From an uncultured bacterium (lineage in GTDB: Bacteria; Zixibacteria; MSB-5A5; JAABVY01; JAHJOQ01), in the NCBI GenBank assembly GCA_965369655.1, contig CBDUQR010000002.1:1-64000 (forward strand): DNA of 64,000 bases. The letters run 5' to 3'. The notes beneath the pieces were generated by a model that did not search any database, was not told the origin of the DNA, and saw only the letters and a program-made list of their open reading frames with translations. Positions 1 to 64,000 of the stretch are shown here, one piece after another (position 1 is the first letter of the stretch; every line of letters begins with the position of its first letter). The position numbers and the translations under genes were made by a program.

Positions 1-92
1 CCCGTGGTATCCTGAGCAAAGCGAAGGGCCTTCGCGGGAGAGACAGAGTCAGCTTCCCACTTGAGTCAATCAACACTTTTGGGACAGCCTCT
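1..92 (-). mobile_element. MITE-like element, truncated by the window start; reverse-complement copy of 11347-11438
   Basis: Reverse complement reads agaggctgtcccaaaagtg...ctcccgcgaaggcccttcgctttgctcaggataccacggg, matching the element starting at 11348; terminal IR cttttgggacagcctc at 76-91. Confidence 0.75.
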
Positions 93-430
93 CCACATCA
101 GCCGATTCCAGCGCAACATGGGGCAGATACTTCGAAGCTCAGGACTTGCGGGGACGTATATCCTGAGCCTCGAAGGGTCTGCCGCCCACGGTATCTGCGC
201 GCATAGTATGCATCCAAGCGCACCATATGCATCAAATGTGAATCCGTTTTCACCGCAATTGAGGGGAATTCGCCAATGCGATTTCCGGGCCGGTTGGAGA
301 GTTTTGACTCGCATCGAACGCCTATATTCGTATATTATCTAACAGTCTGATACTGCAAAGGTTACTTCTGTGACTATTGTACTGCGCAGGTAGATCGTGC
401 CACGAGAATTCTGGCGTTCAGAATTCATCG

Positions 431-1249
431 ATGGCACAGGGTTTGCACGATAAGAGAGACGTGAACGACAAGACTGAAATAACGAACTCGCTCGACCGCA
501 TGAGGCTCAAATACGAGGCCTTGCGCGATGTGGCAGTCAGCGCCGCTGAGGGTGCTGATCTGGAGCAGATATGCACGCAGGCGCTCGAGGCAGCCGTTCG
601 CATTGTCGGTGTGATGGCCGGGGCTGTGACGCTCTACGATTCTAAGGGCAAACCGACTCAGACATACGTCTCGGGAGCAGATGAGTTTGTGTCGTTGATG
701 CAGGAATTGCAGCAGAAACTGATAGCGGTGCTCAGGCTCGATTTCTCGGTTGAGAATATGTTCCTTACGCTGAACCGCAATGGCAAGCAGAGCCTGTTCT
801 CGTATCCGCTCGTGATCGGTGGAAAGAACCTGGGAACCATATCAGGCGTGACTCCGGGAGATCGGAATCTTTCTGCGGAAGAGGATTTCATCGAGGCGAT
901 CTCGTCACAACTTGCGTTGGCGCTGAGCATCGGCAGAGACAGTGAGACGTCAACTCCCAGTCTGAAAAAAGCAAAGGCGGATGCTATAGTCGAGACAGCG
1001 GTCACGATCAATCACGAGATCAACAACCCGCTGACAGCAGTACTCGGAAATACACAACTCCTGCTGGTCGATCGCGACAAGCTTGATGCGAAAACAATCA
1101 GAATGCTCGAAGGGATCGAGACTGCGGCTCTCAGGATCAAGGAAGTCACCAGCAAGCTGATGCGTATGGTCGAACCTCAGATAACCGAGTACACAAACGG
1201 CATCAACATGGTAGACATTGACGGATCATCGACCGAAGAAAACGAATAA
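431..1249 (+). CDS. GAF domain + HisKA-like phosphoacceptor protein, no HATPase domain
   Basis: GAF-like region (YPLVIGGKNLGTIS...FIEAISSQLALAL), H-box TINHEINNPLTAVLG, ends without N/G1/F/G2 boxes; start uncertain (377, 431 or 460). Confidence 0.75.
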   Translation: MAQGLHDKRDVNDKTEITNSLDRMRLKYEALRDVAVSAAEGADLEQICTQALEAAVRIVGVMAGAVTLYDSKGKPTQTYVSGADEFVSLMQELQQKLIAVLRLDFSVENMFLTLNRNGKQSLFSYPLVIGGKNLGTISGVTPGDRNLSAEEDFIEAISSQLALALSIGRDSETSTPSLKKAKADAIVETAVTINHEINNPLTAVLGNTQLLLVDRDKLDAKTIRMLEGIETAALRIKEVTSKLMRMVEPQITEYTNGINMVDIDGSSTEENE

Positions 1250-1304
1250 TCCCCAATGAAAAAGGGCGGGTGAATATCCACCCCTGATTCAGCATAAATC
1301 GAAT

Positions 1305-2021
1305 TTAGAAGAGTCCCGCTACGACATGGAAGCTCTCATGCAATGATTCGACAGCTATCGCGATTTTCTCGTCGGAACCTGAGCCTATCACTTCCTCGAT
1401 GCCATTAATCGATGCGCGAATGCCTTTCACAGCTTCCAGATATTCCTTTTTGACGTCCTGCCTGGATGCGTGCAGCTTAACAGCCATGAGCCGTGCGCAG
1501 CGTTCTTTGAGTTCCGGGATCGCTTTTTCTATCGCGGCGTAGTCTTTCTCCGGAAGATACTCGTGCCAGACCTTCGCGAGGACTGAGTGAAAATCCTCAA
1601 TCTCCTGCGGAGTCATAGAAAGCGAGCCGGACATCCTTGCGAACGCATCATGCATCCTGTCGAATGCCTTCTTGAGCGCAGCGTCATCGTCGCCGTCGGC
1701 GGCAATCTTGAGTTCATCAATCGATGTGAGGAACACCTTGCGCTTCTGATCGAATTCCTCCATAACGTCGGCGTAAGTGGAGTCTGGCTGGAAGGCGGCT
1801 ATGAGCTTCGCCTGCGCGAGCATATTCGGAACATGCTTGCGAACGGTCGCAAAATCTTTTTCAGTGACATACTTGTGGCATGACGGCGCCATCGCCTCAT
1901 GGAAAGTCTGGATGCAGCTTATGTCAACGCCGTGCGTACATTCGGTTTTCTCCTCGGCGACCAGCGCCGATGCGATCAGAAATAATAGCATTGCGGATAA
2001 CAGAATGATCGTTCTGTACAT
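1305..2021 (-). CDS. Secreted helical protein with an internal tandem duplication and conserved His residues (putative metal-binding)
   Basis: Signal peptide; repeats FHEAMAPSCHKYVTEKDFA and FHSVLAKVWHEYLPEKDYA; SD ggag. Confidence 0.65.
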   Translation of the reverse strand: MYRTIILLSAMLLFLIASALVAEEKTECTHGVDISCIQTFHEAMAPSCHKYVTEKDFATVRKHVPNMLAQAKLIAAFQPDSTYADVMEEFDQKRKVFLTSIDELKIAADGDDDAALKKAFDRMHDAFARMSGSLSMTPQEIEDFHSVLAKVWHEYLPEKDYAAIEKAIPELKERCARLMAVKLHASRQDVKKEYLEAVKGIRASINGIEEVIGSGSDEKIAIAVESLHESFHVVAGLF

Positions 2022-2041
2022 GACTTCTCCTTACTATTATG

Positions 2042-3190
2042 TCAGATTACTATGTCTTCGTGTTCTTTTGGGGATTCCTTGAATCTCTCGAAGCTGAGAG
2101 GTCCGAGGTCAAGCGATGGCTTGCCATCGATCAACATTTCTGCTACGAGCTTGCCTGCAGCGGGGCCATGCATGAAGCCATGCCCTGAGAATCCAGCTGC
2201 GACTATAAAGCCTTCGACGCTTGAAATCCTACCGATGATTGCGTTATGATCCGGTGTGACCGAATAGAGTCCAGCCCAGCTCGATGCGATGCCGGCTTCC
2301 TCGAGTATCGGCAAACGTTCAATCGCTTTCATGATGATTTCGTCGGTATAGTCGGGGTCGAGCGACTCATCGAGGCCTGCCTGCGTGCCGGGATCTGCCC
2401 AGCCCAGCAACAGTCCGCCCGATTCGCGATGGAAGTAGAGTCCTGATGATACATCGACAACCATCGGAAAATTGTCCGTGAGCCACGACAGGGGAGAGGT
2501 GGTGCTGATCTGGCGTTTGATCGGTTCGATCGGCAGATCAACGCCCGCCATCCTGCCGATATTGGCTGAATGCGGACCGGCGGCGTTTATCACGATCTGG
2601 CAGTCGATATTGCCCTTGTCCGTGACGACAGATTTGACCTTGCCGCCCTCGATGATGATGTCGGTCGCTTCGGTTTCGAGTTCTATCGACGCGCCGAGTT
2701 TCCTCGCGGCATTTGCGTAACCGTATGTAAAGACATGCGGATCACCGATGCCGTCCTTGCTGCAAAACGTGCCGCCGATTATATCGTCGAGGAGCACATT
2801 GGGCGCGAGGTCTCTTATCTCGTCAGGCGTCAGCCATTCTACGGGAACATCATTTGCCTGTTGCAGTTCGAGATTGCGCCGGAATATGTCTTCTTGCTCG
2901 TCAGTGGATATGAGGAAAAGGTACCCGCACTGGTCGAATATGCCGTCCTCACCCGTCTCATCAGAGAAACGCTCGAGCAGATTTTCAGACATCAGCGACA
3001 TCCGAATATTGATCTCAGAGGAGAATTGGGCGCGGATTCCGCCTGCGCATTTAGCTGTCGCACCGGCTCCGATAAACTGCCCTTTTTCGAGCAGGATGAT
3101 CTCCTTCATGCCCATCTTTGCCAGATGAAACGCGATAGCGGAACCTATGATCCCGCCTCCGATGATGACTACCTCTGCTGCAGATTTCAT
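2042..3190 (-). CDS. FAD-dependent oxidoreductase, DAO/sarcosine oxidase beta-like
   Basis: VIIGGGIIG Rossmann motif, AGGIRAQF, WAGLYSVTPD, GFSGHGFMHGPAAG. Confidence 0.9.
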   Translation of the reverse strand: MKSAAEVVIIGGGIIGSAIAFHLAKMGMKEIILLEKGQFIGAGATAKCAGGIRAQFSSEINIRMSLMSENLLERFSDETGEDGIFDQCGYLFLISTDEQEDIFRRNLELQQANDVPVEWLTPDEIRDLAPNVLLDDIIGGTFCSKDGIGDPHVFTYGYANAARKLGASIELETEATDIIIEGGKVKSVVTDKGNIDCQIVINAAGPHSANIGRMAGVDLPIEPIKRQISTTSPLSWLTDNFPMVVDVSSGLYFHRESGGLLLGWADPGTQAGLDESLDPDYTDEIIMKAIERLPILEEAGIASSWAGLYSVTPDHNAIIGRISSVEGFIVAAGFSGHGFMHGPAAGKLVAEMLIDGKPSLDLGPLSFERFKESPKEHEDIVI

Positions 3191-3221
3191 TCAGCCTTGT
3201 CCTCGCACAAAATTCGCGCCT

Positions 3222-3249
3222 AATCTACGTAAATGGCATTGATTGTCAA
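3222..3249 (-). promoter_or_regulatory. Putative sigma70 promoter for the oxidoreductase
   Basis: Minus strand TTGACA-16 nt-TAGATT. Confidence 0.45.
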
Positions 3250-3376
3250 GGCGTTTCACCGTTCGCGAGGCATCGGGCATTGCATGACCCACGATGCATG
3301 CCAAAGTTATTGTTGATGCCCGGCAGTGAGTTTATTATACCTGATCTGAATCGGCTCAACGCAGAGAGTGAACAAT

Positions 3377-4603
3377 ATGTCTGCCGCCACCAACAGATAC
3401 ATCATCATAGGGATCATCGTCGGGATAATAGTGGGATCCATCCTGGGATGGTACTTCGGCGAAGGGATGATGTGGGCGTCATTCCTCGGAACTCTGTTTC
3501 TGAACGCCCTCAGAATGATCGTTATTCCGCTCATCGTGACGAGCATGATAACCGGCGTGATCTCACTCGGCGATGTCCGCAAGCTCGGAAGGACCGGCAT
3601 CAAGACTATTCTCTACTATGTCGCCACCACCGGCATATCGGTCACAATAGGCATCATACTGGTCAACGTCATTCAGCCGGGCGTCATATCCGGGTCGGAG
3701 ATTGCCGCACAGGAGGCCATGACAAGGCCGGGTGAATACAGCTTCTTAGATGTGATTCTCGGGATGGTCCCACCTAACATAGTCAAAGCGATGTCCGAGA
3801 CAAAGGTGCTGCCACTCATTCTCGTTTCGCTCGTATTCGGTGGGATCGTAACGACTATGGGCGAACGCGGCAAGCCGCTGAAAGAGTTGTTCGAGGCGGG
3901 CAATGAAGTCATAATGAAATTCGTCCATATAATCATGCTGTTCGCGCCGATCGGTGTGTTCGGGCTGATTGCAGGCAAACTTGCCGCCGCAGGTGGAGCT
4001 GACTTCGGGCTTGAACTCCTCAAGCTCGGTAAGTATTTCATCACTGTCATCATTGGATTGAGCATACACGCTGTTATTGTTCTGCCGTTGATTCTCGTAT
4101 GGTTCGGCAGGCGACGGCCGCTCAAGTACGCCGCCAATGTGATGCAGGCTATCATCACCGCCTGGTCGACCGCGTCATCATCGGCGACACTGCCTGTTAC
4201 GATGGAGTGCGCTGAAGAGAAAAATCGCATCAGCCACAAGGCAGCCAGTTTTGTGCTTCCATTGGGAGCCACAATCAACATGGACGGCACCGGGCTGTAC
4301 GAAGCTGTCGCAGCGATATTCATTGCGCAACTTTATGGCATAGATCTCACTATCAGCCAGCAGATCGTGATTTTCTTTACCGCGAATCTTGCAGCAATCG
4401 GCGCTGCGGGAATCCCTGAGGCGGGGCTTGTCACAATGGTCATGGTGCTCGAATCGGTCGGATTGCCGATCGAGGGAATCGGCATGATCCTCGCGATTGA
4501 CTGGTTCCTCGACAGATTCCGCACGGCGGTCAATGTCTGGGGCGACTCAGTCGGCGCAGCAGTCATCGCCGAGACGAAAGAGATCAGGACGGCGCTGTCA
4601 TGA
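3377..4603 (+). CDS. Dicarboxylate/amino acid:cation symporter (DAACS/GltP family)
   Basis: STASSSATLP, LPLGATINMDGT, IDWFLDRFRTAVNVWGD signatures. Confidence 0.93.
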   Translation: MSAATNRYIIIGIIVGIIVGSILGWYFGEGMMWASFLGTLFLNALRMIVIPLIVTSMITGVISLGDVRKLGRTGIKTILYYVATTGISVTIGIILVNVIQPGVISGSEIAAQEAMTRPGEYSFLDVILGMVPPNIVKAMSETKVLPLILVSLVFGGIVTTMGERGKPLKELFEAGNEVIMKFVHIIMLFAPIGVFGLIAGKLAAAGGADFGLELLKLGKYFITVIIGLSIHAVIVLPLILVWFGRRRPLKYAANVMQAIITAWSTASSSATLPVTMECAEEKNRISHKAASFVLPLGATINMDGTGLYEAVAAIFIAQLYGIDLTISQQIVIFFTANLAAIGAAGIPEAGLVTMVMVLESVGLPIEGIGMILAIDWFLDRFRTAVNVWGDSVGAAVIAETKEIRTALS

Positions 4604-4672
4604 TTTTGTGCAGGTTAGTATGTCAGTGTCAATATCAGCTATAAGTACTGACAATCAAGGGGAAAACGAATA

Positions 4673-6616
4673 ATGGCATGGGATGATAATTTACTACCCG
4701 ACCAGAGAACAGCCGCTGCACATGCAGGTAATCACGCGAGATTGCTGGCTGGGCCAGGCACTGGTAAGACACTTACTCTGACACGTCATGTCTTTTTTCT
4801 TATTGCCGAAAAGAATGTCTCTCCTGGGAGTATTCTTGCTGTCACGTTCACGCGAGCAGCTGCACGGGAGCTTCGGCAACGTGTCGAAAATGAGTTAGGA
4901 GAAGACCTAAGTCCTCGTATCTCCACACTTCATTCATTTGCACTCCGACAGCTTCTCAAGAACGCGACACGCATCACGGATTTGCCACAACCACTCAGAA
5001 TTGCGGATGACTGGGAAGAACGTTATGTTATTCTGGAAGACGTGAAAACCATTCTTGGCTTGAAGAGGATCAGTAAAGCGCGCGATCTTCTAACAGAACT
5101 TTCCGCTGATTGGCAGAGCCTCACTGCGGATGAAGTCGACTGGGACAAACGCTTCCCTAACCCTCCTTTCCTTGGCTTGTGGAGAGAACATCGACAGATC
5201 TACGGCTACACATTGAGGTCAGAGCTTGTTTACCAACTGAAGAAGGCTCTCGAGCAGCGCGGAGATTTCGAACTCGAAGCCCCGATTGAATACCTACTCG
5301 TGGATGAATACCAAGATCTGAACCGTTGCGATCTGGCAGTAGTGCATGAAATCGCTTCACGCGACGTCGAGCTATTCATTGCAGGGGATGACGACCAGAG
5401 TATATATGGTTTTCGCAAAGCTCACCCGGATGGCATACGCAGGTTTCATCTTGATTACATTAGAGCTGAATCCCTTTCACTCGAGATATGCAAGCGTTGT
5501 GACCGCGGGATTCTTGACATCGGTTTGTTTGTTGCTCAACAGGACCCCCGACGAATCGAAAAGAATATCAGACCAGAACCCGATAGAGAAGAAGGCGAAG
5601 TCGCGCTCCTCCGTTTCGACAATCAGGATGCAGAAGCCATAGGCATTGCTGGGCTGTGTGTTCACCTTTTGGAGTGTCACGAGTTACAGCCAAACGACAT
5701 CTTGATCTTGCTTCGGTCCGACCGCTATAGTGCGTTTTCCCGCCCGATACGGGAGAAGCTGGACGAAGCAGACATACCGGTTGCGGCGGCTACGGCTACG
5801 ACAGGTCCGTTAAATGGAAGAGTTGGCAGAGCTATCCTGTCTTTTATGCGATTGGCTGCAAGACGCGAGGATAGCTTGGGATGGCGCACGCTTTTCATGG
5901 TCTGGTGCAACGGCATTGGTTCGGGAGCGGTTGGTGCGATATACGATGTTGCCTACAGTCGTGGGATGACCTTTGCTCAGGCTGTACTCGCTGCCCATGA
6001 TGACACCAGCATTTTACCCAGTAACCATCGATATCGCCTTTCAACTGCTATTCAGAGCGTGCTGGATCAACTGGATAATTTGTTTCCCAGTGATGCGCAG
6101 GAAGAGTATGAATCCTGCGATGACCTGATGAATGTGGTAAGTGCAGCAGCAGAAGTCCTGATTGAAGACAGTGATGAACGTGAATCTGTGCTGTTGGAGT
6201 TCGAACGCTCAGCGCACGTGGCTAAAACTACGTCTATCGAGGAACTCGTTCGGGCTACGGAAGTGGCAAGCGAAGCTATTGAGCAGGAACTTGAAGAGGG
6301 TAAAGTCAACATCCTGACAATGCACCGAGCCAAAGGGCTCACAGCCAAAGCCGTCATTGTAGCCGCCTGTGAAGACCAATACATCCCAGGTCGCGCACAA
6401 GGTGACGATGTGGATGACGAACGTCGACTTCTATACGTCTCTCTGACCCGTGCCATGCATCACCTATTTGTAACCTATTGCGACAAGAGAACGGGGCAGC
6501 AGCAACACACTGGCCGCGATAAGGGGAAGGTTAGAAGATCTCTTACTCAATTTCTTCGAGACTGCTCCCACACTCCAAGAGATGGTACGGATTTCATTAG
6601 CCGCCTAGCAAAGTAA
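4673..6616 (+). CDS. UvrD/Rep-family SF1 ATP-dependent helicase
   Basis: AGPGTGKT, VTFTRAAA, STLHSFA, DEYQD, GDDDQSIYGFR, TMHRAKGL, ERRLLYVSLTRA. Confidence 0.9.
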   Translation: MAWDDNLLPDQRTAAAHAGNHARLLAGPGTGKTLTLTRHVFFLIAEKNVSPGSILAVTFTRAAARELRQRVENELGEDLSPRISTLHSFALRQLLKNATRITDLPQPLRIADDWEERYVILEDVKTILGLKRISKARDLLTELSADWQSLTADEVDWDKRFPNPPFLGLWREHRQIYGYTLRSELVYQLKKALEQRGDFELEAPIEYLLVDEYQDLNRCDLAVVHEIASRDVELFIAGDDDQSIYGFRKAHPDGIRRFHLDYIRAESLSLEICKRCDRGILDIGLFVAQQDPRRIEKNIRPEPDREEGEVALLRFDNQDAEAIGIAGLCVHLLECHELQPNDILILLRSDRYSAFSRPIREKLDEADIPVAAATATTGPLNGRVGRAILSFMRLAARREDSLGWRTLFMVWCNGIGSGAVGAIYDVAYSRGMTFAQAVLAAHDDTSILPSNHRYRLSTAIQSVLDQLDNLFPSDAQEEYESCDDLMNVVSAAAEVLIEDSDERESVLLEFERSAHVAKTTSIEELVRATEVASEAIEQELEEGKVNILTMHRAKGLTAKAVIVAACEDQYIPGRAQGDDVDDERRLLYVSLTRAMHHLFVTYCDKRTGQQQHTGRDKGKVRRSLTQFLRDCSHTPRDGTDFISRLAK

Positions 6617-6654
6617 AGTTGCAGACCCAGTGGCCTGCCCGCCTGACGTTGAAT

Positions 6655-7356
6655 TCATAGTGTAGCGCGATCGATCACTCCGACAAGCCATTTGTGAACC
6701 GGTAGGAACTGTTTGAATTGAGTGAAACAGAAATCAAGAATTTCCGGCGTATGCAGTTCGTTCGGAATCTTCGTTTCGATACCCGCGTAGAAACCGCTAT
6801 ACCGAAGGAACTCCGCGTTCGGATGATCCGGATCAAATCCGCGCGGTACTCGTTTGTAATGCTCGCGGCCGATCTCGCAGCCGGGTACCTTTCGGGCTTT
6901 GGCGATGGCTTTCGACAATTCCTTGCCATACCTCTCGTGCACGACTGAATTCCGACATTCTTCCATGATATGCTTCGGGATCATATAGATACCGACGCCG
7001 AGCATGAGATTCGGCGGATCGAGATGGAAATAGAATCCTGAGCATTCCATCCGCTTGCCTTCGCCTTCCCAGAACCAGAGGCCAAGATGAGTCTTGTACG
7101 GAGTCTTGTCCTTGCTGAAACGGGTGTCCCGAAACAGACGGAAAATCGATTTATTGACGCGAGGATCGGCGTGGATTTCGGGAGCAATCTTTCGCAGCCG
7201 CGAACCCATCGCCAGTATGAACTCACGCGATGGTTCCATCACATGCTGATCGAAGTCGGACCTGTGATTCTCAAACCACGCTTTGGTGTTGTTCTTCTTG
7301 ATCTCTCTGAAGAATCTCACACACTCTTTCGGAAAGCCGTTGAAATCACTAACCAT
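6655..7356 (-). CDS. DUF2461 family protein
   Basis: NNTKAWF, SIFRLFRDTRFSKDKTPYK, YKRVPRGFDPDHP. Confidence 0.85.
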   Translation of the reverse strand: MVSDFNGFPKECVRFFREIKKNNTKAWFENHRSDFDQHVMEPSREFILAMGSRLRKIAPEIHADPRVNKSIFRLFRDTRFSKDKTPYKTHLGLWFWEGEGKRMECSGFYFHLDPPNLMLGVGIYMIPKHIMEECRNSVVHERYGKELSKAIAKARKVPGCEIGREHYKRVPRGFDPDHPNAEFLRYSGFYAGIETKIPNELHTPEILDFCFTQFKQFLPVHKWLVGVIDRATL

Positions 7357-7401
7357 ACAAGAATTCCATTCTGTTTTTCAAATCAGTTCTCATAGTAGCA
7401 A

Positions 7402-7642
7402 GTCCGATTCAAGGGGCAGACGGGGACGTCTGCCGCCCACGTACCATCCGTGGCAGCAAAGATCGCTTACTGCTACAGGAAATCAACCATTTTGTTCAGG
7501 CAGCAAAGAAAAAGCACACCTTCTGAAGGGTGTGCTTTCTCGATTCATAGAGCGAAAAAAATGTGGCCGGCAGACCTCCGGGTCTGCCGCATCGCAGCAG
7601 GTCTGATTCAAGGGGCAGACGAGGACGTCTGCCGCCCACGTA
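7402..7642. repeat. Two 42-bp direct REP-like repeats (7402-7443, 7601-7642)
   Basis: gtc(c/t)gattcaaggggcagacg(g/a)ggacgtctgccgcccacgta, 40/42 identical, palindromic core. Confidence 0.85.
7509..7540 (-). terminator. Intrinsic terminator hairpin, probably for the wHTH gene
   Basis: aaagcacaccttc-t-gaagggtgtgcttt flanked by A/T runs. Confidence 0.6.
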
Positions 7643-7680
7643 AAGCCATCCGGTGCGCGTACCGGTGCTCTGACAGATGA

Positions 7681-7890
7681 TCAACTCTTGTTCAGTTTGA
7701 CCTTGAACGTGTTTTTCATCGCATTGAACTCGACCTTGTTCTCGCGGGCGAGCCATCCGAGCGCCATGTAGACAACATCGGACTTCTCTTTGACAGCTAT
7801 ACCAAGCTTTCTTGGACTCATCTCTCCAGTCTTCTCGAGATGGCTCCAGATGTTGCCTGCAGCCGCACCTATTCTGTCCTGCATCATCAA
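7681..7890 (-). CDS. Small winged-helix protein, DUF2582-like
   Basis: IGAAAGNIWSHL...VYMALGWLARENKV; SD aggag; ATG alternatives at 7887/7884. Confidence 0.85.
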   Translation of the reverse strand: MMMQDRIGAAAGNIWSHLEKTGEMSPRKLGIAVKEKSDVVYMALGWLARENKVEFNAMKNTFKVKLNKS

Positions 7891-8266
7891 CTCCTTACTG
7901 TTATTGCCAATCCAAAACGGATTCTGTTGTCGGACTCAATTTGATTCCATTGGCATCCACCACCTATCGACAATCTGTCAGAATATAATCTACTATACTT
8001 AATAATTTCGGCCTCCGCAATCAGTTTTCTTAGTCATTTTTCTGCTCACGCGCTGTCATAGCAGACCGCCGGTTTGAAACAGGCGGCACAGATAAACATA
8101 TCAGACGGTCAAGGTCAAGTAAAAACCGATCCAAGAGCACCCATTATATCCATGTTCGGATTCTGATCAATCTTTGCATTCTGCGCCTAAATCCGGTCTC
8201 GATTGATTCAAAATGCGAGAATCAGCCCGATAATCAGTAGTGAACGCGTTCCACGGGAGATTTCGA

Positions 8267-9640
8267 ATGAGCAAAGCTCGAGTACTTGTCGTCGACGATG
8301 AAGAGAGCATGCGGAATTTCATGGAGATTATGCTTTCCAAGGAAGGCTATGATGTTTCGTGCGCTCCGTGCGGTCAGGAAGCCGTGGAGAGTATCAGCCG
8401 CACCAGACCGGATGTCGTATTCACTGACCTGATGATGCCTGAGATGTCGGGTCTGGAGTTGCTCTCGGCGGTGAAAGATATCGATGACAGAATCGAAGTC
8501 ATAGTGATGACTGCTTTTGCCTCTGTCGACACTGCTCTCGAAGCGATGAAGAAGGGCGCGTATGATTATGTTACCAAGCCATTTAAGATTGATGAGATAA
8601 AGCTGACCCTAAAGAAGCTCGTAAAGCTGACATCGATGACTGAGGAGAACAAGCATCTTCGAAAGAGGCTCAGTTCGGAGTTTTCTTTCGACAATTTCAT
8701 AGGCAACAACCCGAAGATCCTCAAGATGAAGGAGATGGCTCAGACGGTCGCGATGTCGGACAGTACTGTTCTGATTCGCGGCGAAAGCGGCACAGGAAAG
8801 GATCTGATCGCTAAGGCGATTCACTACCATTCAGATCGTGCGGGAAAGCCGTTTCTCACTCTGAACTGCGCAGCATTGCCGGAGACACTTCTCGAAAGCG
8901 AGTTGTTCGGGTATGTCAAGGGGGCGTTCACCGGCGCTCTGAAGGACAAGGACGGGCTGTTCAAGGTTGCCGATACGGGGACTTTCTTCCTCGATGAAAT
9001 CGGCAACACATCGCCGAGCATTCAAGTCAAGCTCCTGCGCGCGCTCGAAGAAAAGACGATTATTCCGGTTGGTGCTACCAAGCCGATCGAAGTTGACATT
9101 CGCCTGATCGCCGCGACCAATGCCAACATCGAAGCCGAGGTTGAGGCGGCCAGGTTCAGAGCGGATTTGTTCTACCGCTTGAATGTGCTGCCGATATTCA
9201 TCCCTGCGCTCCGCGAGAGAAAAGAGGACATCGAGCTACTGTTTAAGCATTTCATATCTACTCATTCTCAGAAAATGAAATGTGAGCCGAAACAGGTCGA
9301 TCCTCAGGTCCTTGTGGCCATGACGAAGTATCACTGGCCCGGCAACGTCCGGGAGTTGGAAAATACAATCGAGCGGGCATTGCTTCTCTCGAAGCATAAA
9401 GTGCTGCAGCTATCCGACTTTCCCAATGAGATCGTAACTTCAGTTAACAGGGTGGAGTCGGATGTCGATGAGCCTGCGGGTACCCCCACGCTCGAATCGA
9501 TCGAGAGGGCGTACATTTTCTGGACTCTCAACCAGACGAATTGGCAGAAGACCAAAGCCGCAAGAATGCTCGGAATCGATCCGTCGACCCTCTACCGCAA
9601 AATCGAGAAGTACGGGCTCAATCGACTTGGCGAAAGCTGA
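8267..9640 (+). CDS. Sigma54-dependent response regulator (REC-AAA+-Fis HTH), NtrC/PilR-like
   Basis: VVDDE...TDLMMP receiver, GESGTGKD, ELFGYVKGAFTGA, WPGNVRELEN, HTH; directly upstream of pilins. Confidence 0.93.
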   Translation: MSKARVLVVDDEESMRNFMEIMLSKEGYDVSCAPCGQEAVESISRTRPDVVFTDLMMPEMSGLELLSAVKDIDDRIEVIVMTAFASVDTALEAMKKGAYDYVTKPFKIDEIKLTLKKLVKLTSMTEENKHLRKRLSSEFSFDNFIGNNPKILKMKEMAQTVAMSDSTVLIRGESGTGKDLIAKAIHYHSDRAGKPFLTLNCAALPETLLESELFGYVKGAFTGALKDKDGLFKVADTGTFFLDEIGNTSPSIQVKLLRALEEKTIIPVGATKPIEVDIRLIAATNANIEAEVEAARFRADLFYRLNVLPIFIPALRERKEDIELLFKHFISTHSQKMKCEPKQVDPQVLVAMTKYHWPGNVRELENTIERALLLSKHKVLQLSDFPNEIVTSVNRVESDVDEPAGTPTLESIERAYIFWTLNQTNWQKTKAARMLGIDPSTLYRKIEKYGLNRLGES

Positions 9641-9882
9641 GCAGGTCAGGGGCTTAACATTGTGAGCGAGAGATATGACTGACCAACGCTCTGTCTATTC
9701 GAGTCGAGATCATATCGTGCAAAATGCAACGGCGTGCTCGCATATCGACATGGATTCGGGAAGCTACAGGACGTGGGGAGACCACGATTTTCCGCAAGTC
9801 AATCTTTACACAGCGCTATAACTGGATGAACCGCCTGTAGATATGTCTGCAACGATCCGCGAATATGCGATTCGGCACGCAG

Positions 9883-9898
9883 CGGCCCGGTCTTTGCA
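9883..9898 (+). promoter_or_regulatory. Sigma54 -24/-12 promoter of pilin 1
   Basis: cGGcccggtcttTGCa, GG-N10-GC. Confidence 0.7.
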
Positions 9899-9987
9899 AT
9901 GTTGTCGTGGCAGATGAGAAAGATATTGCAAAGAGATTCAATGAAGAGAGCAACAAACAGCTAAACAAAAACCTGTAGGAGGTTCAG

Positions 9988-10389
9988 ATGCTGTCCAAGT
10001 TCCACAAGTCTCAGAAGGGTTTCACGCTGATCGAACTCATGATCGTCGTGGTCATTATCGGTATTCTCGCCGCACTGGCGATTCCGAGATTCATGACTGC
10101 CTCGACCAAGTCCAAGCAGTCGGAAGCCAAACAGATCTTGAAGCAAGTATATGTAATGGAGCGTGCTTATTTCCAGGAGAACGGCGCTTACACTGCTAAC
10201 CTGGCAACCCTCGGTATCGTGATTCAGGCGAATGCCCGGTATACGTACACTGTCGTAGTTACCGGTGCCGCATTCGTAGCTACCGCGAACGCGCCGGATC
10301 CGGGTATCGACGATGACGCAACGCCGGATACCTGGACCATCAATGATGCGGGTGCTCTGTTGTGCACATCTGACGACGCAACGTCGTAA
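9988..10389 (+). CDS. pilA: Type IVa pilin (pilin 1, likely the major pilin)
   Basis: Class III signal KG|FTLIELMIVVVIIGILAALAIP; strong SD aggagg; own terminator. Confidence 0.9.
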   Translation: MLSKFHKSQKGFTLIELMIVVVIIGILAALAIPRFMTASTKSKQSEAKQILKQVYVMERAYFQENGAYTANLATLGIVIQANARYTYTVVVTGAAFVATANAPDPGIDDDATPDTWTINDAGALLCTSDDATS

Positions 10390-10416
10390 GGATACTATTC
10401 TGCGAACGTGTTCAGC

Positions 10417-10451
10417 GCGGCGGTCGAGATTCTCGGCCGCCGCTTTTCTTT
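10417..10451 (+). terminator. Intrinsic terminator after pilin 1
   Basis: gcggcggtcgaga-t-tctcggccgccgc followed by ttttcttt. Confidence 0.75.
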
Positions 10452-10609
10452 GTGCTCCCAGACTTCACTCAGGAATATCACCAGGCATTGCAAAGTGCAA
10501 CACAACGACCGCAATTCGCGTTGCCAATCGCAGGTCGGCGCACCGGTGGTCTCTCGATCGCAATATCTAACATGAGACCACATCGGGACTTGCATGTCTC
10601 TGTGCGAGC

Positions 10610-10625
10610 TGGCATCCGGCTTGCA
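10610..10625 (+). promoter_or_regulatory. Sigma54 -24/-12 promoter of pilin 2
   Basis: TGGCAtccggcTTGCA. Confidence 0.75.
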
Positions 10626-10666
10626 TAGTATATTATAGTACGAAGAGATAACACGTGGAGTGAAAA

Positions 10667-11059
10667 GTGAAGCGCAGAAGCAACAGGGGCTTTACGTTGA
10701 TCGAACTGATGATTGTCGTCGTGATTATCGGTATTCTTGCCGCCCTGGCGATACCGAGATTCATTCCAGCCAGCAGTAGAGCGAAGCAACGGGAAGCCCT
10801 GACGATCCTGAAACAGATATACGTCATGCAGCGCGCCTACTTCCATGAACACGATGCCTACACGAACAACCTCGTCAATCTCGGAGTGACAATCCAGGCA
10901 AACGCCAGATACAACTACACCATTCAGGTCAACGGAACTGCTTTCACGGCGCAAGCGGACGCACCCGATCCGGGCGTAGACGACGATCCGGCTCCCGACA
11001 CATGGCGCATAGATCAGCAGGGCTTGTTGGTCGCTGTTTCAGACGACGTAACATTGTAG
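10667..11059 (+). CDS. Type IVa pilin (pilin 2)
   Basis: RG|FTLIELMIVVVIIGILAALAIP; full-length paralogue of pilin 1. Confidence 0.9.
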   Translation: MKRRSNRGFTLIELMIVVVIIGILAALAIPRFIPASSRAKQREALTILKQIYVMQRAYFHEHDAYTNNLVNLGVTIQANARYNYTIQVNGTAFTAQADAPDPGVDDDPAPDTWRIDQQGLLVAVSDDVTL

Positions 11060-11178
11060 CCGGATTTCAGAATCCGGCAGGGTTCACGCAGGCCTTGTCT
11101 CTCAAGTCTGAGATCTGTGACTGCATCTGATATGCTGGACTGTGCTTGCGGCTCGAGATGCAAGTCCCCGCATAGATT

Positions 11179-11316
11179 GTCCAGTTGAATAGGGCAGAAT
11201 CCGCGAAGTCCTGAGCCCTGCGAAGGGAAGTGAAACGGAGTGATTCTACCATTCAAACAGAGTGGCAGAACCGCTGAAGGTGGAGTCCCGAGCATTGCAA
11301 AGGGGTTCTGCCCAAC
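11179..11316 (+). repeat. 138-bp REP-like element, direct copy of 25806-25943
   Basis: Shared gtccagttga..ccgcgaagtcctgagccctgcgaaggg...tggcagaaccgct.aagg.ggagtcc.gagcattgc.aaggggttctgccc. Confidence 0.85.
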
Positions 11317-11347
11317 AAGATCGCGCATGTGAAGCGGCAGATGTATA

Positions 11348-11546
11348 GAGGCTGTCTCAAAAGTGCCAATTGACTCAAGTGGAAAGCTGGGCACGTCACT
11401 CCCGCGAAGGCCCTTCGCTTTGCTCAGGATACCACGGGAGTCTATCTAACAATAACGCATTCAATAGATTCCCGCCTGCGCGGGAATGACGCTATTTTCT
11501 TTCGTAAACATGATTACCTACCTTTCGCGTCTTTTAGGACAACCTC
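11348..11546. mobile_element. MITE-like element with 16-bp terminal IRs, flanked by TATA on both sides
   Basis: gaggctgtctcaaaag ... cttttaggacaacctc; TATA at 11344-11347 and 11547-11550; internal palindrome ttcccgcctgcgcgggaa. Confidence 0.7.
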
Positions 11547-11567
11547 TATACAATTGATTCTGCATAT

Positions 11568-11849
11568 TTATTTCAGTTTCGATAGCAGGTACCAATCGCC
11601 GCCGATCAGCTTCGCGCCCCGGTCGAGATACATTTCGAATTCGCATCCATCGACCGTCCTGACTCTGAAGCAGTTGCGATGTCTCCTCGACCTCCAGTTT
11701 TTCGATGGAGCGCCTGACGAAAATCCCCAATCCTGCCACTGCGCCGTGATCTCCTCGACCACATATTCAGTTCCATTCCACACGAAACTCTTCGGGCGTC
11801 GAGGAGAATCTTTCTCCACGACATTAATGCGCTGAGAGACAAACTTCAA
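11568..11849 (-). CDS. DUF6504-like small protein
   Basis: PKSFVW...VEEITAQWQDWG...NWRSRRHRNCFRV...EMYLDR...WYL. Confidence 0.7.
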   Translation of the reverse strand: MKFVSQRINVVEKDSPRRPKSFVWNGTEYVVEEITAQWQDWGFSSGAPSKNWRSRRHRNCFRVRTVDGCEFEMYLDRGAKLIGGDWYLLSKLK

Positions 11850-11851
11850 TA

Positions 11852-12244
11852 TTATTTGCTGGTCTCTGCCAACGCCCGCAGTCTCTTGAGGATTTCATCG
11901 ACCTCTTCAGTCGTCAACTCTTCATCCTCGAGCGCGCTCTTAATGTATTCGCCCACGTTCTGGATCTTGGGAGCCATATCAGGACCGGAGATACTCCCAT
12001 CGCGGAATGCAGTCTTGACCTCTCGGAAGACCTGACGGACTTCCTCTGCATCGTAACCTTCAGGAAGCTTCTCGATCATTCCATTTTCCAGCGCACCGAC
12101 CGTTTTATTGATGGCATACTTAGCGAGATGCGGGCACGCGAAGTAGCTCGCGATGACGACAACGACAAGAACCACAGCAACGACTATCAGCGCAGTCCTG
12201 CAGCCGTGTCTCTTTTTTGTTTGTGCTTGTTCAGCCTGTTCCAA
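11852..12244 (-). CDS. Membrane-anchored hypothetical protein
   Basis: N-terminal TM helix; SD aaggag; 2 nt from the next gene. Confidence 0.7.
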   Translation of the reverse strand: MEQAEQAQTKKRHGCRTALIVVAVVLVVVVIASYFACPHLAKYAINKTVGALENGMIEKLPEGYDAEEVRQVFREVKTAFRDGSISGPDMAPKIQNVGEYIKSALEDEELTTEEVDEILKRLRALAETSK

Positions 12245-12358
12245 TATGATCGCTCCTTGTCAATGATGGACGGACCCATCGTTTGTTTGTTTCTGTTTCC
12301 AATAATACAACTATAGAGCAGGTTTCTTCAAGACAAAATTGGGTGTGTTGAAGAGTAT

Positions 12359-12467
12359 GTAGGTCATGCCCTCTTGGGGCGTGACGTTTATTCCGTGCTC
12401 GTCGGGGCTATGCCCCGACGAAGTCCGCAGGAGCATAGCTCCTGCGGACACGCGAAGCATGACCTAC
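12359..12467. repeat. GTAG-type REP element with two internal hairpins
   Basis: Terminal IR gtaggtcatgc/gcatgacctac; inner cgtcggggc-tat-gccccgacg and gtccgcaggagc-ata-gctcctgcggac. Confidence 0.8.
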
Positions 12468-12491
12468 TATTCTATGCCAGTGAAACAACGC

Positions 12492-14090
12492 CTACGGGTA
12501 ATACGGCGGTGGACCGCCGGCGAATATGTAGTAGATCAGGTAAACTACATCATCGATATCCATCGAGCCTGACGCATCGGCATCCCCCGAACGAATAGGA
12601 TCAGGAGCAGGACCGCCTCCGAATATGTATTCGATCAGGTATACAACGTCGTCTATGTCGACAATACCTTCACCATCCGCATTCCCCGCCACAAAATCAG
12701 GCACGAGTGTATTGGCAAACACATAACTCGCCAGGTCCCAGTTGGAGACGCCCATATCCGGCTTGTATGACCACTGATAGTAGACAGTCATTGACACGGA
12801 TGGATCGACGCCGACAGAAACCCAGCCATCGACCAGATTATAGCAATACTCGTCGAATCCGAGCTTCACATCATCGACAAACACCGAATCTATCGAATGC
12901 AGGGGACTTCTGTTCAGATAGTATAGATGCCGCCCCGGTGTCGTTGCGATACTCTCAGTGTAGTATCCGACTCCATCGCGGTCGACATCGGCAAACTGAA
13001 TCTCCTCGATCACGCTCGAATAGCCGCTGCTGCTGTACCATGCCGGGCTGGTCGTGAGTGTCGAGCCGGTGTTTTCGTAAATCATTACTCTCGACCACCA
13101 TCTGCCCGTTGCGAGGTCCATATCGCCGTCGTAGTCAATATCGCACCAGCAAACGGACGATCCGTATCCACCCGTACTCGATTGCCAGTAGGGTGTCGTA
13201 CCGAGAATCCCGCCAAGATTGCGGTAGACTTTGAATTTGCCTCCACCGCCAAGCTGATCATTGTCGGCGACAGCCAGATCGAGCCATCCATCACCATCAA
13301 TGTCGCCAAACGCCAATGTGTTCGACGACTCGACATCGCTCGATTGCCAGACCGGCGATGTTGATATCGTGCCTCCGACGTTCTCATATAGCAGGACTTT
13401 CGTGTTATCACCGCAGAACGCAATATCGAGATCGCCGTCGTTGTCGACATCGCCTAACGTGACATCGATCATCGAGTATATTCCATCCGACTCCCACGAT
13501 GGCATAGTCTCAAACACGCCGCCGATGTTATAGTGAATCCGCTGATGATCGAGGTGCCCGTAATACCCTTCACCGCATGCATTCACCAGATCGAGATCAC
13601 CGTCGCCATCAATATCTCCCAGGGCGCATGAAAATGACCAGGTCGAATCGGTCGAGCTCCACCACGGAGCGTATTGCATGGTCCCGGCGTTGTTGATATA
13701 TGCGTCCTGCTTGTTCGGGGTGGAGAATCCTCCCGAGCCGAGAAAATTCGAGACCACCAGTTCCGGATAGCCGTCGAAATTGATATCCCCCACCGCACAG
13801 TGACCCGAATACTCGTAGTTGAGCGACTGCCATGTCGGATATGTCGGTACGCTGCCTGCGTTGTTTCTGAAAATGTAATTGCGAACCATCTCGATATCGT
13901 TGCCATTGGAAATAAACAGATCGAGATAGCCGTCCCTGTCGAGGTCATGCCACTGTAGGCCTGTGTGGTACTTGCCGTTGCCGTTGGAATTCTGCCAGAA
14001 TGGTTCGGTCTCGATTGGCATGACCGCCAGTGCGCTGGACGCCATCAGGGATATGAACAGCACATAAACATATTTGATTGTGAATCTCAT
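12492..14090 (-). CDS. Secreted FG-GAP/VCBS beta-propeller protein with C-terminal dockerin
   Basis: Signal peptide; about 7 DxDxDGxxDL repeats; GNADGEGIVDIDDVVYLIEYIF and GDADASGSMDIDDVVYLIYYIF. Confidence 0.85.
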   Translation of the reverse strand: MRFTIKYVYVLFISLMASSALAVMPIETEPFWQNSNGNGKYHTGLQWHDLDRDGYLDLFISNGNDIEMVRNYIFRNNAGSVPTYPTWQSLNYEYSGHCAVGDINFDGYPELVVSNFLGSGGFSTPNKQDAYINNAGTMQYAPWWSSTDSTWSFSCALGDIDGDGDLDLVNACGEGYYGHLDHQRIHYNIGGVFETMPSWESDGIYSMIDVTLGDVDNDGDLDIAFCGDNTKVLLYENVGGTISTSPVWQSSDVESSNTLAFGDIDGDGWLDLAVADNDQLGGGGKFKVYRNLGGILGTTPYWQSSTGGYGSSVCWCDIDYDGDMDLATGRWWSRVMIYENTGSTLTTSPAWYSSSGYSSVIEEIQFADVDRDGVGYYTESIATTPGRHLYYLNRSPLHSIDSVFVDDVKLGFDEYCYNLVDGWVSVGVDPSVSMTVYYQWSYKPDMGVSNWDLASYVFANTLVPDFVAGNADGEGIVDIDDVVYLIEYIFGGGPAPDPIRSGDADASGSMDIDDVVYLIYYIFAGGPPPYYP

Positions 14091-14257
14091 CGCGGTGTCC
14101 TTTCTGTGTTGTGCCGAATCGACAATCTACCAAAAGCCCTTTCGTTCTGTGACATTTGACGCACGGACGCGGCACCTGTTCAATGCATTAGTAGTCGCCC
14201 GTCGGGCGGATCGAGAGTACATTTCAAATATAAGTGAGAAGGGATGATTGACAAGGC

Positions 14258-17005
14258 CTATTTGAGAAGAATCATCTTCCGCGTGTCGATCAGGTCGCCT
14301 GCGGATATGCGGTAGAAATAGACGCCTGAAGCAAGTCCGCTCGCATTGAACTCAAACTCATGCCAGCCCGAGGGCATACGCTCCCAGATATGCTTCTCCA
14401 CTGTGGAGCCGAGCAGATTGATAATGTCTATCGTGACTCGCGAAGAATTCGGGATATAGTAACGGATCGTGGTAGTTGGATTGAACGGGTTCGGGTAATT
14501 CTGTGCAAGCGTGAATTCGCCCGGCAGGATGCTCTCTCCCGGATCGTCGGCGCCAGTCGTACCATAGTAGTAAGTGTTGGCGAATATATCGAAGCCGGAA
14601 CCCATGTTTCTGTTATCATGCCAGACCGCATACACGTCGTCCGCATCTATCGCCAGCCTGAGGTGCCCCTCTTTCGCTTGTGCGGTCGACTGCGAGACAG
14701 GAATGATCGAGCCTGCGTTATCGTCAGGAGTTACGATCGCCATGTACGCCTGCTCGACGCCAGTCCGGGAATCTGTCCACCCGACTACAATGTAGCCCGA
14801 GGCATCCGTTGCGATAGTAAGATTGCTGAAGACAAGATCAGTCGAGCTCGTGATGGTGATGAGTCCACCCTGCGGATCGCCGGACGAACCGAAACGCCGC
14901 GCGAATATTGATCTGACTCCTGAGTCTGACATGCTCCCCCACGCCATCACATAGTCGCCGCTCGACGGTACTATTGCCAGCGCTACTGCATTATGAGATA
15001 CGTCAGCAGTATCAGTCGAGATCAGAGTGTTGCCACCCGCAAGAGTCCCGTCTGGATTGATCCGCTGGAAGAACGCGAGCTTTCGTTCTCCGACCTCTCC
15101 CAACCATGCTACCACGCTGTAGGTATTGTCATCGATGCAGACTTCAGGAGAGCCGCAGGTCGATATGGATGGGTCCGTGTTGATCTTCACATTTGTCATA
15201 TACAGCGAGCCGTTTGATGCGATCTGCTGAGCATATATGTCGCCGTTTGTGCCATCCTCCCAGACCACGATTGATCTGCCGGTAATCGAATGGTCAGCGT
15301 CTGGATTTATCATGTTTGCTGTGGAGGTGTCGTCGTTAAGAATTATCTCCACGTCGAGCGGTGTGCCGGATGAACCGTATCTGCGAGCGAAAATATTGAT
15401 TCCGGCTAACCCATCAGATGTTCGAGCGTCCTGCCACACGATGACAAAATGTCCATCGGTTGATCCGCCGACTGCTGCCTGCGACTGCAAAGTCGCGCCG
15501 ATATCCTGATTGACCTTCTGATTCGAACCGAGCAAACTGCCTGTACCGTCGACTCGTTGAAAATAGATATCCCCGCAGTCATACCTGGCATCCTGCCATA
15601 CCGCAACGACGTCACTGCCGTTCAGAAGCGCAATGTCGGGCTTCACCTGCTGTGCGCCGGTCGCTAAAGACGGCACGAGCACATTGGAACCCTCGACGGT
15701 TCCGGAATCACTCAGACGCTGAAAGTATGTATCCTGCTCGCCGTCTCTGATATCTGTCCATACGACGACCGGAAGATTGTCGTCGCCTATGTCCATCTGT
15801 GGATAATATCGATCGTTGAATACGATCGGATCGGAAATCGTTATGTTCACACCGTCGCGGTCGCCATAGTTGTCGAGTCGAGTTCCGAGAATCTCGGCAC
15901 GCTCGCCATAGCTTGCCCATGCCGCCAGAATCGAGCCGTCAGCCGCAGCCATACTCGTAACATCCCAGCAGACATAGTCCGGATTGTCGCTCAGGATGAA
16001 ATTTGATCCGTTTTTGTTTCCGTTGTAGTCGACTGTCTGGGCGTAGGCCGCCTGCGCGCCGTTTCTGGCGTCGATCCAGCTTGCGACATACCCGGACCCG
16101 TCCAGATGCGCCACCGACGCCTGGAATTGATCTTCCGCGCCGTGTGCCGGATTAGGCAGCGATATCAGCCCGGAGATTTCGGAACCGCCCGCAGTATATG
16201 TTTTCATCACGACACTCGCGCCTATTGACGTTATCTCTTCCCATGCTACGGCGAATCCGGATGCGCCGCCCAATGCCACACTCGGCGACCAGAAACTCGA
16301 ATTCGACGCCGGCACGTTGAGCCGGAAATTCCCGCCGAGAGGATCGAATGCCGGAGTGTATATCTGTGCATAGATATTGTCACTGTTACGGCTGTCCTCC
16401 CATACGATCACAAGACCGCCGCCCTGAAGCCAGACGACATCCGGGAGATTGCAGACGTTTTCGCCCGCATTGTCGTTGACCTTAAACGATTCGGTGACTT
16501 CCGCGAGGTCTCCATCGAACACCTGACCATACAAGCTGCCGTCGGAATCGATCCATACAACGACCAGATTCCCCGAAGAGTAAGTGTCACATGATGCCAT
16601 GCGCTGGTCCCCGTGAGCATCGTCGAATATCAATCGAACGTTGCCGCCAACGGCTGAGTTCTCGGAGTTGAATACCTGAGCATAAATGTCATAATCGCCA
16701 TTTCGATCATCTTCCCATACGACCACGAAACCGCCATCAGGGAAAACTGCGACATCTGCATATCGCTGGTCGAACCTCTCCGGATCGGAATCGGTGTTGA
16801 GTTTCGTGTCGGCAAAAGCCGAGGATTTCAGATTCCACGAATCCTGAACCGTTTCACCGATCACACGTTCCCGGTCGATAGCGCGGTCGATAAGCCTCTC
16901 GGCTCTGCGTGCCTTGTAGTTATCCAGACCGCCTGCCGCGTCGATCTCGGAGCTCGCGGTCAGTATGAATGAGAGAACAATCAAACAACAAACAAATGCT
17001 CTCAT
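14258..17005 (-). CDS. Secreted repeat protein with T9SS type A/FlgD-like C-terminal sorting domain
   Basis: Signal peptide; many VVWxDxR...DIYAQ repeats; LAQNYPNPFNPTT...SGVYFY...RKMILLK. Confidence 0.85.
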   Translation of the reverse strand: MRAFVCCLIVLSFILTASSEIDAAGGLDNYKARRAERLIDRAIDRERVIGETVQDSWNLKSSAFADTKLNTDSDPERFDQRYADVAVFPDGGFVVVWEDDRNGDYDIYAQVFNSENSAVGGNVRLIFDDAHGDQRMASCDTYSSGNLVVVWIDSDGSLYGQVFDGDLAEVTESFKVNDNAGENVCNLPDVVWLQGGGLVIVWEDSRNSDNIYAQIYTPAFDPLGGNFRLNVPASNSSFWSPSVALGGASGFAVAWEEITSIGASVVMKTYTAGGSEISGLISLPNPAHGAEDQFQASVAHLDGSGYVASWIDARNGAQAAYAQTVDYNGNKNGSNFILSDNPDYVCWDVTSMAAADGSILAAWASYGERAEILGTRLDNYGDRDGVNITISDPIVFNDRYYPQMDIGDDNLPVVVWTDIRDGEQDTYFQRLSDSGTVEGSNVLVPSLATGAQQVKPDIALLNGSDVVAVWQDARYDCGDIYFQRVDGTGSLLGSNQKVNQDIGATLQSQAAVGGSTDGHFVIVWQDARTSDGLAGINIFARRYGSSGTPLDVEIILNDDTSTANMINPDADHSITGRSIVVWEDGTNGDIYAQQIASNGSLYMTNVKINTDPSISTCGSPEVCIDDNTYSVVAWLGEVGERKLAFFQRINPDGTLAGGNTLISTDTADVSHNAVALAIVPSSGDYVMAWGSMSDSGVRSIFARRFGSSGDPQGGLITITSSTDLVFSNLTIATDASGYIVVGWTDSRTGVEQAYMAIVTPDDNAGSIIPVSQSTAQAKEGHLRLAIDADDVYAVWHDNRNMGSGFDIFANTYYYGTTGADDPGESILPGEFTLAQNYPNPFNPTTTIRYYIPNSSRVTIDIINLLGSTVEKHIWERMPSGWHEFEFNASGLASGVYFYRISAGDLIDTRKMILLK

Positions 17006-17041
17006 GGACACCTCAGCTTGTGACAAGTCATATCATGTTCC

Positions 17042-17057
17042 CGCAAACCGTATGCCA
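17042..17057 (-). promoter_or_regulatory. Sigma54 -24/-12 promoter of the 14258-17005 gene
   Basis: Minus strand TGGCAtacggtTTGCg. Confidence 0.7.
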
Positions 17058-17500
17058 TGCAGGTTGTGCTTCCTGCGCGTCAGTTTGCACCCGTCATGCA
17101 CCCATGCTATCCCACAGTCGGTTAGACGCTTGCATACGCTGAGCAAAAAGTAAACAGCCTGACTATCGGGTGCTTTGGTGGACAGCAGACAAGCATACCG
17201 ATCGAGGCTTTTGCATTTCCGTTCATGAGCTTTAGGAACCGATCGCAGCCCTCACGAATATGCCTCATGCAAACAATCCGCCCCTTCCCCCACACCGTCA
17301 GCCTAACCATCTGGGCCGCAGTGAAATCACCTGCCTGGCCGAATTGGCGATTGCGTGAAACCTGATGGTCGGATTCACGTAGCTACAACTGGAGCAAGCT
17401 GCAGAGACTTGCACAATGAGTGAAGATGAACAGAGCCTGATCAGCATTATGCCATGCACCGTTCATAGCATACCTGATCTCATTTCAGGAGGAAGATGCA

Positions 17501-20011
17501 ATGAAACTTCGCAGGACTGTTTACCTGACTGCAATCCTGACGTTGCTTGCTTCAGGCGTCAGTCTGCTCGGTGAAGAAATCCCCGGCGAATCAGAAGATC
17601 GACCGGAGATTACTGCGACCAGGATTAATCCACACGTACCAATTATCGACGGCGACCTAAGTGATCTCGTCTGGAAAGATCACGAGTTCGATTACGCTCG
17701 GAGTTTTCGTCAGATAGAACCGGACGAGGGCGAGGCTGCGACCGAATCGACGCTGGTAGCCATCGCCTACGACGATGAAGCGCTTTATGTCGCTTTCTGG
17801 TGCTATGATTCAGAGCCAGACAAAATCGTGCAGCAACTTGTCAGACGTGACAGAGGCACAAATTCAGACCTTGTGACGGTCCGAATCGATCCGTATCACG
17901 ACCATCAGACCGGCTACAGGTTCGATGTCAATTCTGCCGGAGTGCTTGTCGACGACAGGTTGTACAACGACACAGATTTAGATTGCTCATGGGATGGCGT
18001 CTGGGATGCTGCCGCGAAACTTCAGCCATGGGGATGGAGCGCCGAGTACAAAATTCCATTCAGTTGTATTCGCTTCTCGGAGAAAGACGACCAAACATGG
18101 GGGCTGAATGTTACTCGGTATATTGCTCGCAAACAAGAGTCGGCGTGGTGGGCGTTTTCACCATCGACCGAAGGCGGCGTTGTTTCCACTTTCGGACATC
18201 TCCGTGGATTGAAAGGCATCAAGCCAACTCGACACTTCGAGATTCTCCCATATGCTGTATCCTCTCTGAATACCGAGCCCAAACACGCGGGCAACACTGA
18301 CGGAAAAGATTTTCTCGGAAATCTGGGTATCGATGCGAAATATGGGATTTCATCCGATCTTGTTCTTGACGCCACGATAAATCCAGACTTCGGTCAGGTC
18401 GAACTCGACAGACCCGTGCTGAACTTATCGAGCTTTGAAACATTCTACGAAGAGAAGCGGCCTTTCTTCCTTGAAGGCGCTAACTTGTTCAGTACTCCAT
18501 TTGAACTCTTCTATTCGAGGAGAATCGGTCACCCACCGCGAGGCGATCCGGATGAAGACTTACTCTACTGTACAGACCGACCGAAATCGACCACTATTCT
18601 CGGCGCAGGAAAAATAACCGGCAAGCTCGACAACAAAACATCACTGGCGATATTGACAGCGTTCACTCAGGAAGAGTGTGCTGATTATTCGATCGAAAAA
18701 CTGAGATTTATCGAGAGAGATAATAATTCAATCGATACGCTGACTGACACTCTATCGAGAGAAACCGTCGTGGAACCGTTCGCCAATTATACTGTCTTCA
18801 GAGTTCAGCGTGAAATCCTCAAGAGTTCGAGTGTCGGTTTCATGGGTACGTTGGCAGCTCAGAACGAGTATCATCCCGCTACGGCCGGAGGGCTCGACTG
18901 GCGCTTGTACACAAACGATGGCGTTTGGGGCATGTGCGGACAGATCGTCACGAGCAAAATCAACGATGAAAAAGCCGGTTTCGGTTTCGATGGGATGTTC
19001 GAGAAAGTTGCTGGCAAACATGTGAGAGGTACTCTTGGAATCGAGATATATGATCCGCATCTCGACCTCAACAAACTCGGGTTCCTCCGAAGGAACAACT
19101 GGCGTGAGGGCTGGCTGTGGGTCCAGTATCGTACCCAGGAGGACTGGTTTGTCATCAGGAATACATGGAACAACTTCAACATATCCTCAGGCTGGAACTA
19201 CAATGGCGACAATCTCAATCTTGGCTGGAATTTCAATACGCAAATAGAATTTCTCAATGGCTGGAGTCTGGGTGGCGGCTTCAATCAGAACATGGAAGTT
19301 TGGGACGACCATGAGACGCGAGACAACGGCTTATGGAACAAACCATCAGCCTGGTCCTGGTGGTCGTCGTTTAATACCGACAGTCGAAAGCCTGTCTGGT
19401 TCAATATCAATCCCGGCAGCGGTGAGAATCGCTACGGAAGCTGGTGGGCCAACTATATCGGTGTCGGCGTACGTCCCCGTTCCAATATCGAATTGGATAT
19501 CGGCGTCAACTATATGCGTGGTTTCGGACAGACAATCTGGATCGATAACCTGACTGATACGATCACCGGCGAACCGGTGTCGGTATTTGCGGATCTCGAT
19601 CAGGATGAGATCACACCAAGGATCACAGCCAACATCAACCTTACTCGTGATCTTTCTTTTCAGTTCTCCGGGCAGATGCTCATCTCCGCCCTCGATTATC
19701 GCAATCACAAAGGCTATGCGGGAAACGAGACATACTTCAGACTCCGGGACAATCACTTCGAAAAAGATCTTTCGGATGACGAGCGCGATGACTGGGGCGA
19801 TGGCAACTATCGCGCGTTCAACTCCACGATGGTGATGAGGTGGGAATACCGACCGGGGTCGACACTGTATATCGTCTGGACGCAGGCAAGAGAGGATTTT
19901 GCCGCGCCGAACAACATCGAGTTCGACCGTGACTTCCGAGGAATCTTCAGCAGCGAGACTCCAGCTGACAACGTATTTCTAATCAAGGCAAGCTATTGGC
20001 TGAACATATAG
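17501..20011 (+). CDS. CBM9-like + DUF5916 outer-membrane protein
   Basis: Signal peptide; PIIDGDL, YDDEALYVAF, DATINPDFGQVELD, YEEKRPFFLEG, LFYSRRIG, RWEYRPGSTLY. Confidence 0.85.
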   Translation: MKLRRTVYLTAILTLLASGVSLLGEEIPGESEDRPEITATRINPHVPIIDGDLSDLVWKDHEFDYARSFRQIEPDEGEAATESTLVAIAYDDEALYVAFWCYDSEPDKIVQQLVRRDRGTNSDLVTVRIDPYHDHQTGYRFDVNSAGVLVDDRLYNDTDLDCSWDGVWDAAAKLQPWGWSAEYKIPFSCIRFSEKDDQTWGLNVTRYIARKQESAWWAFSPSTEGGVVSTFGHLRGLKGIKPTRHFEILPYAVSSLNTEPKHAGNTDGKDFLGNLGIDAKYGISSDLVLDATINPDFGQVELDRPVLNLSSFETFYEEKRPFFLEGANLFSTPFELFYSRRIGHPPRGDPDEDLLYCTDRPKSTTILGAGKITGKLDNKTSLAILTAFTQEECADYSIEKLRFIERDNNSIDTLTDTLSRETVVEPFANYTVFRVQREILKSSSVGFMGTLAAQNEYHPATAGGLDWRLYTNDGVWGMCGQIVTSKINDEKAGFGFDGMFEKVAGKHVRGTLGIEIYDPHLDLNKLGFLRRNNWREGWLWVQYRTQEDWFVIRNTWNNFNISSGWNYNGDNLNLGWNFNTQIEFLNGWSLGGGFNQNMEVWDDHETRDNGLWNKPSAWSWWSSFNTDSRKPVWFNINPGSGENRYGSWWANYIGVGVRPRSNIELDIGVNYMRGFGQTIWIDNLTDTITGEPVSVFADLDQDEITPRITANINLTRDLSFQFSGQMLISALDYRNHKGYAGNETYFRLRDNHFEKDLSDDERDDWGDGNYRAFNSTMVMRWEYRPGSTLYIVWTQAREDFAAPNNIEFDRDFRGIFSSETPADNVFLIKASYWLNI

Positions 20012-20087
20012 AATCTATCCAGAATGCCAGAAGGGGACCAGTCGGTCCCCTCCATCTACATGTATCCCCAATGATAGTATCTGCTGT

Positions 20088-21407
20088 CTACACTTGTTCT
20101 GTCGTCTCCAGTTCGCGTGCTGCCAGCTTCTCGAGATGATTCTTGAGATCGATGATCTTCGCGCTCTCATGATACTGGATCGTGTGAAACGACTCGACGC
20201 TTTTCATCACGCAGAGCACGTTGGTTATACTCTCGACCCCGCGCTGGATCACATTGATCGAGTGACCCAGAATCTCACCCTTGCTGTCGGATATCTCGCC
20301 TTTCTTGAGCGCGAGTTCTATTAGCTGAGAACGACCCAGAATGGTTGCACACGCGTTGTTGAAGTAATGTGAGAATGTCGCCACAACCGTGAACATGACA
20401 TCAATGGCGATCTCGTCCACCCTGTCCTTCGGCAGATCCTCCTCACGCGCTTCGAGCCTTCGGTATAGATACTCGTACTCCCTGAACAGCCTGTAAAGCT
20501 TGTAGTTGGCCTGCTGCACCAGGTCCAGCGGAGAACCGATGTCTATTTCGAGAAGTTTCGCTGTATCCATGAATTCTTTCATCGACTTTGCATCTATCTC
20601 GGCCAGCTCCGAGTGTGATAACCCAAGACTCTCCAGCAGCGCATTTCGCGTGTCGAAATCCTTCACCCCGCTGTATATCGGACCATACATAGAGAACTTG
20701 GCGACTCTCGATGCGAGTCCGACAATTCTGATCAACTCGTCGGTATCTGATGCTTCGGCGGTTTCGTACGCACGGTGATGATTCTCGACGCACTCACCGT
20801 AGAGCTTCGGGAAACTCCATTTAGACAGGAGAAACGCGCCGACCCTGGCATGGTTTGTTCCAAGTAATGACTCTTCAACCTGCAGCAGATCCTTGCCCTT
20901 CTGGATATGCTGCCAGACCTGCTCATACTCATCCGGAAATGCGGCGTCCAGAATCGGGATTCCGATATCAAGTATCAGTCCCGCAACGAAAGCCTCTTCA
21001 GGATGACTGTATTTCACAGCCTTTGCGATATGCTCCGACAAAACTGCTATTTCAAGTGAATGACGCCAGAAGTCTTTCATGTCGAGGCGTGTCTTGAGCC
21101 TGTTGCACATATCGTACACAGAGACAGAAAGCGCGATCGCCTTGACAGTGCGTGTGCCAAGAATGTTGACCGCCTCGTCCATTGATCGGACTTCCGATGA
21201 CCTGCCATAGAACGAGGAATTGGCGACTTTCAGGAGTTTTCCTGTCAGTGTAAAATCTTTGGAGACCACCTCCGCTATGCTGCCGACAGTGGCGCTTTGG
21301 TCCTCGGTGACCTGCAGCACCTGGGCAAGAACTTCAGGCAGGGTGAACAGTTTGTTCTCCCTCTCGACTTTTGAATATACCTGTGCTTCGTCCATAGTTT
21401 TTCCCAC
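20088..21407 (-). CDS. HDOD domain protein with C-terminal degenerate HisKA-like segment
   Basis: TLPEV, KLLKVANSSFYG, FWRHSLE, AFVAGLILDIG, NHARVGAFLLSKWSFP; ATFSHYFNN. Confidence 0.85.
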   Translation of the reverse strand: MGKTMDEAQVYSKVERENKLFTLPEVLAQVLQVTEDQSATVGSIAEVVSKDFTLTGKLLKVANSSFYGRSSEVRSMDEAVNILGTRTVKAIALSVSVYDMCNRLKTRLDMKDFWRHSLEIAVLSEHIAKAVKYSHPEEAFVAGLILDIGIPILDAAFPDEYEQVWQHIQKGKDLLQVEESLLGTNHARVGAFLLSKWSFPKLYGECVENHHRAYETAEASDTDELIRIVGLASRVAKFSMYGPIYSGVKDFDTRNALLESLGLSHSELAEIDAKSMKEFMDTAKLLEIDIGSPLDLVQQANYKLYRLFREYEYLYRRLEAREEDLPKDRVDEIAIDVMFTVVATFSHYFNNACATILGRSQLIELALKKGEISDSKGEILGHSINVIQRGVESITNVLCVMKSVESFHTIQYHESAKIIDLKNHLEKLAARELETTEQV

Positions 21408-21584
21408 TCAACAGATTTATCGGCAGAACTCTATACAAGTGGAGTCAAAATAGTGAAACACAAGCAGTTTGTTGGCAGTCGCTTTTTGTCGCAATCCAGA
21501 ATGAAACGTGTGATCAAGATTTGAACAGCTTCAGGGATATGTTGAGAAGCCCATTTGGGCAAGCTGTGGGGCACCCGGCTTCCT

Positions 21585-21775
21585 GTGGGCGGCAGACGTC
21601 CCGAGGTTGTCCCAAAAGTAGGTCGTGTTCTGAATCCCGCAGAGCGGGATGAGAAACGCGACACTCCTATCTTGTTGCCCAGGAGTCGGGTTTCTGGCAG
21701 GCTTCGCCTGCTGCGGAACGCCGACCTACTGAAGAATGAGGCTTTTGAGACAGCCTCTGGACATCTGCCAGCCAC
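21585..21775. repeat. Nested element: GTGG-REP arms > MITE (21603-21757) > GTAG-REP (21618-21729)
   Basis: gtgggcggcagacgtcc|gaggttgtcccaaaag|taggtcgtgttc...ggaacgccgacctac...cttttgagacagcctc|tggacatctgccagccac. Confidence 0.75.
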
Positions 21776-21800
21776 GATTGTGGGGACTGACCGTGAGGAA

Positions 21801-22931
21801 TTATTCTTCGATGATCCCTTTGGCGTCACGAATGCAGGAGAGCACGAATGGATCAGCCTCGTTTGTCAGGTCACTGTCGATGATTTCGCGACACTTCGCT
21901 GGATTGACCGAGGCCAGGGCGATAACCGCGAAACCTCTCGTATAGCCGTCCTTTGACTTGACTTCGCGTGCGAGGATTGCGGCTGCTTTCTCATACTTCG
22001 TGGCAGCCCATACTTCGAATGCCAGTGATCTCGCCATGTCGTTCAGGTTGTCGTAGCTTTCGATCAACTCCTCACCTGCCTCATCGCCAATATCGGTCAG
22101 AGCCCTGACAGCCGACATCCTGACTGAGAAATGGCCGTCATCGAGAGCGTCGATCAGAGCCGTCGAAGCATCCGCATGACCGATGCGGCCGAGCGCAACC
22201 GCCGCCGATTTTCGTACGGTCTCCACGTTGTCTGAAAGCAACCGGATGCAATCTGAAACGGCTGAAGAGTCATGGCACTTTCCGACAGCCGTTACGGCAG
22301 TCGAGCGCAACGGATGATAATCGACGTCGAAAAGCGTGAGCAGCGCAGGTGTAGCTTTTTTGTCTCCGATTTCACCGAGGCACCGCGACGCGTTCTTGAG
22401 CGTATGGATGTCGTCGTCATCGAGAGCCTCGATCAGCGCAGGAACCGCGGGCGAGCCGATCCTGCCAAATATGTTCGCTATGGCGTGCCGTTCTCGTGCA
22501 TCCTCGGTGGAGAGCTTCGTCACGAGGCGAGGCACAGCCTCCATGCCCATATCGGCCAATGCCTGCCGAGATGGTTCGACCATATGCTGGTTGGCGATCT
22601 CTGCCGAAGACGCCCTGAGAAACAGCGAATCAACAATGCGGTCAGTCTCACTCAGCTCTGCACTCGCAGCTCCTGCCATCAGAGCAAAACATAATACCAC
22701 TGCGATAATCCTAATGAGGCTGCCACAATAGATTGTTTCGACAGGTCTTGGCGACGACGAAGTCGTCGGTGTGACCTGTCGATATTCTGCAAGCTGTTGC
22801 TTGTCATCGTCTCCATTTTCCGGCAGTTCATCGGTCGCTGATCCCGATCCTGAGGGACACGCCCACCTTCGGCGGTCGCAAGAACTGCCGGAACGGATAA
22901 TAGACACTACTGCTGCGATAATCCTGATCAT
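21801..22931 (-). CDS. Exported HEAT-repeat (PBS-lyase-like) protein with a probable in-frame insertion at the N-terminus
   Basis: AVPALIEALDD, VRKSAAVALGRIG, VRMSAVRAL; ATGA overlap with the upstream gene. Confidence 0.8.
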   Translation of the reverse strand: MIRIIAAVVSIIRSGSSCDRRRWACPSGSGSATDELPENGDDDKQQLAEYRQVTPTTSSSPRPVETIYCGSLIRIIAVVLCFALMAGAASAELSETDRIVDSLFLRASSAEIANQHMVEPSRQALADMGMEAVPRLVTKLSTEDARERHAIANIFGRIGSPAVPALIEALDDDDIHTLKNASRCLGEIGDKKATPALLTLFDVDYHPLRSTAVTAVGKCHDSSAVSDCIRLLSDNVETVRKSAAVALGRIGHADASTALIDALDDGHFSVRMSAVRALTDIGDEAGEELIESYDNLNDMARSLAFEVWAATKYEKAAAILAREVKSKDGYTRGFAVIALASVNPAKCREIIDSDLTNEADPFVLSCIRDAKGIIEE

Positions 22932-24988
22932 TTGTCTAACCTGACTGAATCAGCCTCCCAGAAATCGACGTCCATCCCGATGCCCCACTTCGAGTCAATG
23001 ATCCAATAGTCATTGTTCGAGCCATTGCCGATGTATTCGTCCTTACCCATCAGATCCATGAACAACCCGATCGAGCCATAATCCCTGCGTGGATTGCCGT
23101 AGCCCTGGGTATTGTGGCGACTCTTGATCTGATACGAGTCATCGCCGCGATAATCGACGAGCCAGCCGAAACCGTTGGCGGAACCAGCACCCTGAGAGAG
23201 ATCGTGCGCCTGGTATGTGTCATTGCCGAGGTAGTCGATTAAGATTCCCGCCGACAGGTCGTGGCCGCAACCCTGTGACACACCCTTCGAGAAGTAGTAA
23301 TCATCGCCGCTCCTGTCGAGCAGGATTCCGAGCGTAAGATGCGTCCCCACACCCTGCGCATATTGGAATGACAGGTACTTGTCGTTGCCCGCGAGATCGA
23401 CTAACATTCCGAGGGCGTACCAGTATGACGATCCCTGTCCGAATATATCCGAGATGTATGTGTCGTGCCCGGATGAATCGACAAGCAGTGCGATGCCGCC
23501 CGACATCCATGGCCTGAGACCGTACGCGAACCCCTGCGACAGCGACAGATAGTGATCGTCATAGCGCAGAAAGTCCTTGTATTTCCCGCCTGCGAAATAG
23601 ATGTCGTTACCATTGACATCACACAGGAATCCAAGTCCCTTGATTCCGCCAAATGCCTGACCGAAAAGCGCGCAATTGTAACTATCCGTTCCACCCTTGT
23701 CTATCAGCAATCCCAGTCCGAATGTGCCTGCTCCCTGTGTGTGGGTGTCTCCACGATAGATGTCATTGCCGGAGCTGTCGACAAGCATGCCGAAGGAGAA
23801 CAGACCGGAGCCGAGCGAGAAATTCTTGCCGTTGTAGATGTCGTCGCCTTCGAGGTCGTACAGGAGCGCAGGATAGAAGAACCCCGATGCGATCGCGAAA
23901 TCAGTCAGAGCGTTGTATTGATCGTTCCCGGAGACATCATAGATGATCTGTAGACCATCGACCGCTTCGAGATTATAGACGTCGTCACCGCCGATATCGA
24001 CAATGAATGCGTACTTGCCGTAATAGGTGTTCCTTCCAGCGCCGCCGATTGCCAACTTGCCCATCGGGCTTGTGATTTCATAGAGAAAATCGGCATCGGC
24101 GCAGTCGCAACCATGGAGCAGGTGATCCAGCAGCGGGTAGACAGATTGCCTCAGTCCCCGCTCGGTGCTCCGGAACAGCCATCGCGAATAACTCCACCGT
24201 ACGAATAGCGAGTCTTTGAATCTATCAGACACGATCGTGACACTGTCGGGCTCAGTCAGTTTCTCGGCAATTTCAACGAAGCGTTTTGAGAGATTATCTT
24301 TATACTTCTGGATACTGTCGAGTTCGTCAACCGGTTTGAATTCATCCTCGATGTCTTCGAGGATCAGCGCAGGAAACGTATCACGCAGGAAAGCTAATTC
24401 CTCCGGCAACAAGTGCCCGAACAGCCAATCGCATTCCTGTTTCTGATCCTGCATCGACTTGCGCAAAAGGGCTAATCTGAATTCAATCGATCTGTTGGGA
24501 TCAAGGCCGGAACCTGTTTTCGAGCATTCTGTGAAACAGGGGATATTCGATGGTTCAGCTTCCGCCGGCACTTTCAGGCCCTCTGGTCGAATCCAGGGGA
24601 TCGCCCCATCTATGGACGTGAGTGGATTCTGCGTTATGAATTTCTCTGTCTCGAAATTCAGCAGGTAATCGTGCAGCTTAATGAGTCGAGGATGCCCTGG
24701 TGAAAGCGCTCCCAACAGCGTATCCGTCAGATCGTCAGCGAAGACAATCATCGATAGCGGATCGCGCAGCAACGCATCGACTATCGGCAGCCTGAAGGAA
24801 TCGATATCTGTATAGTCGGTCCTGAATGAGAGGTCGGATGGCGTCAATTTGATGCCACGAAGCGCCTGAGCAAGGGCGCTGTCCGGAATGATTTGAAGCT
24901 CTGACAAGTCAATACTATCACTCTGCGCCATCACAGCCGCTGGCAACAACAGCAGAAACAGAATGATAGTTGCAGGATTTCTGTTCAC
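22928..24988 (-). CDS. Secreted protein with tandem 'GxGxLxDxxGxDxY' repeats (putative Ca-binding beta-solenoid)
   Basis: Signal peptide from GTG 24988 (ORF open to 25054); about 10 GNDxY/GDDxY repeats. Confidence 0.7.
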   Translation of the reverse strand: MNRNPATIILFLLLLPAAVMAQSDSIDLSELQIIPDSALAQALRGIKLTPSDLSFRTDYTDIDSFRLPIVDALLRDPLSMIVFADDLTDTLLGALSPGHPRLIKLHDYLLNFETEKFITQNPLTSIDGAIPWIRPEGLKVPAEAEPSNIPCFTECSKTGSGLDPNRSIEFRLALLRKSMQDQKQECDWLFGHLLPEELAFLRDTFPALILEDIEDEFKPVDELDSIQKYKDNLSKRFVEIAEKLTEPDSVTIVSDRFKDSLFVRWSYSRWLFRSTERGLRQSVYPLLDHLLHGCDCADADFLYEITSPMGKLAIGGAGRNTYYGKYAFIVDIGGDDVYNLEAVDGLQIIYDVSGNDQYNALTDFAIASGFFYPALLYDLEGDDIYNGKNFSLGSGLFSFGMLVDSSGNDIYRGDTHTQGAGTFGLGLLIDKGGTDSYNCALFGQAFGGIKGLGFLCDVNGNDIYFAGGKYKDFLRYDDHYLSLSQGFAYGLRPWMSGGIALLVDSSGHDTYISDIFGQGSSYWYALGMLVDLAGNDKYLSFQYAQGVGTHLTLGILLDRSGDDYYFSKGVSQGCGHDLSAGILIDYLGNDTYQAHDLSQGAGSANGFGWLVDYRGDDSYQIKSRHNTQGYGNPRRDYGSIGLFMDLMGKDEYIGNGSNNDYWIIDSKWGIGMDVDFWEADSVRLDK

Positions 24989-25116
24989 GAGGGGATAATT
25001 AACGACGACGTGCTCGCTTGTCAATCTGTTTGATTGCCGACGCTCTGCACGCACCAGACGTCACCATAGTGCAAGGTCCTGTTGAAGAATCCTATGTCGG
25101 GCACGAGTCGGTGATA

Positions 25117-25204
25117 TCATCACGAGGAATGACAGCGACGTGGTGATCTCGGCTCTTGTAATACGCTGCCCGACATGAGATTGCCACGCTCCGCTCGCAA
25201 TGAC
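25117..25204. repeat. GTC/CGTC-type REP doublet; related copy at 39342-39375
   Basis: tcatcacgaggaatgacagcgacgtggtgatctc ... gagattgccacgctccgctcgcaatgac. Confidence 0.65.
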
Positions 25205-25230
25205 CGAGGCCACCCAGTGCTGTTCTCCGC

Positions 25231-25617
25231 TCAGTTTGTCACATCATTCGATACGCAAACCATCACACCGGTGCCGTCAATTGTCCAGGTGTCCGGCGTC
25301 GGATCATCATCGATTCCAGGATCCGCCGCATTTGCCGTAGCAATGAAATTCGTGCCCTGAATCTGAATCGTGTACGTGTACCACGTCTGTCCTATGATCT
25401 CAATACCGAGAGCAGCGATATCAGCCGTATAGACATCATATTCCTGGTAGTATGTGCGCTCCAGGGTATATATCTGTTTCAGAATGCCCTGGGCTTCCGA
25501 TTGCTTTGATCTGGCGGTGGTGTTCATAAATCTCGGAATTGCAAGTGCCGCGAGAACACCGATTATTATGACAACTATGAACAGTTCGATCAATGTGAAT
25601 CCCTTTGAATTCCTCAT
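25231..25617 (-). CDS. Type IVa pilin (pilin 3)
   Basis: MRNSKG|FTLIELFIVVIIIGVLAALAIP; SD aggagg; paralogue of pilins 1 and 2. Confidence 0.9.
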   Translation of the reverse strand: MRNSKGFTLIELFIVVIIIGVLAALAIPRFMNTTARSKQSEAQGILKQIYTLERTYYQEYDVYTADIAALGIEIIGQTWYTYTIQIQGTNFIATANAADPGIDDDPTPDTWTIDGTGVMVCVSNDVTN

Positions 25618-25659
25618 AGGGCAGGCCTCCTGAATGATACTTATTTGAGGAGACCTTAG

Positions 25660-25675
25660 CGCAATCGTTGTGCCG
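25660..25675 (-). promoter_or_regulatory. Sigma54 -24/-12 promoter of pilin 3
   Basis: Minus strand cGGCACaacgaTTGCg. Confidence 0.75.
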
Positions 25676-25805
25676 AGTGCTGCGCGGAACGACAACTTCA
25701 GATGCTTCAACGGCTTTGAGCGTGGATGGCTCGCTTATGAGTTGCTGCAAATGACTCTCAGGCGGACAATCTATGCAGGGGCTTGCATCCTGACCAGCAA
25801 GCACA

Positions 25806-25943
25806 GTCCAGTTGAGTAGGGATGAACCCGCGAAGTCCTGAGCCCTGCGAAGGGTAGCGAATTGGAGTGGTTCAACTATTCAAAAAGGATGGCAGAACCG
25901 CTAAAGGCGGAGTCCTGAGCATTGCGAAGGGGTTCTGCCCTAC
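25806..25943 (+). repeat. 138-bp GTAG-type REP-like element, direct copy of 11179-11316
   Basis: gtagggatgaaccc ... ggggttctgccctac terminal IR; internal identity with 11179-11316. Confidence 0.85.
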
Positions 25944-25976
25944 AACTCTTACCTTACGGGTTTGCGGAACGCCGAT

Positions 25977-27449
25977 CTACTTCTCTCCAAACACAAATGC
26001 GGTGAATTTCTGAATCTTTGCGCCCTGGCTCCAGGCGTCATCGGGGAGTCCGGCTTTGCGGCATGTGTTGGCCAGGAATGTCTTGCGGTCCCAGCCGTAA
26101 TCAGTAGCGACCTGCGGCAGCAACAATCCCCGACGTCCCATGTGAGAAATCATCAATCCATCGCGCCCGACCTTGATGTCGTCGACACTGGAGACATCCA
26201 CGAGCGGCGTAAGTACCGATATCTCAACATCTATATTCTCATATTCTTCTTTCGTCAGTGGCCTGAATCTTGGATCGCGAAAAGCCGCGCTGATAGCGCA
26301 TTCCGAAACGCAATGCTTCAGAGATATGACCGCCTCGGTGTAGCCGATGCAGCCGCGAAGCTGCCCGCGTATCGTCAATGTCACAAACGCCGCGCCATTG
26401 TCCGAGAGTTTGCCATCAGGTACATCGAATTCCGGTGCCGGTTTGTTATCGAGAGCGGCTTCGATTGATTTGCGCGCGATTTCTATGAGGCGAAGTTGCT
26501 CTTCTTTATCGAGATACTCCTCGGTTTCGATTCTCGTGTCCTTCTTGTCCACCTTGTCCTCCTCGTATAACACGGCCGAGACATATCCGACCACGCCTTT
26601 GAGATCACCCGACGCCGTGCCGGAATCATCGTACTTCAGAATCCTGACGCCTGACACACTCATCTGACGGCATGCCATAAGAACCGCCGCGGTTGGTCCT
26701 CCGCCACACATCTTAGCCTCGTCGGTCTGGATTTTGGAAGCCATTGTCGTGCCGTCGATTTCTCGGATCAGGGATATGGAGTACGCATCGAGTTTCTCGG
26801 CTGCGGCCCGCGGAAAGAAGTGTGACAAATCTGTCGATGCCACCATGAGCACATCATCGCGACCGCGCAGCGTTTTCACGAGAGCGTCGGCCAGCATCTC
26901 GATTGTGGCCACAGTCTGACGACCCATCTCCACCGGCACGATCTTGAAATTGCTCAGGACTGTCTGCAGGAATGGCACCTGGACTTCGATGGAATGCTCC
27001 GTGCTGTGCTCGCGAAGGCCGGGATAGATTCCGTCGCTTTTAGAGCATAGCTTATCGGCGAGTAGAGTATCGATCGGGACATCACCGAGCGGCGTCCGCC
27101 AGCTTCCACGGTTGTAGACAGCGCACCCCTCGAATGCGATACGGTGCGATGGCCCGATTATGACAACAGTCTTGTACTTCAGACCTTCGAGCAGCTTGTA
27201 GCCATGAGCGGCGGTATTGCCGGAATACACATATCCGGCGTGCGGGGAGACCAGCGCGACAGGTCGCCCGACAGATGTGTCCGTTGACGCTTTTTGCAGC
27301 ATATCCCTGAGCATGGCGCCGAGTTCGGCTGGATCGTCCGGGTAGAATGCTCCTGCGACTGCTGGCGGCCTGATGTTATCAGCAGCGGTTGAGTTACAGC
27401 CCGGCATCAGCAAGATTAGCATAATAGTGGAAAACGATAGAAATTTCAT
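25977..27449 (-). CDS. amrB/amrA: AmmeMemoRadiSam protein B (MEMO1-like) fused to protein A (AMMECR1-like), with lipoprotein-like signal
   Basis: IRPPAVAGAFYP, PHAGYVYSG, EHSIEVQVPFLQ, STDLSHF; AFVTL..LRGCIG, DPRF, LLPQVA, CRKAGL; N-terminus MKFLSFSTIMLILLMPGC. Confidence 0.9.
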   Translation of the reverse strand: MKFLSFSTIMLILLMPGCNSTAADNIRPPAVAGAFYPDDPAELGAMLRDMLQKASTDTSVGRPVALVSPHAGYVYSGNTAAHGYKLLEGLKYKTVVIIGPSHRIAFEGCAVYNRGSWRTPLGDVPIDTLLADKLCSKSDGIYPGLREHSTEHSIEVQVPFLQTVLSNFKIVPVEMGRQTVATIEMLADALVKTLRGRDDVLMVASTDLSHFFPRAAAEKLDAYSISLIREIDGTTMASKIQTDEAKMCGGGPTAAVLMACRQMSVSGVRILKYDDSGTASGDLKGVVGYVSAVLYEEDKVDKKDTRIETEEYLDKEEQLRLIEIARKSIEAALDNKPAPEFDVPDGKLSDNGAAFVTLTIRGQLRGCIGYTEAVISLKHCVSECAISAAFRDPRFRPLTKEEYENIDVEISVLTPLVDVSSVDDIKVGRDGLMISHMGRRGLLLPQVATDYGWDRKTFLANTCRKAGLPDDAWSQGAKIQKFTAFVFGEK

Positions 27450-27507
27450 TTGTCTCAGTCCATCGCGACGTATAATATCTAAGTAGCATTACTGTCGATG
27501 GAATATT

Positions 27508-28410
27508 ATGGATTCGAAATCGAAAAGCAAGGTTGTTCTGATCAGATCGAAGTCGCTGCAAGGCGTCGGTGACGGGCAGTTCGATACGCTTAAAGGGATG
27601 CTCTCGCGCGGTATCTCGCTGCTGCACGGTGTTGATGCGAACGAGGCATGGATGTCGCTTGCGAAGAATACGGGTCGGATTGGGTTGAAGCCGAACTGTG
27701 TAGCTGGCAGGAACATGTCGACTTCGCCTTTCCTGACATACGCGCTGTGTGATCTGCTGATCGCCGCAGGGAAACGCGACCGCGATCTCGTCATCTGGGA
27801 GCGTACGAACAGGGAGCTAGAAAAGGCCGGCTTTGGTCTCAACGCATCGCTATCGGGAATTAGATGCTATGGCACAGATACGCGTGGTGTCGGCTATGGT
27901 ACGGTCTTTCATGCCAGCGGCAAAGTGGCAAGTTTGGTCAGTCGAATCGTTGAAAGCGAGTGCGACCATCTGATAAACATCCCGATACTAAAAGACCATT
28001 CGCTCGCAGGTGTCTGCGGCGCGATGAAGAACTACTACGGCGCGATTCACAATCCGAACAAATACCATGACAACAACTGTGATCCATACGTCGCCGAGGT
28101 CAACGCGCTGCCGGTGATCAGAGAGAAGAACATCCTTGTCGTGATGGATATGACACGAGTACAATACAATGGCGGCCCCGGCTACAGGGCGTCGTATGCC
28201 GTTGCGCCGCGCAGTATTATGATGTCAACCGATCCGGTTGCTATCGATGCGACTGGCGAGAGAATCCTGAACGAGTTTCGCGCTACGCATGATCTCAAGA
28301 GTCTCGATGAGACTGGGCGACCGCCGAAATGGCTGGTCACTGCGGAGAAAATCGGACTCGGCAATGCGTCGCCGGAGAATATAGATTTCATTGAGGTGGA
28401 GGTGGCATGA
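27508..28410 (+). CDS. DUF362 domain protein
   Basis: IGLKPN, LINIPILKDH, GAMKNYYG, STDPVAIDA. Confidence 0.85.
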   Translation: MDSKSKSKVVLIRSKSLQGVGDGQFDTLKGMLSRGISLLHGVDANEAWMSLAKNTGRIGLKPNCVAGRNMSTSPFLTYALCDLLIAAGKRDRDLVIWERTNRELEKAGFGLNASLSGIRCYGTDTRGVGYGTVFHASGKVASLVSRIVESECDHLINIPILKDHSLAGVCGAMKNYYGAIHNPNKYHDNNCDPYVAEVNALPVIREKNILVVMDMTRVQYNGGPGYRASYAVAPRSIMMSTDPVAIDATGERILNEFRATHDLKSLDETGRPPKWLVTAEKIGLGNASPENIDFIEVEVA

Positions 28411-29546
28411 ACCGCAGGTCATTCATACGAAAAGTCGGCGCGACAACAGGCATGATCTGCGTCGGCGGGACAGCATACGAGATGATCTGCGGATCACTCG
28501 AAAATGCATACGCGTTCGGCTATGTCGAGACGCTTTCGGATGTTGAAGCAAGACACTATGAGAAACTCGCTGAGGATGTCGTGCGGTGCGAACTCTGTCC
28601 GAGGGAGTGCGTTGTTTCGGATGTCGAAAGAGGTTTCTGCGGAGTGCGCGAGAATCAGAAGGGCGTTTACAAGACGCTCGTGTATAACAGGGTCTGTGCG
28701 CTGAATATCGATCCGATCGAAAAGAAACCGCTGTTTCATTTCCTTCCCGGTACCTCGGCGTTCTCGATTGCCACCGCGGGCTGCAATGTCAACTGCAAGT
28801 TCTGCCAGAACTGGAACATCTCGCAGGTCAGGCCGGAACAAGTCCGAAATCTGGAGTTGACGCCGGACGAAATCGCAGTTGAGTGTGTTGCGAAGTCCAT
28901 TCCGACAGTCGCGTACACATACTCCGAACCTGTGATCTTCTACGAGTACATGTATGACACGGCTGTCAGGACAAGCAAAGATGGGATCAGGAATGTTGTC
29001 ATCACAGGCGGCTACATCAAGGAAAAGCCGTTGCGTGAACTGCTCGAAGTTGTCGATGCGATCAAGGTCGATCTGAAATCGTTTTCCGAGCAGTACTACA
29101 AAGACATCGTCAACGGAGAATTGCAGCCGGTACTCGATGCGATCAGGATCATACACGAAAGCGATAAGTGGCTCGAAATCGTATACCTGGTTGTCCCGAC
29201 ACTTAATGATTCGGATGACGAATTCCGCGCTCTCTGCAAATGGGTCATGTCGGAGTTGTCTGCCGATGTGCCCGTTCACTTTACTCGGTTCCACCCGACA
29301 TATCTGATGACGAACCTGCCGCCAACGCCAACATCCACGCTTGAGCGCGCGTATGAGATTGCTCGCGCCGAGGGATTGAAATATCCATACATCGGAAATG
29401 TCCCAGGCCACACGGGGGAGCATACATACTGCCCCAATTGCGGCGAAACAGTTATTGAACGATTCGGATACAAGATAGTGAAGAATAGCCTGTCGGAAGG
29501 CAAATGCGGCTCCTGTGGCCAGCCGATCCCCGGTATTTGGAAGTAG
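28407..29546 (+). CDS. amrS: AmmeMemoRadiSam radical SAM enzyme with Tat-like signal
   Basis: CELCPREC, GFCGVR, IDPIEKKPLFHFLPG, GCNVNCKFCQNWNISQ, AYTYSEP, YIGNV, TYCPNC; N-terminus MNRRSFIRK...AYA. Confidence 0.92.
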   Translation: MNRRSFIRKVGATTGMICVGGTAYEMICGSLENAYAFGYVETLSDVEARHYEKLAEDVVRCELCPRECVVSDVERGFCGVRENQKGVYKTLVYNRVCALNIDPIEKKPLFHFLPGTSAFSIATAGCNVNCKFCQNWNISQVRPEQVRNLELTPDEIAVECVAKSIPTVAYTYSEPVIFYEYMYDTAVRTSKDGIRNVVITGGYIKEKPLRELLEVVDAIKVDLKSFSEQYYKDIVNGELQPVLDAIRIIHESDKWLEIVYLVVPTLNDSDDEFRALCKWVMSELSADVPVHFTRFHPTYLMTNLPPTPTSTLERAYEIARAEGLKYPYIGNVPGHTGEHTYCPNCGETVIERFGYKIVKNSLSEGKCGSCGQPIPGIWK

Positions 29547-29592
29547 CATCTCAAAGGTTGTCATCCGGTCTGAATATCCATAACTTAGTTAC

Positions 29593-31833
29593 ATGATCCG
29601 AGAGAATGCGATCAGAGTCGAATTCGTTTTCATCGGCGTCGCGTCGGTGTTTACACAGGTGCTACTCCTGAGACTACTCGTCGGGCTTTTCGGCGGTTCA
29701 GATATTCTCTATGCAATCTTCATCACCGTGTGGCTGGTCGAAACAGGAGCATGGAGCTGGACAGCGGAGTTGATGTCGCGACGACGCAGGCTGCATCGAT
29801 GGTTACTGCCGATTTCATACACCGCTCTCGCTTTCTCCATTGCGGTATACTTAGCAGTGCCGATGATCAGGGAGCATATCTTCACAAGCTATGGATCTGT
29901 CCCGCTTTCGACATGTGCAGTCTTTGCCGCTGCGGTGATGCTCGTGTCGACTCTCTTTCCGGGGGCAGCATTTCCCGCAGTCTACCTGTTGCGAAAACGG
30001 ATCGAGGGCGGGGTCGGACGGGCGTACTACCTGGACACGCTCGGTTTCGCAGTCGGCGGGCTGATCCTGACTGCGATACTTGTCGTGTCGGGCAGCGATG
30101 CATGTTTGCTTATCCTGCTGCTTCCGATGGGACTTGCGGTCAATGCGATGCTGCGTCTTCGTGGTCTGTGGAGATGGGCGGCGCTGATCGTGTCTGCGGT
30201 GGCGTGCATTGTTCTTCTATATGATCCGGCGATGGATGCCGGCCGCGCCATACTTCGTATAGATCGTGACGACTGTTCGCGTTATGCCGGACTCGACGCA
30301 TCCGGAGGGCAGTATCGACAGGCGATGAGTCCATACGGTCGATTCCTGTTGGAGACCGACAATGGACAATCGTTTGTGTTCTTGAATTCGAGGCTTCTTT
30401 CGAGTACTACAGGCCGCGAGAGTGCTGAGGCCATCGTACTTCCTCTTGCGATGTGCGCTGACCTGACGCGTGTGTGTGTTGTCGGCAATGCCACTGATGG
30501 CAAAGCTCTCTTCGCGTTGATCGATCCGGCAGTTGACGTAGTCCAGATTGAACCGGACCCGATAGCTTTGTGCATCTTTCATACGATCTACTCTGATTCG
30601 ATCGCGCTCTCCGGTATCGGTGGCCGCCTGTCACTGGTTGTGGAGGACCCGACGAGGTTTCTCTCAAACACGGGACCCTTGTTCGACGTGATCTTCATCA
30701 ACTATACGGATCCGACCGGCGCGTCGACGGCGAACCTATTTACTGCCGAGTTTCTCGATCTCGCCAGATGCGCACTGAGACCGGGGGGAGTGCTGGCGTT
30801 CAGCGCGATGTGTGGCGAGAATTTCGTGCAACCGAAGAGGCTGGAGTATCTTCGGGATCTGAGACGAACGCTCGAGGAAGTGTTTCCACATACTATTGTA
30901 ATTCCCGGCGAACAGGCCATGCTGATCGGCGGTAAGAACGGAAGTCGGCTCACCGTTGATTCTCGCGAGATACTTTCGGCGCTCGATCCCTATGTGAATC
31001 ACCTGATGTACTACGGCGATGCGTATCTTCCGGATCGGCTCTCCGAATTCAGGCGTATGAGACTCGACGACCTGCTATCCCAGTCAGAGGGAAGTGTCCT
31101 GACAGTTCAGAAACCTGCTCAGATACTCGCGAATACGATACTCGAAATGGACATGCATCAGGGGATCGATTCGGATCTGCTCGGATTCATCGAGAGTATG
31201 CCGGGCTGGATTCTTTTCGGAGTCTGTCTGATCCCTCTCGGCGGCCTGACGCTGTTCGTGTCGGTGCGCCGGAGAACAGTTGGTACGCTCATCCCGGTTT
31301 TTTTCGCAGGGTGGTTTGGGCTTTCGTTCGAGATCAATATCATGATGATATACCAGGCCGTGGCTGGAAGCCTCTTTTCGAGACTCGGACTAATCGTCGG
31401 GATCTTCATGATCGGGAGTGGAGCGGGAGCGTATGTCGGCAGGGTCGTGTCGTCCGGGATCGCGAATGTTCTCACGGTACTGCGCTATGCCGTATGGTCC
31501 GGGGTTGTACTGGCGGTTCTGTCTGCATTTGCGACGCCGTGGCTTCTGTCAGACCCGGGTGCTCGCCTTATGGTGGAAGCTCTCCTGTATGTTGTCTCTG
31601 CCGTAGCCGGTTTCATTCCGGGGGCGATATTCGCACTGTCGGCAGGAGTCGGAGAGCGCAGAGGCGATACTGAATCTCCCGGCGGATTCTATGCTGCGGA
31701 TTTGATCGGCGCTGCATTTGGCGGTATTCTGACATCAGTCGCGATTCTTCCGGTACTGGGCATTCAGCCTGCGTTTCTGTTACTCGGCGCATCAGGATTC
31801 ATTGTTGGAACATATTTAGCATTCAGGACGTAG
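29593..31833 (+). CDS. Membrane protein with central spermidine-synthase-like SAM-binding domain (fused MFS/spermidine synthase type)
   Basis: TM bundles at both ends (YYLDTLG, YAADLIGA); SPYG, VVQIEPDP, FDVIFINYTDP, NLFTAEF, LRPGGVL. Confidence 0.75.
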   Translation: MIRENAIRVEFVFIGVASVFTQVLLLRLLVGLFGGSDILYAIFITVWLVETGAWSWTAELMSRRRRLHRWLLPISYTALAFSIAVYLAVPMIREHIFTSYGSVPLSTCAVFAAAVMLVSTLFPGAAFPAVYLLRKRIEGGVGRAYYLDTLGFAVGGLILTAILVVSGSDACLLILLLPMGLAVNAMLRLRGLWRWAALIVSAVACIVLLYDPAMDAGRAILRIDRDDCSRYAGLDASGGQYRQAMSPYGRFLLETDNGQSFVFLNSRLLSSTTGRESAEAIVLPLAMCADLTRVCVVGNATDGKALFALIDPAVDVVQIEPDPIALCIFHTIYSDSIALSGIGGRLSLVVEDPTRFLSNTGPLFDVIFINYTDPTGASTANLFTAEFLDLARCALRPGGVLAFSAMCGENFVQPKRLEYLRDLRRTLEEVFPHTIVIPGEQAMLIGGKNGSRLTVDSREILSALDPYVNHLMYYGDAYLPDRLSEFRRMRLDDLLSQSEGSVLTVQKPAQILANTILEMDMHQGIDSDLLGFIESMPGWILFGVCLIPLGGLTLFVSVRRRTVGTLIPVFFAGWFGLSFEINIMMIYQAVAGSLFSRLGLIVGIFMIGSGAGAYVGRVVSSGIANVLTVLRYAVWSGVVLAVLSAFATPWLLSDPGARLMVEALLYVVSAVAGFIPGAIFALSAGVGERRGDTESPGGFYAADLIGAAFGGILTSVAILPVLGIQPAFLLLGASGFIVGTYLAFRT

Positions 31834-31900
31834 TCGCTAAAATGATGTGCATAGGATTCGGTAGCGGAGTTTGCAACTTCTATCGAAGTGTCCATAGTGA

Positions 31901-31928
31901 TTGACAAAGTAGTAAATATTCGTATGAT
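31901..31928 (+). promoter_or_regulatory. Putative sigma70 promoter of the efflux operon
   Basis: TTGACA-16 nt-TATGAT, ending 9 nt before the ATG. Confidence 0.55.
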
Positions 31929-31937
31929 TCATCACCG

Positions 31938-33305
31938 ATGAGATGCATGATGTTCACACTTATTGCGCTCGTGCTGCTGATTTGTACCGGGAGCACTGCG
32001 GCGGCTGTGAAGATCACGCTGGATCAGGCGGTCCGGAAGGCTCTGGGGGAGAACTACGAACTGAAATCAAAGCTCTACGATGTCGATGCCAGGCGGTGGG
32101 GATTGCGCGGAGCCATCACTAAGTTTCTTCCACGGGTTACGTTCAGCACGGCCTACAGCAAGGTCGATGAGTTCACGAACAGGACTCAGAACGCCCCGCT
32201 TGAATTCTTCAGAGAGTTTGTGCCGGACATCAAGCTGATTCCGAGGAAATCATATTCGTCCGAGCTGACTGTCTCTCAGCCGATTTTCAACGGCGGTTCG
32301 CTGTGGGCGAATCTCTCCGCCGCGAAAAACGGCATGAAGGCGAGCCGGTACGCGTATTTCGAATCGCGTCTGAGCACAATACTCGAAACCAAACAGGCAT
32401 ATTTCAATGTCCTTAGGGCTGAGGATCTTGTTCGTATCCGGCAGGAATCTGTTGAGTTGGCTGAAGATTTTTTCAGAAGAGCGAAGAAGAAATTGTCGCT
32501 CGGAATGATATCCAATGTTGATGCGCTGCGCTGGGAGTTGCAGCTTGCACAGAACAGGGCAGAGCTGATAGACGCAGAGAGAAACCTCGATCTGGCGGAG
32601 CTTGCGTTCCGAAGGATTATCGGCGCTATGCTCGATGAAAAGTACGATCTCGAACGCATTCCGGAGCAGGTGCTTGCCGAAGTGCTGACATCTGTAGAGG
32701 ACTCACTGGGAGGAGATAGCGATCTCCTGACGGACAGACTGAAGCGCGAAGCTGCGTCCGGATCGCCAATGCTGGAATCGGTCCATGCCGCCACCGCCGT
32801 GAAGCGCGCGCTGTATCGGCAGAAGTATTCTCTCTTTCAGCCGAGCCTGAATTTCAACTACTCGTATACGTGGGAGACGGATGACGATGTCGTGCCTGAC
32901 GGAATCGAGACATGGCGCGCTTCAGTGGTACTCAGCTTCCCGCTGTTTTCCAGCTTTGGTGATTACGCAGGGCTGAGAGAAGCCAGGGCGGACCTCAAGA
33001 GCAGCGAGGCGATGGAAAGAGATGTTGAACGATCGCACATGGTGCTGGTCGAGTCGACCATATTTAATCTGCGTGCGGCTTTGCAGCGTGTCGAGACATC
33101 GAGAATCGGCAGGGACGTGGCGAGAGAAAACCTCGATGTTGTCGAGAATAGATTCGACAACGGATTGATTGATAACCTGAATCTTATCGATGCACAAATC
33201 TTTCTCACGAAGGCCGAAGCGGAATACGTGTCGTCGCTGTACGGTTTTCTGACAGTGCGAGCCGAGTTGGACAAGCTTCTTGGCCGTGAGCGTGTTGGTC
33301 TTTGA
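31938..33305 (+). CDS. TolC-family outer membrane efflux protein
   Basis: Signal peptide; ITLDQAVRKAL, FLPRV, VSQPIFNGG, AYFNVL, LSFPLF. Confidence 0.9.
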   Translation: MRCMMFTLIALVLLICTGSTAAAVKITLDQAVRKALGENYELKSKLYDVDARRWGLRGAITKFLPRVTFSTAYSKVDEFTNRTQNAPLEFFREFVPDIKLIPRKSYSSELTVSQPIFNGGSLWANLSAAKNGMKASRYAYFESRLSTILETKQAYFNVLRAEDLVRIRQESVELAEDFFRRAKKKLSLGMISNVDALRWELQLAQNRAELIDAERNLDLAELAFRRIIGAMLDEKYDLERIPEQVLAEVLTSVEDSLGGDSDLLTDRLKREAASGSPMLESVHAATAVKRALYRQKYSLFQPSLNFNYSYTWETDDDVVPDGIETWRASVVLSFPLFSSFGDYAGLREARADLKSSEAMERDVERSHMVLVESTIFNLRAALQRVETSRIGRDVARENLDVVENRFDNGLIDNLNLIDAQIFLTKAEAEYVSSLYGFLTVRAELDKLLGRERVGL

Positions 33306-33328
33306 TTGTCGATCGAAGGGATGGAATT

Positions 33329-34411
33329 ATGCGAAATGTGGCGCAGGCGATAACTGCCGGGCTTATCACGTTGCTGATTGCAGCGTGTGGCGGCGAATCT
33401 TCTGACAATAATAATGTGAGCGATGGACCGCAAGCCGTTCCGGTCGAGGTAATGATTGTGCAGCGCGGGGACGTTTCCAGGTATGTCGATGCGGTTGGCA
33501 CGGTCGAGGCCCTCTATGACGCGGACATCAGTGCGGAGACCTCCGGACAGCTCTTGAGCATCGCGAGCGATGTGGGCAGTTGGGTTTTCTCCGGCGATGC
33601 AGTGGTCATACTCGATGACGAAACGCAGATGTTGCAGCTCGATATTTGCAAAGCGCAACTCGATATCGCTGAAGCAGCGCACGAGAAGGCCGTGAAGGAC
33701 CTCGTGAGGATAGAGGATCTTTATGCCTCTCACGACATTTCCGAGTCGGAGTTTGAGCTAACCAGGCTGATGGCGAAATCCGCGAAGGGTGAGCTTGATC
33801 TTGCACTTGCGTCCCATGCTCTTGGTTTGAAAGTGCTCGACGACACTCGTATCTCCGCGCCGTTTGACGGCGAAATCACGGCCGTATATGTTGACCCGGG
33901 AGAGATGGTTGCGCTCGGACAGATTGTCTTCACTATTGTACGGACAGATACGATTGAGATCAACGTGGAAGTCTCGGTTGAGGATGCCCTGTCTCTCTGG
34001 CCGGGTATGGACGCTGATATCCGTTCGAGATCAATTCCGGATACAGTCTTTTACGGGATTCTGCATTCGGTATCAGTCAAAGCGAGCGAAGTAACAAAGA
34101 GGTACCCTGTTCGAGTACTGGTTCCAAACGAATGCGGGACTCTTCTGCCCGGCATGCATACTGAGATAAGAATCATTACCGGCAGCATCTCGGATGCGAT
34201 TATTGTTCCACTTGATGCCATACTCAATCGCAATGGAAAGAGAGTGGTGTTTGTCGTTGAAAACGGAGTGGCTGTAATGAGGGAAGTCAGCATCGTTGCA
34301 AAACAGTCTACCGATGTCGTGCTTTCATCAGGAATTGCGGCCGGGGAGACACTTGTTGTCGTTGGACAGCACAGCCTTCGGGACGGCCAGGAAGTCACAA
34401 TCACCGAGTAG
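33329..34411 (+). CDS. RND efflux periplasmic adaptor (MFP), lipoprotein
   Basis: Lipobox LIAAC; GTVEA, ISAPFDGEI, LLPGM, IVPLDAI. Confidence 0.9.
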   Translation: MRNVAQAITAGLITLLIAACGGESSDNNNVSDGPQAVPVEVMIVQRGDVSRYVDAVGTVEALYDADISAETSGQLLSIASDVGSWVFSGDAVVILDDETQMLQLDICKAQLDIAEAAHEKAVKDLVRIEDLYASHDISESEFELTRLMAKSAKGELDLALASHALGLKVLDDTRISAPFDGEITAVYVDPGEMVALGQIVFTIVRTDTIEINVEVSVEDALSLWPGMDADIRSRSIPDTVFYGILHSVSVKASEVTKRYPVRVLVPNECGTLLPGMHTEIRIITGSISDAIIVPLDAILNRNGKRVVFVVENGVAVMREVSIVAKQSTDVVLSSGIAAGETLVVVGQHSLRDGQEVTITE

Positions 34412-34413
34412 TC

Positions 34414-37400
34414 ATGAGCAAGATATCCAACTACGCTGTCAATAACCCGGTCGTCGTGAACCTGTTGATGATCGGGATCATCGTCATCGGCCTGTTCTGG
34501 GCTATGCCGGGCTTGCCCCGAGAGCTTATCCCTGAGATGTCGATGAACTGGGGGTTCATTATCGTCCCATATCCGGGTGTTGCTCCTGACGAGATCGAGC
34601 AATACGTGACTATCCCGGTTGAAGACGAGGTTGAAGGTATCGACGGGATCGAGACGATTACCTCAACGAGTTCCGAGGGTCTTTCTCAAGTCTCTGTGAA
34701 ATTCGAGACGATGTCGGATGATGAATTCGACAAGCGTTTCCAGGATCTCGAATCGAGAGTGAACTCGATGCGTGATCTGCCGGATGGGGCGGAGGATCCG
34801 ATCATCATCGATTTCGGTACCGCGGAAATGCTGCCGATGGTTTCGGTTGTCATCTCGGGCGACATTCCCGAGGCCGAAATGAAAGCGATTGCCGAGGATC
34901 TCCGCGACGTCATCGAGGACATCGACGATGTCTCGAAGGCCGACATCTATGGCCTGCGCGAACGAGAGATATGGGTGGAGGTCAGTTCCTCGAAGTTAGA
35001 GTATTATGGACTGACTCTCGGCCATATCGTGACGGCCTTGAACTCGCAGAACGTGTCGATACCCGGCGGCAGGATTGACGTTGGGCGCGAAGAGTATCTG
35101 CTCCGTACGGTCGGTCAGTTCGATTCGGTCGATGAGATGCGCGATGTGATCGTGGCCTCGACGCCGGACGGCGGATTCATCAGGCTCTCGGATATCGCCG
35201 AAATCTCTGATACTTTCGAGAAACGTACCACAACTTCGAGATACAACGACCAGAAATCGATGACGATCTCGACATCGAAGAAATCGAACGGGAATACGAT
35301 CGCGCTGATAAAGCAGATCAGGCAGACATGCGAGTATTACGAGACGAAGCTGCCGCCCGGTGTGACGATTTCGATCTCCAGCGATACCGGCATCATGATT
35401 GATGAGATTCTCTCCACGTTGACAAACAACGCGTATTTCGGCCTCATACTCGTGTTGATCCTGTTGACGATTGTCATGGGCTGGCGCAATGCGCTGTTTG
35501 CGGCGATCGGCATCCCGATATCGTTCATGCTGACGTTCATATTCCTCTGGGCCAGCGGGGAGTCATTCAACGGGAACTCACTCTTCGGACTTGTGCTTGT
35601 CCTCGGAGTCGTTGTCGATGATGCGATCATCATAATCGAAAACAGCTATCGCTATTTTCAACAGGGTTACAGCTCACATCAGGCAGCCAAACTCGGTACG
35701 GCAGAGGTAGTCGGCCCGGTTACAGCAGCCACAGCAACAACTATCGCAGTATTTCTTCCTCTGATGTTTGTTCCGGGCATAATCGGGAAGTTCATGAGAA
35801 TCGTACCGATTACAGTCTGCCTGACGCTCATAGCTTCTCTTTTCGAGTCATTCGTGATACTCCCGTCGCATTTCGCGGAGTGGAGCGGCAAACTTAGGTC
35901 AAGGAAGAAGAAGCACAGACCCTGGTTCGGAAAGCTGCGTCGCCGGTATATAAAGATGCTGGCATTCACGATCCGCCGTCGCTATGTCGCGGTTTCCTCG
36001 ATTGTGGTGCTACTCTTCGTAGCGGGCGTATTCATCGTCGCGGTAGTGGGTGTGGAGCTGTTTCGCGAAGACGAGATGGATATGATGCAGATATTCGTTC
36101 AGCTTCCACCGGGAACACGAATCGAAACGACTGATGAAATTCTCAGGGATATCGAACAGCTTGTCTGGAAACTCCCGGATGGTGAGGTCGAATCCGTTAT
36201 TGGCACCGGTGGTGTTATGCAGACGGACAAGGAGTGGCTGCAACGGACGTATGTCGGGCAAGTGGTGGTTAATCTGAGGAACAAGAAAGAGCGACTCTAT
36301 ACGGGGCCGCAGTTGCGCGCGATGATGGATTCGCTGATCAGGCCGCTGATCGCCGGAACCGAGGACATTAGAGTTGCAACTATCAATACCGGTCCGCCTG
36401 TGGGAGCGCCAATCGAGTTCAAGATCAAGGGGAAACATTTCGATCAACTCGAAAAGCTTGCCGATGAACTCAAAGACTCGCTCGCGACAGTTCCGGGCGT
36501 CTACAGCATCAACGACGATTTCCAGCTTGGCAAGAGGGAGCTTAAGGTCGAGGTCGATATCGAGCGCGCGGCGATGCTCGGTCTCGACGTCGCAACGGTC
36601 GCTGCGGCTGTCGGCGGCGCATTCGACGGGATCCCGGCTGGCGTGTACCGGGATGGCGACGACGAGGTCGATATAATCGTCAAGTATGATAGGGGAAGCA
36701 GGAACGAACTTGATGATCTTCAGAATCTCAAGATCATGAACAGGTTCGGTCAGTTGATCGCATTCAGGGATGTTGCCACGGTCCAGACCGATCAGGGCTA
36801 CGCTGACATCCATCGATTCGATGGCGACAGGGCGATCACCGTCTCGGCTGAAATCGACAAGGCGCAGAGCACTATCGACGTTGCTATCAACAAAATTGTC
36901 GAATCATACGAAGCGATCTCTCCAAAATACCCAGGGTACAGGATCGACTTCGGCGGAGAATTCAAAGAATTCGAGACAGCGTTCGACAATATCATAATGC
37001 TTTTCATGGTCGGAATGATACTGATATATGCTATCCTCGGCGCACAGTTCAAATCGTTTGCGCAGCCGCTCATTATCATGTTTACGATACCGTTCGCTGT
37101 GATCGGCGCGGCGCTCGGACTGTTCGTGACGGGCAATCCGTTTTCGATCGCCACCATGTACGGCATCGTGGCACTTGCGGGGATCGTGGTGAACGACTCG
37201 CTCGTATTGATCAGCTTCGTCAACAGCCGTCGTGTGACAGGAGCGGAGAGGCTTCGCGCTGTCATGAAAGCCGGCCTGATCCGGCTGCGACCAATCATCC
37301 TGACGTCGATCACTACGATATTTGGTCTTCTGCCGATGACGCTCGGTCTTGGCGGTAAATCCTTGACATGGTCACCGCTCGCGAACACGATCGTCTGGGG

Positions 37401-37545
37401 GCTCTCAGTCGCGACATTGATGACGCTCTTTATCATTCCAGCGCTGTATCTGATAGTCAGCGACATATCGAGATACTTCGGGGTGTCGAGATTCAAATCC
37501 GATGTAACAGACAGATCGCTGAGAAAGAGATTCCTGACTCGATAG
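34414..37545 (+). CDS. RND efflux permease (AcrB/AcrD/AcrF family)
   Basis: 1043 aa; LGVVVDDAIIIIEN, GIVVNDSLVLI, RLRPIILTSITT. Confidence 0.93.
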   Translation: MSKISNYAVNNPVVVNLLMIGIIVIGLFWAMPGLPRELIPEMSMNWGFIIVPYPGVAPDEIEQYVTIPVEDEVEGIDGIETITSTSSEGLSQVSVKFETMSDDEFDKRFQDLESRVNSMRDLPDGAEDPIIIDFGTAEMLPMVSVVISGDIPEAEMKAIAEDLRDVIEDIDDVSKADIYGLREREIWVEVSSSKLEYYGLTLGHIVTALNSQNVSIPGGRIDVGREEYLLRTVGQFDSVDEMRDVIVASTPDGGFIRLSDIAEISDTFEKRTTTSRYNDQKSMTISTSKKSNGNTIALIKQIRQTCEYYETKLPPGVTISISSDTGIMIDEILSTLTNNAYFGLILVLILLTIVMGWRNALFAAIGIPISFMLTFIFLWASGESFNGNSLFGLVLVLGVVVDDAIIIIENSYRYFQQGYSSHQAAKLGTAEVVGPVTAATATTIAVFLPLMFVPGIIGKFMRIVPITVCLTLIASLFESFVILPSHFAEWSGKLRSRKKKHRPWFGKLRRRYIKMLAFTIRRRYVAVSSIVVLLFVAGVFIVAVVGVELFREDEMDMMQIFVQLPPGTRIETTDEILRDIEQLVWKLPDGEVESVIGTGGVMQTDKEWLQRTYVGQVVVNLRNKKERLYTGPQLRAMMDSLIRPLIAGTEDIRVATINTGPPVGAPIEFKIKGKHFDQLEKLADELKDSLATVPGVYSINDDFQLGKRELKVEVDIERAAMLGLDVATVAAAVGGAFDGIPAGVYRDGDDEVDIIVKYDRGSRNELDDLQNLKIMNRFGQLIAFRDVATVQTDQGYADIHRFDGDRAITVSAEIDKAQSTIDVAINKIVESYEAISPKYPGYRIDFGGEFKEFETAFDNIIMLFMVGMILIYAILGAQFKSFAQPLIIMFTIPFAVIGAALGLFVTGNPFSIATMYGIVALAGIVVNDSLVLISFVNSRRVTGAERLRAVMKAGLIRLRPIILTSITTIFGLLPMTLGLGGKSLTWSPLANTIVWGLSVATLMTLFIIPALYLIVSDISRYFGVSRFKSDVTDRSLRKRFLTR

Positions 37546-37595
37546 CTAAGTAGAACACAACTCGAAAATTCTATTCCACCAGCAAAGAAAGTATC

Positions 37596-37624
37596 TTGAC
37601 TAATCTGTCGACTTGTGGTATAAT
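37596..37624 (+). promoter_or_regulatory. Near-consensus sigma70 promoter with extended -10
   Basis: TTGACT-17 nt-TATAAT preceded by TGG. Confidence 0.7.
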
Positions 37625-37741
37625 TTCTATACAAGAGCGCGGTAATAGCTTCTACCCCTCCTATTTTATCACCGTCGTATCAAGGTGTACTGGTGCACCT
37701 GATTGCATCAGAACAACAAACAACTTCATAAGGAGGACGCC

Positions 37742-38578
37742 ATGAAGTGTTCGACCAGTATCATCCTGACAATCCTGCTGTCGATTTCGTTTATTGGCAG
37801 TACGGCATTGGCACAATTACCGGGGGACTGCAACGGATCTGGAGGAATCGACATCGACGACGTGGTTTTAATCACATCCTACTTGTTGGAAGGGGACCAA
37901 GTTCCGACACCGGAATCAAGATCGAACTGTGACTGTGACAATAACCCTGGAATCTCGTTGGCTGATGCAGCGTTTATTATAGAAAGCATCTTCAATGGTC
38001 AGCAGTTGTTCCCGCCGACTGGCACAAAACTGACCAGGGGTTCCAGATCGACGATGTTCACAGGCGGACGGGCTACCGGGCTTCCGGGCATGGACAGGAT
38101 AACTGTCCACATCGCAGTCGAGCCAAATGAAACCATCAACGGATTTCTGATACCGTTCTCTTACGCTTCACTGGCAGGCGACGCGGATATAAGCCTGACA
38201 AGCGTCGATTTTACGGGTTCCCTTCTTGAAGGATCGATAGTAGCGGTTATTGACGATTCGAACAAGGTTCTCATGCTGTATGATGATCCACTTGCTCCGC
38301 CGAGTCTTACAGGGGGGACAATTGGACTTCTGGCCACTGTCTACTTCACCCAGAATGCTCCCGGGAACGCTGTAGCGCTTCTCAAGACATCGACCGACAG
38401 GGTATCGCCGCTGCTCTTCCCGGAAGATTTTGTGAGTGATGATGGAGCACGGGTGCTTTATCCGGGCTTTGTCGAAAGGCCTATTGGCGATATTGACTGT
38501 TCATACTCCGTGGATATTGACGATGTTGTTGGAATGATAGGTTACATTTTTTCCGGCTTGCCGATCTGTTACTGGTAG
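37742..38578 (+). CDS. Secreted dockerin - cohesin-like - half-dockerin protein
   Basis: Signal peptide; PGDCNGSGGIDIDDVV, DCDNNPGISLAD; central GFLIPFSY..LTSVDFTGS..GLLATVYF; GDIDCSYSVDIDDVVGMIGYIF. Confidence 0.7.
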   Translation: MKCSTSIILTILLSISFIGSTALAQLPGDCNGSGGIDIDDVVLITSYLLEGDQVPTPESRSNCDCDNNPGISLADAAFIIESIFNGQQLFPPTGTKLTRGSRSTMFTGGRATGLPGMDRITVHIAVEPNETINGFLIPFSYASLAGDADISLTSVDFTGSLLEGSIVAVIDDSNKVLMLYDDPLAPPSLTGGTIGLLATVYFTQNAPGNAVALLKTSTDRVSPLLFPEDFVSDDGARVLYPGFVERPIGDIDCSYSVDIDDVVGMIGYIFSGLPICYW

Positions 38579-38710
38579 CAAAATACCTGGGTCAGGACTG
38601 CCTGTCACTCGTCTCAGGACGAACAGGGGTCCTGACCTGTTACTCCTGGATTATCCTGGCAACGCTCGATGGTATCCATCCTGTTTCGCCATCCGATTTC
38701 CGGCATTGAA

Positions 38711-39010
38711 GAGCGTGTAAGTATTTTATGTAAGCGGCCATGATGTGTATTGATTTGAAGGAGGATACACATGGTCGACAAGCGCGACGATGCAGACAAG
38801 CTCATTGATGAGCTGATCGCAGGCTAAGTTCCCGAGGAGATAGTTGGCGAGGGTGGTCTACAGCAAGCCCTTACCAAACGGGTCTACGAACGGGCTTTTG
38901 AGGTGGAGATGACGCATCATCTGGGTTACCCGCCCAGAGCCCCCGAGGGCAGGAACACGGGCAACTCCCGTAATGGAAAGACCACCAAAACAGTCAAGAC
39001 CGGGACCGAG
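38711..39010 (+). pseudogene. IS256-family transposase 5' remnant with candidate left IR
   Basis: From ATG 38771: MVDKRDDADKLIDELIAG*VPEEIVGEGGLQQALTKRVYERAFEVEMTHHLGY...GNSRNGKTTKTVKT; in-frame TAA; truncated; IR-like gagcgtgtaagtattttatgt at 38711. Confidence 0.8.
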
Positions 39011-39099
39011 TCGGTCGCAGATCCCGTCATTGACCCCGATCTTCTCCCTCCGGGATCCCGTGGGAGAGGGGATCCTGAGGGAGTTGCATTTCTGCCGAA

Positions 39100-39375
39100 A
39101 CTACCTTTTGGGACAACCTCTCCACATGTGCCGATGGCGTTCAAGGTGGGGCAGACTCTTCGAGGCACAGGACTCGCGAGGAGAGGCTGTCCCAAAAGTA
39201 GGTCGTGTTCCGAACCTGATGTAATTCGGTCTCTGATCCCGATCCCGAGGGACTGGCAGGCTTCGCCTGCTGCGGAACGCCGACCTACTGGAGACCAGGA
39301 CTTATGAGACAACCTCAGGACGTCTGCCGCCCACAGGAAACAGATCGCCACGTCGCTGTCGCTCCTCGCGATGAC
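39100..39375. repeat. REP/MITE cluster, including MITE 39183-39316
   Basis: cttttgggacaacctc (39105-39120); gaggctgtcccaaaagtaggtcgtgttc...ggaacgccgacctac...cttatgagacaacctc; ggacgtctgccgcccac; GTC-type REP. Confidence 0.75.
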
Positions 39376-39458
39376 GTCGATTCCTGTTCACACCATGAGG
39401 GTTTTCTTAACAAGCCCGTCCTTTCCGGTTGCGATTGCTATATCCGATCAGTTGTCTG

Positions 39459-40673
39459 TTAGCTTGAATATGGATCTTTGCCCTGGAGCTTGTCAGCGTA
39501 GAGCGGCGACATGGCAAGAAGCTTCTCGATAATCTCAGGCATGACCGAGATCATGTAGTCGACCTCTTCCTCACTGTTGTCCTTGCCCATCGAGACTGTG
39601 AGCGATCCCGAGCACAACTCCGCCGGAACGCCTACCGCCGTCAGCACATGCGATGTGACGAGATCTTCTTCGTCCTTACCCCGCAGGTTGGATGCGCACG
39701 CCGATCCTGATGCACACATGACGCCTTTCATGTTGAGCATCAGAAGCAGTGATTCGCCTTCGATGTACCTGATCCAGAAGCTGACATGTCCGGGCAGCCG
39801 GTACATCGGATGGCCGGTAAATTCGAGGAATTCGACATTGTTGTCGAGCCAGTCCCAGAGTTTTGTCTGGAGATTATCGAGGTGCTCGGTTCTTGACGGC
39901 GTTTCATCTATGGCGATTTCGCATGCTTTGCCCATTCCAACAATGCCGGGCAGATTCTCGGTGCCGGACCTGTAGCCCATTTCCTGCATTCCGCCGTCGA
40001 GCTGGCACTTGAGCAGGTTTCCGCTTTTCACATAGAGCGCGCCGACTCCCTTCGGCCCGTACATATTGTGCGACGAGAGCGTCATCGAGTCGACGTCGAG
40101 AAGGCGTACATCGATCGGGATGTTGCCGCCAGCCGCCGCAGCATCGGTGTGAAAAAACACTCCCATCTCAGATGCAAACTTCCCAATGTCACCGATCTTC
40201 TGGACGGTCCCGATCTCGGAGCTTGCAGACTGTACGATCACCATCGCGGTATCGGCGCGAATCGCTTTGCGAACAGCAATCGGATCAACCCTGCCGTATT
40301 TGTCGCATTCGACGAGCGTGATTTCGTAGTCATCCTGCCTGAGTGCGTGGAACTGGCTGAGTACCGAGAAGTGTTCGATCGACGACGCGACAATATGCCT
40401 GCCCTTGTCCCGGTTGGCCTGCAGAAAGCCTTTGATCGCAAGGTTGTTCGATTCGGTCGCGCCGGAAGTGAAGATCACTTCATCCGATTCGGCGTTGATA
40501 AGACTTGCGACCTGCTCGCGAGCCTTGTCGAGCGCCTGCCCCGCCGCAACACCCTGCTTGTGGATGTGCGACGACGGGTTGCCGTAAAACTCTGAGAAAT
40601 ATGGCAGCATTGCCTCGACAACGCGCCTGTCGACCGGCGTCGTGGACTGGTGGTCGAAGTATATATTTCTCAT
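39459..40673 (-). CDS. iscS: Cysteine desulfurase, IscS/NifS group I
   Basis: IYFDHQSTTP, YGNPSS, FTSGATESNN, HTDA, RSGTEN, SGSAC; the PLP-lysine motif reads SSHNMYGPKG. Confidence 0.88.
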   Translation of the reverse strand: MRNIYFDHQSTTPVDRRVVEAMLPYFSEFYGNPSSHIHKQGVAAGQALDKAREQVASLINAESDEVIFTSGATESNNLAIKGFLQANRDKGRHIVASSIEHFSVLSQFHALRQDDYEITLVECDKYGRVDPIAVRKAIRADTAMVIVQSASSEIGTVQKIGDIGKFASEMGVFFHTDAAAAGGNIPIDVRLLDVDSMTLSSHNMYGPKGVGALYVKSGNLLKCQLDGGMQEMGYRSGTENLPGIVGMGKACEIAIDETPSRTEHLDNLQTKLWDWLDNNVEFLEFTGHPMYRLPGHVSFWIRYIEGESLLLMLNMKGVMCASGSACASNLRGKDEEDLVTSHVLTAVGVPAELCSGSLTVSMGKDNSEEEVDYMISVMPEIIEKLLAMSPLYADKLQGKDPYSS

Positions 40674-40699
40674 GCGCTTAATATATTCGTGATGGTCAA

Positions 40700-40763
40700 G
40701 TAGGGCAGGAGTGCCTCACTCCTGCCGCAACAAGATGGCAGGTGTCGGGGACACCTGCACTAC
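40700..40763. repeat. GTAG-type REP doublet between iscU and iscS
   Basis: gtagggcaggagtgcctcactcctgcc ... gcaggtgtcggggacacctgcactac. Confidence 0.65.
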
Positions 40764-40775
40764 TCGGTTGGGGAG

Positions 40776-41183
40776 TCAATTTTCTTTCGATTCATCTCCT
40801 TCGTGCGATTCCCTGAACTGCTTCAGCGCTTTCGCAAGAGCTTCCTCGGCCATCACCGAGCAATGGTGCTTCACAGGCGGCAGGCCTCCGAGAGCATCGA
40901 TAACCTGACGATTGGTGATTTCTTCGGCCTCTTCGATGGTCTTGCCCTTGATTATTTCCGTGAGCATAGATGATGCGGCGATTGCGGCGCCGCAACCGAA
41001 TGTCTTGAATTTCGCATCGATTATTATACCGTTCTCGACCTTAAGGTACAGCCTCATCATATCCCCGCATGCCGGGTTGCCGACATCGGCGATCACGTCG
41101 GCATCCTTGATCTCACCCATGTTGCGAGGGTTGGTGAAATGCTCCATCACTGTTTCTGAATATGGATACAACCTGCCTGACAT
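40776..41183 (-). CDS. iscU: Fe-S cluster scaffold, IscU/NifU N-terminal type
   Basis: YSETVMEHFTNPRNMG, GNPACGD, FKTFGCGAAIA, LPPVKHHCS. Confidence 0.93.
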   Translation of the reverse strand: MSGRLYPYSETVMEHFTNPRNMGEIKDADVIADVGNPACGDMMRLYLKVENGIIIDAKFKTFGCGAAIAASSMLTEIIKGKTIEEAEEITNRQVIDALGGLPPVKHHCSVMAEEALAKALKQFRESHEGDESKEN

Positions 41184-41404
41184 CGATCTTACTCCAACAT
41201 TGACCCACCCGCCGCTGCGCTCTGGGTGGGCTATAGACTGTTGTCTCAGGCGCACGTTATATGCGCACATTTTGCCAGCACATATTATACACGAAAATTC
41301 TCTTTTTCAAAGGGAAAAAGTGTCCGGTTTTGGACATTACAGATTCGGCTGCGCAGTCGAGGATATCTTCAGCGAGGAGCAGTTCGAGAGGATCGCGATC
41401 GGTA

Positions 41405-44400
41405 TCACGCGGGTTGGAGCTTAACTCGATCCAATTCAGTTCTGATTGCCGCTCCGATGGTTGCCTTGGTAAAGGGCTTCCTGACATAAGCACCAGCGCC
41501 GAGCGCCTGAGCCCAGAGCACCAGCCCCGACTCTGCGAACCCGGATACGATGATCGCTTTCTGGCCGGGGTGAATCCTGGAAATCAGCCTGTAGGTCTCG
41601 GCTCCGTCTATTCCGGGTGGCATGATCATATCAAGAATCAGGAGGTCCTGTGGATTATCCTTCAGGAATTCAATTGCTTTCTCGCCACTCTCGACTGCGC
41701 TGACGGCGTAGCCAAGCTTCTTCAGGATTCTGGTGGAGACATCACGCTGGACCTCATCATCGTCGATAATCAGTATCGTTTCGGTACCACCGACGATCTG
41801 CACAGATTCCTGCTCGTCAGCGGTCTTTCGGGTGATAGGGAAGTAGAGGTAGAACGATGTCCCTCCTCCGACATTGCTGCTCAAGTCCAGGTATCCATTG
41901 TGGTCTTTCATGACTGCATCGACAACGCTCAAGCCAAGTCCTGAGCCCCGTTTCTTGTCAGCAGTCTTGGATGTAAAGAAAGGATCGAATATCTTCTGGA
42001 TTATGTCGTCCGGGATGCCGCAGCCGGTATCGGATATGATTACCTTGACATACTCGCCCTTGGGGACGCGACCGTAGACTATGCTCACATCATCAACATA
42101 GTAGTTCTTGGTCTTCACGGTAATCGTTCCCACGCCATGCAAAGCATCCTGAGCATTGCACAATAGATTCGAAATGCACCGATCAATCTGGGCAGCGCCT
42201 CCCATGACATTCATCAAATCGTCGCAGAGGTCAGTTTCGCAGCTTATCGTGCCGGATCGGGTATCTATCACATTGACGGCGTGCGACACAATCCTGTTCA
42301 GGTTTATTACTTCCTGATTGTAATGGCCTCTTCTGCCCATGGCCAGGAGGTCCTGGTTGATATCACTTATCCTCTCCGCCGCGTTTTCGATATCATCAAG
42401 GTATATCAAGGCTGGATGGTTGTCCGGGAGTTCATCGCGAATCATATCCGGGTATGCCATTAACGGAGCCAGCAGATTGTTGAAATCATGGGCTACCTGC
42501 CCGGCAATCTTTCCCGCTGTCTCAAGACGTTCAGCGCGAGATTCGAGTGCCCGGAGGCGTCTGGTCTCGGTGATGTCGATAACATTACCAAACGCACCGA
42601 TATATCTGCCGTTTTCGTCGAGGCGGGGAGAGACGGATACAAGCAGGATTCTCCGATTGTTCTTTGCGGTGGTGATTTCGAGTTCATACTTGGAGGATTC
42701 CCCTCTCAGTCGGCATGCGGTTTGTTGCAGGATTATCTCCTTCTGGTCCGAATCAGCATAGTCCAGAAGAGACTTTCCGATCATCTTTTCAGGATCATCT
42801 TCCTCGAAGATACTCGCGCATGCCGGGTTGCAGAAGGTGACCTTTTCGTTCTCATCTACGACAACGATTCCCTCCAGCAGCGAAGAAAACAACTCGTCGT
42901 ACTGGCTCTCCGACTTCTTCAGTGCATCCTCCACCTGTTTGCACTCGGTGATGTCGATGCCCAACCCGATCAGATAAGTCCTCCCTTCGATCACCACTCT
43001 TCTACCGGTGAAGTAATACGGAGTTTTCATTCCCTCCTTGGTAACAAGAAGGTTCTCCATTGAACTCCAACCCTTATCGTAAACCTCCTGCATTCTTCTC
43101 GCGCATTTATCCCTCTCCGGTCCCTCTTCGAAGAAGTCCAAGAACGCCATCAGTTGGAGTTCTTCCTCTGAATATCCAGTAACTTGCGCCCAATTGTCGT
43201 TTCTTGACTGGAGAAGTCCGCTGTCTTTTTCAATGACATAAGAGAGCCCCGGCATACTTTGGATAATGTTGGATGAATAATCCCGCTCGGCCTGCAGCAG
43301 GGTCTCCGCCCGCTTGCGCTCGGTGATGTCAAATACCCTCGCCTGAAGCACTTCCTTACCATTCAGCTCCATCTTATCAAGCAACACTTGGGCAGGAAAA
43401 TCAGTACCGTCCAAACGTCGGTGTAAATGCTCAAACCGCGCGCTGCCTTCTTTTATGGCAAGTGCAATATTGTTCTTGGCATAACTCATCGAATCAGTGC
43501 CGTCCGGCTGGGTCGGAGGCGAGAAATCGGCCGGATGCCTGTTACAAAATTCCTCTTTGGTGGCACAACCGAAAAGTCGCAGCGTCGCATCATTGCAATC
43601 AAAAAAACCTTTCTCATCGAGGAGCATTATCGAATCGCTAGACGAATCGTACAGGACCTGGAGCTTGATCTTACTCTCGCGTATTGCCTCCTCCGCCCGT
43701 TTGCGCTCAGTGATGTCCAGCAGGATTCCGATGGAGCCGACAACCTGACCGGAATCGTCGCGAATAGGTACGGCATAGTCGCTGATCCACTTGACGTCCC
43801 CAGATGAGGTTTGGATGCGAACATCGGCTCTGTACTGCGCAGTTTCACCCCGCCGGAAGACTTCGCCGTAGGTGGCGTGATCTTCCGGACCGTCAGGATC
43901 CGTTACCACCTGTTCCATAATTATCTCGCTGTAAGCCTGTGGGGAGAACTCTTTCTGCGCAATACCAATCAGGTTTTCAATCCCGGCTCCGACGAAGACA
44001 TACTTGCCGCTGGCCAGATCGAACTGATATGGAACTCCGCTCGCATTCTCGATGGTGCTTCGGTAAATCGATTCCGATTCACGCAGCGCCCTCTCCGCCT
44101 GTTTGCGCTCGGTGATGTCGCGAGCAATTCCGCACAGACCGATGATCTTGCCGGAGGTGTCGTACATCGGCACTTTGATGGTATGGAAGGTTATCTGAAC
44201 CCCTTGAATAGGCTTGGTGTGTTCCTCCTCAACGGTCTCCCCACCAAGAACGCGAGAGTCCACTTCCCTGATGTGGGAGCCTGCTTCCGTTCCGAAGATA
44301 TCTTCATCTGTCCGACCGATCAGCTCAAAGACCGAAAGTTCGAAAAGCCTCTCCATGGTTGGGTTTACTTGTGTATATCTCAGAGAGTTGTCCTTGATAA

Positions 44401-45595
44401 AGACAGAGTCCTTAGCCGTCTCGAAGACTGCACGGAAACATTCCTCGCTCTCCCGCAGGGCCGCCGTTCGCTCATCTACAAGCGTCTCAACGAAACTGGC
44501 GCGGTTTCGCATCAGCATAAGTTGAGAAACTACGAGCGCAGTGAGCGCGAGGCCTCCGAGCAGGATGATCCATTGTATCCATAGGGAGTAAGCATCGAGA
44601 TAGCCAGGCGATGGCGTACAGCGTATCTCCCAGGTCCGGTCAGCTATTTTGAAAGAAGTAACATATCTCAGGTTTGTACTATTATCAATTTTGAGCAGGG
44701 AATCACTCGTCTCCCAGTTGCGCAAGCGCGCCCAGTGCTGGCAAAGAAATTGCTCACCGGGAGGTGAGGAGAGATCAATCACCTGAATATCTGTTCCTCT
44801 GGGGTCCTGTTTCCAAATTATACCCGTAAGGATATCGATAACTCGTACAGCAGAGAAGACAACGCCTTTGATAGCCGCACGGCGTTCTTCAATTGTCGAG
44901 ATGGGCAAATCCTTTTCGTAAACAGGTCGATAAGCGATGACTGCCAGTTTGTTACTCTGCTCGCATGGTATTAGTATCGGACCAGTGATCGTAGACTGGT
45001 CTAAATCACGCGCTCGCTCAATCGCTTTGCGCTGGCTCGGTTTCGAGAACATATCCAAGCCCATCGCCCAATCGAGCTGCGGCAAGTGATACAGAACCGG
45101 ATAGTACTCCTCGCGAGCAGGCGCGACTGCTGTGTCACCCAAATGAGAACCATCGTGGATATTGCAGTTAGCCAACCCTTCAACTTGCAGAGCTCGCTCA
45201 AAGTCGCTGCGGTTTGCGTGAGTTATGCGGGGCGCCCAGCCAAAAGCGTCGATTTCGGGGTGATTCACGAGTGCAGGTGCGGTAAACTGGATGAATTCAT
45301 CACGGTCCACGAATTGCGAGCCGTCATAGAATCGCCCGAGAGCTTTGAGTTCGTCCAGGTGTCGATTAGCTTTATTCTCAAAGAGCAAACATCGTGTCTC
45401 GGCCAGTCGTTCGAAATCGAACTTGCGCAGCTCCCTCTCCCAGCTTCCCACCAGTATACATGCTATTACGGACAACATTATTCCGATGAGCGCAGCAAAC
45501 ACTGCAGTATTCTGCCGCACGCGACCGGGTCGTGGATATTCCTCGTGGTTCTCAGCGTGAGGAAGGCTTCGGCCAAATGACTCTGTCTTACTCAC
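41405..45595 (-). CDS. Hybrid sensor histidine kinase (TM-CHASE-TM, 5 PAS, HisKA, HATPase, REC)
   Basis: WAPRI, YYPVLY, GLD (CHASE); five DITE motifs; VAHDFNNLL, DTGCGI, FDPFFTSK, GSGLGLS, LDMIMP. Confidence 0.92.
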   Translation of the reverse strand: MSKTESFGRSLPHAENHEEYPRPGRVRQNTAVFAALIGIMLSVIACILVGSWERELRKFDFERLAETRCLLFENKANRHLDELKALGRFYDGSQFVDRDEFIQFTAPALVNHPEIDAFGWAPRITHANRSDFERALQVEGLANCNIHDGSHLGDTAVAPAREEYYPVLYHLPQLDWAMGLDMFSKPSQRKAIERARDLDQSTITGPILIPCEQSNKLAVIAYRPVYEKDLPISTIEERRAAIKGVVFSAVRVIDILTGIIWKQDPRGTDIQVIDLSSPPGEQFLCQHWARLRNWETSDSLLKIDNSTNLRYVTSFKIADRTWEIRCTPSPGYLDAYSLWIQWIILLGGLALTALVVSQLMLMRNRASFVETLVDERTAALRESEECFRAVFETAKDSVFIKDNSLRYTQVNPTMERLFELSVFELIGRTDEDIFGTEAGSHIREVDSRVLGGETVEEEHTKPIQGVQITFHTIKVPMYDTSGKIIGLCGIARDITERKQAERALRESESIYRSTIENASGVPYQFDLASGKYVFVGAGIENLIGIAQKEFSPQAYSEIIMEQVVTDPDGPEDHATYGEVFRRGETAQYRADVRIQTSSGDVKWISDYAVPIRDDSGQVVGSIGILLDITERKRAEEAIRESKIKLQVLYDSSSDSIMLLDEKGFFDCNDATLRLFGCATKEEFCNRHPADFSPPTQPDGTDSMSYAKNNIALAIKEGSARFEHLHRRLDGTDFPAQVLLDKMELNGKEVLQARVFDITERKRAETLLQAERDYSSNIIQSMPGLSYVIEKDSGLLQSRNDNWAQVTGYSEEELQLMAFLDFFEEGPERDKCARRMQEVYDKGWSSMENLLVTKEGMKTPYYFTGRRVVIEGRTYLIGLGIDITECKQVEDALKKSESQYDELFSSLLEGIVVVDENEKVTFCNPACASIFEEDDPEKMIGKSLLDYADSDQKEIILQQTACRLRGESSKYELEITTAKNNRRILLVSVSPRLDENGRYIGAFGNVIDITETRRLRALESRAERLETAGKIAGQVAHDFNNLLAPLMAYPDMIRDELPDNHPALIYLDDIENAAERISDINQDLLAMGRRGHYNQEVINLNRIVSHAVNVIDTRSGTISCETDLCDDLMNVMGGAAQIDRCISNLLCNAQDALHGVGTITVKTKNYYVDDVSIVYGRVPKGEYVKVIISDTGCGIPDDIIQKIFDPFFTSKTADKKRGSGLGLSVVDAVMKDHNGYLDLSSNVGGGTSFYLYFPITRKTADEQESVQIVGGTETILIIDDDEVQRDVSTRILKKLGYAVSAVESGEKAIEFLKDNPQDLLILDMIMPPGIDGAETYRLISRIHPGQKAIIVSGFAESGLVLWAQALGAGAYVRKPFTKATIGAAIRTELDRVKLQPA

Positions 45596-45878
45596 CGGTT
45601 GTCTACTCCCCCTCAGTTAGCGCGGCGCCAACGAAGTCAGGATGGCATGCTCCCGGAGCGCTTCTCGATGTCAGTGCGTTGGAGAAAACTCTTTTGTTTG
45701 TATCGGCAGATTGTGCGATAATTACACTCGCTCCGGTCCAAGTCACACCTGCTGCGCCCTGCAAACGGTTGAGATATACACCGCATGAACGCGCGACGAT
45801 GTTTTTTCGGTTTATTTCGCGGCGGTATTTAGTTATATATAATGGTTAGGTATGGTATTTTGAGAAGCGAGGTGAATT

Positions 45879-46763
45879 ATGTATTACGATAGAGATCCCA
45901 GGTGGAAATTGAAAGTCGGGCTGGCCGAGATGCTGAAGGGCGGCGTCATAATGGATGTCACGAATGCCGAGCAAGCCAAAATCGCTGAGGATGCCGGCGC
46001 TGTCGCGGTCATGGCGCTCGAACGCGTGCCTTCCGATATTCGCGCACAGGGCGGCGTTGCGAGGATGGCAAACGTCGAGGTCATCCAGAAAATAAAGGAA
46101 ACTGTTTCCATCCCGGTCATGGCCAAGTGCAGGATCGGTCATTTCGCCGAAGCGCAGGTACTTCAGGAACTCGAAGTCGACTACGTGGACGAATCCGAAG
46201 TGCTGACGCCCGCCGACGAGCAGTTCCATGTCGACAAGTGGCCGTACAAGGTGCCATTCGTGTGCGGTTGCAGGAATCTCGGAGAGGCGCTCAGACGAAT
46301 CTCCGAAGGCGCAGCGATGATTCGTACAAAGGGCGAGGCAGGTTCCGGCAATATCGTCGAGGCTGTCAGACATATGCGCATGGTGATGTCCCATATCAGG
46401 CGGTTGCAGGCAATGAATCCTGAAGAGTTAAAGAACGAAGCTCAGGAGATGAGAGTACCGATTGAAATCGTAACTGAGACCGCGAAACTCGGTAAGCTTC
46501 CGGTACCCAATTTCGCAGCGGGTGGAATCGCTACTCCGGCGGATACATCGCTGATGATGCAACTCGGCGCAGAGGCAGTGTTCGTTGGCAGTGGCATCTT
46601 CAAGTCCTCCGATCCGCCCAAACGAGCCAGGGCTATTGTCGAAGCGACCACGCACTGGGATAATCCGAAAGCTGTGCTCGATGCCACACGGCCGCTCGGT
46701 GACGCGATGGAAGGACTTGACATCAGAGAGATTCCTGAAGACAAACTTCTCCAGACAAGATAG
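45879..46763 (+). CDS. pdxS: Pyridoxal 5'-phosphate synthase lyase subunit
   Basis: [49 protein letters not shown]. Confidence 0.97.
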
Positions 46764-46832
46764 TATTGGGGTCGATGATATTTGTTATTCGATACCGGCA
46801 GTTTTCTGCCGGTATCTGATTTTGGACAACTT

Positions 46833-47402
46833 GTGAGTAAAGATACGGTCGGCATACTGGCTCTGCAGGGTGACTTCGAGATGCATCGACAGATGTTCGA
46901 GCGCATCGGTGCGTCGGTATCGCTTGTCAGGACCTCCGATGAACTGGATCGTGTGGGCAGGCTCGTGATCCCCGGCGGTGAATCGAGTACGATGTTTCTA
47001 CTGATCAAACGGTATGACCTGATGCAGCCCATTCTCAGATTCGCGTCCGACAGGCCGATTTGGGGAACATGCGCCGGGCTGCTTCTGCTGGCGGCGCGAA
47101 TCGATGATCCTCAGATATCACCATTCGGTCTGATCGATATAGGCGCGTCCAGAAACGCCTATGGTCGCCAGATCGAATCGTTCGTTGCCGACGGCGTTCT
47201 CCGGCTCGACAAATCCGAAAAACCGTATGAGATGGTGTTTATTCGCGCGCCGAAGATCGTGAGTATCTCAGAAAGCGTCGATGTCATCGGATGGTGCGGC
47301 AATGAGATCACTATGGCGAGGCAGGGTAGAATCTTAGTGACGGCATTTCACCCGGAATTAACTGAAGATACGGCGATTCACGAGTATTATCTCAGCATGT
47401 GA
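46833..47402 (+). CDS. pdxT: Pyridoxal 5'-phosphate synthase glutaminase subunit
   Basis: GILALQGDF, IPGGES, WGTCAG, RNAYGRQIESF, VFIRAP, FHPEL. Confidence 0.95.
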   Translation: MSKDTVGILALQGDFEMHRQMFERIGASVSLVRTSDELDRVGRLVIPGGESSTMFLLIKRYDLMQPILRFASDRPIWGTCAGLLLLAARIDDPQISPFGLIDIGASRNAYGRQIESFVADGVLRLDKSEKPYEMVFIRAPKIVSISESVDVIGWCGNEITMARQGRILVTAFHPELTEDTAIHEYYLSM

Positions 47403-47476
47403 TGCTGGTCTGAGCATGACACCAGTGACGTCGGATAGGTGGCCGAGTCGAGTGTCTTCGGACGCTTGGACACAGA

Positions 47477-48268
47477 TTACATCTCGTCAGCTTCGACAAA
47501 CATCGTAATTCCCGCGAATTTGTCGTCTTTATCCAGTACCGGGATTGTGCGAATCCTGGCGTTGAGGGGCTTGATTCCATTACCGCGCAGGTTCAGAGTT
47601 CCCTTGAATCTCTTCTTGTGGCTGTTCAGCATCAGCTTGGTGACCGCTTTTTCCGGATTGCTTTCATCGAGTATCATTGCCAGCGGCACGCCGATAAGAG
47701 CCTGTTCGTCGACGTGGAACAGCTTTGCCGCCTTTGTGTTCATGAATGTTATTCTCTCGGAATTATCAACTTTAATTATTGCCGAAGGGACTTCCTGTAA
47801 CACGTCTTCAAGTTCCCGAATTCTCGCCTTGTCATTCTTGAGACTCGTGATTTCGACAAGTGTTCCGAGAATGGCGGGAGAGCCTTCGTACGTGCAACGT
47901 ACTCCTCGAACAAGTGCATCGATGATGCTCCCGTCTTTCCTGACGAGTTTCAGTTCATATTCCTCGATTTGCGATTCGCCAGTGAGCCGTTTGCGAGCTC
48001 TTCGCTGCATCTCGTCCCAGGAACTCGGCCCGATAACCATCCTGAGTTCGATAGGACTGAGATCATCATCGTCATAACCAAGCATTTCGCGGATGTATGG
48101 ATTATAGAAGAGAAGATGGGATTGGTTGATTATGTATATCCCGACAAGCGCGTTCTCGACGAGAGTTTTGTACTTTTGTTCGGACTCGACCACGAGTTGT
48201 CTGACAACCTTCTGCGTGTCTATATCCCGAATTGTTTCCTCGAGAAAACTGCCTTTTGCCAATTCCAA
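47477..48268 (-). CDS. Tandem PAS domain protein without an output domain
   Basis: SEQKYKTLVENALVGIYII...LVRKDG; second PAS ITFMNTKAAKLF. Confidence 0.8.
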   Translation of the reverse strand: MELAKGSFLEETIRDIDTQKVVRQLVVESEQKYKTLVENALVGIYIINQSHLLFYNPYIREMLGYDDDDLSPIELRMVIGPSSWDEMQRRARKRLTGESQIEEYELKLVRKDGSIIDALVRGVRCTYEGSPAILGTLVEITSLKNDKARIRELEDVLQEVPSAIIKVDNSERITFMNTKAAKLFHVDEQALIGVPLAMILDESNPEKAVTKLMLNSHKKRFKGTLNLRGNGIKPLNARIRTIPVLDKDDKFAGITMFVEADEM

Positions 48269-48382
48269 ACCCCGCTGTTGAGTGGTTTGCTACAACTTGT
48301 TGTTGATAATGATGTTGTCGGCAGAAGGAGAAGATTCTTTACGGCCCGTGATTCGTCGTCAAAAGTTGCAGTATGAAACCCC

Positions 48383-48886
48383 TTATTCCAATTCCTTGAA
48401 AGCTCTGATTATCAGGTGAGGAGAATCGGCTTGCATGATGCTGTCGATGAATCCGGGGTGCTCCATCTTTTCGGCAAGCGCCTTGAAGACTTTGAGATAG
48501 AGAGTGTCATCGTACGGGGGGGCAGCCATACAGAAGAAAAGCCTGACCGGCAGACCGTCGGGGGCGTCGAACTCGTAGCCTTCAGAGTGTCGCCCGATGG
48601 CGATTACGAATTCTTTGGCCTGCATTGTCCTGACATGGGGGACTGCGATATGATTTCCGATTGCTGTCGTGGCCTGTTTCTCGCGGTTGATGAGGTCCAA
48701 TGTTAACTTGTTCTTGTTCGAAACCTTACCCGAAGTATCAAGCAATTCGACGAGTTCACGGATTATTGTCTCCTTCATCGAATTGACTTCTTTTCTTGTA
48801 TGGCCATTATCGGGATCCGGGGGCTCGAAATCGCTGTCCATCCGCAACTTGATGCGTTCCGGCCTCATGTATCTCGATATGTTCAA
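48383..48886 (-). CDS. PTS EIIA (Ntr/fructose-type) domain protein
   Basis: REKQATTAIGNHIAVPHVRT, FDAPDGLPVRLFF. Confidence 0.88.
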   Translation of the reverse strand: MNISRYMRPERIKLRMDSDFEPPDPDNGHTRKEVNSMKETIIRELVELLDTSGKVSNKNKLTLDLINREKQATTAIGNHIAVPHVRTMQAKEFVIAIGRHSEGYEFDAPDGLPVRLFFCMAAPPYDDTLYLKVFKALAEKMEHPGFIDSIMQADSPHLIIRAFKELE

Positions 48887-49093
48887 GCTAATCCTTTCAT
48901 CAGTACAATGTTACGTCAATACTTGTATCGCACGATACCGCCGAATACTTGAATAGTCAATTAGAAAATCTTGACGATAATGTCGCGATGAGGGGTAGGT
49001 GGCTGCGACTACGTTTCTGCACTTAGTTTGAGCAGGTCACGTAACTCATTGTCCTGAAGTACGCTCATGGAAATAGTTGATCCAAGTTTTCTC

Positions 49094-49121
49094 TTGACAC
49101 ATTGCGTGTACCTGTTATATT
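49094..49121 (+). promoter_or_regulatory. Putative sigma70 promoter of the scaffoldin-like gene
   Basis: TTGACA-16 nt-TATATT with a TG extension. Confidence 0.5.
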
Positions 49122-49378
49122 GAGCATGTTGATTATGGTCCGCTCTCGGGGGATGGCGGATAGCGGCTGACTGACGGCCGCAGTTGTTCGTAATTACTCG
49201 CTTCGTCTGTACCCTTCGTCGAGTTGCATGTGCTTGAGGCTCGAAAGTTTTGTTCAAGAATACAATGTATGTAGGATTCCAAATTGCTGATAAGGAGGTG
49301 AAACAGCACAGGAGTTTATGTGGGGTTTGGTCTGAGGACCACACTTATTTTTTAAGACTTGACAACAGGAGGATTTCA

Positions 49379-52300
49379 ATGAAATCTGCGAAATTCTTAG
49401 CAATCTTTGTGGTACTTGCGGTTCTCTTTGCCGTTCCTGCGTTCGCGCAGGATACTGGCGTTCTGGACACCGTCCGCTGGGTACCGGAGAGTACGACGTG
49501 GACGATCGATGCCGCAGGAGATTCGCTCTTCTCGATCGAGGTCTTTGGCTGGACGGACCAGAGTATTACAGCTCTTTCACTCGGTTTCAAGATCCCGACG
49601 AGCTCCGGTGGCGGCACCGGTCATGATGATTCGCTGATAGTGGTTGATTCATTTAATTTCACTATGTCGACGGGCTTTCCAGTACCATGGGCCTGGAGCG
49701 CGGTGGATTCAGCGCGCTTCGCAGATGATTTTCTACGGCACAGCTTGTACAATGGCATCCTGCTCGGACGGATCATGCCGACCTTCCCTGCGAATACATC
49801 ATCTAAGATTGGTGATCTGTTCATCAATATCCCTGATCCCACCTTGCTGCCATGTGAGTTCGACATAGCTATCGACTCGGTCTTTTTCCCGCCTGCTGGG
49901 GCTTTCAAGTTCTCTCCCTCTGGCGGCTCAGGCTACGCGCCTGAGTATGTAGGTGCGACAATTCATGTGGTGAACAATATCTGTATTCCTGATGAGGAAC
50001 CGACAATTTACCTCAATCCGACAAGCTTTACATTTAACGCTGTCGAGAATGGTTCCAATCCGGTCGCGCAATCACTCAGTATCATTAATACAGGTTCTGG
50101 AACACTGAACTGGACAGCATCAGTTGATCAGACATGGTTGACTCTTGCCGCATACAGTGGTACAGGAGATGGTGCAGTAAATGTATTAGCTAATAGAGGT
50201 AGTTTGACTGCTGGCACTTACAATGGTACGGTGACAGTGTCTGATCCTGCGGCGACGAATAATCCGCAGACAGCATCAGTGACATTTATCATTGCACCGG
50301 CTCCACCTGAGATCGTGCTCGATACGACGAGCTTTACGTTCGATGCAATTGAAGGTGGACCGAATCCGGATGATGATACTCTCTGGATCTCAAATGGCGG
50401 TGGTGGAACGCTCGACTGGTCGGTTGGCGATGATGCAACCTGGCTGACCACTACTCCCGTTGCGGGTACCGGAGACGGATACACCGTCCTGAGCGTGAAT
50501 GTCTCAGGCCAGCAAGTCGGCACTCACGTTGCGACTGTTTTTGTCACCGATCCTGCCGCAAGCAATACTCCTCAGACGGTTGATGTTACACTGAATATTG
50601 TATGCGACCCATCTGAGATAGAGGTGACTCCGTTGAGTTTCACATTCGATGCTGTCGAAGGTGGACCGAATCCACCGGCACAGAATATGTTAATTGGAAG
50701 TAGTGGTTCTTGCGACGTCAATTGGACTGCAACGATTATAGCTGGATGGCTTTCACTTTCTGAATATTCCGGAACTGCGGCGTCGAGTGTCGATATTTCT
50801 GTGGACATCTTGGGATTAGACGCCGGTACTTATGAAGATACTATCGTGATTTCACACGATGGGATCAATGAAAGTCCCGTTAAAGTTCCAGTGACGCTGT
50901 ATGTTAATTGCATTCCGGCAGAGTTGGAGACTTCACCATCGAGCTTCGCTTTTGATGCTCAGGAGGATGGCGCAAATCCGACCCCGCAGATCCTGCACAT
51001 TACAAATGGTGGGACTTGTGAACTATATTGGGGTGCAAGTAATTCTCAGCCCTGGCTCACGCTTTCTGATTACTCTGGAACTGGCCCCATTGATATCGAT
51101 GTCATGGTTGATATAACCAGCATGACTGCTGGCGAGTACCACGATACGATTGTCGTATTCGATGATGGCAGTCAAATTGACACCATACCTGTTGTGCTCA
51201 CAATCGGTACAGAGCCGCTGTTGATGGTTGCGCCGAGCGAGCTCAATTTCACCGCTCCGGATGGCGGACCGAATCCTGCTTCTCAGGATGTTGATATTAC
51301 ATCGACCGACTCGCCTGATACGGAGCTTGAGTGGGTCGTTATTGAGCCTGGCAAGCCTATCGCCTGGTTGAGTTATGATCCGGCTTTGGGCACCACCCCT
51401 TCGGTTATGACTGTCAGTGTAAATATGGATGGGCTGTCTGCGGGTGTTTACAACGACAGCATAATGCTTACGAAGAATGTTCCGGACAAGGACGATATCG
51501 GCGATACGGTGACTGTCTATGCTGAATTGACGGTTACTGGTGTTCCGGAAATCGATCTGATTCCGAATTACTTCTTCTTCACCTGGGAAGAGGGTTCACC
51601 GATTGTTCCTGATGACCAGGATATGAATATCACCAACACAGGCTCCGGTACCCTGAACTGGACTCTCTATGATACCGAGCTGATTGGCTGGCTTGATCCG
51701 TCGGCGTTTTCAGGTACCGCGCCATCGGTGGTGACACTTTCGATAGACACTGGTCCATCACTTACAGCCGGCAACATATATGTTGACACGATTGTAGTTG
51801 AATGTGCTGATGCGATCAATCCGCTCGAGATTGCGATTGTCGAGCTTGAAGTGACCGAACCGCCGGTGCTTGACGACGACACGGTCTGGGTTGGAAATAC
51901 AAGCGGACTTCCCGGCGAGCAGGTTATCGTTCCTGTGACTTTCGCCAACAGTGTATATCTGTCAGGCATCTCACTGCCGCTTATCTTTGACGATATGCTG
52001 GCGAAAATCGACAATGGTATTACCTGTGACTCGGTCTCGTTCATCGGGTCGAGGGTCGACTACATTGGCGCGAAGCCAGTCACGATTGACAATATCAACA
52101 AGACTGTACTGGCAGGTGTGATAGTTATTAGCGAGCCGCTAATTCCGGCAGGCAACGGCCTGATGGCGAACCTGTATTTCTCGATCGCTCCGGGCGCCGC
52201 ACCGGGAATCGTTCCGATAGACTCGACGTTTATCCTTCCTGCAAACGAACTGATGTTCGCTGACAGCCTTGGTGGCGCGATCTATCCGGAGTTCTTCTAT

Positions 52301-54418
52301 GGAACAATTGAGATTCTCGAACCACCTTCGACGGCTTGCCTCGAGGTCAGCGATGGCTTCTTTGATTTCCAGGCGATTGTAAGCGGTCCGAATCCTTACG
52401 ATCAGTACCTTGACATCATCAACTGTGGTGATGTGGAACTCAACTGGGATGCCTGGACTCATGTAGGTACGTGGCTGAGCATCGATCCAACAACGGGAGT
52501 GGATGATGCAACGGTGACTCTCTCAGTCGATATTACAGGTCTTCCGGAAGGTGATTACATCGATTCAATTACTGTTGATGCCGGTGATGCCGACAATTCA
52601 CCGCAGTACGTACATGTTGACTTGCACGTTGGCCCGCCGTTGTCACAGTACATCTCAGGCGTCGTGCAGGATCCTGCCGACGTAGTGATTGACGGCGCGA
52701 CTGTCGAGCTCTGGGATGTGTTCCCCACTGGTACCATCCTCGAGACGGCAACTTCAGCAGGCGATGGTTCGTTCATGTTCACTGGTTACACAGGTTATTA
52801 TGTGGTCCGTGCGTACAAGAACGGTTACTATCAGAATTTCATGGATGTGACCGCGCCAGACGAGGCTGTTGTCATAGTCCTGACGCCGACTGGCACGCCA
52901 ACTCCTACCAACGAGTGGGTGGATCTCTACTGTGACATGGCCATGTTCGAGGATTATCCGATCCTCCCGGGTGATGTCGTAGAAGCTTACGATCCGGACG
53001 GTATTCTCTGCGGTCAGTATTTCGTCACCGAGATTGGCAAGTACGGCTTCATGCCGGTCTACCGCGACGACGACTTCACACCTGGTATCGACGAAGGTTG
53101 TGATCCGGGTGACGCGATCACGGTGATGCTCAACGGCTTCGATATGACTCCGTACCTCGGTGCTCCGTTATTCTGGACCCAGAATGGTGACAGGATCGAA
53201 GCATGCTTCGATGGTTACATCATCGACGAGATTTGCATGGATCTCTGCGAGGGTTGGAACCTGATCTCGTGGAATGTCGATACGGAAGTTGACGACATCG
53301 ACGTCGTTATGCTTCCGATCATGGATTACATTGACGTCATGCTTGGATTCGAACAGGGTGCGTTGACGTTCGATCCCGATTATCCTGAGTTCTCTACGCT
53401 CGAGTTTGTCGACCACTACCACGGTTACTGGGTCAAGATGACTCAGGCTGCCGAGTTCTGCGTATCAGGTTTGCCGGTCGATCCATCGACGCCAATCTCT
53501 CTCGAAGAAGGCTGGAACCTTGCGTCCTATCTGCCTGATGGCGTTATGGCCACAGAGGAAGCTCTGGTTTCGATTCTTGACGTGCTGATCGTCGCTCTCG
53601 GATTCAACTGCGAAGAGGGCGGTATGGTGTACGATCCTGAGAATCCTGGCATGTCTGACCTCGAATTCCTTGGCCCAGGATTTGGATACTGGTACAAGGT
53701 CACTCAGGATGTCATGCTGACCTATCCGAGCGATGTTCCGTGGGCTGCGATGTTCTCCGGTGAGCCGGACAAGACATCGGCCAAGCTTGCCGTGCTGAAA
53801 GATGTTACTCCTACGACTCAGTGGGTGGATATCTTCGGCGGCAATGTCACGATTGACGGTCGTGCGCTTGCAACCGGTTCGATCGTCGAGGCTGTCGATG
53901 AACACGGCGCCGTTTGTGGCGCGTTCGAGATCAAAGCCTCCGGCAGACTCGGTTTCATGGCGGTCTATGGCGATGACATGACAACTTCAGATACGTACGA
54001 AGGTCCGACTACGGGCGGTACGTTTTACCTCGTGGTGGACGGCATCGCGACAGAGGAGACATTCGTGTGGACCGGGCACGGCGAGCGTGTCGAGATCGGC
54101 GCCCTGAGCTCTCTCGGTGGCGGCGGCGTAACGCTTCCGGATGCTTACGTACTGGAGCAGAACTATCCGAACCCGTTCAATCCGAAGACCAGCATCTCGT
54201 TCAGCGTCGGTAACGATGCTTATGTGAATCTGGTCGTATACAACCTTCTTGGCGAAGTTGTGAATGTTCTGGTCGATGAATTCAGAGCCGCCGGCGACTA
54301 CACGGTCGACTGGAACGGTGACGACCTGAGCGGACGCACAGTCTCTTCCGGCGTCTACTTCTACAAGCTGACGTCCGGCGACTATACTGAGACCAGGAAG
54401 ATGATGTTGATGAAGTAA
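49379..54418 (+). CDS. Large secreted scaffoldin-like protein: cohesin-like, 7 BACON-like Ig repeats, cohesin, carboxypeptidase-regulatory-like domain, GWNL repeats, T9SS type A-like CTD
   Basis: Signal peptide AFA; repeated 'F.F.A.EGG.NP..Q...I.N.G.G.L.W....WL'; DTVWVG..PGEQVIVPV..LSGISLPL..DSVSFIGSRV..GLMANLYF..IDST; QNYPNPFNP..RKMMLMK. Confidence 0.85.
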   Translation: MKSAKFLAIFVVLAVLFAVPAFAQDTGVLDTVRWVPESTTWTIDAAGDSLFSIEVFGWTDQSITALSLGFKIPTSSGGGTGHDDSLIVVDSFNFTMSTGFPVPWAWSAVDSARFADDFLRHSLYNGILLGRIMPTFPANTSSKIGDLFINIPDPTLLPCEFDIAIDSVFFPPAGAFKFSPSGGSGYAPEYVGATIHVVNNICIPDEEPTIYLNPTSFTFNAVENGSNPVAQSLSIINTGSGTLNWTASVDQTWLTLAAYSGTGDGAVNVLANRGSLTAGTYNGTVTVSDPAATNNPQTASVTFIIAPAPPEIVLDTTSFTFDAIEGGPNPDDDTLWISNGGGGTLDWSVGDDATWLTTTPVAGTGDGYTVLSVNVSGQQVGTHVATVFVTDPAASNTPQTVDVTLNIVCDPSEIEVTPLSFTFDAVEGGPNPPAQNMLIGSSGSCDVNWTATIIAGWLSLSEYSGTAASSVDISVDILGLDAGTYEDTIVISHDGINESPVKVPVTLYVNCIPAELETSPSSFAFDAQEDGANPTPQILHITNGGTCELYWGASNSQPWLTLSDYSGTGPIDIDVMVDITSMTAGEYHDTIVVFDDGSQIDTIPVVLTIGTEPLLMVAPSELNFTAPDGGPNPASQDVDITSTDSPDTELEWVVIEPGKPIAWLSYDPALGTTPSVMTVSVNMDGLSAGVYNDSIMLTKNVPDKDDIGDTVTVYAELTVTGVPEIDLIPNYFFFTWEEGSPIVPDDQDMNITNTGSGTLNWTLYDTELIGWLDPSAFSGTAPSVVTLSIDTGPSLTAGNIYVDTIVVECADAINPLEIAIVELEVTEPPVLDDDTVWVGNTSGLPGEQVIVPVTFANSVYLSGISLPLIFDDMLAKIDNGITCDSVSFIGSRVDYIGAKPVTIDNINKTVLAGVIVISEPLIPAGNGLMANLYFSIAPGAAPGIVPIDSTFILPANELMFADSLGGAIYPEFFYGTIEILEPPSTACLEVSDGFFDFQAIVSGPNPYDQYLDIINCGDVELNWDAWTHVGTWLSIDPTTGVDDATVTLSVDITGLPEGDYIDSITVDAGDADNSPQYVHVDLHVGPPLSQYISGVVQDPADVVIDGATVELWDVFPTGTILETATSAGDGSFMFTGYTGYYVVRAYKNGYYQNFMDVTAPDEAVVIVLTPTGTPTPTNEWVDLYCDMAMFEDYPILPGDVVEAYDPDGILCGQYFVTEIGKYGFMPVYRDDDFTPGIDEGCDPGDAITVMLNGFDMTPYLGAPLFWTQNGDRIEACFDGYIIDEICMDLCEGWNLISWNVDTEVDDIDVVMLPIMDYIDVMLGFEQGALTFDPDYPEFSTLEFVDHYHGYWVKMTQAAEFCVSGLPVDPSTPISLEEGWNLASYLPDGVMATEEALVSILDVLIVALGFNCEEGGMVYDPENPGMSDLEFLGPGFGYWYKVTQDVMLTYPSDVPWAAMFSGEPDKTSAKLAVLKDVTPTTQWVDIFGGNVTIDGRALATGSIVEAVDEHGAVCGAFEIKASGRLGFMAVYGDDMTTSDTYEGPTTGGTFYLVVDGIATEETFVWTGHGERVEIGALSSLGGGGVTLPDAYVLEQNYPNPFNPKTSISFSVGNDAYVNLVVYNLLGEVVNVLVDEFRAAGDYTVDWNGDDLSGRTVSSGVYFYKLTSGDYTETRKMMLMK

Positions 54419-54430
54419 CAGCCCTTTAAC

Positions 54431-54461
54431 GGCAGGGCGGTTAGAACCCGCCCTGCCCTTT
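54431..54461 (+). terminator. GC-rich hairpin between the two CTD genes (terminator or mRNA stabiliser)
   Basis: ggcagggcgg-ttagaac-ccgccctgcc followed by cttt. Confidence 0.6.
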
Positions 54462-54475
54462 CTCGGAGGTGACTC

Positions 54476-55525
54476 TTGAAGAAATTCAAACGTAATATCG
54501 CGAGGCTGTTACCTCTCTTGTTGTTGTCAGTCCTTATGGCGTCATCCGCAAGCGCTCAGGTAATTCCGACAGACCAGTGGGTGCATTTCTGGAGCCCGAG
54601 TTCGACCTTAAATGGACAGCCGCTGCCGATTGGAGCGATTGTTGACACATATGATCCGGACGGCGTACATTGCGGTCGGTTCATCGTCCATACTACCGGT
54701 CAGTACGGTTACCTTTCAGTTTACCATGATGATAGTTACACGCCGGGTGTCGATGAGGGTGCGCTTTCCGGCGATACGATCACAATCATGGTAAATGGCG
54801 TACTGGCAGATGTTCTTGGTCCTGACGATCCCGAGTGGACGTTCAACTTCGCATTTCTGAACATCGACCTGGGCGTTCTGATCAATCTTGCGCTCGAGTT
54901 GACTACTCCACTTGACGACGTGGGAGCGCCAAACGGTTTCGTCGATTACACGTACAAGGTGAAGAATACCGGTGAGGGGATCGATTTCTTCAACCTCGAA
55001 GCTGTTTCATCCGGTGGATGGACAGTCGAAATTCTCGGCGGCGACGCCACAGGCTACCTGAATCCGGGGGAGGAGACAGATGTAGTCGTGCGAGTCCATG
55101 TACCAGGCACTGCCCAGGATGGCGATACCGATGATCTGACTCTGACCGCCAGTTCAGCTATGGATGCCACCGTATCTGAGAGCGGTACAGTGACGACCTC
55201 GGTGATCGAAAGCGCCGCAGGGGATCCCTATGATCCTCTCATTCCGGGCGTGTTTCATCTTCGCCAGAACTTCCCGAATCCGTTTAATCCTGTGACGACA
55301 ATCGAGTTCTCGATCGAAAAGGCGATGGACGTCGAGTTGATCGTTTACAACGTTATCGGGCAGGAGGTCAAAACGCTGGCCAACCGTCATCTGGAGATAG
55401 GCATGCATCAGTTCGAATGGGATGCCACAGATGAGAGTGGACAGAAAGTTGCAAGCGGAATCTACTTCTATCGACTTATCACTGATGAGTACGCGAGAAC
55501 GCGCAAAATGATGCTGATGAAATAA
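54476..55525 (+). CDS. Secreted protein with T9SS type A-like CTD, sharing a domain with the upstream protein
   Basis: Signal peptide; PTDQWV..YDPDGVHCG..VYHDD..TPGVDEG; Ig-like domain; QNFPNPFNP..RKMMLMK; SD ggaggt. Confidence 0.85.
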   Translation: MKKFKRNIARLLPLLLLSVLMASSASAQVIPTDQWVHFWSPSSTLNGQPLPIGAIVDTYDPDGVHCGRFIVHTTGQYGYLSVYHDDSYTPGVDEGALSGDTITIMVNGVLADVLGPDDPEWTFNFAFLNIDLGVLINLALELTTPLDDVGAPNGFVDYTYKVKNTGEGIDFFNLEAVSSGGWTVEILGGDATGYLNPGEETDVVVRVHVPGTAQDGDTDDLTLTASSAMDATVSESGTVTTSVIESAAGDPYDPLIPGVFHLRQNFPNPFNPVTTIEFSIEKAMDVELIVYNVIGQEVKTLANRHLEIGMHQFEWDATDESGQKVASGIYFYRLITDEYARTRKMMLMK

Positions 55526-55550
55526 TTCACCCTGTCCTGTTGTTGAGTCG

Positions 55551-55583
55551 GAGCCCTTCCCATGAGGAGGGGCTCATTTTTTT
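55551..55583 (+). terminator. Intrinsic terminator
   Basis: gagcccttcc-catga-ggaggggctc followed by a T7 run. Confidence 0.8.
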
Positions 55584-56211
55584 CAGGTTGTGTCTTCTCC
55601 GCAATCCGGCATCGAGATGAGCATAATTGTCGACAGAAACTTTCGGGAGTCCGCGAAAAATCTGACCGCACCCGAGCTGACAATCGGATTCAATGATCTC
55701 AAGCTCATTGGATTGGGGCGTTCATCATGTCCGAATACTATCGGAGCCTGTACAGCCTGTATGTCGTTCGGGTTCATTTCTTCCAGTTCAACACGCCAGA
55801 GCATTCGCGGCATCGAGCAGTGAACCATACGCTGTCGGATGTTTTCTTCTGCCGGCGTGTCACTGTCCGAATCGCAGACTGAGTCACTCTGGGCGAGAAT
55901 GAGTCCGTGATCGGTGGAATTGGGACTCCCCCAATCGGGAGAATCACAGCAGTTGTACTTGGCGAATATGTGTTCGTGCATGTCCATTTGTTAATTGTAC
56001 GACAACTGAAGGACAATATCGGGCGGCTCTCTGTTGTCGTCAATATAGAACCGGTGTCATCAATCTCGAATCATTCAAGACGTTTTTTGGATTGACAGGG
56101 ATGCCCGCAGGTCCTTTTATGGGGGTAGTTAGGCACGGGTCTGATGACGGGATGCTGTATCTCTTATTGTTGGCAATCCCGTATCAGCCGGAATACCCGA
56201 GGAGTGCATGA

Positions 56212-56616
56212 ATGGATGAAGCTGCAACGCAGCAACAGGACATGGTCGTATCGCCGTTTGCGACCGAGTTTGAGTTTGAACTTCCCAAGGGATACATCGA
56301 CGACTATGGAAACGTGCATCGAGTCGGCAGAATGAGACTTGCGAACGCGAAGGACGAGATAGCGCCGCTTTCTGATCCTTTAGTGAGGGAGAACAAAGCG
56401 TATCTGGTGATATTGATTCTGTCGAGAGTGATAACGAGTCTTGGTAAAATCGAAATCGTCACGCCTGAGACAGTCGAACGATTGTTCTCGGCTGACATTT
56501 CATACCTTCAGGACTTTTATCAGAAGATCAATACCGATGGCGATGCGGTTGTCCCGGCGAAATGTCCGTCGTGCGGGCATGCGTTTGAGGTGGAGTATAA
56601 ATGCCTGGGAAAATGA
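56212..56616 (+). CDS. Phage-tail/contractile injection system tail assembly chaperone-like protein
   Basis: TEFEFELPKGYID..G..HR.G.MRLA.AKDEI.PL.D..VREN.AYL..LILSRVI..LG....V.....E.LF.AD..YLQDFY..IN, C-terminal CPSC. Confidence 0.8.
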   Translation: MDEAATQQQDMVVSPFATEFEFELPKGYIDDYGNVHRVGRMRLANAKDEIAPLSDPLVRENKAYLVILILSRVITSLGKIEIVTPETVERLFSADISYLQDFYQKINTDGDAVVPAKCPSCGHAFEVEYKCLGK

Positions 56617-56780
56617 CGGGCTACCCCCGTGAAGAGATATTTCGGGAGGTGGCCTTTATCGCATATCACTTTCACTGGAGACTCGATGATATAATGGTTC
56701 TGGACCACGGGACACGGCACAGGTTCATCGAGGAGATTTCGGGAATAAACCGTCGTATCAACGAGAACAGGTCGACATGA
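56613..56780 (+). CDS. DUF6760-like small protein (55 aa, absent from the ORF track)
   Basis: MTGYPREEIFREVAFIAYHFHWRLDDIMVLDHGTRHRFIEEISGINRRINENRST; EVAFIAYHFHW motif; ATGA overlap. Confidence 0.8.
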   Translation: MTGYPREEIFREVAFIAYHFHWRLDDIMVLDHGTRHRFIEEISGINRRINENRST

Positions 56781-56856
56781 AAGCAAGGATGAAACACGAT
56801 ATGGCTGACGGTGCGACCGCGGTCGGCCACAGAGGAGTAACAGAAAAGGAGAAGAC

Positions 56857-57708
56857 ATGTTGAAGAAGCTGGCTATTCTATTGACGATCAGTCTGCTGAT
56901 CCTCGGATGTTCGCCATCGGAAGAGACCGACGCCGAAACGACGCAGTCGGATTCTTACGTCACTATTGCGTACACGATGAAGGTGTCCGGAATACCGATG
57001 ATGGCTGAGATGACGTTCAATCAGAAGTATCTTACCGATGGCGCGATTGGCAGAGTTGAAATGGAATCGATCATTCCTGTCGGAGAGGATACGAAGACCT
57101 CGAAGTTCAGCACTATCATCGACGTCGATAACCGCGTCGTGCATTATGTCAATGACGTCTCGAAAACGTTTGCGACCGTACCTTTCCCCGACTCGCTCAG
57201 CACGCCGCCGATGACCTCACCGGAAATGACGATCAGCGTCGAGCCTAACGGGCAGGTGGATACGATTGCGGGTATCGAGTGCGACGGTATCGATCTTGCG
57301 CTGGAAATCTCATTCGTCGCTCAGGATCAACCTGTGAAATCGACCATGAGCGGGACGCTCTGGACCAGCGAGGATTTCCCCGGCTACGCCTCATATCAGG
57401 CGTTCCAGGAGAAGACCAGGAATGCGCTTCCGTCCGGCCAGATGCAGAGCGGGGGTTTCCTTGATTTCCTGACGAGATTCGGGATGAGCCGTGAGAACCT
57501 CGATTCGTTGTATGCTGCCATGAAAGGTTTCCCGTTCTCCGGTGATCTCGTAATCACATTGAACAAAGGTCTGCCGAATAGCTTTGACCTGAACACTAGG
57601 CTCGAAATGATCGAGACAAACACTGATGCGATCGACCGAGCGCTGTTTTCGGTACCTGAAGAATACACCGAGACAGAAGTCATGCAGATCATGATGCCGT
57701 CGAAGTAG
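56857..57708 (+). CDS. Hypothetical lipoprotein (DUF4412-like)
   Basis: Lipobox LILGC; TIAGIEC and LFSVPEEY motifs; SD aaggag. Confidence 0.7.
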   Translation: MLKKLAILLTISLLILGCSPSEETDAETTQSDSYVTIAYTMKVSGIPMMAEMTFNQKYLTDGAIGRVEMESIIPVGEDTKTSKFSTIIDVDNRVVHYVNDVSKTFATVPFPDSLSTPPMTSPEMTISVEPNGQVDTIAGIECDGIDLALEISFVAQDQPVKSTMSGTLWTSEDFPGYASYQAFQEKTRNALPSGQMQSGGFLDFLTRFGMSRENLDSLYAAMKGFPFSGDLVITLNKGLPNSFDLNTRLEMIETNTDAIDRALFSVPEEYTETEVMQIMMPSK

Positions 57709-57849
57709 TTTCACTCGGCGGCTGTTTGTGTTTTGATAGAAAGGCTGTGCTTCGCCGCTCCTTCAGGTGAGTGATTTCACAGGCGGCGGTGCATGGCCTT
57801 ATCTCTATTCGATTAGCGTTATGTGTCGGGGAGGGCCGTTCTTAATCGC

Positions 57850-58485
57850 ATGGACACATCCTGGATCAAGACCGCAAAGCGTTTGGAGAACGATCTTGCG
57901 GAATATCGCAGCCTGAAGATACGGCACGCCGAAGATGACACACTTGCTGCAATAAAAGCTCAACTCGATCGGCGCTACGCTCAGATGGCGGCGTTTGCTC
58001 TGGGGCTGCCTGATGCAGATATTAGTTTCGACTGCGACCTCGAATCGATGACCGAGCAATGGGTCGGCGTTGAAGGTCTCCGGTCGGTATTCGGACCCTC
58101 AGCCATTTCATCCTCACCGCCGTATATCTCAGCCGAACTGATCGGCTATGCCGGGAAACTCACCGATAGAAGTATAGCTACGGGTGTTTCCGACATGCCG
58201 GATCCCGTCGATAAGGGCGGACAGGTTACATATACATCCGCTCGAGCGCCGATGCTCGCTGATCATCTTCTGCAAAAATACGCAAGGAGAACTCTGCCGT
58301 CTAATGGCGTGTTTCAGGATGCACAGAGACTCGCAGAGGATTTCGCGAGTCGCAACAGCGCAGCACATATCCAGACTGTCGAGCGTCGCATTGGTTGCGG
58401 GGTCAGGCTGGATGCGGCTCAATCAAAGTATGATCTGGAGGCCCGAGGTGCAGATTCGCTGCCGAGTTTTTGCCATATCAAGTAG
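57850..58485 (+). CDS. Hypothetical protein
   Basis: Open frame of about 210 aa, co-directional with its neighbours; no recognised motif. Confidence 0.45.
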   Translation: MDTSWIKTAKRLENDLAEYRSLKIRHAEDDTLAAIKAQLDRRYAQMAAFALGLPDADISFDCDLESMTEQWVGVEGLRSVFGPSAISSSPPYISAELIGYAGKLTDRSIATGVSDMPDPVDKGGQVTYTSARAPMLADHLLQKYARRTLPSNGVFQDAQRLAEDFASRNSAAHIQTVERRIGCGVRLDAAQSKYDLEARGADSLPSFCHIK

Positions 58486-58517
58486 CGCTGTCTCAACAGT
58501 TATGCTGATAATCGCGA

Positions 58518-59873
58518 ATGATTAGACTAACTCGCAGAAATACGATTGTAATCATTATTGTTTGCGCACTGGCTGCCGCTTGTGTGACGTCCTACCTGTT
58601 GTTTCTCGTTCCAGCCGATGATCTGGAAATGTCTCTCTCGGAACGGCTCGGTATCGCTGAGCCATCTGGCGAGTTTCGTCTCTGGGTCAACAGTTTTCCC
58701 GAGGGCGCGGAGGTTCTGCTTGATGATTCGCTTGTAGGACAAACTCCTCTCTCGCTGGTGGAGTTGCCGGCTGGTCAGTACCTGGTATCTCTTCGCAGCG
58801 AGCGGTTCCATGCGGTCGATACTATCATTTTGGTTTCTGATGAAGGCAGCGTTGAACTGCCGCTGTTCGTACTCCAGAGGACAATTCGTCTCGAAAGCAT
58901 ACCATCCGGAGCAGTCGTGATTCTGAATGGCGAGGAGCTGTCCGGTGTGACACCAATTGAAATTCGCCAGCCATCGAGCGACACGTTCCTTGTTTCATAC
59001 GCTCACCCTGATCTTGGAGGAATCTGGCTTTCCGCTGTAGACCCGTCCGACGGATCGGCAATCGTTCCGCTGGGTCAGCGATGGGAGATCGACAACGGTG
59101 ACCCATTGGTCCTTCACGGTTTGTTCAGCAAAATGTGCACTCTTCGGACGGTTCCGACTTTTGCTTATATTTATCTGCAAGAGACCGACAGCCTCCTCGG
59201 CCTCACCGGTCAGCCAATTGAATTACCCTGTGGCATGAGGGAATATGTGCTCACGAAAGATGATTTCAACACCCTGACAATCGAACTCGATGCATGTGCC
59301 GAGGGCGCATGGGACAACCTGTTTGAATTGACACACGTTCTCCGTGTAAGCGCGGTCTCGTTCGAAGCGCCCGACGGCGACGACATTGGTGCGATGATCA
59401 CCACGCTTCAAAGTGGATCGATTGTGGAGTCCGTCAATGAGCGGACGCCTGCAGATATTGAACTCAGGGGGGTTGAATACCGACTCTGTCTTCAGGCTGA
59501 TGGCTTCGTTGATACCTGTGTGGTGATATCTGCAAGCCAGACGTTAATCAAGGTGAAAATGAAGAGACGGGGACTTGCTCCAGATCTGTCGGGAGCGGTT
59601 CCGGTCTCTGGCGCCGAGCGGGTAGAGTTCCTGGTGCGCGACAAGAGGAGCAAGTCCGGGCTGCCGGGTGTCGATGTCATTGCGCGATTCAAGAGCGAGA
59701 ACCGGACTGTACTGTTAGGAGTAACCGACAGCGCCGGTTACCTGGCTGTCGATCTTACACCCGGTAAGTATGAATTCAGACTCGTCAAGGAAGGATACAA
59801 GCAGGTCAGGAAGAAACATACCGTGAAGCGGGGCCAGACCAAATGGTTTGACATTTTGCTCAAGACGAACTGA
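58518..59873 (+). CDS. Membrane-anchored PEGA domain protein
   Basis: N-terminal TM; VNSFPEGAEVLLD..GQTPL, ESIPSGAVVILNG..GVTP; C-terminal GKYEFRLVKEGY. Confidence 0.8.
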   Translation: MIRLTRRNTIVIIIVCALAAACVTSYLLFLVPADDLEMSLSERLGIAEPSGEFRLWVNSFPEGAEVLLDDSLVGQTPLSLVELPAGQYLVSLRSERFHAVDTIILVSDEGSVELPLFVLQRTIRLESIPSGAVVILNGEELSGVTPIEIRQPSSDTFLVSYAHPDLGGIWLSAVDPSDGSAIVPLGQRWEIDNGDPLVLHGLFSKMCTLRTVPTFAYIYLQETDSLLGLTGQPIELPCGMREYVLTKDDFNTLTIELDACAEGAWDNLFELTHVLRVSAVSFEAPDGDDIGAMITTLQSGSIVESVNERTPADIELRGVEYRLCLQADGFVDTCVVISASQTLIKVKMKRRGLAPDLSGAVPVSGAERVEFLVRDKRSKSGLPGVDVIARFKSENRTVLLGVTDSAGYLAVDLTPGKYEFRLVKEGYKQVRKKHTVKRGQTKWFDILLKTN

Positions 59874-59965
59874 GTCGTCCCCAATTGTTGCACACAGTCG
59901 GCAGCGTGCGGCGTGCGTCGATTTTGTTGTTGCTATATCTGCACGATCTGTTTTTTAGGTTACTT

Positions 59966-61024
59966 ATGAAAGTTGAGATCATTGGAAAGACCGACGTGGG
60001 ATTGCAGCGTGATGCGAATGAGGATTCGTTCGGCATTCTCGAATCCAAACGCCTGGCTGTCGTGTGTGACGGTATGGGCGGTCATGCAGCTGGCGAAGTT
60101 GCTTCGCGCTGCGCGGTAGATACATTACTGAGTCTGTACAAAGGCGCCGAGATTCCGGATGCTGCAGGCGACGCATTCGAATTGTCACCCGAACTGAGCG
60201 AGGAGGCTCGATTCCTCGTTTCTTCCGTACGAATCGCGAATACACGCACATATCTGATGTCGGAGGCGGACCCGCGACTTGCGGGCATGGGTACGACTAT
60301 TGTCGCAGCCGTATTCAGCGGCGGATCGATCACGATTAGTCATGTCGGAGATTCGCGAGCCTACCGGATCAGGAAAAACAGTCTGAGCCAACTGACCGTG
60401 GATCACTCGCTCGTGAGTGAGTTGCTGGCGTCAGGACGGATCACTCAGGAGAAAGCAGGGGAGTATCCTAATCGCAACATTATCACGCGAGCGCTCGGTG
60501 TCAGGGAACGAGTCAGGGTTGACGTACGCGAGCAATGTGTCGAGGCTGGTGATCTCTTTCTTCTATGCAGTGACGGCCTGACGGGAATGGTGAAAGAGAC
60601 GGAGATTCTTCGCATAATCACTGACAGCGATGGCGACCTCGATACGATGGCCGACAGGCTGATTGCCGCCGCCAATGAGGGAGGCGGTGGGGATAACATT
60701 ACGTGCGTTCTCGCTCGTGTGACCAGTGTCACGGAAAAGGACGTGCATGATGTGGAAATGACAACTCTGACGGTGCCGGAGGAGAGGGACTCGGAGCTTG
60801 CCGCTCAACGTATTGTGAGTGATGCGCTGGAGTCGATGCCCGAGGGCATGGCTGGGAATTCGTCCGGCGCAGATGACGCCGATTCTGCTCCTCCGAAGTC
60901 TCGCAGGTTCCCCGGCCTTCTGATAATCTGTCTGGTGGCCGCAGTGGCGCTGATTCTGCTGGCGTTTGTGGCCGATGTTACCGGTACGCGTGAGGCATTG
61001 TCCCGAATGTTCGGTCTCAATTGA
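59966..61024 (+). CDS. PP2C-type Ser/Thr phosphatase (Stp1/PrpC family) with C-terminal TM
   Basis: TDVGLQRDANED, VCDGMGGH, GMGTT, HVGDSRAY, ITRALG, LCSDGL, GGGDNIT. Confidence 0.92.
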   Translation: MKVEIIGKTDVGLQRDANEDSFGILESKRLAVVCDGMGGHAAGEVASRCAVDTLLSLYKGAEIPDAAGDAFELSPELSEEARFLVSSVRIANTRTYLMSEADPRLAGMGTTIVAAVFSGGSITISHVGDSRAYRIRKNSLSQLTVDHSLVSELLASGRITQEKAGEYPNRNIITRALGVRERVRVDVREQCVEAGDLFLLCSDGLTGMVKETEILRIITDSDGDLDTMADRLIAAANEGGGGDNITCVLARVTSVTEKDVHDVEMTTLTVPEERDSELAAQRIVSDALESMPEGMAGNSSGADDADSAPPKSRRFPGLLIICLVAAVALILLAFVADVTGTREALSRMFGLN

Positions 61025-61106
61025 CCCTTAAATCCATCAAGAATGAATGCCTGAATTGATCTCCGGATCAGTTTGTCTTCCCAGTATAGAAGTGTCCGGA
61101 TAAAGC

Positions 61107-61137
61107 AAAAGGAGCGACCCGTTAGGGCCGCTCCTTT
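61107..61137. terminator. Bidirectional intrinsic terminator between convergent genes
   Basis: aaaaggagcgaccc-gtta-gggccgctccttt. Confidence 0.75.
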
Positions 61138-61187
61138 GATTTACTCAGCCTGATACAGTCAGTATCAGAGCCGTAGTGGACATGTTA

Positions 61188-64000
61188 TTAGCAGCAGGCA
61201 GCCGGATCGGGCGCTGGTCCTCCACCGAAGATGTAGTTGATCAGATACACTACATCATCGATGTCGATACCGCCCAAACCGTTGGCATCACCGCAACAGA
61301 TATGATCCACAGGCTCTGGTCCGCCACCGAAGATATAGTTGATCAGATACACCACATCATCGATGTCGACACCACCAGAACCGTTAGCATCGCCCGAAAC
61401 GCAATCGGACACAGGCTCACAACCCGGACAGTCAATGTTAGCACAGATCCAGGTCTTACCCTTATCGATGAGATTTTGCAGATCTGAAAGGCCTGTAAGG
61501 CTCGAGGCCTTCACCTTGCAGTATACGACGCACTCCTCTGCTGCAAGTGTGAGATCCTGAGCGATGACGTACACCGAATTGAGGTCCTCTACTGAATCCG
61601 AGGCGAGAAATCCGGTATGTGTAGCCAACAGATTGCCTATTTCGGCAGGTACATAACCGGAGTTATCATACACCCAGGTGTCGTTTTCGAGGACGATGGC
61701 ACCAACGATATCACCACAGAAGGATGCGCCGCCATAGTAGTCCTCGTAAGGCGAACTGCCGGCGGGACCATACTGGTAGACCATCTGTCTGTCTTCATCG
61801 ACTCCGGACTGGTTGTCACTGCCGTCTTCGCCGTCCGGTATATCCCAGTCGATACCTTCACCGAGATGGATGGTGATAGCGGCATCGGTGTTGTTGCAGA
61901 CTTCAACGCGCTCGATCAGTACACAGACATCCGGGTGCTTCGGCACGTACCACTCAATCACACCGGTGATGGCTGAGTCTGGAGTAGCCCACTCGCCGTG
62001 AGCGTAGTCGTAGTTGACATCATCCACAAGTATCAGCGAGTCTAAAGCGACGAAGCTGACTTTGCTGTTGGAGCCGTCGAACATCGAGAAGAATGTCTGA
62101 GAGACGTCGTCAGCATATGTCACGATGATACCCTCGTCGTACATTGGCGCGAACTCTTCGAGGAACCAGAACATATTGCCGAGATCACTGCGTTGAGCAA
62201 CACCGGCTCTCGGGACGTTCCAGACGCCGATAGACCAGCAAGCGGTCGACAGAATTTCGTATTCCGGCGGGAAGTACTTACAGGCGACCAGAAGGTTGAC
62301 AGGAATGTCGACTTGATCGGAACCTTCAGTACTGGTCAGACTGACACTCACGTTACCGATTTCGGCGGTTTCGTTGGCCACCGGGCCAACGTCCACGGTG
62401 ATAGTGGCTACGGTATTGATACCAGCCGTCACCGTACCGGTACCGCCGGTGATGCTCATCCAGCTTTCAGTTTCGCTTACAATGTAGCCGATCTCGACGT
62501 TACCGGTGTTGACGATAACGACATCAAACGACGTCGTAGTCGGCATCGTGCAGTCGGTACCGCTCGTGGGAGAGATTATCACAGACTGGTCCTCAGGAGC
62601 GACCGAATAGCTGAAAATGGCTTCCGGAGTGAAGCATGGGTACGTGGCGTAGAGAACCTCGTTCTCGGTTTCTTCTCCCTCATCGTGAACGAACGAGCCA
62701 GCGTCATGGTCGCTGACGTAGAAGAGGTGCAGTACACCAGACGAGTATTTGGCCATCGATCCGAAGTTCTCGTTGTGGCATGCACCGGCCACACAGCCGT
62801 CGGAGTATGTATTGGTCAGGTTGACATAAGTGCCGAGCTTGACCGGGACGCCGCTGCCAGCGGTCGTCAGTGTGTCGAATTCGTCCAGGGTGCCGTCGGG
62901 ACCCCATGTGATGCCGCCATCGCTCGATGCAGTCAGGCAGAATTCGCCGTTTGCATAACCATTTGCGGAGCAATCACCGTTGTTGTCACCACGGGGCCAG
63001 GTTCCAAAACGAGTAAACGAAACGTACATGTTGCCGTCGCATTCGGAGATGTTGATTCTGGAAATGGCGCCGAGACCACCACCGATACCGCCGCTGCAGA
63101 ATCCAGTCGGGGAGGTAGCGTCGAGAACGCGCGATATGACGTTGCTGGACTGATCCCAGTGCCACATATTGCCGCGGAACAGCGGCTGGCAAGGATCATC
63201 TTCTCTGAAATCAGGAGTCAGCCAAATGATGTGAAGGTCCCCGTCAGAGTCGTAGACGGCTGATATTTCCGATTGAGCCTTGTGCACAAAATTGATGGGG
63301 TCAAGTGTTCCTCCCTCGGTGTAGTCAGTGATGTTGACTTCCGAACCCCAGGTGGCGCCGCCGTCAGTCGATTCCATGTAGACTATGTCGTGTTGTACCC
63401 ACTGGAAGTTATTGAGATCGCCGGCAGGGTTGCCATCGCCATCACAACTGTTTCTCGGGTCACCCTGCTCGTAGAAAGGTTTGCACCAGATGAGGGCCAC
63501 GTCGTCCGATGTCGGAGCGGGATCAGAGCGAACAGTAGCATTGACCGTATGGGAAGCATCGATGTAGAGGCCGAGCGTGTCGGTAGAGGTACCGGGGCAC
63601 TCAGCGAGATCACCGTCAATATACCGATAGTAGATGATCGATTGTATCGACTCGTCAGGAAGAGCCACCGGCGGCGACTCGGTTGAGACTATGTGCAGTA
63701 TCTCTTCGCCGGTTGTCAGTTTCTGGAACTCACCTACCGGCCAAATGTATGCATCACCTTCATTTGTGCCGGACATTTCTCCCTGGCAGTTCGGTGGACC
63801 CGGCGCCCAGCGACTCACGTCAGGAAGGGCTTGAGGAAAGTAGCCGGACGGTGGCATCATATCTATGCCCGACCTTGTGGAATAGAGCGCCGAACCCGGG
63901 CCTGCATGCCAGAATCCGACCGCAACACCGGCGTCGGTGACGTCAATAGTGGTATATCCGCCATTGTTGGCAGATGCTGAATTCCCGGTGTGGCCCCACA
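61188..64000 (-). CDS. Large secreted protein (BNR/Asp-box-like region, Ig-like domain, C-terminal dockerin); 5' end outside the window
   Basis: Frame stays open to the window edge; STDGGATW and SSDGGITW; GDANGSGGVDIDDVVYLINYIFGGGP and GDANGLGGIDIDDVVYLINYIFGGGP. Confidence 0.85.
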   Translation of the reverse strand, partial: WGHTGNSASANNGGYTTIDVTDAGVAVGFWHAGPGSALYSTRSGIDMMPPSGYFPQALPDVSRWAPGPPNCQGEMSGTNEGDAYIWPVGEFQKLTTGEEILHIVSTESPPVALPDESIQSIIYYRYIDGDLAECPGTSTDTLGLYIDASHTVNATVRSDPAPTSDDVALIWCKPFYEQGDPRNSCDGDGNPAGDLNNFQWVQHDIVYMESTDGGATWGSEVNITDYTEGGTLDPINFVHKAQSEISAVYDSDGDLHIIWLTPDFREDDPCQPLFRGNMWHWDQSSNVISRVLDATSPTGFCSGGIGGGLGAISRINISECDGNMYVSFTRFGTWPRGDNNGDCSANGYANGEFCLTASSDGGITWGPDGTLDEFDTLTTAGSGVPVKLGTYVNLTNTYSDGCVAGACHNENFGSMAKYSSGVLHLFYVSDHDAGSFVHDEGEETENEVLYATYPCFTPEAIFSYSVAPEDQSVIISPTSGTDCTMPTTTSFDVVIVNTGNVEIGYIVSETESWMSITGGTGTVTAGINTVATITVDVGPVANETAEIGNVSVSLTSTEGSDQVDIPVNLLVACKYFPPEYEILSTACWSIGVWNVPRAGVAQRSDLGNMFWFLEEFAPMYDEGIIVTYADDVSQTFFSMFDGSNSKVSFVALDSLILVDDVNYDYAHGEWATPDSAITGVIEWYVPKHPDVCVLIERVEVCNNTDAAITIHLGEGIDWDIPDGEDGSDNQSGVDEDRQMVYQYGPAGSSPYEDYYGGASFCGDIVGAIVLENDTWVYDNSGYVPAEIGNLLATHTGFLASDSVEDLNSVYVIAQDLTLAAEECVVYCKVKASSLTGLSDLQNLIDKGKTWICANIDCPGCEPVSDCVSGDANGSGGVDIDDVVYLINYIFGGGPEPVDHICCGDANGLGGIDIDDVVYLINYIFGGGPAPDPAACC

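Follow-up and report, generated by a model that had tools for sequence, protein, structure and literature searches.

Several classes of scaffoldins have been described for the cellulosomes of Firmicutes, monoderm bacteria with SLH or sortase anchors and with glycoside hydrolases as cargo; examples are ScaB and ScaC of A. cellulolyticus, OlpA and OlpC of C. thermocellum and ScaC of R. flavefaciens (PMC11557425). For Candidatus Stygibacter of the Cloacimonadota, a scaffoldin-like protein with a C-terminal sorting domain (CTD) and enzymes carrying dockerins have been proposed in silico. The scaffold has 3,755 amino acids and contains tandem cohesins with CBM2 and CBM3 modules, and it is accompanied by a handful of dockerin proteins, GH18 and GH57 among them (PMC8542988). 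Moreover, a 'planctosome' has been put forward as a hypothesis for the Nemodlikiaceae, diderm bacteria of the Planctomycetes, in which peptidases including M14 would be displayed by cohesin-dockerin pairing with the help of anchoring and adaptor proteins; the proposed anchor is a lamin-tail domain combined with a single cohesin (PMC6461901). A literature search conducted mostly in journals outside subscription revealed no study joining Zixibacteria to a cohesin-dockerin system and none on the piggyback export of dockerin proteins by the T9SS (type IX secretion system), and 'Zixi' is absent from the main text of PMC11557425.

Here, we describe a locus in a 64,000-nucleotide stretch of DNA (the window) belonging to the 3-Mb genome of an uncultured, Gram-negative member of the Zixibacteria. 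An ATG preceded by an AGGAGG site opens a gene for a protein of 1679 amino acids, corrected from 1680 in the initial annotation, which is predicted, as before, to be secreted by means of a signal peptide called by eye from the sequence (Table 1). On balance, this stalk protein seems to be one of several T9SS-anchored putative docking posts in a cohesin-dockerin surface display that is widespread in Zixibacteria. The six BACON-like repeats with a seventh further downstream (PF19190, 122.5 bits) and the type A CTD (TIGR04183, 37.3 bits against a cut-off of 23) had been recognised before and were found again. However, the earlier domain list passed over about 490 residues between the seventh repeat and the CTD, which hold an Ig domain, two 'PTN' domains and two 'WNL' repeats, and the interval 49379..55525, treated as one protein, also contains a second gene without a cohesin. 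Fold searches with the 592-residue base block gave matches confined to the first Ig domain and the CTD, with the PTN and WNL parts barely covered. Only unnamed clusters were retrieved from the Atlas with the PTN domain of a homologue, several of them belonging to Bacteroidota or Fidelibacterota proteins that carry a CTD.

Table 1 Features of the stalk locus and dockerin genes elsewhere in the window
Feature	Positions	Strand	Basis or remark
Sigma-70-like promoter candidate	49094..49121	+	11/12 matches, extended TG; consensus match only, in a scan giving 20 sites vs 7.5 expected in shuffles
Stalk protein, secreted, 1679 aa	49379..54418	+	signal peptide-Coh-BACONx6-Coh-BACON-Ig-PTN-WNLx2-PTN-CTD
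N-terminal (tip) divergent cohesin	49457..49981	+	profile-profile match, model fold; 7-member family in genome
Six BACON_2-type Ig repeats, spacer	49991..51850	+	profile matches
Second cohesin, type I-like by sequence	51872..52321	+	family profile vs PDB
BACON repeat 7	52325..52627	+	repeat comparison
Transthyretin-like / CarboxypepD_reg Ig domain	52640..52891	+	fold match Z 13.6, rmsd 1.8, 79 aligned
Conserved base block without Pfam family	52892..54109	+	sequence repeats, conservation
First PTN domain, ~105 aa	52892-53212	+	within base block
Two WNL repeats	53240-53731	+	within base block
Second PTN domain	53798-54109	+	within base block
T9SS type A CTD	54152..54415	+	TIGR04183; resembles the CTDs of PorU (Z 11.2) and PorZ (Z 9.4)
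10-bp hairpin between the two genes	54431..54457	+	-27 kcal/mol, z -3.0; clear U tail absent
Partner gene, 349 aa, without cohesin	54476..55525	+	signal peptide-PTN-Ig-CTD; directly downstream in orthologues too
Intrinsic terminator candidate, end of two-gene unit	55551..55575	+	sequence prediction
FG-GAP propeller protein, C-terminal dockerin, candidate cargo	12492..14090	-	domain matches
Small dockerin-cohesin-half-dockerin protein, adaptor-like	37742..38578	+	domain matches
Large secreted protein, one BACON-like repeat, C-terminal dockerin	61188..64000	-	start past window edge; stop-to-stop frame extends to contig position 64430

With a signal peptide and a type A CTD, the stalk protein combines the two features of T9SS type A cargo. 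The initial annotation had pointed to sprA, porV and porU, and all three were found in the genome, with matches to the SprA translocon at 692 bits, to the PorU sortase at 642 bits and to the PorV shuttle family at seven places in six ORFs. Judged by its genes, the organism is a diderm with a T9SS translocon, sortase and shuttle. In these respects, the stalk resembles T9SS type A cargo of Bacteroidota. Unlike that cargo, it bears cohesins; GldM was not detected here, its model matching nothing in the control genomes either, and most would-be cargo of this organism ends in a dockerin instead of a CTD.

Both putative cohesins of the stalk have a genuine cohesin fold, and the possibility that they are unrelated Ig domains was not borne out. 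Their identity was established by family profile and fold. Both miss the Pfam cut-off: the tip domain had no match in the Pfam scan and the second cohesin reached 17 bits with PF00963, below the gathering cut-off of 24.1. The latter, described before as the clearer one, belongs to a family of 60 sequences, 24 of which match PF00963 at E<=0.01 and none another Pfam family, and the family profile retrieved 30 PDB matches, cohesin chains throughout (best E 4.6e-10). Two of these matches labelled 'Endoglucanase' are ScaB cohesin chains by title. The tip domain is homologous to this family (hhalign 99.0%, E 3e-18; independent profile-profile comparison). Its model, which was built from an alignment including second-family cohesins, shows the cohesin beta-sandwich (pLDDT 78.7), and cohesins fill the top 16 Foldseek and the top 19 VIA rows, the best VIA match having a Z of 12.6 and an rmsd of 2.5 over 134 aligned residues. 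The profile of the tip family alone did not find cohesins among PDB sequences. The two domains are separated by 630 residues and share 24% identity. When the 12492 dockerin was modelled together with the second cohesin in the presence of two calcium ions, the score was 0.11 against a mark of 0.32, a control-free result that counts neither for nor against pairing.

As in Firmicute cellulosomes, the closest solved cohesin folds are type I (4uyp, 1g1k, 2vn5, 6kgc), the dockerin is a duplicated F-hand, and anchor and adaptor layouts occur side by side (PMC11557425). Unlike in those cellulosomes, the stalk lacks the tandem near-identical cohesins and the CBM3 of a primary scaffoldin, and the Pfam scan revealed no CBM. 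As a non-catalytic protein that joins cohesins to a surface anchor, it corresponds to an anchoring scaffoldin, the anchor being a T9SS CTD in a diderm rather than SLH or LPXTG.

Across the genome, 92 ORFs with a dockerin and about 22 with a cohesin were counted. Cohesin-dockerin systems of comparable size are known from cellulose degraders. PF00404 matched 46 times and the dockerin family retrieved 20 dockerins from the PDB; by consensus, the dockerins fit type I, showing two Ca-loop-helix repeats whose loops have Asp in positions 1 and 12. In this genome, positions 10/11 of the loop are occupied by I-D in either repeat, whereas another family of the phylum (f5) has IS, VA/IA or IG, as expected of lineage-specific recognition. 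The dockerins reported at 12492, 37742 and 61188 are real, with the amendment that the 37742 protein contains a cohesin of its own. They share the 'DIDDVV' segment as noted, but 82 ORFs of the genome contain DIDD[VAIL]V; the segment is thus a genome-wide signature and does not tie the three genes to the stalk. One of the 82, a DIDDVV in the PorV-like gene beside porU, was considered as a dockerin-translocon link and rejected, since it lies by chance within a helical insertion. In contrast to the uniform dockerins, the cohesins are very diverse (18-40% identity to the second cohesin of the stalk), so perhaps only some of them bind the main dockerin class.

The cargo scan covered 88 of the 92 dockerin ORFs, the other four being short fragments. 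Peptidases, found on 23 of the 88, form the largest named class, and not propellers or adhesins, as had been proposed; the cargo types comprise C25, S8, M14 and C10 peptidases, FG-GAP and TSP3. Among 86 of these ORFs, 41 had no Pfam family, one had BNR repeats and two a beta-helix. The noted absence of glycoside hydrolases extends to the whole scan (none at E<=1e-6 in the 86, none at 0.01 in two more), and the dockerin-fused glycoside hydrolases characteristic of a cellulosome were therefore not found among the 88. The system of Ca. Stygibacter also combines an FCB-group diderm with a non-cellulosomal cohesin scaffold ending in a CTD and with dockerins on S8 and C25 peptidases, both systems being known in silico (PMC8542988). 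Here, however, the cohesins are dissimilar and spaced by BACON repeats, neither CBM nor glycoside hydrolase was found in the scans, and the system is larger and phylum-wide. The planctosome shares the displayed peptidases and the adaptors; the anchor differs, and an exchange of CTD for dockerin is not described in the accessible text (PMC6461901).

When 121 genomes of the phylum were sampled, 119 contained dockerins. Among 41 genomes, cohesin-like domains (34 genomes) and dockerins (35 genomes) co-occur. The seven genomes of families f3 and f4 had no cohesin and 0-2 dockerin matches, a contrast that rests on two related families and perhaps on a single loss event. As first-look candidates rather than confirmed counts, CTDs number 119-253 in f3/f4 genomes (43 in one that is 52% complete) vs 28-116 elsewhere. 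Moreover, an M14 peptidase type that has a C-terminal dockerin here carries a CTD in all three f3/f4 homologues read. Within the tip-cohesin family of this genome, too, three members end in a CTD and four in a dockerin.

We propose that the display system probably handles proteases and adhesins, with a cargo of about ninety dockerin-tagged proteins of which, judging by their sequences, many are proteases. The stalk would be exported by Sec and its CTD would direct it through SprA/PorV, whereupon PorU would cleave the CTD and fix the C-terminal end on the outer surface; this mechanism is established for Bacteroidota and is carried over to an organism in which the genes were found. The base block would then lie at the cell, with one cohesin near the base and the other held apart at the tip by the BACON repeats, roughly 20-25 nm further out if an Ig repeat spans about 4 nm. 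With calcium, the cohesins may bind the C-terminal dockerins of secreted peptidases, propellers and proteins of unknown function, as well as cohesin-stalk-dockerin adaptors that would lengthen and branch the assembly. Non-covalent and exchangeable, the dockerin would thus stand in for the CTD as a tag that retains proteins at the surface, and the likely purpose would be a protein-degrading, adhesive coat kept away from the cell. The stalk itself would be an accessory, lineage-restricted post and not a hub. Counting against this mechanism, it does not explain how the products of the 89 of 92 dockerin ORFs that lack a CTD cross the outer membrane. If the pairs bind, Zixibacteria of sediments and aquifers would break down proteins with modular machinery at their surface and could serve as a source of new orthogonal cohesin-dockerin pairs.

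The initial annotation had placed the stalk at the centre, which would make it a primary scaffoldin carrying most dockerin cargo. The stalk exceeds every other cohesin protein of the genome in length and has two cohesins and a CTD, and its orthologues (1500-2300 aa) are conserved together with the downstream gene. Nevertheless, a central role is highly improbable because the 92 dockerin ORFs face only two, dissimilar cohesins, and five further cohesin ORFs bear a CTD. Moreover, the base block was not found with this query in 13 genomes that have dockerins; these genomes represent 8 families and several of them have 50-105 dockerin matches, whereas two other cohesin-CTD proteins, C28 and C40, reach 10 and 11 of the 13 dockerin-bearing families. 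C40, a minimal signal peptide-cohesin-CTD protein of ~285 aa, is more widespread than the base block; it is single-copy, and about 24 genomes have it at its own length. It could, like the C28 cluster or lipoprotein cohesins, hold the dockerins if the stalk were instead fibrillar, a T9SS adhesin or spacer with cohesin folds that are structural or bind another partner. Proteins sharing the base block have 0 to 3 cohesins (five have none by profile and two full-length ones a single one, so two are not always needed), the block also underlies the cohesin-free, vWA-like protein C42, and the tip cohesin contains long insertions and is 6-13% identical to cohesins of solved structure. We nevertheless consider an adhesin or spacer somewhat unlikely: two or three cohesins are retained, at both spacer ends, in 10 orthologues from 10 genomes and 4 families, the base block was found in 21 of 41 genomes, exclusively dockerin-bearing ones, and paralogues sharing the cohesin-BACON front terminate in a dockerin, as in adaptor scaffoldins.

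The dockerin might also serve chiefly as an export or periplasmic-retention signal, with cargo either recognised directly by a specialised PorV-like shuttle or kept in the periplasm on lipoprotein cohesins, and with the surface cohesin-CTD proteins being secondary. The dockerin takes the C-terminal position of the CTD that nearly all dockerin ORFs lack, PorV-family genes are several, and two tandem single-cohesin genes have lipoprotein-like signal sequences, as judged by eye. This role is very unlikely, since the CTDs of six cohesin proteins would place the sockets outside, the cargo types are typical of the surface and have CTD-bearing homologues in f3/f4, and three secretin genes offer other possible export routes. 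Returning to the docking posts, a further extension would be that the CTD has given way to the dockerin as the chief sorting tag at the C-terminus across most Zixibacteria: cargo would bind a cohesin-CTD carrier in the periplasm (C40, or stalks like the one at 49379), cross SprA piggyback and remain on posts and adaptors as a branched protease coat. We regard this extension as clearly unlikely; if true, type IX secretion would have an adaptor-mediated mode, and the cellulosome a phylum-wide counterpart for peptidases. In any case, the exchange of dockerin and CTD between lineages raises a testable question, namely by which route proteins with a dockerin but no CTD get out of a diderm cell.

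In the two-gene unit of stalk and partner, the intergenic hairpin may be an mRNA stabiliser or a leaky terminator.

The stalk is a real, non-cellulosomal, cohesin-bearing type IX secretion system (T9SS) protein. Scans against Pfam and NCBIfam detected BACON_2 repeats, a CarboxypepD_reg Ig domain and a C-terminal type A sorting domain (CTD) scoring over the cut-off. Moreover, iterated profiles with the ORFs of the genome itself (2.99 Mb, 99.5% complete; the window is contig C2) delineated seven BACON repeats (a run of six and a separate seventh), two cohesin-like domains plus a block without annotation, in which two domains of ~105 aa (PTN) flank two WNL repeats, both labels being coined in this analysis. 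This base block (PTN-WNL-WNL-PTN-CTD; window 52892-55525 together with the second gene) has no Pfam family and is also present in a vWA-like protein (contig C42:244-4143). A PTN-Ig-CTD gene lies 3' of the base-block gene in 11 fetched loci, which suggests a two-protein base module. The second gene of the window pair has one homologue named from candidate division Zixibacteria.

Features of the stalk gene pair and of two further cohesin loci of the genome (G000)
Feature	Location	Strand	Description
Stalk ORF	49379-54418	+	ATG start with ribosome-binding site 5' of it; 1679 residues
Second gene	54476-55525	+	3' of stalk ORF, 10-bp hairpin between
Promoter-like site	49094-49121	+	consensus match only; 5' flank of gene pair
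Terminator-like site	55551-55575	+	consensus match only; 3' flank of gene pair
Minimal signal peptide-cohesin-CTD protein	G000 C40:3494-4477 (L017)		single copy
Cohesin/dockerin cluster	G000 C28:27009-36535 (L005)		dockerin protein, CTD protein, two multi-cohesin CTD proteins

For the initial annotation, unrelated Ig folds in the cohesin-like segments would have been a refutation. This can be set aside, given the PDB matches of the second family's profile and the hhalign, Foldseek and VIA matches of the N-terminal domain. The second domain scored 17 bits against PF00963, under the cut-off; however, PF00963 is the sole Pfam match in 24 of the 60 members of its family, and a profile of these relatives matched 30 PDB sequences, all cohesin chains, with type I cohesins as the best matches (E 4.6e-10 to 2.4e-9). 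The N-terminal domain has no Pfam match, and its own 10-sequence profile found no cohesin in the PDB, yet that profile aligns end to end with the second-cohesin family (hhalign 99.0%, E 3e-18). The structural model of the domain (pLDDT 78.7, possibly biased by second-family sequences in the alignment) retrieved cohesins in the top 16 rows of Foldseek and the top 19 of VIA (Z 12.6, rmsd 2.5 and 134 aligned residues for the best row; Z 8.8 for the first non-cohesin). Between the two cohesins, identity is only 24%.

The central role that had been proposed for the stalk is not borne out. A cohesin profile, built from the very sequences that it counts, identified 21 ORFs in the genome, 11 with a dockerin, five with a CTD and five alone (one weak); a further one, C28:34250, has cohesins by Pfam along with a CTD and a dockerin in its interior. 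At least one multi-cohesin protein of the C28 cluster carries an internal divergent dockerin, and an 816-aa cohesin-CTD protein of this cluster occurs in 23 of 41 compared genomes of the class (10 families). For the minimal signal peptide-cohesin-CTD protein, the cohesin is present in 29 genomes from 11 families, and the frame that holds it measures 270-330 aa in about 24 of these; the CTD ends both orthologues examined at full length, and the cohesin is 46-56% identical to orthologues from families f2 and f5. If dockerins have a general carrier or anchor, this protein is the best candidate. By comparison, the base block was detected in 21 of the 41 genomes, from five families, and the query used did not find it in 13 genomes, from eight families, that bear dockerins. 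Thus, the stalk is one post among several and not the hub. Two or three cohesins are present in ten of the fetched base-block proteins, and a single one in two full-length and three partial proteins; our profile detects none in a further five. One f6 genome encodes a truncated cohesin-BACON protein, a possible stalk orthologue, and a cohesin-BACONx5-dockerin adaptor is kept in this genome and at 4/4 fetched loci. Two tandem stand-alone single-cohesin genes with lipoprotein-like signal sequences are located at C17:36412-37586 (L012).

With a profile built from the genome, 94 dockerin matches were obtained in 92 ORFs, nearly all C-terminal (46 matches with PF00404), and the family profile matched 20 dockerin sequences in the PDB. 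The DIDDVV segment of the window dockerins (12492, 37742 and 61188) is indeed shared, but does not tie these genes to the stalk: since DIDD[VAIL]V occurs in 82 ORFs, the segment marks the dockerins of the whole genome. In cellulosomal dockerins, specificity is determined by loop positions 10/11; in this genome both repeats have I-D there, and f5 genomes have IS, VA/IA or IG. When 88 dockerin ORFs were scanned for cargo (four short fragments were omitted), peptidase families appeared on 23, namely C25 (six), S8 (five), C10 (three), M14 (two) and one each of astacin, M28, C1, trypsin-like, C39, M1 and M6. A peptidyl-arginine deiminase is present on one ORF; further ORFs bear propellers (FG-GAP or another type), TSP3, Ig or beta-helix domains, and 41 of the 86 ORFs scanned at E<=1e-6 have no Pfam family. 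Glycoside hydrolases, which had not been recognised on the window's dockerin genes, matched none of the 88 scanned ORFs. Four tandem dockerin proteins of ~250-280 aa (C4:48634-51709, L088) share a dockerin variant that contains Cys, and match no Pfam family. In the window, both tags adjoin: the FG-GAP gene 12492, which carries a dockerin, has directly upstream of it the gene for a 922-aa propeller-like repeat protein with a CTD (14258-17026).

The T9SS genes for which a search had been proposed were all found: SprA (692 bits summed), PorU (642 bits, over the cut-off) and PorV-family genes. GldM gave zero matches in the genome and in the control. For CTDs, TIGR04183 gave 37 matches and our own profile 49 ORFs. 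CTD binding at the SprA-PorV translocon has been described, and co-export is not mentioned in the available portion of that article (PMC10994853). A PorV-family gene adjoining PorU (C8:42340-45510, L001; 1057-codon frame) has its barrel interrupted by an insert of ~750 residues, with PorV positions 11-52 at the start and 49-236 at the end.

Folds, architecture, genes and distribution are shown by the analysis, and localisation, binding, geometry and function are inferred. The most likely reading, slightly favoured overall, is a stalk that would be exported and anchored by the T9SS, with BACON repeats setting the distance between two cohesins; these, in a calcium-dependent manner, would hold peptidases, propellers or adaptors that bear a dockerin. 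The main weakness of this docking-post reading is that the dockerins are uniform whereas the cohesins are very diverse (18-40% identity), so that the stalk's two cohesins may not be those that bind dockerins, which we regard as somewhat unlikely. The CTD profile also matches 3 of the 92 dockerin ORFs; for the 89 tail-less proteins, the candidates are a piggyback passage with a cohesin-CTD carrier, a dockerin that is itself read directly, export by a secretin (three in the genome) or residence in the periplasm, and adaptor-mediated type IX export of dockerin cargo appears improbable. At C15:17217-19890 (L015), a gene of the secretin family is located just upstream of a cohesin-dockerin gene and next to a chaperone-like Ig protein.

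In-silico proposals have been made for Ca. Stygibacter, with a scaffoldin anchored by a CTD and with S8 and C25 peptidases that carry dockerins (PMC8542988), and for Nemodlikiaceae, with a 'planctosome' of peptidases (PMC6461901). Zixibacteria are absent from the main text of a RefSeq cellulosome survey, as far as its available portion goes (PMC11557425), and we found no literature joining them to dockerins. Dockerins occur in 119 of 121 genomes sampled across the phylum; in the matched set of 41, 34 have cohesin-like domains and 35 dockerins. The seven f3 and f4 genomes have no cohesin match, 0-2 dockerin matches and 119-253 CTD candidates (43 in a half-complete genome), compared with 28-70 in most others; family f9 combines few dockerins and cohesins with 88-116. 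This inverse trend is only suggestive because the counts are candidates (48 here versus 37-49 confirmed), the families behind it are related by kinship, and f8 and f10 have few Pfam dockerin matches yet not many CTDs. A direct example of the dockerin as an alternative to the CTD is an M14 carboxypeptidase with a MAM-like domain: its C-terminal tag is a dockerin in this genome and a CTD in 3/3 f3/f4 homologues examined, among 15 matches listed. The genome's own N-terminal cohesin family has both tags, with a CTD at the end of three proteins and a dockerin at the end of four. Finally, a small ORF of the window without family match (56212-56616), which we take to resemble a phage-tail or T6SS-like assembly chaperone, is located near PEGA and PP2C phosphatase genes (58518-61024).
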